Notes: a model not told the origin generated them from the letters alone. A stretch of 64,000 nucleotides of DNA from an uncultured Bacteroidota bacterium (GCA_937920105.1 CALETH010000070.1:73484-137483); one strand, 5' to 3'. Counted from the stretch's first letter, positions 1 through 64,000 are shown. A program made the numbers and translations.

Positions 1-823
1 AATCAAAATGCACTCACCAAGTTATTTTCCTGCAGATGTACAATTCACCATAGTTGCCCAACATCAAGGCATTAATGGAAACACTATTTTAAAATCTCCA
101 GCAGGTAATGGTGGATTAAATGATAGTTATCGATTGATAGAAGGTGATACTACAATTATTGTTCTTGATAAAAATAATAGCACTATTGATAAATTTTTCT
201 CACAATTTTTTACTGGAGGAAAAATTTCTCTTCCCGATAAATTTTTAGTGTACGCAAATGCCACAATTTTTCCGCAAGATTTATATGCAAATCCATTGTT
301 AGTTGGTCATCTTCGCAATGGTGATAGTATTTATACAACGGTAGAATTTACGGTTCCTATGCGTGTTGGTGTAAGTAATGGTTCTTACAGAGATACAGTC
401 TCGTTTGACCCGGACATAAGTTCTTCTATCAAAGAAGGAAAAATGGATTTTTATTTTGAAAATAAGTTTCCTTCAGATTTTGATTTTTCTGTACAATTTT
501 TTAAAGCATTACAAGGTGATATTACAAAACCAGATACAAGAGAAGTAATTCTTTCATTTCCTCAAAAAGTGAATGACCCTAAAGTGTACCCACCAATCAG
601 CGTTAAAGCAGATGTTACACCAGAACGAAAAGGTGTAAAGGGATATACTTATACAACACTCACTCGGGAAGAAACAGAAAAACTACTTTCTGCTCGTTTT
701 ATGATACTAGATTTTAAAATGAAAACAGTTGGTAATGGACCACCAGTAAAATTTACTAAAGTAGATAAATTAAGAATTAAGTCGATTGTTTATTTAAAAT
801 ATTTAGTAAAATCAGAACAATGA
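1..823 (+). CDS. C-terminal part (5' end lies outside the window) of a large secreted/surface protein; paralog of the 2402..4603 product
   Basis: The frame is open from base 2 and there is no stop before the ATG at 8. Hand alignment to the last ~270 aa of the 2402..4603 protein gives ~58 differences over 271 aa. The stop overlaps the next gene's start (ATGA at 820). Confidence 0.8.
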   Translation, partial: IKMHSPSYFPADVQFTIVAQHQGINGNTILKSPAGNGGLNDSYRLIEGDTTIIVLDKNNSTIDKFFSQFFTGGKISLPDKFLVYANATIFPQDLYANPLLVGHLRNGDSIYTTVEFTVPMRVGVSNGSYRDTVSFDPDISSSIKEGKMDFYFENKFPSDFDFSVQFFKALQGDITKPDTREVILSFPQKVNDPKVYPPISVKADVTPERKGVKGYTYTTLTREETEKLLSARFMILDFKMKTVGNGPPVKFTKVDKLRIKSIVYLKYLVKSEQ

Positions 824-2241
824 AGCAAAAAATAACATTTTATATTTGTTGTGTAATAATATTTCCTTCTTTAATATTTGCCAATCAAAATTCATCACCG
901 CGTCTAATGGGAACAGCACGAACGTTTACTGCCCTTTCTCGCGGACTTGATGCTATGGGAACAAACCCTGCCAACCTTGCCTTAGATGATAGAGGAAGCA
1001 CGGTAACCTTTCATTTTCTACCATTAGGCTTTCGAGTGGGCAGTGATATTTTTAGATATGATGTCTACAATAAATACTTTACTGGTACCGGAGAAAAAGA
1101 TAGCACGGGAAAACGTTCTTCATATATTCTTTCTGATGAAGATAAATCTGTTTTGAAAGATGAAATATTATATGACAACGTTTCTTTTACACAAGCCAAT
1201 GCAGAAATTAATTTTTTCGGATTAAATGTACAAAGCGGAGATTTTGGGATTGGATTTTCTGTCCAAGAAAGAATAGGAGCAAATCTTAATTTAGATAAAG
1301 GTTATATAGATATTGTATTTTCTGGTTTAGATAGTATAAGTTCTAACCATAGTCTCAGCCGAACACTTATAAGAGCTTCGTGGCTGCGAGAATATAATTT
1401 TTCTACTGCTTATAATCTTACCACAGAATCCGAAACATTTCCTAAACTTGCACTTGGTGTAGGAGTAAAGTACATACAAGGATTTGCCTATTTTGGTACA
1501 CAATACTTTGCCGGAAATATTATCCATACAGTTAATAATCCTCAAGATACTATTACAGATATTAATAATGTAAGTTCTTCTGTGCAAGGAAATCTTCGTG
1601 TATTACAATTTCGTTCTGGAATTTCTTTAGATGGCATAAGAGGACCATTTCCTACTCCTGCGGGTAAAGGTATAGGAATAGATATTGGAATTACTGCAAA
1701 AGTTGAAGATGCATTTTATGTTGCTGCAAGCCTTGTAGATATAGGAAGAATAAAGTGGGAAAAAAATCCTAAAGTATTTAAAGTAGAAGGAGATTTTTAT
1801 TTTGATGGGAATCTTTTTGAACAAGTCGACAGCCTTCAAAATTTTTTCAAAGGAGAAGAACGAGATACAACCACATTTTTTTCTTTTCTTCCTACCGCCT
1901 TACATCTTGGAGGAATGTGGTCTGTTCACAAAAGTACAGAAGATTTTTCTGGTGAACTTACGCTTGCAATGGATGTTCATATTGGATTTAATGATGAACC
2001 GGGAAATTCCAGAGTGCCAAGAATTTCTTTTGGTGCAGAGTATATTCCAATAGGTTTTTTTGCCTTACGAACAGGTTTTCTTTTTGGAGGAAGAGAACGT
2101 TTCAACTGGTCAATAGGAACAGGGCTTCGTTTTGGAAATACATTTGATATAGATATTGCAACAGAAAATATAGGAATACTACTTAATCCTAACAGTTTTC
2201 ATAGTGCTTCCATAAGTTTAGGAATGCGTTGGAGGATATAA
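820..2241 (+). CDS. Outer-membrane beta-barrel protein, PorV/PorQ/TraF (FadL-like) type; copy 1
   Basis: It has a signal peptide (…IFPSLIFA/NQ). The N-terminal block RLMGTARTFTALSRGLDAMGTNPANLAL fits the (A/G)R..GMG.A…NPA.L signature of PorV/TraF-like barrels. The sequence shows alternating beta-strand character and ends in an aromatic-rich terminal strand, GMRWRI. It is homologous end to end with 4612..6036. Confidence 0.7.
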   Translation: MKQKITFYICCVIIFPSLIFANQNSSPRLMGTARTFTALSRGLDAMGTNPANLALDDRGSTVTFHFLPLGFRVGSDIFRYDVYNKYFTGTGEKDSTGKRSSYILSDEDKSVLKDEILYDNVSFTQANAEINFFGLNVQSGDFGIGFSVQERIGANLNLDKGYIDIVFSGLDSISSNHSLSRTLIRASWLREYNFSTAYNLTTESETFPKLALGVGVKYIQGFAYFGTQYFAGNIIHTVNNPQDTITDINNVSSSVQGNLRVLQFRSGISLDGIRGPFPTPAGKGIGIDIGITAKVEDAFYVAASLVDIGRIKWEKNPKVFKVEGDFYFDGNLFEQVDSLQNFFKGEERDTTTFFSFLPTALHLGGMWSVHKSTEDFSGELTLAMDVHIGFNDEPGNSRVPRISFGAEYIPIGFFALRTGFLFGGRERFNWSIGTGLRFGNTFDIDIATENIGILLNPNSFHSASISLGMRWRI

Positions 2242-2401
2242 AAAGATGAAAAAATAAACCAAGTGTTTAATAATAAGCCACTTATTTGTGTGATGATTAT
2301 TATAACGTTGAAATTTGTACAATTTGTGCGTTATAAGTTTGGCATAATTCTTGTCATATACATCACTATAAATAAGAATTTATTCATTAGCCGCTTTTTT
2401 T

Positions 2402-4603
2402 ATGTTTTCATTATTAAAAACTTCGTTCAGAAAAAAACAGAAACATTTTCTGTTGGTTGTAATACCATTAATAATTTCAACCTCTTTTCACTGCATTAAA
2501 ACACCGCTGGAACCAATTCTACCAACATGGGATGTTCCGCTCTCATTTCAAGTAATAGATAAAACCTATTCAGTTCAAGAACTATTAGATAAAGATACAA
2601 ATTTTTATACTGTACCTACTGGAGAAGTAGTGTATCATCCCGAAACACCAAAAACAAGTCCAACACCAATAACATTCCCGAATGTAAATCCTTTCCCAGG
2701 AAAAATCGTTAACAAATTAGATTTAGTTCCATTTAACATTCCTGCAATACAAACACTGGGATTTTCATTTCAAGACCTTGTAGATAAAGCACCACCCACA
2801 ACTCCATGGGTTGGTGGAGAACAAACATTTTCTCACACACAAACAATTATTAGTGATACCAATGCTTATGAGTATATCAATTTTAAAGAAGGAAGAATAA
2901 ATCTTACAGTTACTAATGCCTTTAACTTTGATATAGATTTTTCACAAGTTTCTCCTAATAATGGAGTTGTTATAAAAAATGAATCAGACCAATCTATAGT
3001 GGGATTTTTTGATGTGGGACAAGTTTCGGCAAATACTTCAAAAACAGTTTCTGTTTCCTTAACAGGGAAAACAATGTACGCAGTTTTACAAGTAGCATTT
3101 TCTGCAAAAACATTGAACCTTAATGGAAAAAAAATAGATTCACAAGCAAAACTTTCTTTTGCAACTTCTATTGATGGAGGAACGCAAAATACTTCTGCAA
3201 AAGTACACGCCGCAAAAGTACAGTTAGTAAATAATTTTCCATCAGTAAATTTTAGTGATTCCCATACTCTTGATTCTGCATTTCTTAAACGAGCAGAATT
3301 TCGTTCCGGCTCTTTTGATATAAAAATCACCAGTCATATTCCTGTAGATATTGTCTTATCATTTTCTTCAAAAGAATTTATTGAAAAATCTACTGGAAAA
3401 AGTTTTAGATTAAAAGATAACTTTGGTATCCCTCAAGATTCAATTACAATTCCAGCAGGTACAACCTATCAACAACGAATGAATATTTCTGATTATGTTA
3501 TTCAATCCCAAGAAAAATTCGGTAACGATACTCTTCCAGTTGATAACATTAGTTTTTATTCAAACTTCAAAACCATCATAAAAAATAACGAAAAAATACT
3601 TATCAGCGAAGAAGACTCTCTTACTGTAGAAATTATCCCAGTAGAATTTCCCTATGTTCTTGATAACATTGTGGGAAAACTAAAACCTACAATTTTTGAT
3701 TTAAGTGATACTGTTGATGTAAACTTAGGAAAATTGGGAGAAAAAATAACGGTAGATAGTATCACCTTTGAAAACATTTCTACAGTGATAAAAATGTACT
3801 CACCAAGTTCTTTTCCAGCAGATGTACAATTTACCATAGTTGCTCAACATCAAGGAATGAATGGAAATGTTGTTCTTAAATCTCCATCAGGTAATGGCGG
3901 ATTAAATGGTGCTTATCGGTTGGTAGAAGGTGATACTACCACAATTGTTTTAAATAAAAATAATAGCACTATTGACAAATTTTTCTCACAATTTTTTACT
4001 GGAGGAAAAATTTCTCTTCCCGATAAATTTTTAATATATGCTAATGCTACAGTTTTTCCACAAGATATTTACACAAATCCATCAACTGTTGGGTATCTTC
4101 ACAATGGCGATAGCATTTATACAACATTAGAATTTGCAATTCCCATAAATGTTGGTATAAGCAATGCTTCATATAGAGATACAGTATCCTTTGACCCCGA
4201 AATCAGTTCTTCTATCAAAGAAGGAAAAATAGATTTTTATTTTGAAAATAAATTTCCCTTTGAGTTTGATTTTTCTTTACGCTTTTTTAAAGCACAACAA
4301 AATGATAGCACAAAACCCGATACAAAAGAAGTAGTTCTTTCATTTCCTCAAAAAATAAATGACCCCAAAGTCTATCCTGCACTTGGTGTTAAAGGAGACA
4401 CTACACCAGAACGAAAAGGTATGAAAGGATATACGTACGTCAATCTTACTTTAGAAGAAGCAAAAAAACTAACTTCTGCCCGTTTTATGGCATTAGATTT
4501 TAGAATGAAAACCGTTGGTAATGGACCACCAGTTAAATTTACTAAAGTAGATAAGTTAAGAATTAAAGCAATTGCTAATCTTAAATATGAAGTAAAACAA
4601 TAA
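2402..4603 (+). CDS. Large (733 aa) secreted or lipid-anchored surface protein built of repeated beta-sandwich-like modules; function unknown
   Basis: The N-terminus has a basic stretch, a hydrophobic stretch and a Cys (…LIISTSFHC). The body is rich in N/S/T/beta-strand segments such as GRINLTVTNAFNFDIDF and GKIDFYFENKFPFEFDF. The C-terminal third is duplicated in 1..823. A barrel gene follows 8 nt downstream. Confidence 0.75.
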   Translation: MFSLLKTSFRKKQKHFLLVVIPLIISTSFHCIKTPLEPILPTWDVPLSFQVIDKTYSVQELLDKDTNFYTVPTGEVVYHPETPKTSPTPITFPNVNPFPGKIVNKLDLVPFNIPAIQTLGFSFQDLVDKAPPTTPWVGGEQTFSHTQTIISDTNAYEYINFKEGRINLTVTNAFNFDIDFSQVSPNNGVVIKNESDQSIVGFFDVGQVSANTSKTVSVSLTGKTMYAVLQVAFSAKTLNLNGKKIDSQAKLSFATSIDGGTQNTSAKVHAAKVQLVNNFPSVNFSDSHTLDSAFLKRAEFRSGSFDIKITSHIPVDIVLSFSSKEFIEKSTGKSFRLKDNFGIPQDSITIPAGTTYQQRMNISDYVIQSQEKFGNDTLPVDNISFYSNFKTIIKNNEKILISEEDSLTVEIIPVEFPYVLDNIVGKLKPTIFDLSDTVDVNLGKLGEKITVDSITFENISTVIKMYSPSSFPADVQFTIVAQHQGMNGNVVLKSPSGNGGLNGAYRLVEGDTTTIVLNKNNSTIDKFFSQFFTGGKISLPDKFLIYANATVFPQDIYTNPSTVGYLHNGDSIYTTLEFAIPINVGISNASYRDTVSFDPEISSSIKEGKIDFYFENKFPFEFDFSLRFFKAQQNDSTKPDTKEVVLSFPQKINDPKVYPALGVKGDTTPERKGMKGYTYVNLTLEEAKKLTSARFMALDFRMKTVGNGPPVKFTKVDKLRIKAIANLKYEVKQ

Positions 4604-4611
4604 TAATACTT

Positions 4612-6036
4612 ATGAAAACAATATTACTACATCTCGCTTATTTTACGATTGCATTTTTCTCTTTATCAAATGCTAATCAAAATTCATCACCACGCTTAAT
4701 GGGAACAGCACGTACATTTACCGCTCTCTCTCGCGGACTTGATGCCATAGGAACAAACCCCGCCAATCTTTCTTTAGATGATAGAGGAAGTACAGTAACA
4801 TTTCAACTCCTCCCTTTGGGAATAAACATCAGCAGCGATTTTACCTACGGCTTTTACAATAAATATTTTGTTGGAGTAGAAAGCGATAGCAATGGAGGAA
4901 AACGTACACCGTTATTTCTTTCTGAAGAAGATAAAAAAAACTTAACCGATGAAGTATTTTTTAATGATGTTTCTTATACACGAGTCAATGCAGAAATTAA
5001 TTTTTTTGGATTGAATGTACAGAGTGGGGGTTTTGGTGTTGGAGTTTTAATCCGAGAACGATTAGACGCAAAAATAAATTTAGATAAGGATTATTTCAAC
5101 CTTGTTTTTGCTGGCTTAGATACAGCAAAATCAGAATACAGTTTTAATAATACAATGATGAAAGCATCATGGTTGCGAGAATATAATTTTTCTACGGCAT
5201 ATAATATTACAATACCATCTGAAACATTTCCCAATATTGCACTTGGTGTAGGAGTAAAGTACATACAAGGTTTTGCCTATTTTGGTACGCAATATTTTTC
5301 TGGAAATATTACTCAAACCATTACTAATCCTCAAGATACTAGTATAGATATAAATAATGTTGGTGCTTCCATAAAAGGAAATCTTCATGCACTACAACTT
5401 CGCTCCGGAATTTCCCAAACAGAATTAGAATCCATGAATCCACTTCCCACCCCCGCTGGTAAAGGTATAGGAATAGATATTGGAATTACGGCAAAAATTA
5501 AAAAAGCATTCTATGTTTCTGCAAGTATTATAGATATAGGAAAAATACAGTGGGAAAAAAATACAAAAGCATTCATAGCAGAAGGAGAATTTAATTTTGA
5601 AGGAAGTATCTTTGAACAAGTAGATAGTCTTAAAAAATTTTTCAAAGGAGAACAAAAAGATACCACAGCATTTTTTTCCTCACTTCCTACGGCGTTACAT
5701 CTTGGAACAATGTGGGCTGTTCACAACAGCGTAGAAAGTTTTCCTGGTAAATTTACATTAGCAGCAGATGCTCATTTTGGATTTAATGATGAACCGGGAA
5801 ATTCTAAAATTGCAAAAATTTCTTTTGGTGCAGAATATCTTCCTATAGATTTTTTTGCTTTGCGAACAGGAATTCTTTTGGGAGGTAGAGAACGTTTCAA
5901 TTGGTCCGTAGGAGTAGGATTACATTTTGGAAATGCAGTTGATATTGATGTTGCAACAGAAAACATAGGTATACTACTCAATCCTGATGATTTTCGTAGT
6001 CTTTCATTAATATTTGGAATACGTTGGAGGATATAA
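4612..6036 (+). CDS. Outer-membrane beta-barrel protein, PorV/PorQ/TraF (FadL-like) type; copy 2
   Basis: It has a signal peptide (…FFSLSNA/NQ), the block RLMGTARTFTALSRGLDAIGTNPANLSL and the terminal strand GIRWRI. It is colinear with 820..2241 over its full length. Confidence 0.7.
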   Translation: MKTILLHLAYFTIAFFSLSNANQNSSPRLMGTARTFTALSRGLDAIGTNPANLSLDDRGSTVTFQLLPLGINISSDFTYGFYNKYFVGVESDSNGGKRTPLFLSEEDKKNLTDEVFFNDVSYTRVNAEINFFGLNVQSGGFGVGVLIRERLDAKINLDKDYFNLVFAGLDTAKSEYSFNNTMMKASWLREYNFSTAYNITIPSETFPNIALGVGVKYIQGFAYFGTQYFSGNITQTITNPQDTSIDINNVGASIKGNLHALQLRSGISQTELESMNPLPTPAGKGIGIDIGITAKIKKAFYVSASIIDIGKIQWEKNTKAFIAEGEFNFEGSIFEQVDSLKKFFKGEQKDTTAFFSSLPTALHLGTMWAVHNSVESFPGKFTLAADAHFGFNDEPGNSKIAKISFGAEYLPIDFFALRTGILLGGRERFNWSVGVGLHFGNAVDIDVATENIGILLNPDDFRSLSLIFGIRWRI

Positions 6037-6087
6037 GTTAAAAATCAGAATGTAGAATTCATAAGTGAGAATGGATAAATTTATAAA

Positions 6088-6140
6088 GTCCCCTCTTAAG
6101 CGATGGACTTTGCGAAAGCGAGAGGGGATTTAGGGGTGTG
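6088..6140. repeat. GC-rich palindromic intergenic repeat ('cccctc…gagggg' family) with an inner gcgaaagc hairpin
   Basis: tcccctct (6090-6097) pairs with agagggga (6121-6128). A related element lies at 52519..52554. Confidence 0.6.
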
Positions 6141-6189
6141 TCAAAACAAATAATTAAGTTGTGTTTGTCAGTGAAATTTATAGTAAGTC

Positions 6190-6218
6190 TTGACAAACAA
6201 CAAATCTTAAAGTATATT
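6190..6218 (+). promoter_or_regulatory. Sigma-70-like promoter candidate (TTGACA-17 nt-TATATT)
   Basis: ttgaca lies at 6190-6195 and tatatt at 6213-6218 with an exact 17-nt spacer, ~40 nt upstream of the ATG at 6259. Confidence 0.45.
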
Positions 6219-6258
6219 TTAACCCCAACCATTCACATTTCATCGTAAGGAAAAATTT

Positions 6259-6780
6259 ATGAATTCCAGAACATCACAATATGTATTAGCATTCATACTC
6301 ATATTTTCTGCAGCACTTTCGCGATTATTACCACATCCACTAAACTTTACACCAATAGCCGCGATGGCATTATTTGGTGGAATATATTTAGATAAAAAAT
6401 TTGCATTTATTCTTCCATTTATTGCATTACTTATCACTGATTACATTATAGGATTTTATAGTGGTGCATATTGGGTGTATGGAAGTTTTGCTCTTATAGG
6501 AGTATTAGGTTTATGGTTGAAAAATTATAAAAATATTCCGGCAATAATTGGTGGAACATTTGCCAGTTCGATATTATTTTTTATCATTACAAATTTTGGA
6601 GTGTGGTTTAGTGGAACAATGTACACTAAAAATTTTTCCGGATTAATGGAATGCTACATTGCTGCCATACCATTTTTCCGAAACACCGTTGTAGGGGATT
6701 TATTTTATGTTGGTGTTTTGTTTGGAGTGTATGAATTGATAACAAAACTATTAGCAAAAAACTCAGTAGTAAAAGTTTAA
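6259..6780 (+). CDS. Small polytopic membrane protein, DUF6580-like putative transport/ECF-S-like component
   Basis: The 173-aa product has about 5 hydrophobic helices. The N-terminal pattern …SRLLPHPLNFTPIAAMALFGG… matches my recollection of the DUF6580 family. It lies immediately upstream of the B12 riboswitch. Confidence 0.55.
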   Translation: MNSRTSQYVLAFILIFSAALSRLLPHPLNFTPIAAMALFGGIYLDKKFAFILPFIALLITDYIIGFYSGAYWVYGSFALIGVLGLWLKNYKNIPAIIGGTFASSILFFIITNFGVWFSGTMYTKNFSGLMECYIAAIPFFRNTVVGDLFYVGVLFGVYELITKLLAKNSVVKV

Positions 6781-6791
6781 TAATATAACGA

Positions 6792-6951
6792 TGTATTGGT
6801 GTTCCGATTTTTATCGGAATGAAAAGGGAACTCTGTGAAAATCAGAGGCTGACCCGCAACTGTAAGTAGTAACAGAAAAAAATTTCACTGTTCATAAAAC
6901 GGGAAGAAATTTTTCCAACAGAAACTACAAGCCAGGAGACCTGCCAATATA
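6792..6951 (+). promoter_or_regulatory. Cobalamin (B12) riboswitch aptamer (RF00174 class)
   Basis: The conserved blocks appear in order: aaaagggaa, gtgaaaatc, gctgacccgcaactgtaa and the B12 box agccaggagacctgcc. P1 closes as tattgg (6794-6799) with ccaata (6944-6949). It sits upstream of a TonB-dependent receptor. Confidence 0.9.
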
Positions 6952-7002
6952 AAAAATCATTATCACCTTCGGGGAATGAGGTTGATAAAGAATAGTATTA
7001 TT

Positions 7003-7041
7003 TCATTCCCCCAAGTATTTTTCTTTGGGGATTTTTATTTT
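7003..7041 (+). terminator. Candidate riboswitch expression platform: intrinsic terminator with a competing antiterminator
   Basis: ccccaa (7009-7014) pairs with ttgggg (7025-7030) and is followed by atttttatttt. ggggaatga (6971-6979) can alternatively pair with tcattcccc (7003-7011), which would sequester the terminator's 5' arm. Confidence 0.5.
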
Positions 7042-7082
7042 GTACATACAAAAAATATTTTCTGTATCATTGATAAATAACC

Positions 7083-7112
7083 GTCATTCCCGCATGCTTT
7101 TAGCGGGAATCC
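7083..7112. repeat. 'gtcattccCGC…GCGggaatc' palindromic repeat; contains the likely btuB start codon
   Basis: The sequence is gtcattcccgcATGcttttagcgggaatcc. The same arms occur at 14264, 14342, 23895, 31877, 41267, 60658 and 63940. Confidence 0.75.
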
Positions 7113-9025
7113 ACATAATATTTTTCTTTATCCCCTCCCTCATCTTTGCCCAAGAACAAACAGATTCACTACATTACCAACTTAATGAAGTCCTTGTAAG
7201 CGGATTACGCATTCCCACCACAAAACAACAAGCCCCCTCATCATTAGAAATTATTTCTTTAGAAAAATCAACAACGCAATCTCTCGGAAATATTCTTCAA
7301 CAAACATCGGGAATTTTTTTGAAATCCTATGGAGGTGGAAGTGCAATACAAACAATTTCTTCCCGAGGAATGGGTGCAGAATATACACTTATTCTTGTGG
7401 ATGGACAACGATTAACAAATTTCCAAAATGGACTTGTTGATTTTGGAATTATTTCTACAAACAACATCGAAAAAATTGAAATTGCTAAAGGCGGATATTC
7501 TGCATTGTTTGGTGCGGATGCTGTTGGTGGAATCATTAATATTATTACTAAAAAACCAACAGACACTTTACAATTTTTTGGTGGAATTGGAATTGGTTCG
7601 GAAAAATTTCAACAATATACAGCAAGTATAAGTGGAGGAAATTCCAGTATTCAATGGAGAAGTGATTTTTCAAAAAAACAAAGTAACGAAAACCACCAAT
7701 ATTATTATAATAGTGGTGTAGAAAAAACACTGTTAACACGAAAAGGTACACAATATAATATTATACAGTTTAATAATAAATTAAATATTGGTATAGATGA
7801 AAATATTAAATCTTTTTTTAGTGGAATCTATGAATACGCTGATAGAGGTTCGCCAGCAGCAGTAACAAACCCTAACCCAATAAGTTCTGCTTTTCTTATC
7901 GATAAAAACTTTCATACACAGGGTGGAATAGAATGGACTATTTCTCCAGCGCTACAGTTTTCAACAAACACAGCGTTTCACTATACCAAACAAACTTACA
8001 ATGATTCATTATTAATCATTAATGGAAATCCATTACACAGTTATTATGATAACAAATTGTTCTCCATCACACCGCAAATTTATTATTCTATTTCATCATT
8101 TCACACAATAATAGCAGGAATAGAATTTGTTCACGCTTCTATTGTAAGTAATGAAGTGAAAAATAAAAATCGTGAACAATACAGCGCATTTATATCATCA
8201 AAAAATTTTGTTGATATTCATGAAATTACGGAAATCATTTTTTATCCATCAATACGATTTGATAAAATTTCTGATGTTAGCAAAGAACTAACACCAAAAT
8301 TAGGAGCAAATGTTGGATTTAAAAATTTTTCGTATCTACGGTTACGTGCAAGTTATGGAAATAATTTTCGTGTACCAACCTTTAATGATTTGTATTGGAA
8401 AGAGGGTGGAAGCCCAAAATTAAAACCCGAATATTCCCAAAGTTTTGATTGTGGAATTATTTCATCGATAGATTTTTTAGGAAATGTTGATATAGAAGCA
8501 AATTATTTTTCTATCAATACAAAAGATAGAATTTTATGGAAACCAACACAAAGTGGAATATGGTCTCCAACAAACATCAGTAAAGTTCTTTCACAAGGGA
8601 TAGAGTTGCAAACTCGTTGGAATGTATGGAATGATAATATTGCACTATCATATTCTTATACATTGATGAACACGCTGAAAAAAAGTTTAGATTTTTTTAA
8701 TGATGCAACATTTAATAAACAATTACCATACACACCACAAGAACTTGCAACAGTACAAGTAACTGGAAAATATGAAAATATTTTTTGCGGAATTTCACAT
8801 CGTTATATAGGATTTCGCTATACAACGGAAAATAATGATGCTCACTTTATTCTTTCCTCGTTTCATGTTGCTGATGTAAATATTGGAACGAATATCTTCT
8901 TTGAAAACGTTTTTGTAAAAATACAATGTGCTGTAGATAATATTTTCAATACGGATTATCAAATAATTCAATCATACCCAATGCCGTTACGAACATATAA
9001 AATTTTTTTCAATATAGAATATTAA
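7094..9025 (+). CDS. btuB: TonB-dependent outer-membrane receptor, cobalamin/corrinoid type (BtuB-like)
   Basis: The signal peptide is MLLAGIHIIFFFIPSLIFA/QEQ. Plug-domain blocks are present (GGGSAIQTISSRGMGAEYTLILVDG, IEIAKGGYSALFGADAVGGIINIITK). The barrel is long and ends in a terminal aromatic (…FFNIEY). It lies directly downstream of a B12 riboswitch. The TTG at 7025 in the ORF track lies inside the terminator, so the ATG at 7094 is preferred. Confidence 0.85.
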   Translation: MLLAGIHIIFFFIPSLIFAQEQTDSLHYQLNEVLVSGLRIPTTKQQAPSSLEIISLEKSTTQSLGNILQQTSGIFLKSYGGGSAIQTISSRGMGAEYTLILVDGQRLTNFQNGLVDFGIISTNNIEKIEIAKGGYSALFGADAVGGIINIITKKPTDTLQFFGGIGIGSEKFQQYTASISGGNSSIQWRSDFSKKQSNENHQYYYNSGVEKTLLTRKGTQYNIIQFNNKLNIGIDENIKSFFSGIYEYADRGSPAAVTNPNPISSAFLIDKNFHTQGGIEWTISPALQFSTNTAFHYTKQTYNDSLLIINGNPLHSYYDNKLFSITPQIYYSISSFHTIIAGIEFVHASIVSNEVKNKNREQYSAFISSKNFVDIHEITEIIFYPSIRFDKISDVSKELTPKLGANVGFKNFSYLRLRASYGNNFRVPTFNDLYWKEGGSPKLKPEYSQSFDCGIISSIDFLGNVDIEANYFSINTKDRILWKPTQSGIWSPTNISKVLSQGIELQTRWNVWNDNIALSYSYTLMNTLKKSLDFFNDATFNKQLPYTPQELATVQVTGKYENIFCGISHRYIGFRYTTENNDAHFILSSFHVADVNIGTNIFFENVFVKIQCAVDNIFNTDYQIIQSYPMPLRTYKIFFNIEY

Positions 9026-9065
9026 ACTATACTTCATTCATTTAATTTTAAGAAAGGATTCACCA

Positions 9066-10127
9066 ATGTTCACTCCAAAAACCATTACGTTTTTTTTATT
9101 ATCTCTTATTTTTTTAGGATGTAAAAAGGACCCATTTATTACACCATCGGAAATACCACTAACAACAAAAGGTGTTTATGTTATTAATGAAGGAAATTTT
9201 GGCAAAGAAAATTCTACAATAACATTTTATACTCCAGATTCTGCAAAAGCATATCAAAACATTTTTGAAAATGTGAATGGGAAAAAATTAGGAGATATTG
9301 GGAACGATATGATTATTTATGATGGAAAAGGTTATATCGTTGTTAATAATTCTCAAAAAATAGAAGTTATTTCATTAACAGATAATAAATCTGTTGGAAC
9401 CTTAACAATTCCCGGAAATAAAAGCCCTTATAAAGTAGCAATCGTTAATAGCGAAAAAGGATATGTTACCAATTTATATGATAATTCAGTAACAATATTT
9501 AACCCGACAACACTTTCTATCATAAAAGAAAAAGTCCCCGTGGGAAATAATCCGCAAGGAATACTTTTTGCAAACAATAAAATTTATGTTTGTAATAGTG
9601 GTTGGGGAAATGATAGCACAATTTCTATTATTGATATTGCAAAAGATAGTGTTGTGCAAACACTTGTTGTTGGTAGAGGACCAACTTCTTTAGGCGTGGA
9701 TTCTGATGGTGAGATAATTGTAAAATGTTATGGCTTTGAAGATTATGTAACGCCTGCTAATAGTATCGCAGGAAATATTGCAGTTGTAAATCCTACAAAT
9801 AATACTATTGTAACAACAATTCCATTGCCAATTGATGTGTACGGAAACAGTGGGAAAATTTCTCTTTCTCAATTTGGTTATGGATATTTTCTTACAAGGA
9901 ATGGTATTGTAAAATTTGATACAAAAACACATACCATTCTTTCTAACGAAAAAATTTTAGGAAGTGTATATTCTGTTGCTATTGATGATGCTACAGAAAA
10001 TATTTATGTGAGTGATGCAAAAGATTATGCACAAGATGGAGAAGTAACAATTCATAATAAAAATAGAGAGAAGGTAAAAAGTTTTACAACGGGAATTATT
10101 CCGGGAACGATTGTGTTTAAGAGGTGA
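9066..10127 (+). CDS. Surface lipoprotein, YncE/DUF5074-like beta-propeller
   Basis: The lipobox is LIFLGC/KKD. Repeated units resemble YVTN-type beta-propeller blades (VYVINEGNFG…, GYVTNLYDNSVTIFN, IYVCNSGWGNDSTISIID, IYVSDAKDY). It starts 40 nt after btuB on the same strand. Confidence 0.65.
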   Translation: MFTPKTITFFLLSLIFLGCKKDPFITPSEIPLTTKGVYVINEGNFGKENSTITFYTPDSAKAYQNIFENVNGKKLGDIGNDMIIYDGKGYIVVNNSQKIEVISLTDNKSVGTLTIPGNKSPYKVAIVNSEKGYVTNLYDNSVTIFNPTTLSIIKEKVPVGNNPQGILFANNKIYVCNSGWGNDSTISIIDIAKDSVVQTLVVGRGPTSLGVDSDGEIIVKCYGFEDYVTPANSIAGNIAVVNPTNNTIVTTIPLPIDVYGNSGKISLSQFGYGYFLTRNGIVKFDTKTHTILSNEKILGSVYSVAIDDATENIYVSDAKDYAQDGEVTIHNKNREKVKSFTTGIIPGTIVFKR

Positions 10128-10177
10128 GAAGAAACGAGATATATTGTAATAAGAATAAAAATTCTCTATTTTAGAGT

Positions 10178-10372
10178 ATGAAATTCTATGATAAATATCC
10201 GCAATTAAAAGAAAAAGCCTTTTTGACACAGGTTCTTACTAATACTGTGTATTCAACAATGTCGTTGGAAAATCAACAAGTAGCAATTTCAAAAATTCAA
10301 GAAATTGTTTTGGCTTTATTGCACGAACAAGAATCAAAAGGCCGTCAATTCTTTTCTCATCAAACTACGTAG
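10178..10372 (+). CDS. Small ORF (64 aa) with a Fic-inhibitory-helix-like motif (T-x3-E-N); possibly an antitoxin-like peptide or a Fic_N remnant
   Basis: …VYSTMSLENQQV… fits the (S/T)xxxE(G/N) motif. Its 3' end overlaps the convergent Fic gene by 39 nt. No obvious SD was seen. Confidence 0.3.
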   Translation: MKFYDKYPQLKEKAFLTQVLTNTVYSTMSLENQQVAISKIQEIVLALLHEQESKGRQFFSHQTT

Positions 10373-10912
10373 AGGTTCAAAATTTCCTTTGTCTGCTGAT
10401 TTCATTGCATCAATGTAAATTTTTCGACTATCACCTTCTCGGTAATAAAGTTCCAACGGTTTGTAACCAAACTTTAACGCAACAAGGTTCATAAGAATTC
10501 GTCCGGTTCTACCATTGCCATTATTAAATGGGTGAATTCGAATAAATTCATAATGAGCAAATGTTAAACACTCAATGTGTTCTTGCTGAGTTGTGGAATT
10601 GGATATTTTAAAATTTAAGTTATCAATAAATTGGTAGATTAAATGCAGAACTTTGTTGGGTTCTGGTGGTATCAACTGTCCAACGATAACAGAAGTATTT
10701 CTCCATTTGCCTGCCCAGTCATAAAGTTCTGAAAACGCTATTCTATGAATTTCACAAATGAGTTGAGTTGAAATTTCGGTTTCGTTATCAAGTCCAAAAA
10801 CAAAAAGTTCTGCTGTCGCAATTCCTTTTGCCTCATATTCATTAATAAGGTTTTTATCAATCAATCCAAGTTTATTATCTTCAGATGATGGTGTCCAATT
10901 TGTATTACTCAA
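10334..10912 (-). CDS. Fic/DOC family protein (single-domain, class-I-like)
   Basis: The catalytic loop is HPFNNGNGRTGR, i.e. HxFx(D/E)GNGRxxR with N at the acidic position. The 192-aa product has no internal SxxxE(G/N) motif that I could find. The only in-frame start is TTG. Confidence 0.8.
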   Translation of the reverse strand: MSNTNWTPSSEDNKLGLIDKNLINEYEAKGIATAELFVFGLDNETEISTQLICEIHRIAFSELYDWAGKWRNTSVIVGQLIPPEPNKVLHLIYQFIDNLNFKISNSTTQQEHIECLTFAHYEFIRIHPFNNGNGRTGRILMNLVALKFGYKPLELYYREGDSRKIYIDAMKSADKGNFEPLRSLMRKELTAF

Positions 10913-11021
10913 TTTATAGAATGATTAGAATTATTTATTAAAAGGATGATTATTTTAAGTTAATTTAGATATAGAAGTTTTTTGAAAAACCATTGCCTTG
11001 TTCTTCATTTATTGTGGATTT

Positions 11022-11059
11022 AAAAATTAATTTTCCGTAATCTCAATAAAATACGGAAA
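11022..11059 (-). terminator. Hairpin downstream of tRNA-Arg (candidate terminator)
   Basis: tttccgta (11032-11039) pairs with tacggaaa (11052-11059). On the minus strand it is followed by a T-rich run. Confidence 0.35.
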
Positions 11060-11144
11060 TATTTTACTGCCGAAATTTTGTCAACTGTGAAAGGTATATG
11101 AGAGCAGGTAAGAGGTAAAAGATTTGAAAGCGCTTTATTTTTAG

Positions 11145-11218
11145 TGCACCCAGAGGGAATCGAACCCCCAACCCTCAGTTTCGAAGACTGATGCTCTATC
11201 CAATTGAGCTATAGGTGC
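11145..11218 (-). tRNA. tRNA-Arg (anticodon UCG)
   Basis: The reverse complement is GCACCTA TA GCTC AATTGGATA GAGC A TCAGT CTTCGAA ACTGA GGGTT GGGGG TTCGATT CCCTC TGGGTGC A. It folds as a cloverleaf with a 7-bp acceptor stem, a TTCGATT T-loop and the anticodon loop CT-TCG-AA. CCA is not encoded. Confidence 0.9.
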
Positions 11219-11291
11219 GGTACATAAATTGAAAATGAAAAGTTAAAAATGTAAAAGAAATGTACAAAAGTTTGAAAGGGAAATCAAACGT

Positions 11292-12629
11292 TTATTTTTT
11301 TACTTGTAATTCACTTGCCAAAACGTCTTTTGACCAACGAAGTTTTCCTTGTATATCATAACATTCTAAAATCACTTTACGATTTTTTCGTGGTCCGCTA
11401 AAACGCAGCATTCCAAAATTATGAGAATCACTGACAACAGTTCCTTGCACTCTTGTATCATTATTTTCATCAGGTTTATTATTCAAACCGGCGGTGAGAG
11501 AAGAACTGGTGAAATCATACAACGGATAAAAATTTTTATCATTATCACACAGTAATTCTGCATAATGTCTATCTCCAGAAAGAAAAATAATTCCGGAGAT
11601 TTTTTGTTGTTTGATGTAGCGTATTAAATCTTTGTATTCAAAATCAAAAAGTGGAAATGTTTCGTACTTAGAATAGGTATTCAACATTTGATTTCCATTC
11701 ACAATAATTTTAAATGTTGCTGTGCTGGAAACAAGTGCATCTTTCAACCATTGCAATTGTTCTTTACCAAACATCGTTTTGGTAGAATCATTGGGAGCAT
11801 TGTTTGGCGAACGGTAGTAACGGTCATCCAGCATAAAAAATTCTACATCATTCCATTCAAAACGTTGAAACACACCCTTCGTTTCTTCCGTTCCATGCGT
11901 TTGATTTGCCCAAAAGAGTTTAAAATTTTCTAAGGATTCTGAACGCAAACGATAGGTTTTATCAGCATCATTGGGACCGTAATCATGGTCATCCCAAATA
12001 GCATAATGGTGAGTGCTTCCTAATAGCGGTTGCAATTCCGGAATTGCTCTATCATGAGTTGCACGATGTTGCAAACCGGAAACAGTGTTCCAATCAATTT
12101 CACGATAGTAAAAATTATCACCAAGCCATAACATTAAATCCGGTTGTTGTTGTGCAATGGTGCGGAAAATTTCGTAATCGGAACCGTATGGTTTTCCGGG
12201 TCTATCCCACTCTGTTTCATTGATGTATGCACACGAACCAAACGCAACACTAAACGCCGGCGGGTCTGTTCGCCATTGCCATAATGGCTGTGTTTGAAAC
12301 TTGAGCGGATGTGAACGTGAAACAAGATTTCCATTAATCAATAATTCATACTCATATTTTTTTCCGGGAAGCAAATTATTGATAAGCGTTTTGGCAACAA
12401 AAACATTTTCTTTTGTAGTATGAATATTTTCACTAAGCATTTTCTTTTCAGGGTTTTCTTTATCCCAATAACGATATTGCACTGTGCAGGGTTCAGTAGT
12501 TTGTATCCACAACAATACTTCAGTCATTTGTCCGTAGCCAACCATTGGACCTGAACGAAGAAGTGTTTGTGCAGAAAGTGAAAAACAAAAAAAGAGAGAG
12601 AGAAAGAAAAGTTTTTTATATATCATCAT
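11292..12629 (-). CDS. phoD: Alkaline phosphatase D (PhoD) family metallophosphatase, secreted
   Basis: A signal peptide is present. The motifs LWLGDNFYY, WDDHDYGPND and GDRHYAE are present, preceded by an N-terminal fibronectin-like PhoD_N region. Confidence 0.85.
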   Translation of the reverse strand: MMIYKKLFFLSLFFCFSLSAQTLLRSGPMVGYGQMTEVLLWIQTTEPCTVQYRYWDKENPEKKMLSENIHTTKENVFVAKTLINNLLPGKKYEYELLINGNLVSRSHPLKFQTQPLWQWRTDPPAFSVAFGSCAYINETEWDRPGKPYGSDYEIFRTIAQQQPDLMLWLGDNFYYREIDWNTVSGLQHRATHDRAIPELQPLLGSTHHYAIWDDHDYGPNDADKTYRLRSESLENFKLFWANQTHGTEETKGVFQRFEWNDVEFFMLDDRYYRSPNNAPNDSTKTMFGKEQLQWLKDALVSSTATFKIIVNGNQMLNTYSKYETFPLFDFEYKDLIRYIKQQKISGIIFLSGDRHYAELLCDNDKNFYPLYDFTSSSLTAGLNNKPDENNDTRVQGTVVSDSHNFGMLRFSGPRKNRKVILECYDIQGKLRWSKDVLASELQVKK

Positions 12630-12650
12630 AAATATTTCCTTGTAAAATTT

Positions 12651-13454
12651 TTATCCAACACTTACTTTTTTTACTACACCAAGTTTTCTTCCTAAAAAAC
12701 GTTCACCAATTTCTGTAAATTTTTGTGGATTATCACTCACAAAAAATTGAATATTTGGATTTTCTTTACTTGTATTTTTTAATTGATGCAGTGAAAGTAA
12801 TTTTTGTACTTCTTTCGCAGTTTCTTCTCCAGAATCCACAAGCAAAATTTGATTTTTAAAAACGGCAGAAATACTTTTTTTCAATAGCGGATAATGTGTG
12901 CAACCCAAAACAAGAGTATCAATTTTTTGTGTAACTAGTGGAAACAAATATTCACGTGCAATGAGTTCTGTTGCCGAATGTTCCATCCAGCCCTCTTCTA
13001 CTAAAGGGACAAAAAGGGGACATGGTTGGCTAAATACTTCTGCTGAAGAATCCAATTGCTTTATTGCTTGTTCATATGCTCCGCTGGCAATAGTTCCGGC
13101 TGTACCAATAACACCAATTCTTTTTTTTGCTGATGATGCAACCGCTGCGGATGCACCCGGAATAATAACACCTGTTACGGGAATGTTCGTTCTTTTTTGT
13201 ACAACATCCAATGCAACTGCGGAAACAGTGTTGCAAGCAGCAACAATCATTTTTACATCTTGTGAAAGAAGAAATTCTGCATCATCAAGAGTATATTCTC
13301 TAATAACTTGTGGAGATTTTGAACCGTAGGGAACGCGGGCAGTATCACCAAAATAAATGATATTTTCGTGAGGGAGGAGTTGTAATAATGCACGTACAAC
13401 AGTTAATCCGCCAATTCCGGAATCAAAAACGCCGATGGGTTTGTGAGAATTCAT
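12651..13454 (-). CDS. murI: Glutamate racemase
   Basis: The motifs IGVFDSGIGGLTV, the catalytic Cys blocks AACNT and GCTHYP are present, and the length (267 aa) fits. Confidence 0.95.
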   Translation of the reverse strand: MNSHKPIGVFDSGIGGLTVVRALLQLLPHENIIYFGDTARVPYGSKSPQVIREYTLDDAEFLLSQDVKMIVAACNTVSAVALDVVQKRTNIPVTGVIIPGASAAVASSAKKRIGVIGTAGTIASGAYEQAIKQLDSSAEVFSQPCPLFVPLVEEGWMEHSATELIAREYLFPLVTQKIDTLVLGCTHYPLLKKSISAVFKNQILLVDSGEETAKEVQKLLSLHQLKNTSKENPNIQFFVSDNPQKFTEIGERFLGRKLGVVKKVSVG

Positions 13455-13572
13455 AATCAGTTTTTAAATATAGTTACTTCATTATCAACATACAATTTTT
13501 TATTGACTTTTGAGTATGTTTTTAATATCTTTAACATCTCAAAAATAAAAAATTAGGAAGGATTGTATTACA

Positions 13573-13881
13573 ATGTACGCAGTAGTAGAAATTGCTGGTC
13601 AGCAATATAAAGTAAGTCCGAACGAAAGAATTTACGTTCCACGATTGGAAAATGAAATTGATAGCGTTGTCAATTTTGAAAAAGTATTATTGCTTTCAAA
13701 CGATAATGCTGTAAAAGTTGGAGCGCCAACAGTTTCCGGTTCTTCGGTAGAAGCAAAAGTGCTTTCTCATGTAAAAGATGAAAAAGTCATTGTTTTCAAA
13801 AAGAAAAGAAGAAAAGGGTATCGTGTAAAACGCGGACACAGACAACAATATACACAAATAGAAATTACGAAAATTAATTAA
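13573..13881 (+). CDS. rplU: 50S ribosomal protein L21
   Basis: MYAVVEIAGQQYKV… and …KKRRKGYRVKRGHRQ… are present. An SD is present and L27 follows. Confidence 0.95.
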   Translation: MYAVVEIAGQQYKVSPNERIYVPRLENEIDSVVNFEKVLLLSNDNAVKVGAPTVSGSSVEAKVLSHVKDEKVIVFKKKRRKGYRVKRGHRQQYTQIEITKIN

Positions 13882-13896
13882 GCAAGGAGAAGTTCA

Positions 13897-14145
13897 ATGG
13901 CACATAAGAAAGGTGCGGGAAGCACTCGTAACGGTCGTGATAGTAATGCCCAACGTCTTGGTGTAAAACGCTTTGGCGGACAAAAGGTGAATGCCGGAGA
14001 AATTCTTGTTCGTCAACGAGGAACAAAATTTCATCCAGGAGATAATGTTGGCAGAGGTGGAGATGATACATTGTTTGCTTTAAAAGCAGGAACTGTAAAA
14101 TTTCACTATACAAGTAAAACACGTCAAGCCGTATCAATTGTTTAA
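13897..14145 (+). CDS. rpmA: 50S ribosomal protein L27
   Basis: [29 protein letters not shown]…. Confidence 0.95.
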
Positions 14146-14203
14146 AGGAATATGGAAAAACGTTCCACATTTTCATGAACATAAAAAATTTTTACAATCA
14201 TAT

Positions 14204-14250
14204 AATGCGTTAAAGGAATTGTAGTATTTCTTAACGCATTTTTTTATTTT
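14204..14250 (+). terminator. Intrinsic terminator after rpmA
   Basis: A 10-bp stem forms between aatgcgttaa (14204-14213) and ttaacgcatt (14231-14240), followed by tttttatttt. Confidence 0.6.
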
Positions 14251-14263
14251 ATAAATGGAAATC

Positions 14264-14393
14264 GTCATTCCCGAATGTTCCTGACCTGTCGTCAGGACAG
14301 GTTTTATCGGGAATCCAAAAATTGAAAATAAACAAAAGTGTGGATTCCTGCCCCCAATTTAAAACATATTGGGAAAAGTTTCGCAGGAATGAC
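14264..14393. repeat. Two adjacent, oppositely oriented 'gtcattcc…ggaatc' palindromic repeats with expanded loops
   Basis: The first is 14264-14316, gtcattcccga…(cctgacctgtcgtcaggacagg)…tcgggaatcc. The second is 14342-14393, ggattcctgc…gcaggaatgac. Confidence 0.75.
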
Positions 14394-14419
14394 ACTCTGT
14401 AACCTAATTACATTACTAA

Positions 14420-15355
<936 letters not shown>

Positions 15356-15365
15356 GGAGTTTTAG

Positions 15366-15806
15366 ATGATACTTTTAAAGATGAGCAATATAAAAAATCA
15401 ATCTATTGAAGTGTTGAGTTTTTCTCATGGTCTTTCCATGCCACTTTTTGGAGATGAAATAACACATAAAAGAAAAGTTGGTAGAGTTGTTCATCAAGAT
15501 TTTACCTTCATAAAATATACAAATGAGTTATCACCTTTACTTAATCTTACTTTGTGCAAAGGGGAAGTAATAGATACAGTTAGTATAGAATTTAGTGGGA
15601 TATGGACTGCTGATGAAAAAAATAAAAAGCAAGAATTAAATTTTTGTATAGAATTTAAGAATTGTATTTTAACGAATATTTCAATTTCTGGTGGTGATTA
15701 TGGAAATTCAGTTGAAACAGTATGTTTTAGTTATGGAGAAATAGAATGGAAATATAATGGAAAAGATAAAAAGAATTCATCAACTGCATCATGGAAAAAA
15801 GAATAA
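15366..15806 (+). CDS. Hcp/TssD-like tube-protein homolog (no signal peptide)
   Basis: The blocks IEVLSFSHGLS, VHQDFTFIKYTNELSPLLNLTLCKGE, ILTNISISGGD and ETVCFSYGEIEWKY parallel the conserved Hcp1-family blocks (…VLxWSWG…, …DxSFTKxxDxxSPxL…, …GG…, …vxfxyxxvxxxY). An AAGGAG SD is present. Confidence 0.7.
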   Translation: MILLKMSNIKNQSIEVLSFSHGLSMPLFGDEITHKRKVGRVVHQDFTFIKYTNELSPLLNLTLCKGEVIDTVSIEFSGIWTADEKNKKQELNFCIEFKNCILTNISISGGDYGNSVETVCFSYGEIEWKYNGKDKKNSSTASWKKE

Positions 15807-15836
15807 ATTATTAACCTATTATTAAGGAGTAAAAGT

Positions 15837-16373
15837 ATGAAAAAATTAGTTTTTATTTTTTTATTTACCGTATGTAATATCTCATTACAGGCTCAATACA
15901 ATCAAAACAATGAAATAGTATTGTTGGAAATAGAGGGAATAAAAGGAGAGTATAATTCTTTTTTAGGGAAAAACTTAATACCGTTAACATCCTATTCTTT
16001 TTCTGCGTATACACAAAATCTTAATCAAGATTCTCTCTCTTTTTATGGAGCGTCGGACTATAGTAATTACAATTATATTTCTATTACGAAAGCAATGGAT
16101 ATGGTCTCTCCACAACTGCTTTCCAAATGTATGAATGGAGAGAAAATCGCAAAAGCAGTGTTAAAGGTGTGGAATATTAATGATACCTCTAATCCAATTT
16201 TTATCATAGAAATGAAGAACTGTTCACTACAAAATGTTTCTATAACTGGTGGTGGAAGTTATTATACATCTTCAGAATCTATGAATATTAATTATGAAGA
16301 AATAAAGTGGGAATACACAAAAGTGGTTAATGGAGAAAAGAAGACTTCAACAGCAATGTGGAAGAAGAAGTAG
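15837..16373 (+). CDS. Hcp/TssD-like homolog carrying an N-terminal Sec signal peptide
   Basis: The signal peptide is MKKLVFIFLFTVCNISLQA/Q. Hcp-like blocks follow: EIVLLEIEGIKGE, ISITKAMDMVSPQLLSKCMNGEKI, LQNVSITGGG and ESMNINYEEIKWEY. An AAGGAG SD is present. Confidence 0.65.
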   Translation: MKKLVFIFLFTVCNISLQAQYNQNNEIVLLEIEGIKGEYNSFLGKNLIPLTSYSFSAYTQNLNQDSLSFYGASDYSNYNYISITKAMDMVSPQLLSKCMNGEKIAKAVLKVWNINDTSNPIFIIEMKNCSLQNVSITGGGSYYTSSESMNINYEEIKWEYTKVVNGEKKTSTAMWKKK

Positions 16374-16420
16374 AATGAATATAGTAACTAAAGACCTCAC
16401 AGGTTTAGCCCAAATTATCT

Positions 16421-17362
16421 ATGTTTAAAAAACAAAAACAACAAGAAGAAATCGAACCAAAAACATTTCCTCAAAAAATAAAACATTTTTTCCGCGAACT
16501 CGTAGTGGTATTGGGAGTATTTTTACTCCTCAATAATTTTGTGATTGCATCCTTTATGGTGCCGACTGGTTCTATGGAAAATGAAGTGATGACTGGTGAT
16601 TTTCTTATGGTCAATAAATTTATTTATGGCGGAACATCACCAAGAAATTTACAGCAATTGGATTTATTGCGATTTGTTACTTTTGGAGCAATAGAAATGC
16701 CCAATGTAGATTTACCATGGTTTCGCCTGCCAGCATTTAAAAATATAGAACGTGGTGATGTTATTGTTTTTGAATTTCCCGGAATGCGGGAGGAAGCAAA
16801 ATCTCCACAATTTATGTTTTATCTCAAACGATGTTTGGGAATTGGTGGAGATACGTTGGAAATAAAAAATCGTGTTGTGTATATCAATGGAAAGCAGTCA
16901 TCCATTCCACGTAATGTAAAGTATAATGATTTCCGTGTGAAGCCACCATATTATGCAGATGAAAGAATTTTTCCGCCAACAGCACCATTTAATGAAGATA
17001 ATTATGGACCTGTCGTTATTCCAAAAAAAGGAATGGAAATTTTCTTAACATCAGAAAATTTTAGGATGTGGGATGTTTTTATTCAACGTGAAGGACATAA
17101 AGCGAATATTCAAGATGGAAAAATTTTTATTGATGGAAAAGAAAATTCTACTTACACTGTAGAAAAAAATTATCTGTTTGGAGTGGGAGATAATCGAGAT
17201 AATAGTTTAGATAGTCGTTTTTGGGGATTTATTCCCGAAGAAAATATTGTTGGAAGTCCAATTTTTGTATATTGGTCGTGGAATCCAGATATTCCAATCT
17301 TTGATGTTTTTGCAAAACTTGGTTCGGTAAAATTGAATAGGGTGGGAACGTTTATTAAGTAG
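16421..17362 (+). CDS. lepB: Signal peptidase I
   Basis: A TM anchor is present. The motifs are the Ser box PTGSMENEV, the Lys box YLKRCLGIGGD and GDNRDNSLDSRFWGFIP. Confidence 0.9.
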   Translation: MFKKQKQQEEIEPKTFPQKIKHFFRELVVVLGVFLLLNNFVIASFMVPTGSMENEVMTGDFLMVNKFIYGGTSPRNLQQLDLLRFVTFGAIEMPNVDLPWFRLPAFKNIERGDVIVFEFPGMREEAKSPQFMFYLKRCLGIGGDTLEIKNRVVYINGKQSSIPRNVKYNDFRVKPPYYADERIFPPTAPFNEDNYGPVVIPKKGMEIFLTSENFRMWDVFIQREGHKANIQDGKIFIDGKENSTYTVEKNYLFGVGDNRDNSLDSRFWGFIPEENIVGSPIFVYWSWNPDIPIFDVFAKLGSVKLNRVGTFIK

Positions 17363-17363
17363 T

Positions 17364-17900
17364 ATGCAAACAATTCTTTCTCTTTTGCGTGGTATTAATG
17401 TTAGCGGACAAAAGAAAATTGTAATGTCGGATTTACGAAAACTCTATGAAGAATTAAAATTCAAAAATGTTCAAACCTACATCCAAAGTGGAAATGTTGT
17501 TTTTCAATCTTCTTCATCTAAAAATCCTTCTCACCAAATAGAACAAAAAATTTTTGATTACTATAAATTTGAAGTTTCTGTAATGACAAGAACTCTGGAA
17601 GAATTAGAAACGATAATTTCTAATAATCCTTACGCAAAAAAGAAAAATATAGAAAACGATAAACTCTATGTAATTTTTTTATCAGAAGTTCCAGAGCAAA
17701 AATATATTTTTCTTGTAGAAAATAAAAACGATTCTGACTTGTTCACTATTCTTGGGAAAGAAATTTATTTGTATATTCCTAATGGTTATGGAAAAACATC
17801 GTTAAATAATAATTTTTTTGAAAATAAACTTAAACTCACGGCCACAACAAGAAATTGGAAAACTGTCAATACATTGTTGGATATGATGAAAAAACTTTAA
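17364..17900 (+). CDS. DUF1697 family protein
   Basis: LLRGINVSGQKKIVMSDLRKLYEEL… and …YIQSGNVVF… are typical of DUF1697. The product is 178 aa. Confidence 0.75.
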   Translation: MQTILSLLRGINVSGQKKIVMSDLRKLYEELKFKNVQTYIQSGNVVFQSSSSKNPSHQIEQKIFDYYKFEVSVMTRTLEELETIISNNPYAKKKNIENDKLYVIFLSEVPEQKYIFLVENKNDSDLFTILGKEIYLYIPNGYGKTSLNNNFFENKLKLTATTRNWKTVNTLLDMMKKL

Positions 17901-17915
17901 TAATATAAAAATATA

Positions 17916-19160
17916 ATGTCTTCACAAAATAATAATATAGACCTCTCTTCTTTACGTATCCAAAGAAACGAATCAAAAACGACTTCAACTAATTCCACTT
18001 CTTCAAAAAAGAAATTGTTTATTTATGGTGGGAGTGGAATTGCTGTCATTGTAATATTGTTTTTTTTAGTAGGAGGAATTTTTACTTCCACCGAAGAAGT
18101 GGAAGTAGGAACGGTTTCTCTCGTATCACCATCCCAAGCAAATTCTATATTGAGTGCAAGTGGTTATGTTGTTGCTCAACGAAAAGCTGCCGTTGCCTCT
18201 AAAGGAACGGGTCGTTTAGAATATCTTGCTGTAATAGAAGGTGACAAAGTAAAAGAAGGTGAAGTGATTGGAAGAATAGAAAATAGTGATGTGGAAGCCG
18301 CACTTGCACAAGTGAAAGCAAATCTTACCGTTGCAAAAGCAACTATTATACAAGCAGAAGCGGAATTTGAAGAGGCACAAGCAAATTTTGAACGTCAGAA
18401 AAAATTATTTGAACAAAAAACAATTTCTCAAGCAGAATATGATATTGCGAATGCTCGTTTCAAAAAAGCAAATGCTGCAATAACATCGGCACGTGCTGCG
18501 GTGCAAGCCGCAGAAGCCAATGTTCGTTCTGCGGAAGTGCAAGTAGAAAATACTATTATTCGTGCTCCGTTTGATGGAACAGTGTTAACAAAAAATGCTG
18601 ATGTTGGTGAAGTAATTTCTCCGTTTGGTGCATCTGCTGGTTCGCGTGGAGCGTTAGTTACTCTTGCTGATATGAATTCTTTGGAAGTAGAAGCCGATGT
18701 TTCAGAATCTAATATCGAACGCATTCAACAAGGTCAACCGTGTGAAATTACGTTAGATGCTTTTCCCGAAAAACGGTACCGTGGAGTTGTGCATAAAATT
18801 GTTCCTACCGCAGATAGAGCAAAGGCAACAGTTCTTACAAAAATTCGTTTTGAAGAACGTGATGCTCGCGTACTTCCGGAAATGCGTGCGAAGGTAAGTT
18901 TCCTTAATAATGAAACAAAATCTGAAATAGATTCTTCTCCCAAAATTTCAGTTCCAGCATCAGCAATTACAACAAGAAATGAAAAGAAAGTTGTGTTTCT
19001 TTTAAAAAATGAAATAGTAAAAGAAATTCCGGTTGTATTGGGAATACCATTAGGAAGTGGAATTGAAGTAAAGCAAGGTCTTTCTGTTGGAGATAAAGTT
19101 GTTCTTTATCCTTCTGAAAAATTATCTTCAGGAAAAAAAGTAACTATGAAAGAAAAATAA
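17916..19160 (+). CDS. Efflux periplasmic adaptor (HlyD/MacA family membrane fusion protein)
   Basis: The product has an N-terminal TM, a lipoyl-like half (GRLEYLAVIEGDKVKEGEVIGRIE), a long A/E/Q coiled coil, IRAPFDGTV and a beta-barrel domain. Confidence 0.85.
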   Translation: MSSQNNNIDLSSLRIQRNESKTTSTNSTSSKKKLFIYGGSGIAVIVILFFLVGGIFTSTEEVEVGTVSLVSPSQANSILSASGYVVAQRKAAVASKGTGRLEYLAVIEGDKVKEGEVIGRIENSDVEAALAQVKANLTVAKATIIQAEAEFEEAQANFERQKKLFEQKTISQAEYDIANARFKKANAAITSARAAVQAAEANVRSAEVQVENTIIRAPFDGTVLTKNADVGEVISPFGASAGSRGALVTLADMNSLEVEADVSESNIERIQQGQPCEITLDAFPEKRYRGVVHKIVPTADRAKATVLTKIRFEERDARVLPEMRAKVSFLNNETKSEIDSSPKISVPASAITTRNEKKVVFLLKNEIVKEIPVVLGIPLGSGIEVKQGLSVGDKVVLYPSEKLSSGKKVTMKEK

Positions 19161-19172
19161 GTTTTTATAAGA

Positions 19173-19209
19173 GATTGCTTCTTCCGTTAAAATGGAATCG
19201 CAATGACAG
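19173..19209. repeat. 'gattgcttc…cgcaatgaca' palindromic repeat (second subfamily)
   Basis: The sequence is gattgcttcttccgttaaaatggaatcgcaatgacag. Related copies lie at 35420, 35475 and 48041. Confidence 0.7.
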
Positions 19210-19260
19210 TACAAATTAAAACAAGTATCAAATTTCAATTATCAATTAACTATTATACTT

Positions 19261-19929
19261 ATGTCACTCGTACAAGTACAAAACGTAACAAAAGTTTATA
19301 AGCGGGATACGATGGAAATTCCCGTACTCCAAAATATTTCTCTCAATGTTCCTGAAGGAGAATTTCTTGCGTTAATGGGACCTTCCGGTTCTGGAAAAAC
19401 CACATTGCTTAATCTTATAGCAGGAATTGACCAACCAAATAGTGGTTCTATTATAATTGGTGGAACAGATATTGCTGCATTAAGCGAATCAGCATTAGCA
19501 AAATGGAGAGCAAGACATATTGGTTTTGTTTTTCAATTTTACAATTTGCTTCCGGTGTTAACAGCGTATGAAAATGTTGAACTGCCGTTGGTTCTTACCA
19601 ATCTTTCCAAAAAAGAAAAACGCGAACACGTAGAAATGGCGTTAAAGGTTGTCGGACTTTCCGATAGAATGGACCATTATCCACGTCAACTTTCCGGCGG
19701 GCAGCAACAACGCGTTGCGATTGCTCGTGCAATTGTTACTGACCCTACTTTAATTGTTGGTGATGAACCAACCGGAGATTTGGATAGAAAATCTGCAGAA
19801 GAAATTTTAGTATTGTTAGAACGTTTGAATAAAGAATTCAAAAAAACTATTGTGATGGTTACGCATGACCCAACTGCTGCGGAACGTGCGCACAAAATTC
19901 AACATTTGGATAAAGGTGAGTTGAAGTAG
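19261..19929 (+). CDS. ABC transporter ATP-binding protein (MacB/LolD type)
   Basis: Walker A is GPSGSGKTT, the signature motif is [14 protein letters not shown], Walker B is [12 protein letters not shown] and the H-loop is VTHD. Confidence 0.95.
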
Positions 19930-19931
19930 AT

Positions 19932-20147
19932 ATGAATATCAAACCACAACCCAATCATCAATTATATCTTGAAATAATTCGTTCAATGACACCTGCACAA
20001 CGATTGCAAAAAGCATTTGAACTTTCTGCATTTAGTAAAAAACTATTTCTTGATGGTTTGAAAAAGAACTATCCAAATCTTTCAGAAAAAGAATTTCAAG
20101 AAGTCATGTTAAAACATTTACAAAAATGTTACAATCAGAATTATTAA
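19932..20147 (+). CDS. Small helical protein (71 aa), partner of the downstream nucleotidyltransferase; function unknown
   Basis: …MTPAQRLQKAFELSAFSKKLFLDGLKKNYPNLSEKEF…CYNQNY. It overlaps the next ORF by 22 nt and starts 2 nt after the ABC ATPase stop. Confidence 0.55.
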   Translation: MNIKPQPNHQLYLEIIRSMTPAQRLQKAFELSAFSKKLFLDGLKKNYPNLSEKEFQEVMLKHLQKCYNQNY

Positions 20148-20704
20148 AAAGAGTTATTGATGTTTTAAATAAAAACGGAATTGATTACATGATTACTGGT
20201 TCAATTGCTTCCAGTCTTCACGGAATACCACGTTCAACGCACGACATTGATATTATTGTCATGTTAAGTAAAAAAGATATTGCTGTTTTTATACAATCAT
20301 TTCAAACACCAGAATTTTATATAGATGAACAAAGTATTATTGATGCAATGAAATACAAAAGTATGTTTAATCTTATTCATCTTAAAGAAGGAGATAAAGT
20401 AGATTTTTGGATATTAACAGAAAGTGATTTTGATACCACTCGTTTTTCAAGAAAGTATGAAGAAAAAATAAGTGATATAAAAGTAAAAGTGAGTACACCG
20501 GAAGATACCATTTTATCTAAACTACAATGGGCAAAACTATCAGATGGAAGTGAAAGACAATTATATGATGCCACAAGAGTGTATGAAATACAATATCATA
20601 AATTAAATATTTCTTATATAGAACAATGGGTTAAAAAATTACAATTAACAAAATATTGGAATCAACTCTTAAAAATTTCTCAAGACGAAAGTGAGTCAAG
20701 ATAG
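20126..20704 (+). CDS. Minimal nucleotidyltransferase-fold protein (Pol-beta superfamily), TA/defence-like
   Basis: GSIASSLHGIPRSTHDIDII fits the hG(G/S)x9-13Dh(D/E)h NTase signature. The product is 192 aa. Confidence 0.65.
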   Translation: MLQSELLKRVIDVLNKNGIDYMITGSIASSLHGIPRSTHDIDIIVMLSKKDIAVFIQSFQTPEFYIDEQSIIDAMKYKSMFNLIHLKEGDKVDFWILTESDFDTTRFSRKYEEKISDIKVKVSTPEDTILSKLQWAKLSDGSERQLYDATRVYEIQYHKLNISYIEQWVKKLQLTKYWNQLLKISQDESESR

Positions 20705-20706
20705 AT

Positions 20707-20958
20707 ATGATAGAAGTAGCAATGGAAAAATATCTAACGCGAATAATTCCCAATCTTGAAAAAACATGCGTTGGTGTATCACCAGAGGAAATAGACCAAA
20801 TAGAAAAAATAGCTGGTGAACCACTTCCATTATTTTATCGTTGGTTTTTATCAAAAATGGGAAGGAATAACAATATTTTTAGTCCAGATTATTCGGTACA
20901 GACGATTCTTAAAACTTATGCAGAGGGCGATATTGTTCCAGAGTCAGGATTACTATGA
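20707..20958 (+). CDS. SMI1/KNR4 (SUKH-1)-like protein, N-terminal portion
   Basis: …SPEEIDQIEKIAGEPLPLFYRWFLSKMG… matches the SUKH-1 'I..hE..hg..LP..Y..Fh…G' opening motif. It stops in an ATGA overlap with the next ORF. Confidence 0.55.
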   Translation: MIEVAMEKYLTRIIPNLEKTCVGVSPEEIDQIEKIAGEPLPLFYRWFLSKMGRNNNIFSPDYSVQTILKTYAEGDIVPESGLL

Positions 20959-21446
20959 TAGGATATATTGAAGACCAAATAATGCCTTCCTATGATTTTT
21001 ATGATTTAACTTGTCAAACACGAGAAGATGCTTTAGTATTAAATAGACTTGTGGATGATAGTATTTATAGAAAAAGTTTTGAAACTTTTTATGAACGTTT
21101 AGCATGGAGTGCAATGTTGGCTTATGGATTTAGCAATTTCAAAAATTCATGCAAGGCAACATTAACAGATACAAATTCAAACGTGCTTGAAACACTTCGT
21201 ATTGAAATGAATAAATTAAGTTTTACAGAACCAATTCCAACGGGTTCTTTTTGTGGAATTTTTGAACGAGATGATATTAAAATGACGTGTACTATTACAC
21301 CAAGTAAAGACCCTAAAAAATACATATTTTTTCATGTGGGTAGTAAAGATAAAGCAACAATTCAAAAATTTCTTACTACTCTTACTGAAAATACATCATT
21401 ATCGATAGATAAAACATTTTTAGAATATTCACGAATTTCAAATTGA
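20955..21446 (+). CDS. Hypothetical protein; possibly the frameshifted continuation of the SUKH-like ORF
   Basis: It starts MIGYIEDQ… in the -1 frame relative to 20707..20958. No independent motif was recognised. Confidence 0.45.
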   Translation: MIGYIEDQIMPSYDFYDLTCQTREDALVLNRLVDDSIYRKSFETFYERLAWSAMLAYGFSNFKNSCKATLTDTNSNVLETLRIEMNKLSFTEPIPTGSFCGIFERDDIKMTCTITPSKDPKKYIFFHVGSKDKATIQKFLTTLTENTSLSIDKTFLEYSRISN

Positions 21447-21496
21447 GTTTTGTATCAAAAAAGAAATAAAATATTTACATATAAAAACATTATCCT

Positions 21497-22654
21497 ATGA
21501 AAATCTTTAAAATAGTTTCTCGCAATATTTTGCGACACAAACTCCGCACACTTCTCACCATTCTCGGAATTTCCATTGCAGTCATGGCGTTTGGGTTGCT
21601 TCGCACTATTGTAACGGCATGGTCTGCGGGAGTGGAGGCCTCTGCTGCGGATAGATTAATTACGAGACATGCTGTTTCGTTTATTTTTCCGTTACCACTT
21701 TCTTATAAAGAGCAAATTGCCAAAATCGATGGTATCACTAATATAACCTATCTTAATTGGTTTCAAGGAATTTACATTGATGAACGCCAATTTTTTCCGC
21801 GACTCGCTGTTGACCCTGAAACTGTTTTTGATGTCTATCCAGAATTTATTCTTTCATCCACTGAACTTGAAAATTTCAAAAAAGAAAGAAACTCTTGTGT
21901 TATCGGAGAAAAAATTGCCAAACAATATAATTTAAAAATCGGAGACGTTATGCCTGTTACCGGAGATATTTATCCTGGTCAATGGGAATTTATTGTGCGT
22001 GGAATTTATAAACCGAAAGATAAAACTACGGATGCAACACAAATGTTTTTTCATTGGGCATATCTTGATGAACGGATGAGACAAGAATCTCCATCACGTG
22101 CAGGAATGGTTGGCTGGTATGCAACTCGAGTTGCTAATCCGAATCAATCCGCAGAAGTTTCGCAAGCCGTTGATAATCTTTTTGCAAATTCTCGAGCAGA
22201 AACAAAAACGGAAACAGAAAAGGCCTTTCAACAAAGTTTCGTTTCGCTTTCCGGAGCAATTATTACTTCGTTAGAAATTGTTTCGTATGTGATTATCGGA
22301 ATTATTTTACTCGTACTTGCCAATACAATGATTATGACTGCTCGCGAACGTATTCGTGAATATGCTGTGTTGAAAACACTCGGTTTTACTTCATTGCATA
22401 TTGGCGGATTAGTATTTGGTGAATCTATGTTTATTGCTATGTTAGGCGGCATTATTGGAATTGCCATAACATTTCCGTTGTGTGCTGGTTTTGGTGCAGC
22501 ACTTTCAACATTTTTCCCAATATTTAATATAGCGCCATCAACATTGGTGCTTGCAGCACTATTTTCACTTTCCGTTGGAATTTTTGCTTCACTTTTTCCA
22601 GCAATTCGTTCTATGAATATGAAAATTGTGGATGGATTGAGACAGATTGGGTAA
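21497..22654 (+). CDS. ABC transporter permease (FtsX/MacB-type, 4 TM with a periplasmic core domain)
   Basis: The N-terminal TM is RNILRHKLRTLLTILGISIAV. A large loop follows, then the C-terminal FtsX block REYAVLKTLGFT and 3 TM segments. Confidence 0.9.
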   Translation: MKIFKIVSRNILRHKLRTLLTILGISIAVMAFGLLRTIVTAWSAGVEASAADRLITRHAVSFIFPLPLSYKEQIAKIDGITNITYLNWFQGIYIDERQFFPRLAVDPETVFDVYPEFILSSTELENFKKERNSCVIGEKIAKQYNLKIGDVMPVTGDIYPGQWEFIVRGIYKPKDKTTDATQMFFHWAYLDERMRQESPSRAGMVGWYATRVANPNQSAEVSQAVDNLFANSRAETKTETEKAFQQSFVSLSGAIITSLEIVSYVIIGIILLVLANTMIMTARERIREYAVLKTLGFTSLHIGGLVFGESMFIAMLGGIIGIAITFPLCAGFGAALSTFFPIFNIAPSTLVLAALFSLSVGIFASLFPAIRSMNMKIVDGLRQIG

Positions 22655-22696
22655 GAATATCTTATAAAAATATTTTTCTAATTAAATTTTATCTTT

Positions 22697-23866
22697 ATGA
22701 AAATACCACTCAGTTATAACTTTCGAAATTTATGGGCACGCCGTTTAACAACATCACTCACCGTTGGAGGTGTTGCATTAGTAACATTTGTATTTTCTGC
22801 AGTGTTAATGCTTGCGTATGGATTGCAAGAAACACTCGTTGGCACTGGCTCGGATGACAACGTTCTTCTCATTAGAAAATCTGCACAAAGCGAAATGATA
22901 AGTTCTGTGGGAAGAGAATCTGCAGACATCCTTCGCTCACAACCGGAAATTACACTTGCTGCAGATGGAAAACAACTTGTTTCCAATGAAGTAGTTGTGA
23001 TTATCAACTTAAAGAAAAAAGAAACTAATGAAATGGGAAATGTTACCGTACGCGGAATTAATCCCAAAGGATTAGAAATGCGGCCACAAGTAAAATTAGT
23101 GGAAGGAAGAATGTTTAATTTTGGTTCATCCGAAATTGTTGTAGGAAGCAATGTGTATGAAAGATTTCAATCTACAGCGATTGGACAAACGATTCGCTTT
23201 GCAGGAAGCAACTGGACAATTGTTGGTGTGATTGATGCGGGCAAAAGCGGATTTTCTTCCGAAGTGTGGGGAGATGCAGAACAACTCATGCAGGCATTTA
23301 ATCGTCCCGTATACTCATCAGTTCTTATGCGGCTGCGTGATGCAAATGATTTTGATGCATTGAAAACAAAAATTGAAGCAGACCCGCGTTTGCAACAATT
23401 AGAAGTAAAAAGAGAAAAACAATATTATGCAGAACAATCCGAAATGATGGCGGGATTTATAAAAATTTTGGGAATGGTGGTAACAATCATTTTTAGTTTT
23501 GGTGCAATGATTGGTGCAATGATTACGATGTATGCTGCTGTTGCTAATCGTACTGTAGAAATTGGAACATTGCGTGCGTTAGGATTTCAACGCAGTACGG
23601 TGCTTACCTCATTTTTATTAGAATCATTATTGCTTTCGCTTATCGGAGGTGGTGTTGGGTTATGTCTTGCATCGCTTATGCAATTTATTACAATTTCCAC
23701 AACAAACTTTGGTACTTTTTCTGAATTGGCGTTTGGATTTGTTCTTTCACCCTCAATAGTTGTTTCAACATTAATTTTTTCTTTAGTGATGGGTTTTGTT
23801 GGTGGATTTTTACCAGCGTTTCGTGCAGGTCGGCTAAATATTATTAATGCGTTGAGAGCAAGTTAA
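22697..23866 (+). CDS. ABC transporter permease (FtsX/MacB-type), second paralog
   Basis: RNLWARRLTTSLTVGGVALV, VEIGTLRALGFQ and a C-terminal 3-TM bundle are present. Confidence 0.9.
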   Translation: MKIPLSYNFRNLWARRLTTSLTVGGVALVTFVFSAVLMLAYGLQETLVGTGSDDNVLLIRKSAQSEMISSVGRESADILRSQPEITLAADGKQLVSNEVVVIINLKKKETNEMGNVTVRGINPKGLEMRPQVKLVEGRMFNFGSSEIVVGSNVYERFQSTAIGQTIRFAGSNWTIVGVIDAGKSGFSSEVWGDAEQLMQAFNRPVYSSVLMRLRDANDFDALKTKIEADPRLQQLEVKREKQYYAEQSEMMAGFIKILGMVVTIIFSFGAMIGAMITMYAAVANRTVEIGTLRALGFQRSTVLTSFLLESLLLSLIGGGVGLCLASLMQFITISTTNFGTFSELAFGFVLSPSIVVSTLIFSLVMGFVGGFLPAFRAGRLNIINALRAS

Positions 23867-23894
23867 TCTGAGAAATGAAATATGTAAGTAACTA

Positions 23895-23927
23895 ATCATT
23901 CCCGCGAAAGCGGGAATCTATTTTTTA
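23895..23927 (+). repeat. 'atcattcccgcgaaagcgggaatc' hairpin repeat followed by a T-run; likely doubles as the operon terminator
   Basis: The stem is cccgc/gcggg with a GAAA loop, followed by tatttttta. It lies 29 nt after the permease stop. Confidence 0.6.
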
Positions 23928-23946
23928 TACATTTATCTAAAAAAAT

Positions 23947-24705
23947 ATGTTACAAGAAGGTACTGTAAAAACAACGATTACAAAAAATATTGCTACTATT
24001 ACGTTTTTTCATCCCCAAAAAAATTCTTTACCCGGAATTCTTTTGCAAAAATTTGCAGATGAAATTACTCACGTTTCTGCGAATAAAGATGTAAGAGTTA
24101 TTATCCTTCGTAGTGAAAGTGAAAACGTTTTTTGTGCAGGTGCATCCTTTGCAGAATTACAAGCAATACATTCTCCCGAAACAGGAAAAAAGTTTTTTAT
24201 GGGATTTGCAAATCTCATTCTTGCAATGAAAAAAAGTCCCAAAATAATTCTCACACGCGTACAAGGAAAAGCCGTTGGTGGCGGTGTTGGAATTATTGCT
24301 GCATCAGATTATGCCATTGCTCATCAATCGGCTTCAATAAAACTGAGCGAGTTAGCATTAGGGCTTGGTCCATTTGTGATTGGACCCGCTGTAGAACGAA
24401 AAGTTGGAGCAGCAGCATTTTCTGCATTAGCATTAGATGCTGATTGGAGAGATGCACTGTGGGCAAAACAACACAATCTTTACACCAACGTTTTTGAAAA
24501 TATTGTTGATGTTGATAAGGAAATAGAAAAGTTTTCACAAAAACTTTCTACCAATAATCCGGAAGCATTAGCAGAATTGAAAAAAGTTTTTTGGGAAGGA
24601 ACAGAAAACTGGAATACAGTATTAGAAAAACGTGCAGAGATGAGTGGAAAATTAGCAATGTCTGAATTTACAAGAAATGCCATTGCTGCGTTTAAGAATG
24701 GGTAA
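23947..24705 (+). CDS. Enoyl-CoA hydratase/isomerase (crotonase) family protein
   Basis: …RVIILRSESENVFCAGASF… and …QGKAVGGGVGIIAASDYAIA… are the crotonase oxyanion-hole blocks. Confidence 0.85.
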   Translation: MLQEGTVKTTITKNIATITFFHPQKNSLPGILLQKFADEITHVSANKDVRVIILRSESENVFCAGASFAELQAIHSPETGKKFFMGFANLILAMKKSPKIILTRVQGKAVGGGVGIIAASDYAIAHQSASIKLSELALGLGPFVIGPAVERKVGAAAFSALALDADWRDALWAKQHNLYTNVFENIVDVDKEIEKFSQKLSTNNPEALAELKKVFWEGTENWNTVLEKRAEMSGKLAMSEFTRNAIAAFKNG

Positions 24706-24732
24706 GTTTATTGTAAGAATATATAAAAACAC

Positions 24733-24766
24733 AAAACCCTTTCAAATTTCTTGAAAGGGTTTTTTA
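24733..24766. terminator. Bidirectional intrinsic terminator between convergent genes
   Basis: ccctttcaa (24737-24745) pairs with ttgaaaggg (24751-24759). It is flanked by an A-run upstream and a T-run downstream. Confidence 0.75.
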
Positions 24767-24803
24767 TTGGTAGATTCCTAATTAAAATTTTAAGGAAGTA
24801 TAC

Positions 24804-25946
24804 TTATTTAGAAGAAACTAAAACTGGAACTTCTTCCGAAGATTTTTTCTTTTTACGATTATGTTTTTTTTCAGAAATCGCTTCTTTACTTTTTTCGTTT
24901 TTTTCTTCCTTTACATCCGGATAATGATAAATATCATTTTTATAATTTCTCATGACAATATCATCACCATTACGTCCTAAAATATATTGTGGAAGTAAGG
25001 GAATTTTTCCACCACCACCGGGAGCATCAATAACATAGTGTGGAACAGCAAGCCCAGAAGTGTGTCCGCGTAATTTATCCATAATATTTAAACCAACACT
25101 TACTGGTGTTCTAAAATGATTTGCTCCTTTCGTAATATCTGCTTGATACAAATAGTACGGTCTCACGCGCATTGCTAATAATTTTCTCATTAATTCTACC
25201 ATCACATCTGGGTCATCATTTACACCTTTCATAATTACCGCTTGGTTTCCTACGGGACATCCTGCATCCGCAAGCATTTCGCATGCTTTTTTTGCCTCTG
25301 GTGTACATTCCCATGGATGATTAAAATGTGTATTGACATAAATAGGATGATATTTTTTTATCATCTTACATAATTTGGGTGTGATGCGTTGTGGAAGTAC
25401 GCATGGCATTTTTGTACCAAGACGTATAATTTCTACATGGGGAATTTGACGAAGTCCGGCAAGAATTTTTTCTAACATGATATCTGTTAACATTAACGGG
25501 TCTCCGCCGGAAAGTATCACATCACGAATTTCCGGATGAGCAGCAATGTAATCCAAACCGCTTTGGATGTACTTCATACTAATTTTTCCGGAATCTCCCA
25601 CTTTTCTTTTTCGTGTACAAAAGCGACAATACATGGAACACTGACTTGTTGTTAAAAATAATGCACGGTCAGGATAACGGTGAGTGATGCTGGGAACTGG
25701 ACTATCTCTATCTTCATTTAATGGGTCTGTTGGAAAATCATCATCTTCCAATTCAATTGCATCAGGAATACATTGCAACCAAATCGGGTCGCCGGGATAA
25801 CGAATGAGACTAAGATAGTATGGGTTAATGCGAATGTGAAATAGTGTGTTGAGTTTATCGGCGAGTTCCTTATCAAATCCAAAACGTTCAACAAGGTCTT
25901 TTCCGCTATCAACGCTTGCTCGTAGCATTTCCTGCCAGAGTTCCAT
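24804..25946 (-). CDS. kamA: Lysine 2,3-aminomutase family radical-SAM/PLP enzyme (KamA/AblA-like) with a Lys-rich C-terminal tail
   Basis: The radical-SAM cluster motif is CSMYCRFCTRK. The PLP-lysine block is DAPGGGGKIPLLP, and SGGDPL is present. The 380-aa product ends in …KKHNRKKKKSSEE…. Confidence 0.9.
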   Translation of the reverse strand: MELWQEMLRASVDSGKDLVERFGFDKELADKLNTLFHIRINPYYLSLIRYPGDPIWLQCIPDAIELEDDDFPTDPLNEDRDSPVPSITHRYPDRALFLTTSQCSMYCRFCTRKRKVGDSGKISMKYIQSGLDYIAAHPEIRDVILSGGDPLMLTDIMLEKILAGLRQIPHVEIIRLGTKMPCVLPQRITPKLCKMIKKYHPIYVNTHFNHPWECTPEAKKACEMLADAGCPVGNQAVIMKGVNDDPDVMVELMRKLLAMRVRPYYLYQADITKGANHFRTPVSVGLNIMDKLRGHTSGLAVPHYVIDAPGGGGKIPLLPQYILGRNGDDIVMRNYKNDIYHYPDVKEEKNEKSKEAISEKKHNRKKKKSSEEVPVLVSSK

Positions 25947-25967
25947 AAAGTGATGCCTTTATATTGT

Positions 25968-26441
25968 TTATAAATATTTTCCGTAAATAAGAAGAGCGTC
26001 GTTAGGTTTATAATATCCTTCAATGCACGCCAAACATTGAAAGCCCTTTTTTGTGTAAAACATTCTTGTCATTTCGTACGGTGATGTTGATGATGTTTCC
26101 GCAATCAACAATCGTCCATTTTTTTTTCGCAAATAATTTTCTACATATTCTAATAGTTGTGTTCCGATTCCTTTATTGTGTAATGATGGTTCTGTTGCAA
26201 TCCAATATAAATCGTAGGTTCCCTGTGTTGCTGGTGTTGGACCAATACAAATATATCCTTTTGCAATATCTTTTTCATCAACATACACAAATATTTCATA
26301 ATCTTTTTGTGATGGTTGTGTAAGAACGATTTCTACTAATTCATCAGCAATATCAATTTCTTCTTTGCTAAAAACTTTTGTTGCTGTAACAATGTTGTGA
26401 ATTTCTTGTGCATCTTTTTTTTGTAAAGAACGAATAGACAT
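25968..26441 (-). CDS. GNAT family N-acetyltransferase (possible beta-lysine acetyltransferase analog)
   Basis: The acetyl-CoA binding block is …ATEPSLHNKGIGTQLLEYVENYLRKKNGRLLIAETS… (Q/RxxGxG/A type). The product is 157 aa and ends 21 nt upstream of kamA. Confidence 0.85.
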   Translation of the reverse strand: MSIRSLQKKDAQEIHNIVTATKVFSKEEIDIADELVEIVLTQPSQKDYEIFVYVDEKDIAKGYICIGPTPATQGTYDLYWIATEPSLHNKGIGTQLLEYVENYLRKKNGRLLIAETSSTSPYEMTRMFYTKKGFQCLACIEGYYKPNDALLIYGKYL

Positions 26442-26447
26442 ATACTT

Positions 26448-26586
26448 TTAAACTATGATTAAATGATAAGTATGAATACTATGAGTATGATTTTTTCGAT
26501 TATACATCATTATTATCATGAAAATCATTGAATCATAGTTTTAGAAAAATGTATAGTCATCATAAAATCATTTAATCATAGTTTAA
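26448..26586. repeat. MITE-like 139-bp element bounded by perfect 20-bp inverted repeats ('aactatgat…atcatagtt' family)
   Basis: ttaaactatgattaaatgat (26448-26467) is the exact reverse complement of atcatttaatcatagtttaa (26567-26586). An internal third partial copy is present (gaatcatagtt). The right arm contains the stop codon of the upstream ATP-grasp gene. Confidence 0.7.
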
Positions 26587-27668
26587 ATTAAAGAATATCT
26601 ATCTGCAGCGTACTCTACAATTTTTTGAATGGTTTCATTAAAAGAAAGACCATGCGTTTTTGTAGAACGTATAAATCCGGAATCATTAGAAATATCTGGA
26701 TTAGGATTCACTTCTAAAACGTAAGGTTTATTATTTTGTGAGAGACGCATATCAACGCGTGCATAATCTCGACAGCCTAACAATTTATAAGATTTTAAGG
26801 CAGTGCGTTTTACTAATTCTTCAACATCAGGAGAAAGAATCGCTGGACAGACTCCTTTTGTTCCTTCATATTCAACAGAACCATTTAACCATTTTGCATC
26901 ATACGTTACAATTTTTGGATAATCTTCTGGTAGACCAGAAAAATCTATTTCGGAAATTGGCAATACAATAGGTCTTTTATTTCCTATAACGGCAATATTT
27001 AATTCACGTCCCGGAATATATTCTTCCACAATTGCTGGTTGGTCATATTGTTGAAAAATATGCCGCACCTTTTTTTTTAATGCAGCAAAAGAATCTACAA
27101 TGGAATTGTTATCAATACCCACACTGGCGTCTTCTTTTGCCGGTTTTACAATCATTGGAAAAGAAAGTGTAATATCGTCTGCATTGATTTGATTTAATTG
27201 TGTGCAAACAAAAAATTTTGGTGTGGAAATGTTGTTGTAGGAAAGTATTTCTTTGGTACGTGCTTTGTTTAAACAAGCACCTAAAGTGATAGGTGATGAA
27301 CCTGTGTAAGGAATCTTCAGTAATTCATACATTCCGGCAATGTGCATTTCGTGAATTGCTTGGTCTCCCAAACTTTCTACCATGTTAAAAATTAAATCCG
27401 GTTTTTCTTTAGAAAGAAATTTGAGAAATCTCTCCATGTTGTCCGACATATTGAAGATAGTCGTTTTGTATCCTAACTCTTCAAGTGCAGATTGGATTTC
27501 TTCTTTTTGCTCAAGAACTCCTATTTCGGACATGTCAAGTTTGTTCGCAATTTTTGTTTCGGTGCTTTCTTGAATCATTCCACTTTCGGAAATAAATTTT
27601 CTTCCATTTCCGGTTTGCACGGTTGGTTCGTTATAAACGATGGAGATGTGGAGTAAGTTTTTGTTCAT
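26583..27668 (-). CDS. ATP-grasp ligase, D-Ala-D-Ala-ligase-like (paralog 2)
   Basis: KARTKEILSYNNISTPKFFV, FPMIVKPAKEDASVGI, VEEYIPGRELNIAVIGN, ARVDMRL and VLEVNPNPD are the pre-ATP-grasp plus ATP-grasp blocks. Confidence 0.85.
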   Translation of the reverse strand: MNKNLLHISIVYNEPTVQTGNGRKFISESGMIQESTETKIANKLDMSEIGVLEQKEEIQSALEELGYKTTIFNMSDNMERFLKFLSKEKPDLIFNMVESLGDQAIHEMHIAGMYELLKIPYTGSSPITLGACLNKARTKEILSYNNISTPKFFVCTQLNQINADDITLSFPMIVKPAKEDASVGIDNNSIVDSFAALKKKVRHIFQQYDQPAIVEEYIPGRELNIAVIGNKRPIVLPISEIDFSGLPEDYPKIVTYDAKWLNGSVEYEGTKGVCPAILSPDVEELVKRTALKSYKLLGCRDYARVDMRLSQNNKPYVLEVNPNPDISNDSGFIRSTKTHGLSFNETIQKIVEYAADRYSLI

Positions 27669-27835
27669 AGAGTTATTTTTTTAACTATGATTATATGATG
27701 TATATGATTTGCATGATGAAAAAATTTTCAGATACGAGTTGTGTTTTGATAATCCATACAACCCATAGTGAAAAAAAAATAGGATACTTATTTTTACTGA
27801 TTTCTGATATCGGAATACTGAAAACTAAAACCCCA

Positions 27836-28924
27836 TTACTGATTCAATCCATATCTTTTACATGCAGCATTGAGTACACGATTAATCATTTCATTGTACT
27901 GAATTCCTGCAACGCGTGCTGCTTTTGGATAACATGAATTTTCTTCGGGATTGGGTAAAATTCCCGGTAGTGGATTTATTTCTATAATATGTGGAATTCC
28001 ATGTTCATCTAAACGGACATCAATGCGAGACCAATCTTTGCAACGCAAAGTGTTATAAGTATTCAAACATAATTTTTCTATTGATATTTGTAATGCCGGA
28101 GATATTTTCGCCGGACATTCAAAAATATTTAACGGATTTTTTGCTTGGTCCCAAATCCATTTTGCTTCAAAAGAGTAAATCGGATTTACTCCATCAGGTA
28201 ACGAATCAAATTTAATTTCTACGATAGGAAGAACTTGTGTGGTATTTCCATTTCCCAATAACGCAACGGTAAATTCTTTTCCGGGTAAAAATTTTTCTAC
28301 CAAGGCAGGTTCATTATAGGAAGAAAGTATTTTTTCTATTTGTGTAAAAAGTTCTTCTTGTGTTTGCACAAATGACGTATTAAAAATTCCTTTACTTGAA
28401 CCTTCATATAACGGTTTTACCATTAACGGAAATGAATGATGATGTTCAGAGATTTTCTGAAGTTCATCAAGAGAATGAATAACAAAAAATTTTGATGTGG
28501 GAATGGAATGATAAGAAAGGATTTCTTTTGTGCGGGCTTTATCTAAACAAGTTGCAAGTGTTAATGCATCGGAACCAGTATAAGGTATGTTAAGAAATTC
28601 TAACATTGCAGGAATATGTGCTTCCCGAGAAACACCGTATCTTCCTTCGGCAATATTAAAAACAATGTCAGGACGCAATGATTGCAATTTGTGAAATGCA
28701 TTTTCATCTGCTTCAATCATTTCCACAGAATGAAAAAGTGCTAACGCATCACGAACAGCAGTGATTGTTTCTATGGTATCCCATTCAGCATACGTATCAT
28801 CGTTTGGTGATACTTGAACTTGTGTGCTGACATCCGATGAGATGTTCTGACTCGAAGGTTGAGAATTGCTTTCGGCAAATTCCGTTTCTTCCTTCTTCAA
28901 GTTGTAGACTAACGCTACTTGCAT
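27836..28924 (-). CDS. ATP-grasp ligase, D-Ala-D-Ala-ligase-like (paralog 1)
   Basis: KARTKEILSYHSIPTSKFFV, FPLMVKPLYEGSSKGI, VEKFLPGKEFTVALLGN, SRIDVRL and IIEINPLPG are present. It is colinear with 26583..27668. Confidence 0.85.
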   Translation of the reverse strand: MQVALVYNLKKEETEFAESNSQPSSQNISSDVSTQVQVSPNDDTYAEWDTIETITAVRDALALFHSVEMIEADENAFHKLQSLRPDIVFNIAEGRYGVSREAHIPAMLEFLNIPYTGSDALTLATCLDKARTKEILSYHSIPTSKFFVIHSLDELQKISEHHHSFPLMVKPLYEGSSKGIFNTSFVQTQEELFTQIEKILSSYNEPALVEKFLPGKEFTVALLGNGNTTQVLPIVEIKFDSLPDGVNPIYSFEAKWIWDQAKNPLNIFECPAKISPALQISIEKLCLNTYNTLRCKDWSRIDVRLDEHGIPHIIEINPLPGILPNPEENSCYPKAARVAGIQYNEMINRVLNAACKRYGLNQ

Positions 28925-28990
28925 AAAGTGTGTATCAAAAAAATTTCTTTAACGCCTTTCGTACTATGAATAAAAAAATTTACTTGATAC

Positions 28991-29018
28991 AATATAAGAA
29001 ATAAAAAAATGTAGTCAA
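28991..29018 (-). promoter_or_regulatory. Sigma-70-like promoter candidate for the ATP-grasp/GNAT/kamA cluster (TTGACT-16 nt-TATATT on the minus strand)
   Basis: The reverse complement of 29013-29018 is ttgact, and that of 28991-28996 is tatatt. The site is ~67 nt upstream of the ATG at 28924. Confidence 0.4.
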
Positions 29019-29115
29019 GCGGAAAAAAGAAATATATCACAAAAAAATATTTTGAAAAAAAATTACTCTGGTAAGCTTTTAAAATAAATTTTTGCAAAAA
29101 TAATTTTATAAAAAA

Positions 29116-31284
29116 TTATCCCACTCGTACAAACGAAAGAAATTCTTTGAACACCGTTTCAAATTGATGACGAATATGTTGATGTTCGGGTAATCGTAAA
29201 TGAGGGTCCGTTGCAACAATGGCAAATGCTTCTTCTCGTGCAATGGAAAGAATTTCTGTATCACTGACAATATTTGCAACTTTAAAATTCGGTAATCCGC
29301 TTTGACGTGTTCCAAAAAAATCTCCCGCACCACGAATTTCTAAATCCACTTCAGCAATTTTAAAACCATCATTCGTCGCAACCATTGTTTGAATTCTTTT
29401 TTGTGTAGCCATTTTTTCTTGGTATGCAGATTTTCTATTCGAAGAAAGTGTAACATTTTTCTTCGCTGTGTTTTCATTGGTGATGAGAATACAGTAGGAT
29501 TGTTCTGCACCACGCCCAACACGTCCGCGTAATTGATGTAATTGAGAAAGTCCGAAACGTTCTGCGTTTTCGATAATCATAATTGTTGCATTGGGAACAT
29601 CAATACCAACTTCTATCACCGTTGTTGAAACTAAAATATCAAGTTCTCGATTTTTAAATTGTTTCATCAAAAAATCTTTTTCTTCGGAAGAAAGTCTTCC
29701 ATGCAAAAGTCCAATACGTAATTCTGGAAATATTTTTTCTTTTAAGAAATTATATTCTGCAGTTGCCGCTTTCAAATCTATCTTTTCAGATTCTTCTATT
29801 AACGGATACACAATATAGCACTGTCTTCCTTTTTGAATTTCTTCTTTCACAAATGCAAAAATTTTTTCTTTCTCTTTTTCGGTACGATGTACGGTACGAA
29901 TGGGTTTTCTATTTTTTGGAAGTTCATCAATAACAGAAACATCTAAATCTCCATATACTGTTAACGAAAGCGTTCGCGGAATTGGTGTTGCCGTCATCAC
30001 CAACACATCGGGATTTTGTTTCCCTTTTTCTCGTAACAACGCTCGCTGTGCAACACCAAAACGATGTTGTTCGTCAATAACTACAAAACCAAGATTGGAA
30101 AATTGTACATGTTCTTGCAAAAGTGCATGGGTTCCGATAATGATATTTGCTGTTCCTCTTCGTATATCTTCCAAAATATCTTCACGCAATTTTTTCTTTT
30201 GTCCCCCAACCAATAAACGAACATTTACAAAAGTATTTTGCAACAAATTTGTGATATTGTAAAAATGTTGTTCTGCAAGAATTTCTGTTGGTGCCATTAA
30301 CACCGCTTGAAATCCATTATCAATTGCTGTTAATATTGCTATGAGTGCAACAATGGTTTTTCCGCTTCCAACGTCTCCTTGTACTAAACGATTCATTGGA
30401 ATGTTGGATTGCATATCATGGTGAATTTCTTTTATAACACGTTGTTGTGCTTCGGTAAGTGTGAATGGAAGCGTTGAAAGAAGTTGCTCCACCAGTGTAC
30501 TTTTTGTATCAAAAGAAATTCCACGCAGTTCTCCTTTTAATTCTCGTTTGCGATAGGCGATGAGTAATTGAAAATACAATAACTCATCAAATTTTAATCT
30601 TCGCAAACTATTTTCTTTTTCCGAATAATTTTTGGGAAAGTGTACAGATTGCAGTGCGTTCTGCAATTTCATCAAATTGTGTTTTGGAAGAAGTGTTGTG
30701 GGGAGATGTTCTTTTATTTCTGCGATGTTGTGTTGCAGTGCATTGCGAAGTATTCTTCTAAAACCACGATTATCTAAGCCAACTTTTCGTAATTCTTCAC
30801 TAGAGGAATATTTTGGAATGATTGCTCCGGTGTGAAGCAACGAATTCCAATCTGTATCATCTTCATTATCTTTTGTTTTTAATCTATCAAATTCCGGATG
30901 AATGAATTGTATGCGGTTGAGTTTATCAAATTCCGGAACGGAGGAAACGGCAAGAATTTCTTCGGATTCAAATGCGTTTTGATACCATTCTATTCCTGCA
31001 TAAAAAACGCAGGTGAGATAACCGGTTGCATCTTTGAGTGTGAGAAAAAATATTTTCTTTTTATTGCGTGTGTAGGCTACTTTTGTACGATAAACTGTTC
31101 CAATAACAGTAACTTCGTTTCCTGTTTCTACAAATTTTGGAAGTTCTTTAATGGGAAGTATGCGAGAGCGGTCAAGATAATCATACGGAAGATAGTAGAG
31201 CAGTTGTTGTATGGTTTCTATTCCGATTTTTTTTAATGCGGCGGCTCTTACGGGACCGACGGCTTTAATGTATTGGAGGGACAC
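29116..31284 (-). CDS. recG: ATP-dependent DNA helicase RecG
   Basis: The product has an N-terminal wedge/OB region, GDVGSGKT, VIDEQHRFG, LVMTATPIPRTL and QLRGRVGRG. It is 722 aa. Confidence 0.95.
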   Translation of the reverse strand: MSLQYIKAVGPVRAAALKKIGIETIQQLLYYLPYDYLDRSRILPIKELPKFVETGNEVTVIGTVYRTKVAYTRNKKKIFFLTLKDATGYLTCVFYAGIEWYQNAFESEEILAVSSVPEFDKLNRIQFIHPEFDRLKTKDNEDDTDWNSLLHTGAIIPKYSSSEELRKVGLDNRGFRRILRNALQHNIAEIKEHLPTTLLPKHNLMKLQNALQSVHFPKNYSEKENSLRRLKFDELLYFQLLIAYRKRELKGELRGISFDTKSTLVEQLLSTLPFTLTEAQQRVIKEIHHDMQSNIPMNRLVQGDVGSGKTIVALIAILTAIDNGFQAVLMAPTEILAEQHFYNITNLLQNTFVNVRLLVGGQKKKLREDILEDIRRGTANIIIGTHALLQEHVQFSNLGFVVIDEQHRFGVAQRALLREKGKQNPDVLVMTATPIPRTLSLTVYGDLDVSVIDELPKNRKPIRTVHRTEKEKEKIFAFVKEEIQKGRQCYIVYPLIEESEKIDLKAATAEYNFLKEKIFPELRIGLLHGRLSSEEKDFLMKQFKNRELDILVSTTVIEVGIDVPNATIMIIENAERFGLSQLHQLRGRVGRGAEQSYCILITNENTAKKNVTLSSNRKSAYQEKMATQKRIQTMVATNDGFKIAEVDLEIRGAGDFFGTRQSGLPNFKVANIVSDTEILSIAREEAFAIVATDPHLRLPEHQHIRHQFETVFKEFLSFVRVG

Positions 31285-31330
31285 GTGAAGGTTTTTAAAA
31301 ATGGAAGATTAATAAAATCATTTCAAAAAA

Positions 31331-31852
31331 TTATTTTTTTATTTCCCAAATAGGTGGTATAGTCTTCCTTGTTATTAACAAATGTAAACTTCTTAATGCA
31401 GAATTAATTTGAATAGATACTTCTTTTAAATCATCAATACAAATGTTTGTTACTTCTGTTTTTAATTTCCCCCGTGCTGAACCTGCGGCTATTTTAAGTT
31501 CATTATCTTGTTCAATTATTGTATTGTGTAAGTAACGGTTGCGGCTTGTTTGAGCAGTTTTAATTTTTGAAATAGTTTCATTATAGTTTTCTAAGTGAGG
31601 ATATTCTGGTAGAAGGTAATGACAAAGAGCGGATAACATATTTAATTTTTGTGGAAAGCTTGAGTGTTTGATAAGTATAAATGGTATTGCATCACTTATA
31701 GAATCAAAACCTGCTAATTTTCCCAATGCAGTATCAATATAATTTTCAAGGTCAATCCATAAACTTACTATTCTACCTAATTCAAGAAGAATTTCATCTG
31801 AAATGGGCCAATTACTTCTATCAAATTCTGGTATTTTATTATTTGTACTCAT
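31331..31852 (-). CDS. Hypothetical alpha-helical protein with a HEPN-type Rx4H motif
   Basis: …KTAQTSRNRYLHNTI… contains R-N-R-Y-L-H, which fits Rx4-6H. The 173-aa product has no TM or signal peptide. It is flanked by recG and a 125-bp inverted-repeat element. Confidence 0.45.
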   Translation of the reverse strand: MSTNNKIPEFDRSNWPISDEILLELGRIVSLWIDLENYIDTALGKLAGFDSISDAIPFILIKHSSFPQKLNMLSALCHYLLPEYPHLENYNETISKIKTAQTSRNRYLHNTIIEQDNELKIAAGSARGKLKTEVTNICIDDLKEVSIQINSALRSLHLLITRKTIPPIWEIKK

Positions 31853-31876
31853 TTTGTTTTTTTTATTTAAAAAATA

Positions 31877-32001
31877 GATTCCCGCTTTCGAGTCTGTGTA
31901 AAAACTAGGTTTTTTAGAAAAAAATCCTCAAATTTTTAAAAATTTCGAAGGTTTATCTTCAAAAAATTGACTTTTTACACAGACTCTTTCGCGGGAATGA
32001 C
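31877..32001. repeat. 125-bp element with ~28-bp terminal inverted repeats built on the 'ggaatc/gattcc' repeat core (MITE-like)
   Basis: The left arm is gattcccgctttcgagtctgtgtaaaaa (31877-31904). The right arm is tttttacacagactctttcgcgggaatgac (31972-32001). The arms are complementary except at the central tttcg/gaaag. Confidence 0.7.
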
Positions 32002-32060
32002 AATGATGTTTTTTTGTATGAACGGATGCAAATCCGTTTTTTGTAATTATTTTAGATTAT

Positions 32061-32318
32061 TTACATTTCAACAACTTCTACACGAGTAGAATATCCTAGT
32101 TGTTCAAAAAATTTTTCGCAATCATCCCACGTTAAGCCAAATGCCCGAACATCAGCAAGTCCGAGTTGTGAAAGAATGCTTTTAATAGTTTCAAAGTCAT
32201 TGTTATCAAAATCTTCTTCAAAAAACGCTGTTTCTGCCCAATTGACTAATTCTGTAATAGTTATTGTGTGATGAAGATAATCTAATAATTTTTCTGCAAC
32301 ATTTTTTTTGGTAATCAT
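32061..32318 (-). CDS. Small acidic hypothetical protein (85 aa)
   Basis: The ORF is clean and does not overlap neighbouring genes. …LSQLGLADVRAFGLTWDDCEKFFEQLGY… is present, but no family was recognised. Confidence 0.5.
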   Translation of the reverse strand: MITKKNVAEKLLDYLHHTITITELVNWAETAFFEEDFDNNDFETIKSILSQLGLADVRAFGLTWDDCEKFFEQLGYSTRVEVVEM

Positions 32319-32332
32319 TCTTGTTTCTTTTC

Positions 32333-32365
32333 AGATTTGTCAAGTTTTTAAAACTTGACAAATCT
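32333..32365. repeat. Perfect 33-nt palindrome ('gtcaagttttTaaaacttgac' family)
   Basis: The sequence is agatttgtcaagtttt-t-aaaacttgacaaatct. A near-identical copy lies at 49418..49449, and related ggttttaaaaacc hairpins lie at 35530 and 52635. Confidence 0.8.
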
Positions 32366-32385
32366 TGATTAATTATACTCAATCC

Positions 32386-33426
32386 TCACTTTACATTCAA
32401 TTTTGTTTTTTTATTTGTATTCATTCTATAATTTTGTACAGAAAATTCTTGTGGAAGGTGATACACAATACTTTGATTGCTGATGTGAACAATAAGAGAA
32501 TCATCACTAATATTTTCTACAATAGCATTTTCTAATTCTGTAGAAGTGAATAACGAATCAGGATACAAAGTTAATGCAATTCCGTCATCAGTTTCTTCCA
32601 CCAATGTTTGAATTCCGGCTGCTATATTTTTTGTTTGTAATGTGTTAGAAGGACGTTGTTCTAAAACAATATTTTGTGAAGTATTTTTCACTGCAAGATT
32701 AACTTTTTGTGTTTCGCTTTTTGATTTTTTTGCAGCAAAGTTATCCCTTTTTTGTAAACCTTCTGCAAAAGATTGCGTTGCCGCAGAAGGCATTGAGCGG
32801 TCTCTTCCTACAGAAATAGGAACAACCGTTCCAACAATCCACATTGCTCTGCGGGAAATATTATTGACTGATGGTGCTGATGTAATAGTTTTATCTTCAT
32901 CTTTAAATGCTAAATTTTCTCTTTTTTCTTCATTTAAACGTTCAGTTTCTACTGTACTTTCTGCAATATCCGATATTTCTTCTAATTGCTGTTTTTCTTT
33001 TATAGGTTCTTCACTTTTTTTCTCTTCTATTTTTTTATCAGAAATATTTTTTTCTTCTACTTCTTTAAACACATATTGTGTAGAACCGAATTTTTGCGGA
33101 AACTGCATTGGTCCAAACCACATTTGATAGACAGCAATTCCTCCAATCATAATTACTACGGCAGCAGCCAAACTCACCAAATATCGTTGCAATGGATTTC
33201 TATTTTCTCGTTCGATATGTTGAGCAAGTTTTCCTTTCATTTTTTTTCTTCCGTACGCACGGATTCCTTCTGCTAATGAAAGTTCTTGTGTAACAAGAGT
33301 TTTACATTGTTCACATTCTTGCAAATGTTTTTCCAAAACAACACGTTCTTCTTGCAAAATATTTCCAAGAATGTATTGTTCTAGTAATTCGGGATTTTCA
33401 GTCCAATGAAGAATATTCGTTTTCAT
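32386..33426 (-). CDS. Anti-sigma factor (zf-HC2 type, single TM, K/E-rich linker and extracytoplasmic domain)
   Basis: The N-terminal motif is HLQECEQCK and the TM is LVSLAAAVVIMIGGIAVYQMW. It overlaps the upstream ECF sigma gene by 4 nt. Confidence 0.75.
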   Translation of the reverse strand: MKTNILHWTENPELLEQYILGNILQEERVVLEKHLQECEQCKTLVTQELSLAEGIRAYGRKKMKGKLAQHIERENRNPLQRYLVSLAAAVVIMIGGIAVYQMWFGPMQFPQKFGSTQYVFKEVEEKNISDKKIEEKKSEEPIKEKQQLEEISDIAESTVETERLNEEKRENLAFKDEDKTITSAPSVNNISRRAMWIVGTVVPISVGRDRSMPSAATQSFAEGLQKRDNFAAKKSKSETQKVNLAVKNTSQNIVLEQRPSNTLQTKNIAAGIQTLVEETDDGIALTLYPDSLFTSTELENAIVENISDDSLIVHISNQSIVYHLPQEFSVQNYRMNTNKKTKLNVK

Positions 33427-33989
33427 ACATCAACTTTTTCTAATAATTTTTCCAACATTTTTTTGCATTGATATTTTTTTGATTTTACCGTTTCTGCATT
33501 AGCAAAACCTGTCCGTTGGGCAATTTCTTCCATAGAAGATTCTTCCCAATAAAAAAGCAGTAAAATAGTTTTACACGGCTCACCAAGTTTTTGCAATGCT
33601 ATTTGCACGGCATCAATGGTTTCTTTTTCTATCAAGATACTTATAATAGAGTGTTCTTCGGAAGGAAGGGTTTCTACTTCATCATTGATAGAAATAATTT
33701 TTTTTGTTTGCGAAAGTTTGCGAAACCAAAGATTTCTTACGGTTGCATAAAGAAATGTGCTGATTTTTGCAGCGTGTTCATATTTTCCTGAACGAACTTT
33801 TTGCCAAAATATCACCAACACTTCCTGCAACATGTCTTCCGCGTCTTCGAGCGTTCCATTATGTTTTGTGATAAAAGAAATAATCATTCGTTTGTTGGCA
33901 TTGTATAATGTTACCAACACTTTTTCATCACCTTCACGGATGCGTTCTAAAATATTTTCGTCGCTGGAAAATAGTGCGAATGAATTCAT
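33423..33989 (-). CDS. RNA polymerase ECF-type sigma-70 factor
   Basis: Region 2 is DAEDMLQEVLVIFWQK…YATVRNLWFRK. Region 4 carries the HTH SMEEIAQRTGFANAETVKSKKYQCKKML. Confidence 0.85.
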   Translation of the reverse strand: MNSFALFSSDENILERIREGDEKVLVTLYNANKRMIISFITKHNGTLEDAEDMLQEVLVIFWQKVRSGKYEHAAKISTFLYATVRNLWFRKLSQTKKIISINDEVETLPSEEHSIISILIEKETIDAVQIALQKLGEPCKTILLLFYWEESSMEEIAQRTGFANAETVKSKKYQCKKMLEKLLEKVDV

Positions 33990-34093
33990 TTACCTTTTTT
34001 CTATTAATGACATTAATAAGCAAGATGTGAATGAAACTTTTTCACTCAAAAGTACAAATAACTCAATTTTATTCAAAATTTTCAGGAGGTTGT

Positions 34094-35455
34094 ATGAAAG
34101 CCACAAGGTTTTTATTGTTTGCATTATTCTCGATTTCTGCAATAATTCTTCACGCTTCACCAAAAAAAGAAGTGAGTTTAGAAGGAAAATTAAACTGTCC
34201 GTACATCTCAACCCAAGGTGGAACGATTTATCTTTCCGTTTGTCTTAATGTTCCTTCGGTAGAAAACACAAAACGCAAACCATTGAATCTTTCTATTGTG
34301 TTAGATAGAAGTGGTTCTATGGAAGATGAAAAGAAAATGGACTACGCAAAAAAAGCATTGCGTTCACTTATTGATGAATTGAATGATGACGACATTTTTT
34401 CTCTTGTTGTGTATGATGACAATATTGATGTCGTTCGTTCTGCATCTAAAGTGCGAAATAAACAATCCATTAAAAGTTTGTTGAATGAAATTGAACCGCG
34501 CGGCTCTACCAATTTAGGTGGCGGAATGATGGAGGGTTTCCAACAAGTAGAAAAAAATCTTGATAAAGAATATACCAACAGAGTTATTTTGCTTTCTGAT
34601 GGACTTGCCAATATGGGAATTACTGACCCATATCAATTACAAAAAATTGCGAGAAAATATAGAGCAAAATCTATTTCGCTTACCACTATGGGTGTTGGTT
34701 TAGATTATAATGAAAATCTTATGGTGGGACTTTCAGAAAGTGGTGGCGGAAATTATTATTTCATAGAACATCCAACATCACTTGCCTCTATAGTGAAAAA
34801 AGAATTTTCCTTGCTCTCTTCTCTTGTTGCTCACAATGCAACAATAGAATTGAAACTCGGAAAAAATGTTCGTGTAAAAGATGTGATTGGATATGAGTAT
34901 GATAGCAATGATGGAAAATGCAATATTCCGCTTGGAGATTTGTATGGAAATGATAAAAAGGAATTTACGATAGAATTAGAAATTCCTAAAGGAGAAAAAT
35001 CTTTTGCAGCAGTGGAAGGAGTTTTGAATTTTGAAAGCAAAAAATTTTCTTCCGGACAAAATTTTTCTAACACAATTTCTTATAACAACGATGCTGCTGT
35101 AAGAGAAAAAAATACTAATTGGGACATTCAAGCAAAAGTAGATATTGCACAATCCACACGGAAAGTAGAAAATGCTATGAAGGCAATGGATGAAGGACGA
35201 ATGGATGATGCAGAACAAGAATTAAAAAGTGCAAATCAAGCATTATCTGCTGCACCATCAATGAGTAATGCCAGTGGTGAAGGTGCTGCAATGATGAAAG
35301 AACAATTGAGTAGGTTGCGTTCTTATAAAGATGCGTTGAAGAATGACGATGCTCGAAAAGCAAAGAAATCTATTCAGTACGAAAATTATAATACGCAAAA
35401 AAAAAATAATAATTATAGGGATTGCTTCGTTCCGTTTGCACGGAACTCGCAATGA
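34094..35455 (+). CDS. Secreted von Willebrand factor type A (VWA) domain protein
   Basis: AGGAGG lies 5 nt before the ATG at 34094. A signal peptide is present. The MIDAS motif is LDRSGSM, with …GSTNLGGG… and …LLSDGLAN…. The last ~12 codons are supplied by a palindromic repeat. Confidence 0.85.
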   Translation: MKATRFLLFALFSISAIILHASPKKEVSLEGKLNCPYISTQGGTIYLSVCLNVPSVENTKRKPLNLSIVLDRSGSMEDEKKMDYAKKALRSLIDELNDDDIFSLVVYDDNIDVVRSASKVRNKQSIKSLLNEIEPRGSTNLGGGMMEGFQQVEKNLDKEYTNRVILLSDGLANMGITDPYQLQKIARKYRAKSISLTTMGVGLDYNENLMVGLSESGGGNYYFIEHPTSLASIVKKEFSLLSSLVAHNATIELKLGKNVRVKDVIGYEYDSNDGKCNIPLGDLYGNDKKEFTIELEIPKGEKSFAAVEGVLNFESKKFSSGQNFSNTISYNNDAAVREKNTNWDIQAKVDIAQSTRKVENAMKAMDEGRMDDAEQELKSANQALSAAPSMSNASGEGAAMMKEQLSRLRSYKDALKNDDARKAKKSIQYENYNTQKKNNNYRDCFVPFARNSQ

Positions 35456-35509
35456 CAATATTTAGAAATTACATTGTCATTGCGAAGGAGCGAAGCGACT
35501 GAAGCAATC
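35420..35509. repeat. Inverted pair of 'gattgcttcg…cgcaatgaca' repeats
   Basis: 35420-35457 is gattgcttcgttccgtttgcacggaactcgcaatgaca. 35475-35509 is tgtcattgcgaaggagcgaagcgactgaagcaatc. The pair overlaps the VWA stop codon. Confidence 0.75.
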
Positions 35510-35529
35510 TACACAAGTTTATTCACCAA

Positions 35530-35560
35530 GACATCACAGGTTTTAAAAACCTGTGATGTC
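35530..35560. repeat. Perfect palindrome gacatcacaggtttt-a-aaaacctgtgatgtc
   Basis: A 15-bp perfect stem lies between the VWA gene and tonB. It may act as a terminator. Confidence 0.7.
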
Positions 35561-35583
35561 TAAAATAAAATCATGGAGGCATT

Positions 35584-36300
35584 ATGAATACCGCACTTTC
35601 ATATTACGGAGCAAAAGAGTTACAAGCACTCTATCCAAAATTTGTTTCTCGTAGTTTAGCAATAACAATTACATTTCATTTGTTGATTATTGCAGGAATA
35701 TATTTTTCTTTTTCTACTGTAGAAAAAGAAATTCCAAAAATAAAAAATCCAACAATAGTAGAAGTGTATAATCCTGTTGTAAAAGAAAAAATTGCTCCAC
35801 CAAAAGTTCAGCAAATATCAGGAAAGAAAATACCATCGTTAGCAAATTTTGTTCCTGTGCCAATCACCAATATTTCTGATGAACCAACAATTGAAGAATC
35901 AACAACTTCTTCAATAATTGGAAAATCCGGAGATGAAACGGGAGAAATTGGAAGTATTGGTGAAAACTCAATTGGTGGAATTGAAATTCCAAAAGAAACT
36001 GAACCAGCAGAATTTATTCCTATAGAAAAACTACCTGTACCAATTAAACAAGTTGCACCAACATATCCCGAAATTGCACGAAGAGCAAATATTGAAGGAA
36101 CTGTTTTGCTAAAAATTTGGGTAGATAAAGAAGGAAAAGTTCATGAAGTAAGAATTGTAAAATCTGATTCTGAAATTTTTAACCAAGCAGCAATTGAGGC
36201 TGCAAAACAATATTTATTTACTCCTGCAATCATGAATCAAAATCCTGTGAGCGTGTGGGTAACGATACCTTTTAAATTTGTGTTGCAAAGTTCCAGATAA
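35584..36300 (+). CDS. tonB: Energy transducer TonB
   Basis: The product has an N-terminal TM, a P/E/K-rich linker and the C-terminal TonB domain YPEIARRANIEGTVLLKIWVDKEGKV…V. Confidence 0.85.
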   Translation: MNTALSYYGAKELQALYPKFVSRSLAITITFHLLIIAGIYFSFSTVEKEIPKIKNPTIVEVYNPVVKEKIAPPKVQQISGKKIPSLANFVPVPITNISDEPTIEESTTSSIIGKSGDETGEIGSIGENSIGGIEIPKETEPAEFIPIEKLPVPIKQVAPTYPEIARRANIEGTVLLKIWVDKEGKVHEVRIVKSDSEIFNQAAIEAAKQYLFTPAIMNQNPVSVWVTIPFKFVLQSSR

Positions 36301-36350
36301 TTTTTCGTACATTCAATAAACATTTTTATTAATTTTTTAAAAAAATACTT

Positions 36351-36611
36351 ATGGATAAAAAAATTGTGATGTATTCAACTGAATGGTGTGGTGATTGTAA
36401 AATTGCCAAGAGGTTTTTTCAACAACATAATATGGAGTATAAAGAAATTGATATTGATAATGATGAGCAATCTGCACAAAAAGTTATAGAATTATCTGGA
36501 GGAAGAAGAGTGGTGCCAACATTTTTTATTCAGCACTCAAAACATAAATCGACAATTCTTCATAACCCACCATTATCAATGTTAGCAGAAGAATTAGGAG
36601 TAAACTATTAA
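36351..36611 (+). CDS. Glutaredoxin-like protein (CxxC = CGDC)
   Basis: MYSTEWCGDCKIAKRFF…RRVVPTFFI shows a thioredoxin fold with cis-Pro. The product is 86 aa. Confidence 0.8.
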   Translation: MDKKIVMYSTEWCGDCKIAKRFFQQHNMEYKEIDIDNDEQSAQKVIELSGGRRVVPTFFIQHSKHKSTILHNPPLSMLAEELGVNY

Positions 36612-37610
36612 CTACACTTCTCCCTTAATAGAGCGGGACATTAATTCTTCTGTTGCTGTGTGTGGATTTTTTTCTTCAAAAAGAATTTTATAGACTTCAA
36701 AAAAGATTGCCATTTCTATGTGATGTTTGTGTGCTAAATCTACAGCAGAACGACATGTTGCAATTCCTTCTGCAACCATCACCATTTCTTTTAAGATTTC
36801 TTTTAATGTTCGTCCTTTTCCTAATTGCTCTCCAACATATCTATTGCGACTGTGTTTACTCATACAAGTAACAATTAAATCTCCAACACCAGAAAGTCCG
36901 GAAAATGTACGAGGCAATGCACCCATTTTATTTCCTAACCGCGTCATCTCTGCAATACCACGAGTAATAATTGCTGCTTTAGTATTATCACCATAACCAG
37001 CACCATCAACAACTCCAGCACCGATAGCAATAACATTTTTTAATGCACCACCTAATTCCACTCCGCGAATATCATCACTCACATATACGCGAAATGCAGA
37101 AGTATTAAATGTTGATGCAACAAGTTTTGCTGTTCGCAAATTAAATGATGCGGAAACAACTGCTGTTGGTATTTTTTTTACGACTTCTTCTGCATGACTT
37201 GGTCCGGAAATAATAGCAAGATTTTCTTTCTTTTCATTTTTCAACACATCCAACATCATTTCGGACATTGTCATTAAAGAAACATTTTCAATTCCTTTAG
37301 CAACGTTGACGATAATGGTGTTGGAAAGTTTAGCATAGGCAATATTTTGCAATACTGAACGCAGATGTTGTGAAGGAACAGCAGCAACAAGCAATTCTTT
37401 TTTTGTAATTGCTTCTTCAATATCATTAGTAATTTTTATTTGTGAGGGGATTTTAATGCCGGGAAGGAAGGTTGAGTTTTCGTACGTTTCTTGTAATTGC
37501 AAAGCGTGTTCAGAACGATATGTCCACAATGTAACATCGTGAAGATTTTCTGCCAAAAGAATGGCAAGAGTAGTTCCCCAACTTCCAGCACCAAGAACAC
37601 CGATGTTCAT
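36612..37610 (-). CDS. gpsA: NAD(P)H-dependent glycerol-3-phosphate dehydrogenase
   Basis: MNIGVLGAGSWGTTLA, GPSHAEEV and ALKNVIAIGAG are present. Confidence 0.95.
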   Translation of the reverse strand: MNIGVLGAGSWGTTLAILLAENLHDVTLWTYRSEHALQLQETYENSTFLPGIKIPSQIKITNDIEEAITKKELLVAAVPSQHLRSVLQNIAYAKLSNTIIVNVAKGIENVSLMTMSEMMLDVLKNEKKENLAIISGPSHAEEVVKKIPTAVVSASFNLRTAKLVASTFNTSAFRVYVSDDIRGVELGGALKNVIAIGAGVVDGAGYGDNTKAAIITRGIAEMTRLGNKMGALPRTFSGLSGVGDLIVTCMSKHSRNRYVGEQLGKGRTLKEILKEMVMVAEGIATCRSAVDLAHKHHIEMAIFFEVYKILFEEKNPHTATEELMSRSIKGEV

Positions 37611-37623
37611 AGAAAAAACCTTT

Positions 37624-37677
37624 CATAAAAAATAAACCCTACAGAAAAATTTTTATTGATACATATTCTGCAGGGTT
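37624..37677 (-). terminator. Candidate terminator after plsY
   Basis: aaccctacag (37635-37644) pairs with ctgcagggtt (37668-37677) with 1 mismatch and a long loop. A minus-strand T-run follows. Confidence 0.4.
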
Positions 37678-37708
37678 CATTAAATGTAAGTTCGTTATAG
37701 TTAACTAT

Positions 37709-38380
37709 TTATTTTTTTGCTCCGCTAAAACTTGTCAGTTTGTTTTCTGTACCATTCCACAATCTATGAATATTTTCTCTATGAGTGTAGATAATAAGAA
37801 TAGCGGTAGCAACAGCAAAAAAAATTCGTGTATCGTAACCTTGGATATCTACATGAAAAACATTTTCACGGAAATACATTGTTAAAGGAAATGCAATTGC
37901 CCCAGCAATGGAACTTAATGAAACATAACGGAAACAAAAAAATACAAGAATAAAAATTCCCAAGGCAAGAGCAAATTCAATAGGTGCTAATCCCAAAATC
38001 ATTCCGGCACCAGTGGCAACACCTTTTCCACCTTTGAAATTTGCAAACAACGTCCAAATATGTCCCAATACAGCTGCAACACCGCAACAAATTTGCATGA
38101 CTGTTAAATCTTCAAAAATTGTTCCATTGTGAAAAGGTAATTCATTCCCAAAGAAAATTTTAGGAAGAAAATACGTTGCAAAAACACCTTTAAACAAATC
38201 AAATAAAATTACCGCTAACCCGATTTTCCATCCTAACATTCGTAATACATTGGTTCCACCGGCATTACCACTTCCAAATTTGCGAATATCTTCGGCTTTG
38301 AGAAATTTGGTAACTATGATACTGGTGGGAATTGAACCAATAACATAACTTATAGTGATAAGTAAGAAAAAGTTTATCAT
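37709..38380 (-). CDS. plsY: Glycerol-3-phosphate acyltransferase PlsY
   Basis: GSGNAGGTNV and …FKGGKGVATGAG… are present, and the protein is polytopic. Confidence 0.95.
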   Translation of the reverse strand: MINFFLLITISYVIGSIPTSIIVTKFLKAEDIRKFGSGNAGGTNVLRMLGWKIGLAVILFDLFKGVFATYFLPKIFFGNELPFHNGTIFEDLTVMQICCGVAAVLGHIWTLFANFKGGKGVATGAGMILGLAPIEFALALGIFILVFFCFRYVSLSSIAGAIAFPLTMYFRENVFHVDIQGYDTRIFFAVATAILIIYTHRENIHRLWNGTENKLTSFSGAKK

Positions 38381-38453
38381 AATATCCTCCTATACATGTA
38401 AAAGTCTTACTTTAAAAAAGTAATTAATCGTGTGATGAAAATCAAGAAAGAGG

Positions 38454-39728
38454 TTAGATTTTCCCAAAATAACGAACTAACCACAAACTGATTTCCGGAA
38501 CATAGGTAATAAGAAGGAGAACGCAAAGAAGAAGAAGAATAAATGGAAGAGTTGCCATCACAATTTCACCAATAGGTTTTTTGAAACGAAAACTCGAAAG
38601 GAAAAGATTTAATCCTACAGGCGGAGTCAGGTAACCGATTTCGAGATTGGTGAGAAAAATAATTCCAAGATGAAGAGGGTCAACACCATATTGCCGTGCA
38701 ATTGGAACAATGAGTGGAACAACAACAATAATTGCGGAAAAAATATCCATCATCATTCCAACAATGAGAAGAAAAATATTAAGAATAATAAGAAAAACAA
38801 TTTTATCGGTAATAACACTGCGAACAAGTTCAAATAATTTTTGCGGAACTTCTTGGTCAATTAAATAACTCGTCAATCCCATCGCAGTAGCAAGAATCAT
38901 TAAAATTGCACCAACCAAAATCATACTTTCTTTCATAATGCGTGGAATATCGGAAAACAATTTCAAATCTCTATAAATAAAAACTTCTACCACTAAAACA
39001 TAAAATGCAGTTACCGCAGCGGCTTCTGTTGCAGTAAATATCCCACCATAAATTCCACCAATAACAATAAATGGTAACGGTATTTCCCAAATAGCATTTC
39101 TCACCGCGGAAAATATTTTTGAAAATTCAAATGATTCTCGCTTAATGTGAGTAGAAACTCCTTGGCGTATACTATAGAGTGCAAGTACTATAATAAGAAG
39201 TATTCCGGGAATAATTCCTGCTAAAAATAAATTATCAATAGAAACTTCTCCAAAAATACCGTACAAAATAATTGGAACGCTTGGCGGAAAAAGTAATCCC
39301 AAACTTCCGGAAGTAGTAATTAAGCCAAGTGAAAATTTTTCTGTGTATTGTTGAGACATTAAAATTGGATAGACAAGTCCGCCAAGAGCGATAATGGTAA
39401 TTCCGGAACCACCGGTAAACGCGGTGAACAATGCACACGTTAACAACACCACAATAGCAAGTCCGCCGGGAAGCCAGCCAACAAAAGATTGTGCAAGTGC
39501 TAATAAACGTTGTGGAGTTTTACTTTCTGCAAGAACATATCCGGCAAAAGTAAAAAGTGGAATGGCTATTAAAATTGGCTGACTGGCTATTCGGTAGAGT
39601 TCAACAATCACTGCGGCAGTATCAATATCTTGAGAAGAAAATCCAACTAAAGAAATAGAGCCAATGATAGAAAAAAGTGGGGCACCAAATAATGCTAACG
39701 CGATAAGAGCAAGAATGATATATATCAT
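38454..39728 (-). CDS. TRAP transporter large permease (DctM family)
   Basis: The product is polytopic, ~424 aa counted from the ATG at 39728 (MIYIILALIA…). That ATG overlaps the DctQ stop as TAATG. Typical DctM blocks are present (…TGGSGITIIALG…, …EIGYLTPPVGLNLF…). Confidence 0.9.
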   Translation of the reverse strand: MIYIILALIALALFGAPLFSIIGSISLVGFSSQDIDTAAVIVELYRIASQPILIAIPLFTFAGYVLAESKTPQRLLALAQSFVGWLPGGLAIVVLLTCALFTAFTGGSGITIIALGGLVYPILMSQQYTEKFSLGLITTSGSLGLLFPPSVPIILYGIFGEVSIDNLFLAGIIPGILLIIVLALYSIRQGVSTHIKRESFEFSKIFSAVRNAIWEIPLPFIVIGGIYGGIFTATEAAAVTAFYVLVVEVFIYRDLKLFSDIPRIMKESMILVGAILMILATAMGLTSYLIDQEVPQKLFELVRSVITDKIVFLIILNIFLLIVGMMMDIFSAIIVVVPLIVPIARQYGVDPLHLGIIFLTNLEIGYLTPPVGLNLFLSSFRFKKPIGEIVMATLPFILLLLCVLLLITYVPEISLWLVRYFGKI

Positions 39729-40237
39729 TAGAGAGTTTCCTTTACTTCCCAATTTTTTTGAAATATTTCTACCAACCAACGAAGAACTAATACAAGAAAA
39801 CGAAATGCCATAATTCCATAACCAATAGGAATGATGATAATAAAATATTGTAAGGGTAGATTAAAAATGAGTATGCTGTCTGGTTCAATACCAATTTCAA
39901 TAAAAGAAATTGATGCACGAAGAAGATAATAACAAACAACGACTGCAAAAATATTGGTGATGATGTAAAAAACTTTTTTAATTTTGTGAGGAAGAAATTT
40001 TGTAAGAAAATCTATACGAATATGTCGGTTTTCTCCGGTTGCCAAGGCAGCACCAAGAAATCCCAACCATAAAACAAGATGACGTAACAACACGTCTGCC
40101 CAGATAATACCGCTGGAAAAAAAATTTCTTAATAAGACTTGTCCAAAAGATAATAGTATCATCACACTTAAAAACAATACAACAATCCAACCAATACATT
40201 TTGCAAGCCAGGTATCAAGAAGTGTGAGGATTTTCAT
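39728..40237 (-). CDS. TRAP transporter small permease (DctQ family)
   Basis: The 169-aa product has 4 TM segments. Its start forms an ATGA overlap with the upstream SBP gene. Confidence 0.85.
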   Translation of the reverse strand: MKILTLLDTWLAKCIGWIVVLFLSVMILLSFGQVLLRNFFSSGIIWADVLLRHLVLWLGFLGAALATGENRHIRIDFLTKFLPHKIKKVFYIITNIFAVVVCYYLLRASISFIEIGIEPDSILIFNLPLQYFIIIIPIGYGIMAFRFLVLVLRWLVEIFQKNWEVKETL

Positions 40238-41226
40238 TTTTTTCCTTTAGTACGAAATTCTAAAACAGTTTTTTCTACACGGTTAAGAAAATCAGTAGTA
40301 TATAATTTATCTACTATCAATTTTCTTGCTTTCTTACCGATTTCATCATACGTTGCAATTTCTTTCGGGTCTGGTTTGGTAAAGTTGATTTTATTTTTTT
40401 TCAATGTTTCTAAAGATTTTTCATTATCTTTTCTACTTTGTTCAGTAAGTTTTCGCATATACAGTTTTCCATTACGAAGAAGTATTTCTTGCAAGTCTGC
40501 AGGAAGTTTATCATACTGTTTTTTTGAAATTACTACGGAACCGGCTGAATTCGCAAGTGGATATTCCATCATATATTTTACGGCAGTAAACCATTGTAGA
40601 GAAACTGCTGCTAATGAAGGAGCGTAAATCCCATTAATAAGTCCTGTTTGTAAAGAGGTAAGAACATCGGTAATGGAAAGAGAAATAGGATTGATATTTA
40701 ATGCTTTAAATGTTGCATCTGCAACAACATCACCTTCCCACGCCCACATTTTTACACTTTTTATATCATTCACTTTTTGAATTGGTGTATTCGTAAAAAT
40801 ATATACGGAACCAACTTCTGCCCAACCAAGAAGAACAAATCCACCATCTTCAAAAGATTTTCGAAATTCGCTATCAAATTTTTCTAAAATATAATCTACC
40901 TCATTGTGATTTTTAAAAAGAAATGGTGTATCTAAAATACGTACAGGTTTTGCAATTTCTCCCATTCCAACTCCGGTAATCCCGGCACTGTGAAATTGCC
41001 CCAAGCGAATTTTTCGTAATACATCGGTTTCATCACCAGCAACTCCACCGGGATAAATTTTAAATCCTAATCTTCCATTACTTTCTTTGCGAACGGCTTT
41101 ATCATATTCCTTCATCACATTTATCCACGTGCTGCCTTCGGGTGCAAGTGTTGCAAATTTTATAGTGTATTCTTGTGAAAAAAGATTGGTAATAAGAATG
41201 AGTGATGCTATGAGATATTTTAACAT
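40234..41226 (-). CDS. TRAP transporter substrate-binding protein (DctP/TatP type)
   Basis: MLKYLIASLILITNLFSQ/E is the signal peptide, and …IKFATLAPEGSTW… is present. The ATG at 41226, with an AAGGA SD, is preferred over the track's extended start, which runs into a repeat. Confidence 0.9.
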   Translation of the reverse strand: MLKYLIASLILITNLFSQEYTIKFATLAPEGSTWINVMKEYDKAVRKESNGRLGFKIYPGGVAGDETDVLRKIRLGQFHSAGITGVGMGEIAKPVRILDTPFLFKNHNEVDYILEKFDSEFRKSFEDGGFVLLGWAEVGSVYIFTNTPIQKVNDIKSVKMWAWEGDVVADATFKALNINPISLSITDVLTSLQTGLINGIYAPSLAAVSLQWFTAVKYMMEYPLANSAGSVVISKKQYDKLPADLQEILLRNGKLYMRKLTEQSRKDNEKSLETLKKNKINFTKPDPKEIATYDEIGKKARKLIVDKLYTTDFLNRVEKTVLEFRTKGKK

Positions 41227-41266
41227 TGTTTTTTTCCTTTGTGAGATTTTGTAAAAATAAGTTTTC

Positions 41267-41291
41267 GTCATTCCTGCGAAAGCAGGAATCC
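41267..41291. repeat. 'gtcattcctgcgaaagcaggaatcc' hairpin repeat
   Basis: The stem is cctgc/gcagg with a GAAA loop. It lies between the tatT-like and dctP-like genes. Confidence 0.75.
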
Positions 41292-41304
41292 AAAAGTATA
41301 AAAT

Positions 41305-42183
41305 TTAAAAAAACAAATCATCAATTTTTTCAGAAAGTTTTTTTGCTTTTCGTTTTGCAATCGCATTGACTAATTTTTGCTCCGGTAATACATCAAGCGA
41401 TGTTGTATCAACAGTGGTGAGAAGTTGTTGAAATAACTCTTTGTTTTGTGTTTGCACACAGTAACTTTTTGCCATATACACATGTGCTAATAAAAATTTA
41501 TTATGGCTAATGGAAAAACATTTTTCAAAATGAACTTTTGCACTGTCTGGTTTTCCGCCAAGGTTTTTTGGAATGGTTGCTAAAATTGTTGCAAAATAGA
41601 GATGTGCTCCACCGTAAAAATATTTTTCATCATTTTTTAGAACAAAATTCATCATTGCATTTACTTTTGGTAATTCTCCAAGAACAGCGGGATTGGAAAT
41701 GCTGACATTAAGAAGATTTCCCCAAGCATTAGCAGTCCAAAAAATAAGAGGAACATCATCTTTCGAAAAAGAATCCAAACTTTTAGTGAATGTTGTAATA
41801 TCTTCATTGAACGCTGTATTAAATTTTTCATTCTTTTTTAATGCGGTAAGACCGTATTCTTTTGCACGTGCATATAATAGAGCAGCACGTTCAAGATTTT
41901 CATCTTCCACAAAACCGAGAGTGTAACCGGTATATCCTTGTGTGAGAAGAAAGAGGAGATGTTTATCTTTTTTTCCACCGGCTTTGTACAGCGCTTCTAA
42001 CAATTTTAAATTTGCTGGTATGGATTGTTCTGCGGTTGCTAAATCTTCTTCTTCAAAAACGGCTTCTATACCGTAATCTAAAATTCCGGCGGTAGAGTTT
42101 ATTGCTACATTTTGCACTATTCCGCAAGACCAACTTTGAAGAATAAGAAGTGTAAAAAAAGTGGTGAGAATGATTTTTTTCAT
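41305..42183 (-). CDS. TRAP-associated TPR lipoprotein (TatT component family)
   Basis: The start is MKKIILTTFFTLLILQSWSC/G, with a lipobox-like Cys. …ANLKLLEALYK…GYTGYTLGFVED…RAALLYARAKEYGLTAL… matches my recollection of TatT-family helical repeats. It lies immediately upstream of the TRAP SBP. Confidence 0.7.
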   Translation of the reverse strand: MKKIILTTFFTLLILQSWSCGIVQNVAINSTAGILDYGIEAVFEEEDLATAEQSIPANLKLLEALYKAGGKKDKHLLFLLTQGYTGYTLGFVEDENLERAALLYARAKEYGLTALKKNEKFNTAFNEDITTFTKSLDSFSKDDVPLIFWTANAWGNLLNVSISNPAVLGELPKVNAMMNFVLKNDEKYFYGGAHLYFATILATIPKNLGGKPDSAKVHFEKCFSISHNKFLLAHVYMAKSYCVQTQNKELFQQLLTTVDTTSLDVLPEQKLVNAIAKRKAKKLSEKIDDLFF

Positions 42184-42266
42184 AGTAGACTTAATATAAA
42201 AAAAATTGAAGGGAATTTCCACAGAGTAGAATTAAGAATACAAAAAAATAAAAATATTTGTATTCT

Positions 42267-43184
42267 TTACGATAAATATTTTTCAAAAAACGACACTACT
42301 TTTTTTTCAAAATCGTTTCCACCAATTGCATGAATATTATTATGATGAGCGTTTTTTACAAGATAGAGTTCTTTTTTTTTGCTTCCAGCAGCCGTAAAAA
42401 GTAATTCACTATAGTAATGCTGAATGTTTGTATCATTTTCTCCGTGAATAAATAATAGCGGACACGAAATTTTTTCTACTGCTCTTATTGGAGAGACTTC
42501 ACGATGCTTGAAGTTGGCAATTTTTTCTGCACGTTTCATTACAATGTTGCGAAGAAAATGCCACGGCAAATAAAATAACCGTTTCTGATAATCTACAGTA
42601 ATGGTGCGAAGTGTGGTAAAACATCCTTCGGAAATAACGGCGGAGATTCGTGGTTCAATAGAAGTTGCTTGTAAGGCAATTGCTGCTCCCATAGACCTTC
42701 CATAAATGCCAATTTTTCCTACATCAATATTTTTTGCTTGAAATTTTTTTTCTATTTCATCAAGAATTTTTTGTACATCAAACTTTTCATAATATCCATA
42801 CGTACAAAAATTTCCCTCACTTTCTCCATGAGCGCGGGAATCGTACAATACTACATTAAAGTTATTTTCATTAAAAATTTTTGCTAAATGTAATCCACCA
42901 ATTTTATTATCACCAACACCATGTAAATAAACAATAGTCCCTTTGGGTTGTGAGGATGGAATATACCATCCGTACAATGTAAAATTTTCATTAGTGGTTA
43001 CTGTAAAATTTTCATAAGGAAGTGAAAGTTCAGAAGGGTGTGTTGGCAGATTTTTTCCCCGATAATATTGTGCAGTAAGTCTTGATGGTGTAAGAAAAAC
43101 TGATGTACCGAGAAAAAATACTGCTAATGAAACACTAACAAGAAAAAATATTGATGTTATAATTATAAAAAGTAGAAGAGACAT
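42267..43184 (-). CDS. Membrane-anchored alpha/beta hydrolase
   Basis: An N-terminal TM is present. The nucleophile elbow is GRSMGAA, with HGVGD… and a C-terminal His region (…NAHHNNIH). Confidence 0.8.
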   Translation of the reverse strand: MSLLLFIIITSIFFLVSVSLAVFFLGTSVFLTPSRLTAQYYRGKNLPTHPSELSLPYENFTVTTNENFTLYGWYIPSSQPKGTIVYLHGVGDNKIGGLHLAKIFNENNFNVVLYDSRAHGESEGNFCTYGYYEKFDVQKILDEIEKKFQAKNIDVGKIGIYGRSMGAAIALQATSIEPRISAVISEGCFTTLRTITVDYQKRLFYLPWHFLRNIVMKRAEKIANFKHREVSPIRAVEKISCPLLFIHGENDTNIQHYYSELLFTAAGSKKKELYLVKNAHHNNIHAIGGNDFEKKVVSFFEKYLS

Positions 43185-43204
43185 TTTTTATAGTAATACT
43201 TTCG

Positions 43205-43242
43205 TTCAAAAATAACAAGGTCGGTAATTTACCGACCTTGTT
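43205..43242 (-). terminator. Intrinsic terminator after the T9SS cargo gene
   Basis: A 12-bp stem forms between aacaaggtcggt (43214-43225) and accgaccttgtt (43231-43242). A minus-strand T-run (tattttt) follows. Confidence 0.7.
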
Positions 43243-43272
43243 TTCTGATTACTGAATTCTGACTGCTGAAAA

Positions 43273-45339
43273 TTATTTCACCAACATCATTTTTTTTGTT
43301 TCAACAAAATTTCCTGCTTGGAGACGGTAGTAATATACTCCTGTTGGTAAGGTGGTAGCATTGAGTGTTGCCATATACGTTCCACCTTCTTGCTCACCAT
43401 TGACCAATGTTGCAACTGTTTCTCCCAAAACATTATACACTTTTAAGGTAGTAAATGTTTTTTCCGGTAGACGATAACTAATAACGGTATTGGGATTAAA
43501 TGGATTTGGATAATTTTGGTCTAACGATGTTGTGGTTGGTAGACCAACTTCTACTTTAATAGGGTCAAAGTACGTTACCTTTCCATCATTATCGATTTGT
43601 TGTAAACGATACCAGTTTGTTCCCATAGTTGCTTGTTTATCGACATAACTATAATAGTGAGGAAAGTTTATTGTTCCTTGTCCGGCAATCGTCGGAGAGA
43701 TTTTTCTAAAGTTTTCTGCTTTAGGAAAGCCGCCAAAAAATCCGTTTTTACCAAGAGTTGCTCGTTCTGCAATAAAACCATTATTATTAGATTCTGTAAT
43801 GGTTTCCCATGATAATGTTACTACACCATCTTTTACAGTTGCACCAAATTTTGCTATTTGCACGGGGAGGGTGAAATTGTTTGAGAGGAGTTTGTGTGCA
43901 TAAATATCTGTACCTGTTATTTCAAAATTACGATAATCTTCCCACACAAAAATGGCAGAGCCATTATCAGAGGGAACTACTTGTGGATTCCATTGGTTGT
44001 TTCTGCGACCAGAGACAACTACGCCACTTGTACCAGCGGAGGTTGTTCCCGTTCCACTAATTTTATTGGCAAAAATATCATAGTTTGTACCACCACGATT
44101 ATCTTGCCAGGCAACAACATATTCACCACCACCAACATTCACAATTTGTGGTCTCTCTTGATTAAATATAGCGGTACATACAGCAACACCATCAGTGGTC
44201 CATTGAGGTGTTCCTGAACCATTAATTCGTTGGGCATAAATATCATAATCACCATCATTACGTAAATCTGTCCATGTGATAACAACACCACCGCTTCCAT
44301 CCCAATTTATTGCTGGGTCAACTTGGTCATGGAGAGATTGACAAACGGGGGTAACCCATGAAACTGCAGGAGCATACCCCCCAAAAATGCCAACTTTTCC
44401 AGAATCTATTCTTGCAGCATAAATATCATATTCATCAATTTTTCTCTTATCTTGCCACGTTAAAATTGCTGTTCCACCTTGACCTATCATTTTAAAATTT
44501 TCCTGGTCATCTATAAACTCTGAATACCCACCCGAAACGTTAAAATTAAATCCATTATTTCCAGCAATATCTGTATATACTTTTGTACCGTTTGAATAAA
44601 GTCTTTGTACATAAATTTCTTTGTTGATATTGCGCATATCTTCCCAAGCAATAAGACAAGAGCCATCCCCGAAAGTAATAACTTGTGGTTTGGTTTGGGC
44701 TCCTGCAGCATTAGTTACAGAAATGCCATTTGCAGTCCATAAAGCATTACCATTCACATCTATTCTTTGTGCATAAATATCAATTCCTGTAGTATTGTAA
44801 TTGCGATAATCTTCCCAAACAATAATTGCCCCATCACTACCATCTGGTGCCATTTTTAGATTGAGTTCTTTTCCAAGATTGTTTGTTGCTGATAAATCCA
44901 CTACAAGCTTACCATAAATTATCCAAAGGTAATCAGCATTACTTCCACTTGTTTTTTGCACTCTCATTGCGTCAGGTTGATTATCACCATCAGCAATATA
45001 TCCTGTTAAAAAATCAGCACCAGATTTTACAACATCAAAATTTTTGGTTATGGTGCCAGCATAATAAACAGTATCTCCATTATGTTTCCAAACTTCATTA
45101 CCTGTAGAATTTATTTTTTGAGCGTAAATGTAAGAATTACCATTTCTACTATCTAACCAAAAAGTAACAACACCACTACCATCACTTATTACTTTAATGT
45201 TTGTTTGGTCACCAGTAGTATCGCTTACAGTTTTTCCTTTTACACCCCCATCATTTACCCATTGGGCATTAGTGGTTGTGTAAAGAAGTGCAATACACAA
45301 AAGTGCAAAGGCAGTTTGTACAATAGATTTTGTTTTCAT
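43273..45339 (-). CDS. T9SS cargo protein with repeated ~55-aa 'DIYAQRI…G…W' beta-propeller-like units and a type-A C-terminal sorting domain
   Basis: A signal peptide is present. There are at least 7 repeats (YIYAQKINSTGNEVW, DIYAQRIDVNGNALW, DIYAQRINGSGTPQW, …). The CTD is NYPNPFNP…VYNVLGE…GVYYYRLQAGNFVETKKMMLVK. Confidence 0.85.
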   Translation of the reverse strand: MKTKSIVQTAFALLCIALLYTTTNAQWVNDGGVKGKTVSDTTGDQTNIKVISDGSGVVTFWLDSRNGNSYIYAQKINSTGNEVWKHNGDTVYYAGTITKNFDVVKSGADFLTGYIADGDNQPDAMRVQKTSGSNADYLWIIYGKLVVDLSATNNLGKELNLKMAPDGSDGAIIVWEDYRNYNTTGIDIYAQRIDVNGNALWTANGISVTNAAGAQTKPQVITFGDGSCLIAWEDMRNINKEIYVQRLYSNGTKVYTDIAGNNGFNFNVSGGYSEFIDDQENFKMIGQGGTAILTWQDKRKIDEYDIYAARIDSGKVGIFGGYAPAVSWVTPVCQSLHDQVDPAINWDGSGGVVITWTDLRNDGDYDIYAQRINGSGTPQWTTDGVAVCTAIFNQERPQIVNVGGGEYVVAWQDNRGGTNYDIFANKISGTGTTSAGTSGVVVSGRRNNQWNPQVVPSDNGSAIFVWEDYRNFEITGTDIYAHKLLSNNFTLPVQIAKFGATVKDGVVTLSWETITESNNNGFIAERATLGKNGFFGGFPKAENFRKISPTIAGQGTINFPHYYSYVDKQATMGTNWYRLQQIDNDGKVTYFDPIKVEVGLPTTTSLDQNYPNPFNPNTVISYRLPEKTFTTLKVYNVLGETVATLVNGEQEGGTYMATLNATTLPTGVYYYRLQAGNFVETKKMMLVK

Positions 45340-45439
45340 AATAATTCCCCCAATAAAAAAGTTTTTGTAAATATTAATTGATACGATAAAGTAATTAATG
45401 TTTGATTCTTTCGCAAGTAAGTTTTTGGTGAATGTGATG

Positions 45440-45480
45440 AAAAATACAAAAGGTTGATTTCATCTACGTTCAATCAACCT
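45440..45480 (-). terminator. Candidate terminator overlapping the priA stop
   Basis: aggttgatt (45451-45459) pairs with aatcaacct (45472-45480). A minus-strand T-rich run follows. Confidence 0.4.
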
Positions 45481-47956
45481 ACATCATCCCCTGAGGGTCT
45501 ATATCTATTATAACATGCTGGTTGGTAAATTCTTTTTGTTGGGCTGTTCGAAAAATAACATTTCGCATGAAAGCCCCATTTTTATCTTTTTCACCTTCAG
45601 ATTTTACCATAATATGCCAACGATAATAATTTTTTATTTTTGGAATTACTGCTGGAGTTGGCCCTAAAATAGTGTGTGGTGGAAGAAATTTTTTAAGATG
45701 AGAAGAAAAACTTTCTGCTATTTGCTGAACCTTTTTTTCATTTTCTCCTTTACATTCTATCAACGCAACACGAACAAATGGAGGATAAAGCACTTCTTTA
45801 CGATGAACTAATTCCTCATCAAAAAAATCTTTAAAATTATGGTGAAGGATATGTCGCAACGCATAATGTGTTGGCTGCTGTGTTTGAATAACCACCTCAC
45901 CGCGTAACGTGCTTCTTCCTGCACGACCTGCAACTTGAGTGAGTAATTGAAATGTCCTTTCCGCAGAACGAAAATCCGGTAACATCATTTGTGTATCAGC
46001 AGAAATTACACCAACCAATGTAACGTGAGGAAAGTCCAATCCCTTCGCTACCATTTGTGTTCCCAATAAAATGTCTGCTTCTTTATTTCCGAATTGTTGT
46101 AATAATTTTTCGTGCGAGCCCTTGCGTGTTGTTGTATCCATATCCATCCGAATAATTTTTGCCGATGGAAAAAGTGCTGCAAGATTTTGTTCTACACGTT
46201 GTGTTCCAAATCCGTGAAGTTTTAAAGAAATTCCTCTACATTTCGGACAAATATCCGGAACTTGTTTTACAATTCCACAATAATGACACCGCAAATGTTT
46301 TTTGGTAAGATGATAGGTGAGAGTTACGTCACATCGTTCACATCGTTCTACAAATCCACATTCTTTACATTCTAAAAATGGTGCAAATCCTCTTCTGTTT
46401 TGAAGGATAATAACACCTTCTTTCTTTTCTAATCGTTCGCGAATTTTATTTTCTAATAATGTAGAAATATTGTTAGATTTTTTTTCCTTGAATGCATCAG
46501 CGCCAATTTCTTTTGCACGTTCTTTCATCATTACAAAACGTTTTTTGTTTTCATCAATCATATTGACAATAGCGATGGAGGGAAGTTGTGCAGTGTCAAT
46601 TCTTTCAGGGAGTTCTAATAATGTAAATTTATTATTTAATGTATTGTGATATGTTTCTATCGAAGGTGTTGCTGAACCCAACACAACCACAGCATTAGCA
46701 AAAGTTCCTCGCACAATTGCTGCATCACGTGCATTGTATCGCGGAGTTGCATCAAATTGCTTGTAGGATGATTCATGCTCTTCATCAACAACAATCAACC
46801 CCAAATCTTTTAACGGAGCGAAAAGTGCAGAACGAGGTCCAATCACGATTTTGCATTTTCCATTTTGTACGGAACGCCATACATCATAACGTTCTCCCAC
46901 GGACATTCTACTGTGCATGACGACAACATCATTTCCGAAATGTAGAGCAAAGCGTTTTACTGTTTGTGGTGTGAGGGAAATTTCTGGAACAAGCACTATT
47001 GCTGTTTTATTTTGCTGTAATGTTGAACGAATTGCTTCTATATAAACTTGTGTTTTTCCACTTCCGGTAATTCCATGCAAAAGAAATGTGTGATGTTTGT
47101 TGGTGTGTAGCGTTTCTTGAATTTTTTCTACTGCTTTTTGTTGATGTTCGTTGAGTTGAATATTGAGCATTTGTGCTGTATGCTCGTCAATATCAAATTG
47201 TGCTATTCGAGAAACCTCTTTCTCTATAATTTCTATAATATTTTTTTCTGCTAAACTTTTTAGGGAAGAAAGCGTTGTTTTTGTTTCCTTTAAAATTTTT
47301 TTTACGGGATAAGGTTCATTCAATTCTAAAATGCGAGCAAAAAGTCTTTGTTGCGATTTTCCTTTTAAAGAAATTTCTTCAGGAAAATCTTTTTTACGAA
47401 GATATTTTTCTGTTTTTATTTTTGTTTTTTTTATCTGTTCTTCAATCTTAATAATTTCTTTTTTATGGAGAGAATCTATAACAGAATAAATATTTACAAC
47501 TTTCGTTTGTTGTTGTAGTTGGGTGATTGATAGGGGAGAATGTTTTTGTAGAATTTGTACTATCTTTTTTTCTTGTGTAGAAAACGAAAATTGCGAAAAT
47601 ATTTCATTAAGAGGATTGTATAATAACGTTACTATTTTTTTACTTTTTTGTATAACACCTTGTGGTAAAAATATTCGCAATGTTTCTCCCAATGGAGTAC
47701 AATAATATTCACTTAACCATTGAGCGAGTTTGAGAAGTTCTTCAGAAAAAAGATTTTGCTCTATAACATCATAAATTGGTTTAAGATTTTTTACAGCAGA
47801 AGAATCGGCAATTTCTATAACTATACCAGAAAGTTTTTTCTTTCCAAAAGGAACAAGAACAATACTTCCTTTTTTCACCAATTCTAAAAATTGTGGTGGA
47901 ATATGGTAAGTAAAAAATTGTGAAACTGGAATTGGTAGTGCAATATTGGCGAACAT
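45479..47956 (-). CDS. priA: Primosomal protein N' (replication restart helicase PriA)
   Basis: GITGSGKT, VVDEEHE and the Cys-rich zinc region CKECGF…CERCD…CHYCG…CPKC are present. The product is 825 aa. Confidence 0.95.
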   Translation of the reverse strand: MFANIALPIPVSQFFTYHIPPQFLELVKKGSIVLVPFGKKKLSGIVIEIADSSAVKNLKPIYDVIEQNLFSEELLKLAQWLSEYYCTPLGETLRIFLPQGVIQKSKKIVTLLYNPLNEIFSQFSFSTQEKKIVQILQKHSPLSITQLQQQTKVVNIYSVIDSLHKKEIIKIEEQIKKTKIKTEKYLRKKDFPEEISLKGKSQQRLFARILELNEPYPVKKILKETKTTLSSLKSLAEKNIIEIIEKEVSRIAQFDIDEHTAQMLNIQLNEHQQKAVEKIQETLHTNKHHTFLLHGITGSGKTQVYIEAIRSTLQQNKTAIVLVPEISLTPQTVKRFALHFGNDVVVMHSRMSVGERYDVWRSVQNGKCKIVIGPRSALFAPLKDLGLIVVDEEHESSYKQFDATPRYNARDAAIVRGTFANAVVVLGSATPSIETYHNTLNNKFTLLELPERIDTAQLPSIAIVNMIDENKKRFVMMKERAKEIGADAFKEKKSNNISTLLENKIRERLEKKEGVIILQNRRGFAPFLECKECGFVERCERCDVTLTYHLTKKHLRCHYCGIVKQVPDICPKCRGISLKLHGFGTQRVEQNLAALFPSAKIIRMDMDTTTRKGSHEKLLQQFGNKEADILLGTQMVAKGLDFPHVTLVGVISADTQMMLPDFRSAERTFQLLTQVAGRAGRSTLRGEVVIQTQQPTHYALRHILHHNFKDFFDEELVHRKEVLYPPFVRVALIECKGENEKKVQQIAESFSSHLKKFLPPHTILGPTPAVIPKIKNYYRWHIMVKSEGEKDKNGAFMRNVIFRTAQQKEFTNQHVIIDIDPQGMM

Positions 47957-47961
47957 CTGTC

Positions 47962-48164
47962 TTAAACTATGATGAAATGATAGGTATGATGACCATGATT
48001 TTTAACTATGATGAAATGATTTGTATGATTACTATGATACTGTCATTGCGAGTTCCGATGTAGTCGGAACGAAGCAATCCACCACTGGCGGACTACTTTA
48101 TTAGCAATACCGAAAAAAATAATAAATTCATGTCCATCATAATAATCGTTTAATCATAGTTATA
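47962..48164. repeat. Composite repeat nest: two direct 'ttaaactatgatgaaatgat' units, a 'tgtcattgcgag…gaagcaatcc' hairpin and a terminal inverted 'atcgtttaatcatagtt' unit
   Basis: The direct copies lie at 47962-47981 and 48001-48020. The hairpin lies at 48041-48080. The inverted copy lies at 48145-48164 and encodes the last residues (…TMIKRLL*) of WaaA. Confidence 0.75.
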
Positions 48165-49402
48165 AATCTTTCCGTTGCTCCGCTTTGTTGTTCTACAAAA
48201 TTTTTTGCTATCATTCCTACATTTTGCGAATTATGTAAGAGTGAAGAAACTGTATTGTAAAATTCATTTTTATTATTGATAACAAATCCACCACCAATTT
48301 TTGCAAGAGCAATTGCTTCTTGCGAATTTGTATGCTTCGGTCCATACAAAACAGGAATACCAAAAACAGCTGGTTCCAAAACATTATGCACGCCTTGTTG
48401 AAATCCGCCGCCAATGTATGCAATGGTTGCATAGTTATATAATAGAGTAAGAATTCCAACACTATCAACAATAATAATTTTTTCGTTGCTGTAATCATTC
48501 AAATCTGAAAAACGAATGAATGATATTTTCTTTTCTAAACGATATTCTAAGTCTTCTAAATTTTTTAACGTTGGTTCGTGAGGAACAATAATTGTTAATA
48601 ATTCTGAATTTTCTTGGTGAAGTGTAAGTATTGCAGGAATAATGTGTTCTTCATCCTGTTCCCACGTTTGCCCCAGAACAACAATTTTTTTCTCTTTTAT
48701 AATATGATTAGGGAAAAGGTGTTTAGTTTTTGCCTCCGTACGTTTTTCAATTACTCTGTCAAAACGTGTATCGCCAAGAAATTGAATAGTTGGCTTTTTG
48801 ATTCTAAAATCTTGAAAACTTTTTGTGTCATTTTCGGTAATAGTAAAAATAGAATGAAAGCAGTTGTATAGTGATGTATGAAATTGTCGAACAGCAAAAA
48901 CTTTTCGTGAGGTTCGTTGTTTCATTGTAGCATTCACTAAAATAATTGGAATATTGGTTTTATATAATCTCCAGATTATGTTAGGCCAAATATCATAACG
49001 AATAAATATTGCTAAAGAAGGTTGAAGAAGATTGATAAACTTTTTCACTTTCCAAAAAGAGTCAAAAGGAATATACATAACAACATCAGCAAATTTATAA
49101 TGTTTGGAATTTTCATATCCGGAAGGAGAAAAGAAAGTAGCAATAATTTTTACGGATGGGTAATGAGACTTTATTTTTTCAATAATGGGTTTTGCTTGTT
49201 CAAATTCTCCAAGAGAAGATGCGTGAAACCAAATTCGTTGTGTTTTTGGAAAAGATGCTAAAACATTTTCTAATTCTTGAAAAAGATTTTTTCTTCCATT
49301 AATTCCTCGTTGTATTTTAGAATTAAAAAATTTTCCCGTATGGAAAACAATCCATAAAATTGGGATGATAATAACGTTGTAGAGTAATTTCCAAAAAATC
49401 AT
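48137..49402 (-). CDS. waaA: 3-deoxy-D-manno-octulosonic acid (Kdo) transferase
   Basis: An N-terminal TM is present. WFHASSLGEFEQAKPII and the C-terminal GT-B block (…GGGFQQGVHNVLEPAVFGIPVLYGP) are present. Confidence 0.9.
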   Translation of the reverse strand: MIFWKLLYNVIIIPILWIVFHTGKFFNSKIQRGINGRKNLFQELENVLASFPKTQRIWFHASSLGEFEQAKPIIEKIKSHYPSVKIIATFFSPSGYENSKHYKFADVVMYIPFDSFWKVKKFINLLQPSLAIFIRYDIWPNIIWRLYKTNIPIILVNATMKQRTSRKVFAVRQFHTSLYNCFHSIFTITENDTKSFQDFRIKKPTIQFLGDTRFDRVIEKRTEAKTKHLFPNHIIKEKKIVVLGQTWEQDEEHIIPAILTLHQENSELLTIIVPHEPTLKNLEDLEYRLEKKISFIRFSDLNDYSNEKIIIVDSVGILTLLYNYATIAYIGGGFQQGVHNVLEPAVFGIPVLYGPKHTNSQEAIALAKIGGGFVINNKNEFYNTVSSLLHNSQNVGMIAKNFVEQQSGATERFITMIKRLL

Positions 49403-49417
49403 AGGTGGCCGATGAAA

Positions 49418-49449
49418 AATTTGTCAAGTTTTTAAAACTTGATAAATCT
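49418..49449. repeat. Second copy of the 'gtcaagtttttaaaacttga' palindrome
   Basis: The sequence is aaatttgtcaagtttttaaaacttgataaatct. It lies in the divergent promoter region between waaA and the nucleotidyltransferase gene. Confidence 0.75.
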
Positions 49450-49546
49450 AATATATCAAATTTGAATTGTGGAAAAAACATTTATTGCTTCTCATAGCAA
49501 ACTTGATTATTTTTTGAAATATTTTTTATATCAATGAAAGAAAATT

Positions 49547-50524
49547 ATGAGAGCAATTATTCCTGTTGCGGGTGTTGGAAGTCGACTCCGTCCACATACA
49601 TACACTGTTCCAAAAGTGTTATTAAATGTTGCTGGTAAACCCATCATCGGTCATATCATGGATAAAATTATTGCTGATGGTTTTGACGAGGCAACAATTG
49701 TTGTTGGATATTTGGGAGATTTAATTAAAGAATATATTGTCAAAAATTATTCATCTATAAAATTAGATTTTGTGGAACAAGAAGAGCGTTTGGGACTTGG
49801 ACATGCAATTTATCTTTCGCGACACACAATTTCCAAAGACCCAATTCTTATTATTTTAGGTGATACGGTTTTTGATGTCAACCTAACAGAAATGATGAAT
49901 AATGAACATTCTGTTTTGGGTGTAAAAGAGGTTGCAGACCCGCGTCGTTTTGGAGTTGCAGAACTTCACAATGGATTTATTTCCCGTCTCATAGAAAAAC
50001 CGGAAAAACCCACAAGCAATTTAGCCATCGTTGGTCTCTATTATATCAAACATCCTGATATTTTGTTGGATTGTTTGAAAGAAATGATTAAGCGAGATAT
50101 TCGTACAAAAAACGAATATCAACTTACGGATGGTTTGCAATTAATGATTGAACGTGGAGAAAAATTACAAACATTTCTCATTGATGGTTGGTACGATTGT
50201 GGAAAACCAGAAACATTATTAGAAACTAATAGACACCTACTTCATACAACAGCAACCAATGGTAAATATGAAAATGTTGTTATTAATCCACCAGTTTTTA
50301 TTTCTCCAAGTGCTACAGTAAAAAACGCCGTTGTCGGTCCATTTGCCACCATTGCTGAAGGAGCAACGGTAGAAGATTCTTTTATTAAAAATTCTATTAT
50401 TAGTGAAAATGCAACAGTGCAATCTGCGTTGTTGGAAGATTCTATTATTGGTAGTAATGCAATTGTAAAAGGTGGATTTAAAAGAATTAATATTGGTGAT
50501 TCTTCAGAGTTGGAGTATTATTGA
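49547..50524 (+). CDS. Sugar-phosphate nucleotidyltransferase with a C-terminal left-handed beta-helix (glucose-1-P thymidylyl/uridylyltransferase-like)
   Basis: MRAIIPVAGVGSRLRPHTYTVPKVLL is the G-x-G-x-R-L loop. …GLGHAI… is present. Hexapeptide-like repeats occupy the last ~90 aa. Confidence 0.85.
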   Translation: MRAIIPVAGVGSRLRPHTYTVPKVLLNVAGKPIIGHIMDKIIADGFDEATIVVGYLGDLIKEYIVKNYSSIKLDFVEQEERLGLGHAIYLSRHTISKDPILIILGDTVFDVNLTEMMNNEHSVLGVKEVADPRRFGVAELHNGFISRLIEKPEKPTSNLAIVGLYYIKHPDILLDCLKEMIKRDIRTKNEYQLTDGLQLMIERGEKLQTFLIDGWYDCGKPETLLETNRHLLHTTATNGKYENVVINPPVFISPSATVKNAVVGPFATIAEGATVEDSFIKNSIISENATVQSALLEDSIIGSNAIVKGGFKRINIGDSSELEYY

Positions 50525-50527
50525 TTA

Positions 50528-50899
50528 ATGAAATTTATCTGGAATTTATTGTTTGGTGGCGACTTAACTTTTTCTAGTATTGCGTTTAGAATTTCTCTCA
50601 TACTAGGATTTTTAAGTTTAGGTGCTTTAGGCGGAGTTACTCATTATTTAGTTGCTCCGCTACTTAATCTTAAGTTTCCACCATTTGATTCTTGGCATGG
50701 TGATTGGGTTTGGCCTGTTGCAATTGTGGTATCATTTCTATGGCCAATCGGGTTTTTGTTCTCTGAAAGAGTGTATGATTTTTTTATTAAGTATAATATA
50801 CCGCATTTTTTAAATTATCTCATTTATATTTTTGTACTTTGGTTGTGGATATTGGTAATTTGGTATTTTTTATTATCAATTAAATTTAGGAACTCGTAA
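50528..50899 (+). CDS. Small integral membrane protein (hypothetical)
   Basis: The 123-aa product has 3-4 hydrophobic helices and is tightly packed between neighbouring genes. Confidence 0.5.
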   Translation: MKFIWNLLFGGDLTFSSIAFRISLILGFLSLGALGGVTHYLVAPLLNLKFPPFDSWHGDWVWPVAIVVSFLWPIGFLFSERVYDFFIKYNIPHFLNYLIYIFVLWLWILVIWYFLLSIKFRNS

Positions 50900-51037
50900 T
50901 ATATGTTTGGAGATGATGTGTTTATAGTATTATTTTTTCTTTTTTTATTTTTTATTGCAGGAATTGGTGCTGTACTATTTTATTTTTTCAGAAAAACTAT
51001 TATTCAAAAAATTAATTTTAGAGGAGGAAATTTTTCC

Positions 51038-52441
51038 ATGAAAGAATTGCTTCGTAAGTCCATCATCATAAGAATTATTCTTGTAACAATTCTTACACTG
51101 ATATTACTTATTCCGGCGACAATGGTGCAAGACCTTGTTCATGAAAGACAAAATCGTAGAGATAATGCAGTGTTGGAAGTAACAGAAAAATGGGGACAGC
51201 AGCAAACTATTGGTGGACCTATTTTGTCTGTTCCATATTTATATACATGGAAAAATGATAGCGGAAAAACATTTTGGTCAACTGGCTACGCACATTTTTT
51301 ACCAGAAAAACTTAATGTTGAAGGAGAATTATTTCCTGAAATCCGGCATAGAGGAATGTATGATGTCGTATTATATAAATCTGTTTCTAAAATTAGTGGA
51401 ACATTTTCCCCACCAAATTTTAGTGAATTTTCTATTGATGAAAAAAATATTTTGTGGGAAGATGCATTTCTTTCCATGGGTGTCAGCGATTTAAAAGGAA
51501 TTAGCAGTGATGTTACTATTCAATGGAACGAATTGCAAATAGAACAAGAAGCAGTCAATATAAAAAATAACGATGTTTTTTCTTCAGGAATTAGTATTGA
51601 AGTTCCGCTCAAACAAAAACAAGAATATAAATTTTCTTTTGAATTAAAACTTAATGGAAGCAGTGAAATAAATTTTCTTCCGGTTGGAAAACAAACCGAG
51701 GTAAAAATTTCCTCACAATGGGGAACGCCAAGTTTTATTGGTGCATATTTACCGGAATCTCGCACAGTGCAAAATGATAAATTTTCGGCTCAATGGAAAA
51801 TATTTCATCTCAACAGAAATTATCCCCAACAATGGCTAAACACATCCTATAATATTGTCAGTAAAACAAAAACAAAAAATGCTTATACCTACACTGATGA
51901 CGAGTATTACAGAGAAAATTATTACAATCAACAACAATCTTCAGAAAATTCTGCCTTTGGTGTGATGTTGCGAATGGCTGTTGATGAATATCAAAAAAAT
52001 ACTCGCACCGTGAAATATGCAATTATGTTTATTGCTCTTACATTTCTTTCATTTTTCATGACAGAATTGTTAAACAAAAAAATTCTTCATCCAATACAAT
52101 ACCTTCTTATTGGAATTGCATTAGTACTTTTTTATACACTTCTTCTTTCGCTTTCCGAACAGTTGGGATTTAATCTTGCCTATTGGATTGCAAGTCTCGC
52201 AATTATTTCTTCTATCACCTTATATACAAAATCCGTACTTTCCAATAATACGGTTACAATGGTCATTGCCGGAATTTTAGTACTGTTATATGGATTTTTA
52301 TTTATGATTTTACAGTTAGAAGATTATGCACTTCTTTTTGGCAGCATCGGTTTATTTATGGTGTTGGTAATTGTGATGTATTTAACACGAAAAATAGATT
52401 GGTTTGCTGTTGGAAAAACACAAGAAAATTCACAAGCATAA
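51038..52441 (+). CDS. creD: Cell envelope integrity protein CreD
   Basis: GAGGAGGA lies 9 nt before the ATG at 51038. MKELLRKSIIIRIILVTILTLILLIPATMVQDLVHERQNRR… is a typical CreD opening. The C-terminus has about 5 TM segments. The track ORF extends in frame to 50903, adding a 45-aa TM segment. Confidence 0.8.
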   Translation: MKELLRKSIIIRIILVTILTLILLIPATMVQDLVHERQNRRDNAVLEVTEKWGQQQTIGGPILSVPYLYTWKNDSGKTFWSTGYAHFLPEKLNVEGELFPEIRHRGMYDVVLYKSVSKISGTFSPPNFSEFSIDEKNILWEDAFLSMGVSDLKGISSDVTIQWNELQIEQEAVNIKNNDVFSSGISIEVPLKQKQEYKFSFELKLNGSSEINFLPVGKQTEVKISSQWGTPSFIGAYLPESRTVQNDKFSAQWKIFHLNRNYPQQWLNTSYNIVSKTKTKNAYTYTDDEYYRENYYNQQQSSENSAFGVMLRMAVDEYQKNTRTVKYAIMFIALTFLSFFMTELLNKKILHPIQYLLIGIALVLFYTLLLSLSEQLGFNLAYWIASLAIISSITLYTKSVLSNNTVTMVIAGILVLLYGFLFMILQLEDYALLFGSIGLFMVLVIVMYLTRKIDWFAVGKTQENSQA

Positions 52442-52518
52442 AAATATTCAGATTTAGAACGTATAAACAATAAACAAACACTGGTATTTTCTAAAAGGGA
52501 AAATTCACAAAGTTGGTT

Positions 52519-52554
52519 TCCCCTCCTATTTATAGGAGGGGATAAAGGGGAGGT
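52519..52554. repeat. 'tcccctcc…ggagggga' palindromic repeat
   Basis: The sequence is tcccctcctatttataggaggggataaaggggaggt. It belongs to the same family as 6088..6140. Confidence 0.65.
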
Positions 52555-52728
52555 CAGTAAATGCAAAAACGACCACTCTTACAAGGAGGGAAATCTTTCT
52601 CAATAATGGGGACGTGCTAAACTCTTCCGAACATGTATGGTTTTAAAAACCAGTACTAATTTATACTTTGTAGATAAATTTTTTATCTTACATAACAAAC
52701 ATAAACAATTACAGAAAGGAAACACACA

Positions 52729-54813
52729 ATGAAAAACAAACTCTTCACATATTACACAATAGTATCATTGTTAATAATACCAATAACCAGCAAAGCCCAA
52801 TGGGCAAAAAGTGTTGGTGGAAGTGGGTATGATAAATCTTACAGTATTGCTGTAGATGGAAGTGGTAACACCTACATAACAGGGACTTTTGAAGGTACAG
52901 TAGATTTTGACCCTGGAGCAGGAACAACAACTTTAACAAGTGGTGGTTATGGAGTTATCTTTTTTGCAAAGTATGATGCCAATGGTTCATTAGTATGGGC
53001 AAAAAGTGTTGGGGAAAATGGTAATACCACATCTTACAGTATTACTGTAGATGGAAGTGGGAATATCTACATAACAGGATATTTTTTGGGCACAGTAGAT
53101 TTTAATCCATCTCCAAACCCAGCAGATACACTTTATTTAACAGAAAATACTGGGGGAAGTATTTTTTTTGCAAAATACAATGGTAGTGATGGTTCATTAG
53201 TATGGGCAAAAAATCTGGTTGCAACACAATATAGTTTTAATGAAGGTCGTAATATTACTGTAAAAGATGGAGATTTATATCTAACTGGCCGTTTTCGTTA
53301 TACAACGGATTTTGACCCATCTCCAAATCTGGCAGATACATTGTATTTAAATAATAGTGGTGGTGATGCCATGTTTTTTGCAAAATACAGTAGTAATGAT
53401 GGTTCATTAGTTTGGGCAAAAAGTATTAGTGGAGTTGTTGTTGCAAATATTGACAGCAAAAAAATACATGTAGATGGAACTGGAAATGTTTATGTAGTTG
53501 GGTCTTTTAGGGGTACAGCAGATTTTGACCCATCAACCAATCCAGCAGATACATTGAATTTAACCAGTAATGGTAGTGAATCGGATATATTTTTTGCAAA
53601 ATACAATGGTAATGATGGTTCATTAGTCTGGGCAAAAAGTATTGGTGGAAGTAATAGCGATTATGGTAATGATATTACCATTGATGGTAACAGTAATATT
53701 TATATAACAGGAACTTTTAAAGGTACAGTAGATTTTGACCCAGGTACAGGAACAGCAGATTTAATAAGTACTAATGGAGATATTTTTTTTGCCAAGTACA
53801 ATAATAATGATGGCTCATTGTTCTGGGCAAAAAATTTAAAAAGTAGTGGTACTGGATATAGTGAATATCCTAGTATATTTGTTAATAACAGTATATATGT
53901 AGTAGGAAGTTTTGGTGGAAACGTAGATTTTAATCCATCTCCAAACCCAGAAGATACATTACATTTGAGTAGTAATAATGAAGATGTATTTTTGGCAAAC
54001 TATAGTAGTAATGATGGTTCATTAGTGTGGGCAAAAAGTATGAAAAGTGTTGGTAGTGGATTTACCTATAATAATAGTATGGTTATGGTTAATAACAATA
54101 TTTATATAACAGGATATTTTACTGACAAAGCCGATTTTGACCCATCAACAAATCCAGCTGATACATTATATTTAACCAGTAATGGTAACAATGATATCTT
54201 CTTTGCAAAATACAATAGTAATGGATTTCTCCCCGTAGAACTTACCTCATTTATAGCAACATCAAAAAATAATACTGTAGAATTATCATGGAGTACAGTG
54301 AGTGAAATAAATAATTTTGGATTTGAAGTTGAAAAAGCAGAATACAGAAATCAGAACACAGAAAACAGAAAAACAGAATGGAGAACTATCGGAAATGTAC
54401 AAGGAAACGGAACCAGCAATATCCAACATCATTACACATTTATCGATAATAATGTTGGTACAGGAAAATTTATCTATCGATTAAAACAAATTGATATGGA
54501 TGGAAAGTTTACGTACAGCGAAGAAGAAGAAGTATATGTGGGAGTTCCAAAAGCAATAAAATTATTACAAAATTATCCAAACCCATTTAATCCGGTAACA
54601 ACAATTAATTATGAAATTCCAACAACCGGAAAAGTCTATTTGAAAGTGTATAATGTGTTAGGAGAAGAAGTAGCAACACTGGTTAATGGAGTACAAGAAG
54701 CCGGAAGATATTCCACACAATTTGATGCATCGAAATATTCTTCTGGAATATATTTTTATAAACTTACATCAAATAATTATACATTAGTAAAATCAATGTT
54801 GTTGGTAAAATAG
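52729..54813 (+). CDS. T9SS cargo protein with SBBP-type beta-propeller repeats and a type-A C-terminal sorting domain
   Basis: A signal peptide is present. About 9 repeats of 'DGSLVWAKS…DGSGNIYITG.F.GTVDFDP' occur. The CTD is NYPNPFNP…VYNVLGEEVATLVNG…GIYFYKLTSNNYTLVKSMLLVK. Confidence 0.9.
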   Translation: MKNKLFTYYTIVSLLIIPITSKAQWAKSVGGSGYDKSYSIAVDGSGNTYITGTFEGTVDFDPGAGTTTLTSGGYGVIFFAKYDANGSLVWAKSVGENGNTTSYSITVDGSGNIYITGYFLGTVDFNPSPNPADTLYLTENTGGSIFFAKYNGSDGSLVWAKNLVATQYSFNEGRNITVKDGDLYLTGRFRYTTDFDPSPNLADTLYLNNSGGDAMFFAKYSSNDGSLVWAKSISGVVVANIDSKKIHVDGTGNVYVVGSFRGTADFDPSTNPADTLNLTSNGSESDIFFAKYNGNDGSLVWAKSIGGSNSDYGNDITIDGNSNIYITGTFKGTVDFDPGTGTADLISTNGDIFFAKYNNNDGSLFWAKNLKSSGTGYSEYPSIFVNNSIYVVGSFGGNVDFNPSPNPEDTLHLSSNNEDVFLANYSSNDGSLVWAKSMKSVGSGFTYNNSMVMVNNNIYITGYFTDKADFDPSTNPADTLYLTSNGNNDIFFAKYNSNGFLPVELTSFIATSKNNTVELSWSTVSEINNFGFEVEKAEYRNQNTENRKTEWRTIGNVQGNGTSNIQHHYTFIDNNVGTGKFIYRLKQIDMDGKFTYSEEEEVYVGVPKAIKLLQNYPNPFNPVTTINYEIPTTGKVYLKVYNVLGEEVATLVNGVQEAGRYSTQFDASKYSSGIYFYKLTSNNYTLVKSMLLVK

Positions 54814-54918
54814 ACCATGATTTTCATGATTAAAAGATGGGCTTGATTTATTGGTAAATTCTGTTAGCGGATGTGAAGATGCTGACATTTATATAAAACC
54901 TCTGGGTTTGAAATATAG

Positions 54919-54976
54919 CCACGCTCTTCAGAGCGTGGTGAAATTATCACAGTACTAATATTGGACTTTAGTCCAA
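54919..54976. repeat. Two further short GC-stem hairpins (ccacgctc-ttca-gagcgtgg; ttggact-tt-agtccaa)
   Basis: The hairpins lie at 54919-54938 and 54961-54976. Only single copies occur in this window, so family status was not testable here. Confidence 0.4.
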
Positions 54977-55082
54977 AAAACAAAGTAAATGTAAATCAGC
55001 GAAGAGAAAAAATGTCCGTTCGCGAATCCTGTTTATAAAAGTTTGAATAACTTTTTACATATTTTTTAGCAGGATGTCTATG

Positions 55083-55115
55083 ATATTAGTAAAATCAATG
55101 ATGTTTGTACAATAA
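55083..55115 (+). pseudogene. 33-nt relic of a T9SS C-terminal-domain 3' end
   Basis: 28 of 33 nt are identical to 54781..54813, the last 10 codons plus stop of the upstream cargo gene. It reads …ILVKSMMFVQ* versus …TLVKSMLLVK*, and stops lie upstream of it. Confidence 0.5.
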
Positions 55116-55134
55116 ACAAAAAAGGATTAATGTT

Positions 55135-55491
55135 ATGGAAACACTAAAACCCATCGTCGCAAAAATGGTTTCAGATATGAAATTCATGGCAATTGCCACT
55201 ATTGTAAGTGGTGGATTAAATTGTTTAAGTATTATTGGAGCAGTTGTTGGTATTCCGCTCATTATTGCTGGTTTGCGATTAAAAGATGCTGCAGAGGCAT
55301 TTACCAGTTACATTCATAATAATGATATGGCAAGTCTTCAGCGAGCAATGGAGCAACAGCGAACATATTTTTTTATCCACAAAATAATGTTCATTGTTGG
55401 AATTTCACTAGCAATTCTTATAATAGTGCTTTTTATTACGCTCGGTGGTTTTGCTTTTTTAAATATGATGAATGAAATGCAAGGATATTAA
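55135..55491 (+). CDS. Small membrane protein, DUF5362-like
   Basis: METLKPIV… is the start, and …[31 protein letters not shown]… is present with 2 TM segments. The ATG at 55135 is preferred over the upstream TTG. Confidence 0.55.
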
Positions 55492-55565
55492 ATAATAAAC
55501 GCATTTTAAATTTTAACAATACAAAATACATACAATATAAAAATATAATAAAGGAAGATCTATTC

Positions 55566-56705
55566 ATGAAATATCTCTTTACCTCTGAATCCGTTTCAGA
55601 AGGACACCCAGATAAAGTTGCAGATGCAATTTCTGATGCAATGTTAGACGCATTGCTTGCTCAAGATAAATACTCACGAGTTGCCTGCGAAACATTTGTA
55701 ACCACAGGTCTTGCCGTAGTTGGTGGAGAAGTTACCACTAATGCCTACGTTGATGTGCAAGAAATTGTTCGTAAAACCGTACGAGAAATTGGGTATACTC
55801 GTGCAGAATATCGTTTTGATTGCGATTCCTGTGCAGTTATTTCTAGTATCCACTCACAATCTCCCGATATAGCGCGCGGTGTTGATACTGGTGGTGCTGG
55901 CGACCAAGGAATGATGTTTGGTTATGCCAATGATGAAACACCGGAATACATGCCCATGCCAATAATGTTTGCTCATCAACTTGTTCGCAAGTTAGCAGAA
56001 ATCCGCAAGAAGAACGGAAAGTTAATGCCCTACCTTCGTCCAGATGCAAAATCACAAGTAACAATAGAGTATGAAGGAAGAACACCAGTTCGCGTTGATA
56101 CTGTTGTTATATCCACCCAACATGATGCAGATGTTTCTCAGAAAAAAATTCGTGAAGATGTTATTAACAATGTTATTAAAAAAGTTATACCGTCATATTT
56201 GTTAGATAACAAAACAAAATATTATGTGAATCCAACTGGACGTTTTGAAATTGGTGGACCTCACGGTGATAGTGGATTAACCGGGCGAAAAATTATTGTT
56301 GATACTTATGGCGGACGCGCTCCGCACGGTGGTGGTGCATTTTCTGGAAAAGACCCATCAAAAGTAGATAGAAGTGCTGCCTATGCTGCAAGACATCTTG
56401 CAAAAAATATTGTTGCTGCAGGTTTGGCAAAAGAATGTCTCATTCAAGTTGCGTATGCTATTGGTGTTGCAGAACCAGTTTCTATTTATGTCAATACATA
56501 CAACACTGGAATTATGCCAGATAACGAAATTTCAAAAATTCTTATAAAAGAAGTTGATATGACTCCGCGTGGAATTATGAAACGTTTGGATTTATTACGA
56601 CCAATTTATCGTAAAACTGCTTCTTATGGACATTTTGGAAGAACAGAAAAAGAATTTACTTGGGAACATTTGGATTTGGTAAAAATGTTGCAAAAAAATT
56701 TATGA
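55566..56705 (+). CDS. metK: S-adenosylmethionine synthetase
   Basis: [26 protein letters not shown] and [16 protein letters not shown] are present. Confidence 0.97.
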
Positions 56706-57184
56706 AAAACATTATCGTTTCTTCTTTAGTACAACAACTTGAAGAAGCATATCACAAACAAGCATGGCATGGAACAAATCTTCGTGGCTCACTACGAGGA
56801 TTAACATTGGAACAATTGTGTTGGCGTCCAACACCAAAACGCCATAACATTTGGGAAATAGCAATTCACTGTGCTTATTGGAAATACGCAGTAAAAAGAA
56901 GAATAACCAATGAACAACGCGGAGCATTTTTGTTGAAAGGAAGTAATTGGTTTACCCGTCCAACAGAAAAAACACTTGCTGCGTGGAAAAAAGATTTGCA
57001 ATTATTAGAAGAAACACACGAAAATCTGATTGAAGTTGCTTGCAAATTATCCGATAAAGAATTGTCACATCGCGTAGCAACAAAAAAATTTACACATTTG
57101 CAAACCATACAAGGAATTGCACTGCATGATATTTATCATGCAGGACAAATACAATTATTAAAACGCTTACAAAAAAAATCGTAA
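56702..57184 (+). CDS. DinB-superfamily (four-helix-bundle, metal-binding) protein
   Basis: The ATG forms an ATGA overlap with the metK stop. …WHGTNL…, …[11 protein letters not shown]… and …HDIYHAGQI… form a His-triad pattern typical of DinB/YfiT-like proteins. Confidence 0.7.
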
Positions 57185-57215
57185 GTTAATTATCATATTC
57201 AAGGAGAAAAAAACA

Positions 57216-58532
57216 ATGCTCGTAGCAGAAGAAAAAAAACTCAAATACAAAGTAAAAGATATTTCCCTTGCAGAATGGGGAAGAAAAGAAATTACACTTG
57301 CAGAAGCAGAAATGCCCGGACTAATGTCCTTGCGAGAAGAATATAAAGGAAAGAATCCTCTCAAAGGTGCGCGCATTGCCGGATGTTTGCACATGACTAT
57401 TCAAACAGCAGTGTTGATTGAAACATTGGTAGAACTTGGTGCAGAGGTAACATGGTCATCATGTAATATTTTTTCTACACAAGACCACGCTGCTGCTGCA
57501 ATTGCTGCAGCGGGAATTCCCGTTTTTGCATGGAAAGAAATGAGTGCTGAAGAATTTGATTGGTGTATTGAACAAACACTTTTTGCATTCAAAGATGGAA
57601 AGCCACTCAACATGATTTTAGATGATGGTGGAGATTTAACAAACATGGTGTTTGATAAATTCCCGGAATTAGCCGCAAACATTAAAGGGCTTTCCGAAGA
57701 AACCACCACAGGCGTTCACCGTCTTTATGAAAGAATGAAAAACGGAACCCTCTTCGTTCCCGCAATTAATATTAATGATTCAGTTACAAAATCTAAATTT
57801 GATAATAAATATGGATGCCGCGAATCATTAGTTGATGCAATTCGCCGAGCAACAGATTTAATGCTTGCCGGAAAAGTTGCCGTTGTTGCTGGTTATGGTG
57901 ATGTAGGAAAAGGCTCTGCAGAATCATTAAGCAGCGCAGGTGTTCGCGTTATTGTTACAGAAATTGACCCCATTTGTGCATTGCAAGCAGCAATGGATGG
58001 ATATGAAGTGAAAAAAATGGATACTGCAGTTCCCGAAGCAGATATTATTGTTACCACAACTGGAAACAAAGATATTATTGTTGGTCGCCATTTTAAAATG
58101 ATGAAAGATAAAGCAATCGTTTGTAATATCGGACATTTTGATATTGAAATAGATGTTGCATGGCTCAACAAAAATTATGGACACACCAAAGATACTATCA
58201 AACCACAAGTTGATAAATACACTCTTGACGGAAAAGATATTATTCTTCTTGCTGAAGGACGTTTGGTAAATTTAGGTTGTGCTATGGGACATCCATCCTT
58301 TGTTATGTCCAACTCATTTACCAATCAAGTACTTGCTCAATTAGAATTATGGAATAACAGTGATAAGTACGAAAAGAAAGTCTACATGCTTCCCAAACAT
58401 TTAGATGAAAAAGTTGCACGTCTTCATTTAGCAAAAATCGGAGTAGAGTTGGATGTGTTGAGTAAAGACCAAGCAGAATATATTGGTGTTGCTGTAAATG
58501 GTCCGTTTAAACCGGAGTATTATCGATATTAA
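57216..58532 (+). CDS. ahcY: Adenosylhomocysteinase
   Basis: …[21 protein letters not shown]…, [12 protein letters not shown] and GHFD.EID are present. The product is 438 aa and ends …EYYRY. Confidence 0.97.
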
Positions 58533-58563
58533 GAAATAATGTAGAAGTTTTTTGTTTGTGGGA

Positions 58564-59022
58564 TTATTTTTTTATGGAAAATAATTCTTCTAGTTTTTTA
58601 TATCGAAACAGAAAAATCTTTTCTATTTGTTTCTTTATTATAAGGGAGTTCATCATTTTTCCCAAAATACCAAATGGAGGTTTGTAGTGTATAATATCTT
58701 TCATTTCTACTCCGGTATCAGTTTTTTGCAAAATATGTTGATGATGCCAAAATGAATAGGGTCCGAAACGTTGTTCATCCACAAAGAAAAATGGTTCTTG
58801 TACGTGGGTAATTTCTGTAACCCAATGTATAGGAATATGAAGTATTGGACGAACTTTGTATTGGATAATCATACCAGCGTACATTTTTTCTTCTATGGAA
58901 GAAATAATATCAAACCCCATAAATTCCGGAGTAATTGTTTTGAGATTTTTTGGGGAAGAAATGAACTCCCATGCTTGTTCAAGAGTTAAAGGGAGGTTTT
59001 GAGAGTAGGTGAGTGTATACAT
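58564..59022 (-). CDS. SRPBCC (START/Bet v1-like) family protein
   Basis: The product is 152 aa. …FVDEQRFGPYSFWHHQHIL… is the typical block of the polyketide_cyc2-like subgroup. Confidence 0.7.
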   Translation of the reverse strand: MYTLTYSQNLPLTLEQAWEFISSPKNLKTITPEFMGFDIISSIEEKMYAGMIIQYKVRPILHIPIHWVTEITHVQEPFFFVDEQRFGPYSFWHHQHILQKTDTGVEMKDIIHYKPPFGILGKMMNSLIIKKQIEKIFLFRYKKLEELFSIKK

Positions 59023-59850
59023 TTAATAACTTTCTTTTTCATTTGGGAACTGTGATTTTTTTACATCATTACTATAATTTTGAAATGCTGTACGCATGAT
59101 TTCAGAAAGATTTGCATAGTGCCGTACAAAACGTGGATGAAAATGTTCATTCATTCCTAATATATCATTAGTAACCAATACTTGTCCATCGCAGTGAACA
59201 CCAGCACCAATACCAATAGTTGCACAGGAAACTTTTTTGGTTACTTTTTCTGCCAGTGCTGAAGGAATTTTTTCCAGCACAATGCTGAACACACCGGCAG
59301 AATTTAATAATTGGGCTTCGTTCAATAATGTTTTTGCTTCCGTAGTTTCTGCTGCACGCACTTCGTATGAACCAAATTGATTGATGGATTGTGGTGTTAA
59401 TCCCAAATGTCCCATCACAGGAATTCCGATTTCTATTAATTTTTTGATAAGTTCTGCATTGCGAGTTCCGCCTTCAATTTTTACTGCTTCTGCTCCTGTT
59501 TCTTTAATGACTCTCCCGCAATTTTTTATGGCATCTTCTATACTTACTTGGTAGGACATGAACGGCATATCGGCAACAACCATTGCATGTTGTGTTGCTC
59601 TTTTTACAATTTTTGTGTGGTAGATGATTTCTTCCAGAGTTACGGAAAGTGTGGTTTCTTTTCCTTGAAAAACATTGGCTAAAGAATCTCCCACTAAAAT
59701 AATTTCTACACCAACTTCATCCAAAAGTTTTGCGGTGATGAAATCATACGCGGTGAGCATGGCAATTTTTTCTCCATTTTTTTTCATGGAAAAAATTGTT
59801 TTTGCAGTAATTTTTTTCTTTGGGGATTGTGTTTGTGTGCTCATAAGCAT
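59023..59850 (-). CDS. panB: 3-methyl-2-oxobutanoate hydroxymethyltransferase
   Basis: …IAMLTAYD…, LVGDSLANV, …VKIEGG… and …GHLGLTPQS… are present. Confidence 0.95.
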   Translation of the reverse strand: MLMSTQTQSPKKKITAKTIFSMKKNGEKIAMLTAYDFITAKLLDEVGVEIILVGDSLANVFQGKETTLSVTLEEIIYHTKIVKRATQHAMVVADMPFMSYQVSIEDAIKNCGRVIKETGAEAVKIEGGTRNAELIKKLIEIGIPVMGHLGLTPQSINQFGSYEVRAAETTEAKTLLNEAQLLNSAGVFSIVLEKIPSALAEKVTKKVSCATIGIGAGVHCDGQVLVTNDILGMNEHFHPRFVRHYANLSEIMRTAFQNYSNDVKKSQFPNEKESY

Positions 59851-59875
59851 TTTTTGAATGTTAAAAAATTCGTTA

Positions 59876-60613
59876 TTAGGGTTTTGTATTTATTTTCTCA
59901 TTATACATTTTTTGTAATTTTTGTACGTCTTCCCATGTTGGTTTTTTCCAATGTGGGTTGCGGAGAAGTGCTGCGGGATGGTAGGTTACAATGAGCGGGA
60001 TTCCGCGATAGGTGTGAACTTTTTCTCGTAGTTTTGTGAGTGAATCATTTGTTTTCAGCAACACTTGTGCAGAAATTCTTCCGAGACAGAGAATAAATTT
60101 TGGCTGCACAAGGTCAATTTGTTTCCACAAATATGGTTCGCATTGTTCCACTTCGGAAAGAAGTGGGTCTCTATTATTTGGCGGACGACATTTAAGAATA
60201 TTGCAGATAAAAACTTCTTCTCGTTTGAGTTGGATTGCTTCTAAAATTTTTGTGAACAGTTGTCCTGCTCTTCCAACAAATGGCTCGCCCTTTAAATCTT
60301 CATCAGCACCGGGTGCTTCTCCAACAACCATAATATCTGCTTTGGGATTTCCAACCCCGAACACAAATTTGTTTCGTGTTTTTCCTAATGAACATTTTTG
60401 GCATTCACATATTTGTTGTTGCAATGTTTGGAGTGAATCGGAAGAAACCCAATTTTCTGCCGGAAAATTTTGTGTTTGTGGTGAAGATGGGATTTCTTCT
60501 GTTGGTAGTTTTTTTTTCATAGGTTTGGGATTGGATTCTGGATAAAGAATGTTTCCAAAAAGTTCTTTTTCTTGTTGAAAATATTTTTGAATTTCGGAAA
60601 GGGTTTTTTGCAT
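59876..60613 (-). CDS. Uracil-DNA glycosylase, family 4 (Fe-S)
   Basis: CxxC is present (CECQKCSL). MVVGEAPGADED and …YHPAALLRNP… are present. The N-terminal extension is ~60 aa. Confidence 0.85.
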   Translation of the reverse strand: MQKTLSEIQKYFQQEKELFGNILYPESNPKPMKKKLPTEEIPSSPQTQNFPAENWVSSDSLQTLQQQICECQKCSLGKTRNKFVFGVGNPKADIMVVGEAPGADEDLKGEPFVGRAGQLFTKILEAIQLKREEVFICNILKCRPPNNRDPLLSEVEQCEPYLWKQIDLVQPKFILCLGRISAQVLLKTNDSLTKLREKVHTYRGIPLIVTYHPAALLRNPHWKKPTWEDVQKLQKMYNEKINTKP

Positions 60614-60657
60614 GAAAATGTAATTGTAAAAATTAATAATTTTTGTAATTTTACAAT

Positions 60658-60716
60658 GTCATTCCCGCGAAAGCGGGAGTCCATTTTCTGGATGCCCGAT
60701 AACAACATTCGGGCAT
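60658..60716. repeat. 'gtcattcccgcgaaagcgggagtcc' repeat plus an adjacent atgcccga…tcgggcat hairpin
   Basis: The two hairpins lie at 60658-60682 and 60692-60716, between the UDG start and the coaBC stop. Confidence 0.75.
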
Positions 60717-60726
60717 GACGAAAGAC

Positions 60727-61941
60727 TTAATTTTGTATTATTTGTTTTATCATCTCTAAAATTTTTACCGCAACATCGAATTTAGAAAGCAGTGGAAGAG
60801 AAGTAACATTTCCATCCTTTATAATAATTGTTACTTTATTTGTTTCTGTTCTAAAACCAGCACCGTGTTCTTTCGCATTATTTACCACAATCATATCAAG
60901 ATTTTTTTTGCGGAGTTTTTCTTGTGCATATGCAATTTCATTTTCTGTTTCCAACGCAAATCCCACAAGAAATTGTTTTTTAGATTTTTGTTTTCCCAAC
61001 TCTTGAAGAATATCTATTGTAGGAGTGAGTTGTAATGACACTTCTTGCGTAGATTTTTTTAATTTTTGTGAGTGCGGATTTTTTAATGTAAAATCTGCAA
61101 CAGCAGCGGACATGATAATAATATCTGCTGAAGAAGTATTGGCAAGCATTTCGTTTTTCATTTGTTCTGCAGTTTCTATATCAATGCGATTTACATTTCG
61201 TGGAGTTTTGAGTGTAACAGGTCCACTCACTAAAGTAACCTCTGCTCCTTGAAGTGCAGCAGAATTAGCAAGAGCAAATCCCATTTTTCCTGAGGAATGA
61301 TTTCCGATAAAACGAACTGGGTCGATTGGTTCGTATGTTGGTCCCGCACTGATGAGGATTTTTTTTCCGGAAAACTGCTGTGGAGTTTTTTCTATAATAG
61401 AATTTACATAATCAACAATTTTTTCTGGTTCTGGCAATCTCCCCGCACCAACTAACCCACTGGCTAATTCTCCGGTTTCCGGTGGAAGAATAAAACATCC
61501 TCTGCTTTGTAATGTGGTGATATTTTCTTGTGTTGCAGAGTGTTCATACATATCTACATCCATTGCTGGGCAAATAATAAGTGGACAGCGAAGTGAAAGT
61601 GCTGTTGAAGAAACAACATCTTCCGCAATTCCGTACGCGAGATGTGCGATTGTGTTTGCTGTTGCGGGAGCAATGAGCATTGCATCTGCCCAAATTCCGT
61701 TATGAATATGTTGAACTCCAAGATTTGTTGATGAGTTTGTATCTGTGGGCCACTGTGAAACGATAACTTCTTCTTCAGAAAGTGTGGAAAATGTAAGTGG
61801 TGTAATAAATTGTGTTGCAGATTGTGTCATTAAAACTTTGACTGATGCACCGGATTTTTTTAATAAGCGGATAACTGTACAGATTTTATAAGCGGAAATA
61901 CTTCCGGTAACGCCAAGCAGTATTTTTTTATTGGTGAGCAT
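60727..61941 (-). CDS. coaBC: Bifunctional phosphopantothenoylcysteine decarboxylase / phosphopantothenate-cysteine ligase
   Basis: GVTGSISAYK marks the flavoprotein domain. …NHSSGKMGFALA… marks the CoaB domain. The product is 404 aa. Confidence 0.95.
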   Translation of the reverse strand: MLTNKKILLGVTGSISAYKICTVIRLLKKSGASVKVLMTQSATQFITPLTFSTLSEEEVIVSQWPTDTNSSTNLGVQHIHNGIWADAMLIAPATANTIAHLAYGIAEDVVSSTALSLRCPLIICPAMDVDMYEHSATQENITTLQSRGCFILPPETGELASGLVGAGRLPEPEKIVDYVNSIIEKTPQQFSGKKILISAGPTYEPIDPVRFIGNHSSGKMGFALANSAALQGAEVTLVSGPVTLKTPRNVNRIDIETAEQMKNEMLANTSSADIIIMSAAVADFTLKNPHSQKLKKSTQEVSLQLTPTIDILQELGKQKSKKQFLVGFALETENEIAYAQEKLRKKNLDMIVVNNAKEHGAGFRTETNKVTIIIKDGNVTSLPLLSKFDVAVKILEMIKQIIQN

Positions 61942-62019
61942 CAGTTTTTCTATAGTTTGATGATTAATAGTAAAAGATATAATATTTTTAGAAAAAATAG
62001 AAACGGAGTATAAACAACA

Positions 62020-62052
62020 AACCCTGCCAGAATTTTAAATTCTGGCAGGGTT
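62020..62052. terminator. Perfect 16-bp hairpin between rpoZ and coaBC (terminator/attenuator candidate)
   Basis: The sequence is aaccctgccagaattt-t-aaattctggcagggtt. The flanking U-runs are weak on both strands. Confidence 0.45.
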
Positions 62053-62076
62053 ATCTTTCTCTACTTAAGTACTTAT

Positions 62077-62379
62077 TTACTTCACATCTTCTTCTTTGTA
62101 GTGGAACTCTATTTTATCAGTCATCAATTCTTGTAATGCTTGTTCCGTAGGTTTCGGACGGTTTTCAAATTCCAAACTAATTTTTAATTGGTCTGGATTC
62201 ACTGGTTCGATTTCTTCTTCTTCTACGGTAAGAGCAGTGATGGTTTCTATGCGTTGGTTAAATTCCAATTTCCGTTCATCATTAATTTGTCGTGAGCGTT
62301 TAGAAAGTACCACGATTGCTTCATACACATTTGCTGCTTTTGCTTCAAGCTCTTTGATTTCTACGGTTTTGATAGACAT
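62077..62379 (-). CDS. rpoZ: DNA-directed RNA polymerase subunit omega
   Basis: …NVYEAIVVLSKRSRQIN… is present. The product is 100 aa and lies downstream of gmk. Confidence 0.85.
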   Translation of the reverse strand: MSIKTVEIKELEAKAANVYEAIVVLSKRSRQINDERKLEFNQRIETITALTVEEEEIEPVNPDQLKISLEFENRPKPTEQALQELMTDKIEFHYKEEDVK

Positions 62380-62388
62380 TGTTTTCTC

Positions 62389-62952
62389 CTACAATAAATG
62401 TTTTTGAATAATATTTTCTACTTCTTTGGTTGCAGATTCTAAATTGTTGTTGACTACAGTATAATCAAATTGTTTGCCAATTTCTAATTCCATTCCAGCA
62501 CGTTCGATACGTGTTTTGATTTTTTCTTCACTTTCAGTTTTTCTATTTCGCAAACGCTCTTCTAAAATTTTCATATCCGGTGGCGCAATAAAAATAAGAA
62601 CAGCATCATTTCCGTAAAATTTTTTGATGGATAATGCACCGCGAACATCAACATCAAACATCATGATTTTATTTGATGATAATGCCCGGTCAGTTTCTTC
62701 TTTTAACGTTCCATAATAATCACCGAAAAGTTGTTCGTATTCTACTAACTGTTTATTGTGAAGAAGTTCTTCAAATTTTTCTTTAGTGAGAAAGAAATAA
62801 TCTTTTCCGTGTATTTCTCCCGGACGTTGTGTTCGTGTTGTTGCTGAAACAGAAAATAATATTTCTGGATGTTTTTGTAAAATTGCTTTAACGATTGATG
62901 TTTTTCCACCTCCGCTTGGTGCTGAAATAACGAAAAGTTTAGCAGTGTTCAT
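62389..62952 (-). CDS. gmk: Guanylate kinase
   Basis: The P-loop is SAPSGGGKTS. …TTR..RPGE..G.DYFF… is present. The product is 187 aa. Confidence 0.95.
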   Translation of the reverse strand: MNTAKLFVISAPSGGGKTSIVKAILQKHPEILFSVSATTRTQRPGEIHGKDYFFLTKEKFEELLHNKQLVEYEQLFGDYYGTLKEETDRALSSNKIMMFDVDVRGALSIKKFYGNDAVLIFIAPPDMKILEERLRNRKTESEEKIKTRIERAGMELEIGKQFDYTVVNNNLESATKEVENIIQKHLL

Positions 62953-62960
62953 AAAACAAG

Positions 62961-63839
62961 TTACTCAATATTTTGAAGTTGTTCTCGCACTTTTTCCAAC
63001 TCTTCTTTAATAGCAACAACATGATGCGTAATTTCTGTGCTGGAAGATTTTGAACCAATCGTATTTGCTTCTCTATTCATTTCTTGAATAAGAAAATTTA
63101 ATTTCCGTCCCGGAGATTCATCATTTTTCAATGAGTCTGCAAAAAATTTTGTGTGACTGCGAAAGCGAACACATTCTTCAGTAATATCCAGTTTATCAAT
63201 AAGCAGTGCAATTTCTAATTCTAAACGTTGAGTGTTAATTACAGCAATATCTCCAACAAGTGCAGAAATTCTTTGATGTAATTTTTTTTGTTCTTCTGGT
63301 AATTCTTCATTCGTTTTTTTTTGAATTGCATTAATTCGTATATCTATTGCAGCAATGCGTTCAAGCAAATCTTTAGAAAGTTCTTCACCTTCTTTTTTCC
63401 GCATTTCTTTTAATGATGTAATTGCTGGGTGCAACGCAGAAAGAAAAACATTCCAAAGTTTTTCATCATCTTTTTTAGAATCCACCACAAATAAACTATC
63501 AGAAAAATGAAGAAGATGTTCTAACTGAATTGCTCCTTTAATTTTTGTTGCTTTGCGAAGTTCCTGAAGAAGTTGATGAAACGTTTGTACTTTTTCTATG
63601 TCAAGTTGTAACGATGTTTTTTCTTGTGATTCTTCTTCGATTGTGGTGTTAAGAGTAATTTTTCCTCTTCCGAGTTTTGAACGAAGAATTTCCTTAATTT
63701 CCGTTTCTCGCAATGAAAGAGAACGAGGCAGCCGCATAGCAATATCCAAAAAGCGATTGTTGACACTGTACAATTCTATAGTACATGTCATCCCATCATT
63801 TTGGGATTCACCTCTGCCGTAACCAGTCATGCTTTCCAT
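62961..63839 (-). CDS. yicC: YicC/YloC family stress-induced endoribonuclease
   Basis: MESMTGYGRG…SVNNRFLD… is at the N-terminus and …EMNREANTIGSKS… at the C-terminus. The ATG at 63839 is preferred over the GTG at 63860. Confidence 0.85.
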   Translation of the reverse strand: MESMTGYGRGESQNDGMTCTIELYSVNNRFLDIAMRLPRSLSLRETEIKEILRSKLGRGKITLNTTIEEESQEKTSLQLDIEKVQTFHQLLQELRKATKIKGAIQLEHLLHFSDSLFVVDSKKDDEKLWNVFLSALHPAITSLKEMRKKEGEELSKDLLERIAAIDIRINAIQKKTNEELPEEQKKLHQRISALVGDIAVINTQRLELEIALLIDKLDITEECVRFRSHTKFFADSLKNDESPGRKLNFLIQEMNREANTIGSKSSSTEITHHVVAIKEELEKVREQLQNIE

Positions 63840-63939
63840 AAAAACCTCATTAAGATTCACAAAATACGAGAAAAAGTTTAATCATACAAGAACGTATTTT
63901 TTTGATATTTTTTTGTTAGATTAATTGATAAAATATCTT

Positions 63940-64000
63940 GTCATTCTCGCATGTCCCGCTTGTACGGGATGCCGTACCAACGGCATTTTTAGCGGGAATC
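63940..64000. repeat. 'gtcattctcgc…agcgggaatc' repeat with an expanded, internally hairpinned loop (runs to the window edge)
   Basis: The sequence is gtcattctcgcatgtcccgcttgtacgggatgccgtaccaacggcatttttagcgggaatc. Confidence 0.7.

Follow-up and report, generated by a model that had tools for sequence, protein, structure and literature searches.

A conserved four-gene unit of a predicted lysine 2,3-aminomutase, a small GNAT and two Ddl-fold ATP-grasp ligases, probably directed at a beta-lysine-derived compound

The close association of genes for a lysine 2,3-aminomutase, an acetyltransferase and two ATP-grasp ligases in a 64-kb stretch of DNA (64,000 nucleotides, analysed over its full length and hereafter called the window) raises the question of what these enzymes could produce together. 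The four genes, termed G1, G2, GNAT and KamA in the order in which they are read, are co-directional minus-strand ORFs whose coordinates and strand match exactly those given in an earlier, sequence-only reading of the same DNA. The CSMYCRFC and PGGGGK motifs which that reading had noticed in the aminomutase are both in place, as are the two elements that it had assigned to the borders of the unit: a promoter-like site (TTGACT-16-TATATT, read from 29018 to 28991) and a bidirectional terminator, common to the end of KamA and to a convergent enoyl-CoA hydratase gene. None of the four proteins is matched by the PADLOC anti-phage defence models. The features of the region are the following.

28991..29018, minus strand: sigma-70-like promoter candidate TTGACT-16-TATATT, 10/12 matches, inside the 191-nt recG-G1 spacer
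27836..28924, minus strand: G1, predicted Ddl-fold ATP-grasp ligase of orthogroup 1, 362 aa (Pfam Dala_Dala_lig_C, 7e-35)
27669..27835, minus strand: G1-G2 spacer of 167 nt with a partial copy of a palindromic repeat
26583..27668, minus strand: G2, predicted Ddl-fold ATP-grasp ligase of orthogroup 2, 361 aa (Pfam Dala_Dala_lig_C, 2e-36)
26447..26587, no strand assigned: palindromic intergenic repeat element with perfect 21-nt inverted termini TTTAAACTATGATTAAATGAT, filling the G2-GNAT gap
25968..26441, minus strand: small GNAT acetyltransferase of the 2R7H family, 157 aa (Pfam Acetyltransf_7/1/4/10)
24804..25946, minus strand: KamA-family radical-SAM/PLP lysine 2,3-aminomutase, 380 aa (Pfam LAM_C and Radical_SAM)
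24733..24763, no strand assigned: bidirectional intrinsic terminator with a 13-14 bp stem and T-runs on both strands

Chance does not account for the arrangement of these genes. In a scan of species-representative genomes, the order G1-G2-GNAT-KamA was retained in 77 of the 80 best loci (Ignavibacteria-type and Calditrichia), and only these four genes were universally conserved around the site in the 80 loci. Throughout Ignavibacteria the cluster adjoins recG. A rearranged set, KamA-G1-G2-GNAT, is found in Desulfovibrio, Planctomycetota and metagenome contigs; complete versions occur in D. mangrovi, in a G20-like contig, in a Planctomycetota MAG and in further contigs (the label 'anammox-like' given to one contig rests only on an adjacent hydrazine-synthase-like gene). 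The rearranged set is often accompanied by a GNAT-Hist_deacetyl fusion (~580-597 aa), which lies within the cluster in 4 of the 6 distinct non-Ignavibacteria contexts examined; the deacetylase is absent from the Ignavibacteria version and none is encoded in the 64-kb window. The genes are also joined directly: the top 150 representatives include 10 fusions of G1 with G2 and 3 of G2 with a GNAT of this type. Carriers of the module, mostly anaerobic bacteria, belong to Ignavibacteriota, Calditrichota, Desulfobacterota and Planctomycetota, and the co-conservation of the genes reaches further than had been guessed from the sequence. In the 80 loci the module is not consistently accompanied by any transporter, regulator or amidotransferase, so that its neighbourhood gives no pointer to a physiological role. 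Most host MAGs were recovered from fresh water, soil or groundwater, habitats that argue weakly against a classic salt-stress solute.

Two gaps of 167 and 141 nt separate G1 from G2 and G2 from GNAT in the window. They had been described as repeat-filled, and a palindromic repeat is indeed present in both. Nearly all of the G2-GNAT gap is made up of a single palindromic element bounded by perfect 21-nt terminal inverted repeats, and its RNA hairpin (-37.7 kcal/mol, z -5.7) is not terminator-like because no U-tract follows it. The partial copy in the G1-G2 gap extends over 27678-27729, with its 21-mer at 27679-27699; this 21-mer occurs 7 times in the window, where 0.03 copies would be expected. 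In two related loci (L076 and L083) the G1-G2 gap is likewise filled by the palindromic repeat, whereas the median gaps in 68 complete related loci are 32 (G1-G2), 5 and 24 nt, some genes even overlapping. The large gaps are thus insertions of a dispersed palindromic repeat and not, as had been considered, a sign of separate promoters. The site upstream of G1 is itself weak as a promoter: the region holds no excess of promoter-like sites (28 versus 22.3 +/- 5.5 in shuffles), and scoring was done against the sigma-70 consensus, which may not be that of this lineage.

By NCBIfam profile scan, KamA exceeds the cutoff of TIGR00238 (300.7 versus 199.2 bits). The comparison of subfamily models that the sequence-only reading had suggested placed the protein below the cutoffs of both the AblA equivalog TIGR03820 (468.3 versus 525.4; a Desulfovibrio cluster KamA likewise scores 461) and the EpmB equivalog (235 versus 369). 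Scores with the glutamate-aminomutase (422, cutoff 650) and arginine-aminomutase (333, cutoff 600) models are also insufficient. KamA is 55% identical over 311 aa to the lysine 2,3-aminomutase (LAM) of C. subterminale (PDB 2A5H), in which Asp293 and Asp330 bind the epsilon-ammonium group and Arg134 binds the carboxylate; glutamate 2,3-aminomutase reportedly has Lys/Asn at the two Asp positions. CSMYCRFC corresponds to the CxxxCxxC [4Fe-4S]/SAM motif, and the equivalent of the PLP lysine, Lys337, sits in PGGGGK. Neither CxxxCxxC nor the equivalents of Arg134, Asp293, Asp330 and Lys337 vary among the cluster KamAs compared, 71 of them Ignavibacteria-type and 5 distant. All lysine-binding residues of the solved Clostridium enzyme are kept in the window KamA, and beta-lysine is therefore its likely product. 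The residues support a lysine-type enzyme that is predicted to be catalytically complete, as had been proposed. The Cys268 of the Zn site is missing. The Lys-rich C-terminal tail that had been singled out as unusual is real: residues ~344-380 are charged and rich in Lys/Arg, a trait common to Ignavibacteria-type orthologues only and variable in sequence.

The acetyltransferase is 43% identical to PDB 2R7H (E 2e-32), with the common signature GPTPAT-GTYDLYWIA, and on this basis can be assigned to a distinct small-GNAT family represented by that structure, relatives of which are encoded in at least 592 species genomes. In the NCBIfam scan this protein matched nothing but RimI and AAC models, weakly and far short of their cutoffs, and it received no AblB-type, aminoglycoside-acetyltransferase or streptothricin-acetyltransferase assignment. 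An identity as AblB was considered and rejected, there being no match to an AblB-type model and the protein being ~100 residues shorter than AblB/YodP, whose length is ~270 aa. The 'ablAB-like pair' of the earlier reading consequently holds as a functional analogy and not as family membership. In three Desulfobacterota-type loci, members of the GNAT family lie beside phosphofructokinase with neither KamA nor ligases, and the GNAT substrate therefore need not be beta-lysine.

G1 and G2 share 38% identity, in keeping with the paralogy already claimed for them. Automatic annotations name both 'D-alanine-D-alanine ligase', but their best NCBIfam Ddl scores (192 for G1 and 173 for G2) lie below the cutoff of 243 (NF002378), and neither protein reaches the cutoff of any curated Ddl, VanA, VanC or VanG model. 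In E. coli DdlB numbering, which is used here for the sites of both ligases, the equivalents of K97, K144, E180, E187, K215, R255, D257, E270 and N272, which cover the ATP-binding lysines, the Mg-binding Asp/Glu/Asn and the transition-state Arg and Lys, show no variation across 65 G1 and 72 G2 sequences; the N-terminal Glu15 equivalent was mapped through a gappy alignment region. The AF2 model of G1 (pLDDT 80.8) superposes on solved Ddl structures with TM 0.72-0.84, and the solved folds closest to it, all of them Ddl, are 22-27% identical. All three Ddl domains are present in it, and the lid loop is kept and ~10 residues longer. Both ligases look active and are predicted to be catalytically competent enzymes of the Ddl fold, and the architecture and retained lid loop modelled for G1 support small-molecule substrates. 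The changes relative to Ddl are fixed within each orthogroup: His63->Glu, Glu68->Arg, Tyr216->Trp and Leu282->Cys in 65 G1 orthologues, together with an insert of 4 residues behind the Gly276 position; His63->Glu, Ser150->Ala, Tyr216->Trp, Gly276->Asp and Leu282->Gly in 72 G2 orthologues. The window G1 also has a low-complexity insert at residues ~13-40. Among 111 single-domain G2-like representatives, Tyr216->Trp occurs in every one (111/111), His63->Glu/Asp in 108 and Gly276->Asp in 83, and the pocket signature of the module ligases is acidic-Trp-Asp. G1 and G2 each have a separate orthologue in Desulfovibrio and in Planctomycetota, the second grasp gene of these clusters having G2 as its best reciprocal match. 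Judged by the missed cutoffs, the fixed and differing pockets and the separate orthologues, the two proteins are neither Ddl nor redundant with each other; the possibility raised earlier that they are ordinary Ddl/RimK orthologues is set aside by the same cutoffs and by the changed residues of the D-Ala site.

We propose that the four genes probably constitute one functional unit that converts L-lysine into a small beta-lysine-derived, amide-linked compound. KamA would isomerise L-lysine to beta-lysine (3,6-diaminohexanoate), a step for which the conserved substrate-binding residues argue strongly. The GNAT would place an acetyl group on one of the amino groups of beta-lysine or of an intermediate already ligated, which may ensure regiocontrol and prevent self-condensation of the diamino acid. 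The GNAT-deacetylase fusion of the wider cluster suggests an acetyl protect/deprotect logic, the acetyl group being presumably removed at the end in lineages with the fusion. G1 and G2, with their different lineage-invariant pockets, would form one amide bond each via an acyl-phosphate. We infer that beta-lysine or its acetylated form undergoes one ligation or two, which would yield an (N-acetyl-)beta-lysyl di- or tripeptide-like molecule serving possibly as a compatible solute or a polyamine-like cation, or as the precursor of a larger product. Full-text literature searches turned up no description of this gene cluster or of its pathway, in agreement with the earlier reading, which knew of no such pathway. 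The wider claim that these genes represent an ancient four-enzyme module, with an optional GNAT-deacetylase, for an undescribed beta-lysine peptide-like metabolite or a new beta-lysyl macromolecule modification appears to us evenly balanced between true and false. If true, it would add a new branch to the beta-amino-acid metabolism of mostly anaerobic bacteria and provide a function for a large family of 'Ddl-like' proteins whose present annotation is wrong.

Other readings of the same genes have to be weighed against this proposal. Two distinct ligases could act as initiator and elongator in the synthesis of an oligo-beta-lysine or a mixed cationic polyamide, or could attach beta-lysine as an amide to a carboxylate of the cell wall or capsule, with acetylation as a self-protection until export. 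Acetylation of the beta-lysine moiety is a self-resistance route for streptothricin-type compounds, G1-G2 fusions occur, and an EPSP-synthase/MurA-family gene lies upstream of the cluster in one lineage. Such a product is nevertheless unlikely: the cluster has no exporter, membrane-protein or cell-wall gene as a conserved neighbour, the GNAT has no match of the streptothricin-acetyltransferase type, and we know of no polymerases among Ddl-fold enzymes. The ligases might instead place beta-lysine or acetyl-beta-lysine on a protein or peptide carboxylate or amine, by RimK/TTL-type tailing or by an EpmA-independent beta-lysylation of EF-P, with the GNAT and the deacetylase editing the mark. KamA-family enzymes do supply beta-lysine for EF-P elsewhere, proteins are common targets of GNAT and histone-deacetylase-family enzymes, G2 has weak TTL and RimK Pfam matches, and conservation beside recG is housekeeping-like. 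We consider modification of this kind quite improbable, given that the aminomutase is AblA/clostridial-type (468 bits) and not EpmB-type (235 bits), that neither efp, an epmA-like gene nor a conserved small substrate ORF is linked in the 80 loci or among the immediate neighbours (a recurrent 191-aa downstream ORF has no Pfam match and is for that reason not EF-P), and that a closed Ddl small-molecule architecture with its lid loop is kept in G1 and G2.

The genes could also be mere neighbours, KamA and GNAT making the known osmolyte N-epsilon-acetyl-beta-lysine next to two peptidoglycan Ddl paralogues. The automatic annotation of G1 and G2 would agree with this, and AblA/AblB is an established case of a lysine aminomutase paired with an acetyltransferase; the failed Ddl cutoffs, the altered D-Ala site, a GNAT too short for AblB and not of its type, and a linkage that outlasts gene-order rearrangement across phyla and extends to fusion proteins make it very improbable. 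As for catabolism, KamA is the first enzyme of clostridial lysine fermentation via beta-lysine, and the enoyl-CoA hydratase gene adjoins on the opposite strand. This adjacency, however, is not conserved, genes of the KamD/E, Kdd, Kce and Kal types are lacking from the window neighbourhood and from 80 related loci, and ATP-consuming ligases are ill-suited to a fermentation route, all of which renders a fermentative role scarcely credible.

The proposed route to a small beta-lysine-derived compound can be compared with several known systems. With AblA/AblB (KamA/YodP) the cluster shares an AblA/clostridial-type aminomutase genetically coupled to a GNAT, and beta-lysine as a likely intermediate, but here the GNAT, at 157 aa, belongs to the 2R7H family, the aminomutase falls below the AblA cutoff (468 versus 525) and has no Zn-site Cys268, and two Ddl-fold ligases are obligatorily linked, with a GNAT-deacetylase fusion in addition in other phyla. 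PDB 2R7H is a Desulfovibrio protein from structural genomics deposited as 'putative D-alanine N-acetyltransferase of GNAT family', a name that appears to derive from neighbouring 'Ddl' annotations; we found no described function for it, and the entry is cited by one paper. A protein 99% identical to it is encoded directly after KamA-G1-G2 on contig L090, and the Desulfovibrio clusters differ from the window in that KamA comes first, with a sigma-54 activator upstream. Ddl and VanA have in common with G1 and G2 the fold, the ATP/Mg/acyl-phosphate catalytic residues and a lid loop that carries the counterpart of Lys215; in the module ligases identity drops to 22-27%, residues of the D-Ala site are replaced, the lid loop is longer, and VYN with a long insert stands in place of the Ddl N-terminal motif GG-S-E-EVS. 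The Ngg/AsnO pathway, which is said to lead to the osmolyte N-acetylglutaminylglutamine amide, follows the same logic of GNAT N-acetylation and ATP-grasp dipeptide formation giving an N-acetylated small peptide. Ngg is a fusion of an N-terminal GNAT with a RimK/cyanophycin-synthetase-type grasp domain that uses glutamine, with the amidotransferase AsnO linked. Natural ATP-grasp-GNAT fusions are likewise found in the G2 family, but in the order grasp then GNAT, and the present cluster comprises separate proteins, two Ddl-type ligases and an aminomutase-supplied beta-amino acid, with no AsnO-type amidotransferase conserved near it in the 80 loci. Finally, in blasticidin S biosynthesis the beta-amino acid made by a KamA-family aminomutase, the arginine 2,3-aminomutase BlsG, is joined through an amide bond by the ATP-grasp ligase BlsI. 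That system belongs to a Streptomyces secondary-metabolite cluster with a nucleoside acceptor and many tailoring genes, whereas the window KamA scores only 333 against the arginine-aminomutase cutoff of 600 and is part of a compact four-gene unit that occupies a housekeeping-like locus across whole bacterial classes.

The four minus-strand genes described by the sequence-only reading were recovered with exactly its coordinates, as were the promoter-like site and the bidirectional terminator that it had placed before and after them:

28924..27836, minus strand: G1, ATP-grasp ligase of Ddl (D-alanine-D-alanine ligase) fold, 362 aa, Pfam Dala_Dala_lig_C (7e-35)
27668..26583, minus strand: G2, paralogous ATP-grasp ligase, 361 aa, Pfam Dala_Dala_lig_C (2e-36)
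26441..25968, minus strand: GNAT acetyltransferase, 157 aa, GNAT domains (Pfam)
25946..24804, minus strand: KamA-type aminomutase, 380 aa, Pfam LAM_C and Radical_SAM
29018..28991: promoter candidate TTGACT-16-TATATT, a sequence match
24733..24763, both strands: bidirectional terminator hairpin, 13-14 bp
26447-26587: palindromic element with 21-nt termini TTTAAACTATGATTAAATGAT
27679-27699, 26524-26544, 47961-47981, 48000-48020 and 48145-48165: further members of the same repeat family

The promoter is retained as a candidate only, since there is no enrichment of promoter-like matches over shuffles (28 versus 22.3 +/- 5.5). The recG gene lies upstream on the same strand, and an enoyl-CoA hydratase gene and a MacB-type ABC efflux set converge on the cluster from the opposite side. 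The efflux set (17916-23866, plus strand) comprises two FtsX/MacB permeases, an HlyD-like adaptor and an ABC ATPase. Between the ATPase and the permeases are three small ORFs (20126-21446), of which the first has a weak DUF6036 nucleotidyltransferase match; they look like an insertion into this transporter operon. Two genes upstream of recG, at 32386-33989 on the minus strand, an ECF-type sigma factor gene (33989..33423) and an overlapping gene (33426..32386), whose 346-aa product has CxxC at its N-terminus and a predicted membrane segment and gives no Pfam match, probably form a sigma/anti-sigma pair. Elsewhere in the window we observed a cobalamin riboswitch (6780-6962, plus strand; Rfam RF00174, 117 bits) directly upstream of a 666-aa ORF (7025-9025), and a lone tRNA-Arg with anticodon TCG (11144-11218, minus strand). 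An Rfam scan in and around the cluster gave no credible RNA element, and a PADLOC scan of the four proteins returned no match, so the module is not a known defence system.

Separate promoters in the 167- and 141-nt gaps had been named by the sequence-only reading, together with ordinary Ddl/RimK orthology of the ligases, as a finding that would speak against its interpretation. The G2-GNAT gap is almost wholly one palindromic element with perfect 21-nt inverted termini (26447-26467 and 26567-26587), predicted to fold into a hairpin of -37.7 kcal/mol (z -5.7) that no U-tract follows. Copies related to it are also seen in the G1-G2 gap and, about 21 kb away, between two unrelated genes (47961-48165). 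In two distant relatives the element likewise takes up the G1-G2 gap (L076:6655-6671 and L083:6505-6521), and in L083 it includes an array of tandem ~14-nt ATGATGAAATGAGA units. The repeat is a dispersed, MITE/REP-like intergenic family, which may be mobile or may have been co-opted as a hairpin acting in mRNA stability or regulation. The gaps have medians of 32, 5 and 24 nt over 68 complete related loci; because both long gaps of the window are palindrome-filled and are outliers in this set, we interpret them as repeat insertions into an ancestrally tightly packed operon. Reading them as marks of independent transcription units was rejected as unsupported, the gaps in themselves being no evidence for independent promoters, and internal promoters in the AT-rich gap DNA are a possibility.

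Conservation of the set across genomes was followed mainly through the acetyltransferase. Family models gave it no AblB-type, RimI-level or resistance-type assignment, which does not bear out the likening of the gene pair to AblA/AblB. Its closest solved relative is PDB 2R7H (43% identity, E 2e-32), a structural-genomics entry named 'putative D-alanine N-acetyltransferase' for which we found no assigned function, the single paper found to cite the entry being concerned with an unrelated toxin. When the GNAT alignment was scanned against a one-genome-per-species collection (GTDB release 232), relatives were found in at least 592 species-representative genomes, and 77 of the 80 best loci, among them those of Ignavibacterium album, Chlorobi-labelled MAGs and Calditrichia, carry G1-G2-GNAT-KamA with order and strand kept. 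The co-conservation on which the interest of the cluster had been made to depend therefore holds, with rearranged versions in other phyla. MAGs of Ignavibacteria and 'Bacteroidota' hold many KamA homologues at 80-87% identity, and on three independent contigs the four genes keep their order and overlap or abut while the downstream genes vary. The three exceptions among the 80 loci are Desulfobacterota-type loci (L041:6818-8614, L050:8001-9663 and L084:3911-5638) in which a GNAT at 45-49% identity stands directly upstream of a phosphofructokinase gene with KamA and ATP-grasp genes not nearby; the family thus also has a cluster-independent context. Clustering of the ORFs of the 80 loci returned the four genes alone as universally linked, with RecG upstream in 41 of 80 and no recurrent transporter or regulator. 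A RiPP or precursor-peptide reading found no support in the same survey (ORFs of at least 90 aa), which gave no linked conserved ORF besides the four. In 15 of the 80 loci (for example L001:9228-9803) KamA is followed directly, on its own strand, by a member of an ORF family of ~191 aa that has no Pfam match and is absent from the window.

Wider contexts came from a search with 2R7H as the query:

L087, Desulfovibrio mangrovi: sigma-54 activator, KamA-G1-G2-GNAT, followed by a GNAT-Hist_deacetyl fusion (7629-9386)
L090, contig with a gene whose product shares 99% identity with 2R7H: sigma-54 activator, KamA-G1-G2-GNAT
L088, Planctomycetota MAG: amino-acid permease, KamA-G1-G2-deacetylase fusion (5265-7004)-GNAT
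L089, metagenome contig: a pair of Ddl-like genes, ~3 kb holding unrelated genes, deacetylase fusion (5265-7004)-GNAT; KamA not found within the 14.6-kb stretch
L091 and L092, metagenome contigs: KamA, small CxxCxxCC protein, G1-G2-deacetylase fusion (L091:6211-8004)-GNAT
L093, contig with an adjacent hydrazine-synthase-like gene: KamA-G1-G2, PQQ-like beta-propeller gene, GNAT

In L087 and L088 window G1 is the best match of the first ligase and G2 that of the second, which makes G1 and G2 old, separate orthogroups; the sole complete ligase of L089 best-matches G2. The deacetylase-family partner of these non-Ignavibacteria versions (~580-597 aa) joins a weak N-terminal GNAT to a histone-deacetylase/acetylpolyamine-amidohydrolase-family domain and is named by no NCBIfam model. 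It is absent from Ignavibacteria-type loci, and tblastn detected no histone-deacetylase-family gene in the window. The CxxCxxCC-type protein (L091:3671-4195, 174 aa, faint PF03692 match) lies between KamA and G1 in one lineage, and one G2-like protein (P0433) carries an N-terminal DUF3109 domain; each is a possible accessory partner for metal or Fe-S handling.

The aminomutase passes the generic KamA-family model alone (300.7, cutoff 199.2) and falls below the AblA (468, cutoff 525), glutamate 2,3-aminomutase (422, cutoff 650), arginine 2,3-aminomutase (333, cutoff 600) and EpmB (235, cutoff 369) models. As no equivalog cutoff was reached, the family models leave the substrate open, and residues were mapped instead onto the solved Clostridium subterminale enzyme (PDB 2A5H; E 1.5e-118, 55% identity over 311 aa), whose numbering is used here. 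The window protein keeps the CxxxCxxC motif, the carboxylate-binding Arg134, the epsilon-ammonium-binding Asp293 and Asp330 and the PLP lysine (Lys337), none of which varies among 71 Ignavibacteria-type orthologues or among five distant KamAs that belong to such clusters. Glutamate 2,3-aminomutases have Lys and Asn at the two Asp positions, and the retention of both aspartates marks this enzyme as lysine-type; glutamate or arginine specificity was ruled out on the same ground. At the position of the Zn-site Cys268, cluster KamAs have Asp or Asn without exception. The Lys-rich C-terminal tail pointed out earlier is present (24804-24914, residues ~344-380), being Lys/Arg-rich, charged and Cys-free. 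This tail is lineage-specific, variable in sequence and limited to Ignavibacteria-type proteins, where it stands in the position of the C-terminal region of clostridial LAM; the Desulfovibrio cluster KamAs have a short Cys-containing tail in its place.

G1 and G2 share 38% identity, and their best solved relatives are all true Ddl (E 1e-31 and 1e-28). G1 as modelled by AlphaFold (pLDDT 80.8) overlays solved Ddl with TM 0.72-0.84 at 22-27% identity, and a structure search with this model returned Ddl structures only and no closer functional analogue. Both proteins score below every curated Ddl and Van model cutoff (best 192 and 173 versus 243). When 65 G1 and 72 G2 orthologues were aligned with E. 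coli DdlB, the ATP, Mg and catalytic residues K97, K144, E180, E187, K215, R255, D257, E270 and N272 were invariant in both sets, and substrate-site positions had changed. His63 is replaced by Glu and Tyr216 by Trp, both fixed in the two paralogues; Glu68 is Arg in G1 and mostly His in G2, Leu282 is Cys in G1 and Gly in G2, Ser150 is Ala in G2, and Gly276 is Asp in G2 and followed by a four-residue insert in G1. The lid loop is ~10 residues longer than that of DdlB. Invariant catalytic residues together with paralogue-specific changes at the substrate site suggest that G1 and G2 are both active ligases that form amide bonds, with pockets that are larger and more acidic and that differ between the two; they are not redundant copies of each other. 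They are not the ordinary Ddl orthologues that would have made the cluster commonplace.

When 1.84 billion cluster representatives were searched exhaustively with a G2 profile, 16,220 matched at E <= 1e-3 and 1,726 at E <= 1e-30, a number that may include true Ddl. The best 150 score at least 220 bits, versus about 100 bits for solved Ddl sequences; 10 of these 150 are G1-G2 tandem fusions (637-789 aa), three are G2-GNAT fusions with the window GNAT type, and several more join a ligase to other GNAT subfamilies. Among 111 single-domain G2-like representatives, Tyr216 is Trp in all 111, His63 is Glu or Asp in 108 and Gly276 is Asp in 83. G2-like proteins thus form a large coherent family routinely annotated as Ddl, and the ligases so annotated in many genomes are almost certainly not that enzyme.

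From these data we infer a pathway in which KamA would make beta-lysine, the GNAT would acetylate one amine for protection or regiocontrol, reversibly where the deacetylase fusion is present, and G1 and G2 would each form one amide bond to give a small (acetyl-)beta-lysyl peptide-like product. Ligation to a protein target is disfavoured, since the ligases keep the small-molecule architecture of Ddl, which favours a small-molecule product. A polymeric product or decoration of the cell wall is likewise argued against by the absence of exporters and envelope genes, and lysine fermentation by that of catabolic genes. As for the role of a small beta-lysyl product, the host MAGs come mainly from freshwater, soil and groundwater, habitats that give no indication of a classic salt solute. 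The sigma-54 activator beside the cluster in Desulfovibrio and the amino-acid permease beside it in Planctomycetota invite speculation about regulated amino-acid or nitrogen-linked metabolism. The cluster genes are not mentioned in the text or supplements of a D. vulgaris sigma-54 regulon study.

The cluster is a real and strongly conserved ligase module that utilises beta-lysine and is apparently uncharacterised. The full module occurs in several phyla that matter in anoxic sediments, groundwater and wastewater, and one of its proteins, PDB 2R7H, has a solved structure but no known function. The 2R7H protein probably comes from the genetically tractable Oleidesulfovibrio alaskensis G20, where the cluster would then be directly testable. 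Once identified, the product could turn out to be a new compatible solute, to stand in for polyamines or to represent a new modification. A published pathway for this exact gene set, the remaining point raised against its interest, was not found: a full-text literature search returned no description of the combination, of which an earlier purely computational mention is possible, and nothing relevant pairing an aminomutase with an ATP-grasp enzyme. By membership tests the cluster belongs to none of AblA/AblB, Ngg, BlsG/BlsI, Ddl, EpmB or lysine fermentation. It resembles AblA/AblB in coupling an aminomutase to an acetyltransferase, Ngg in coupling GNAT acetylation to ATP-grasp dipeptide formation, and BlsG/BlsI in an aminomutase feeding an ATP-grasp ligase; the combination of radical-SAM beta-amino-acid supply, two successive ATP-grasp ligations and acetyl (de)protection is, as far as we could find, undescribed.
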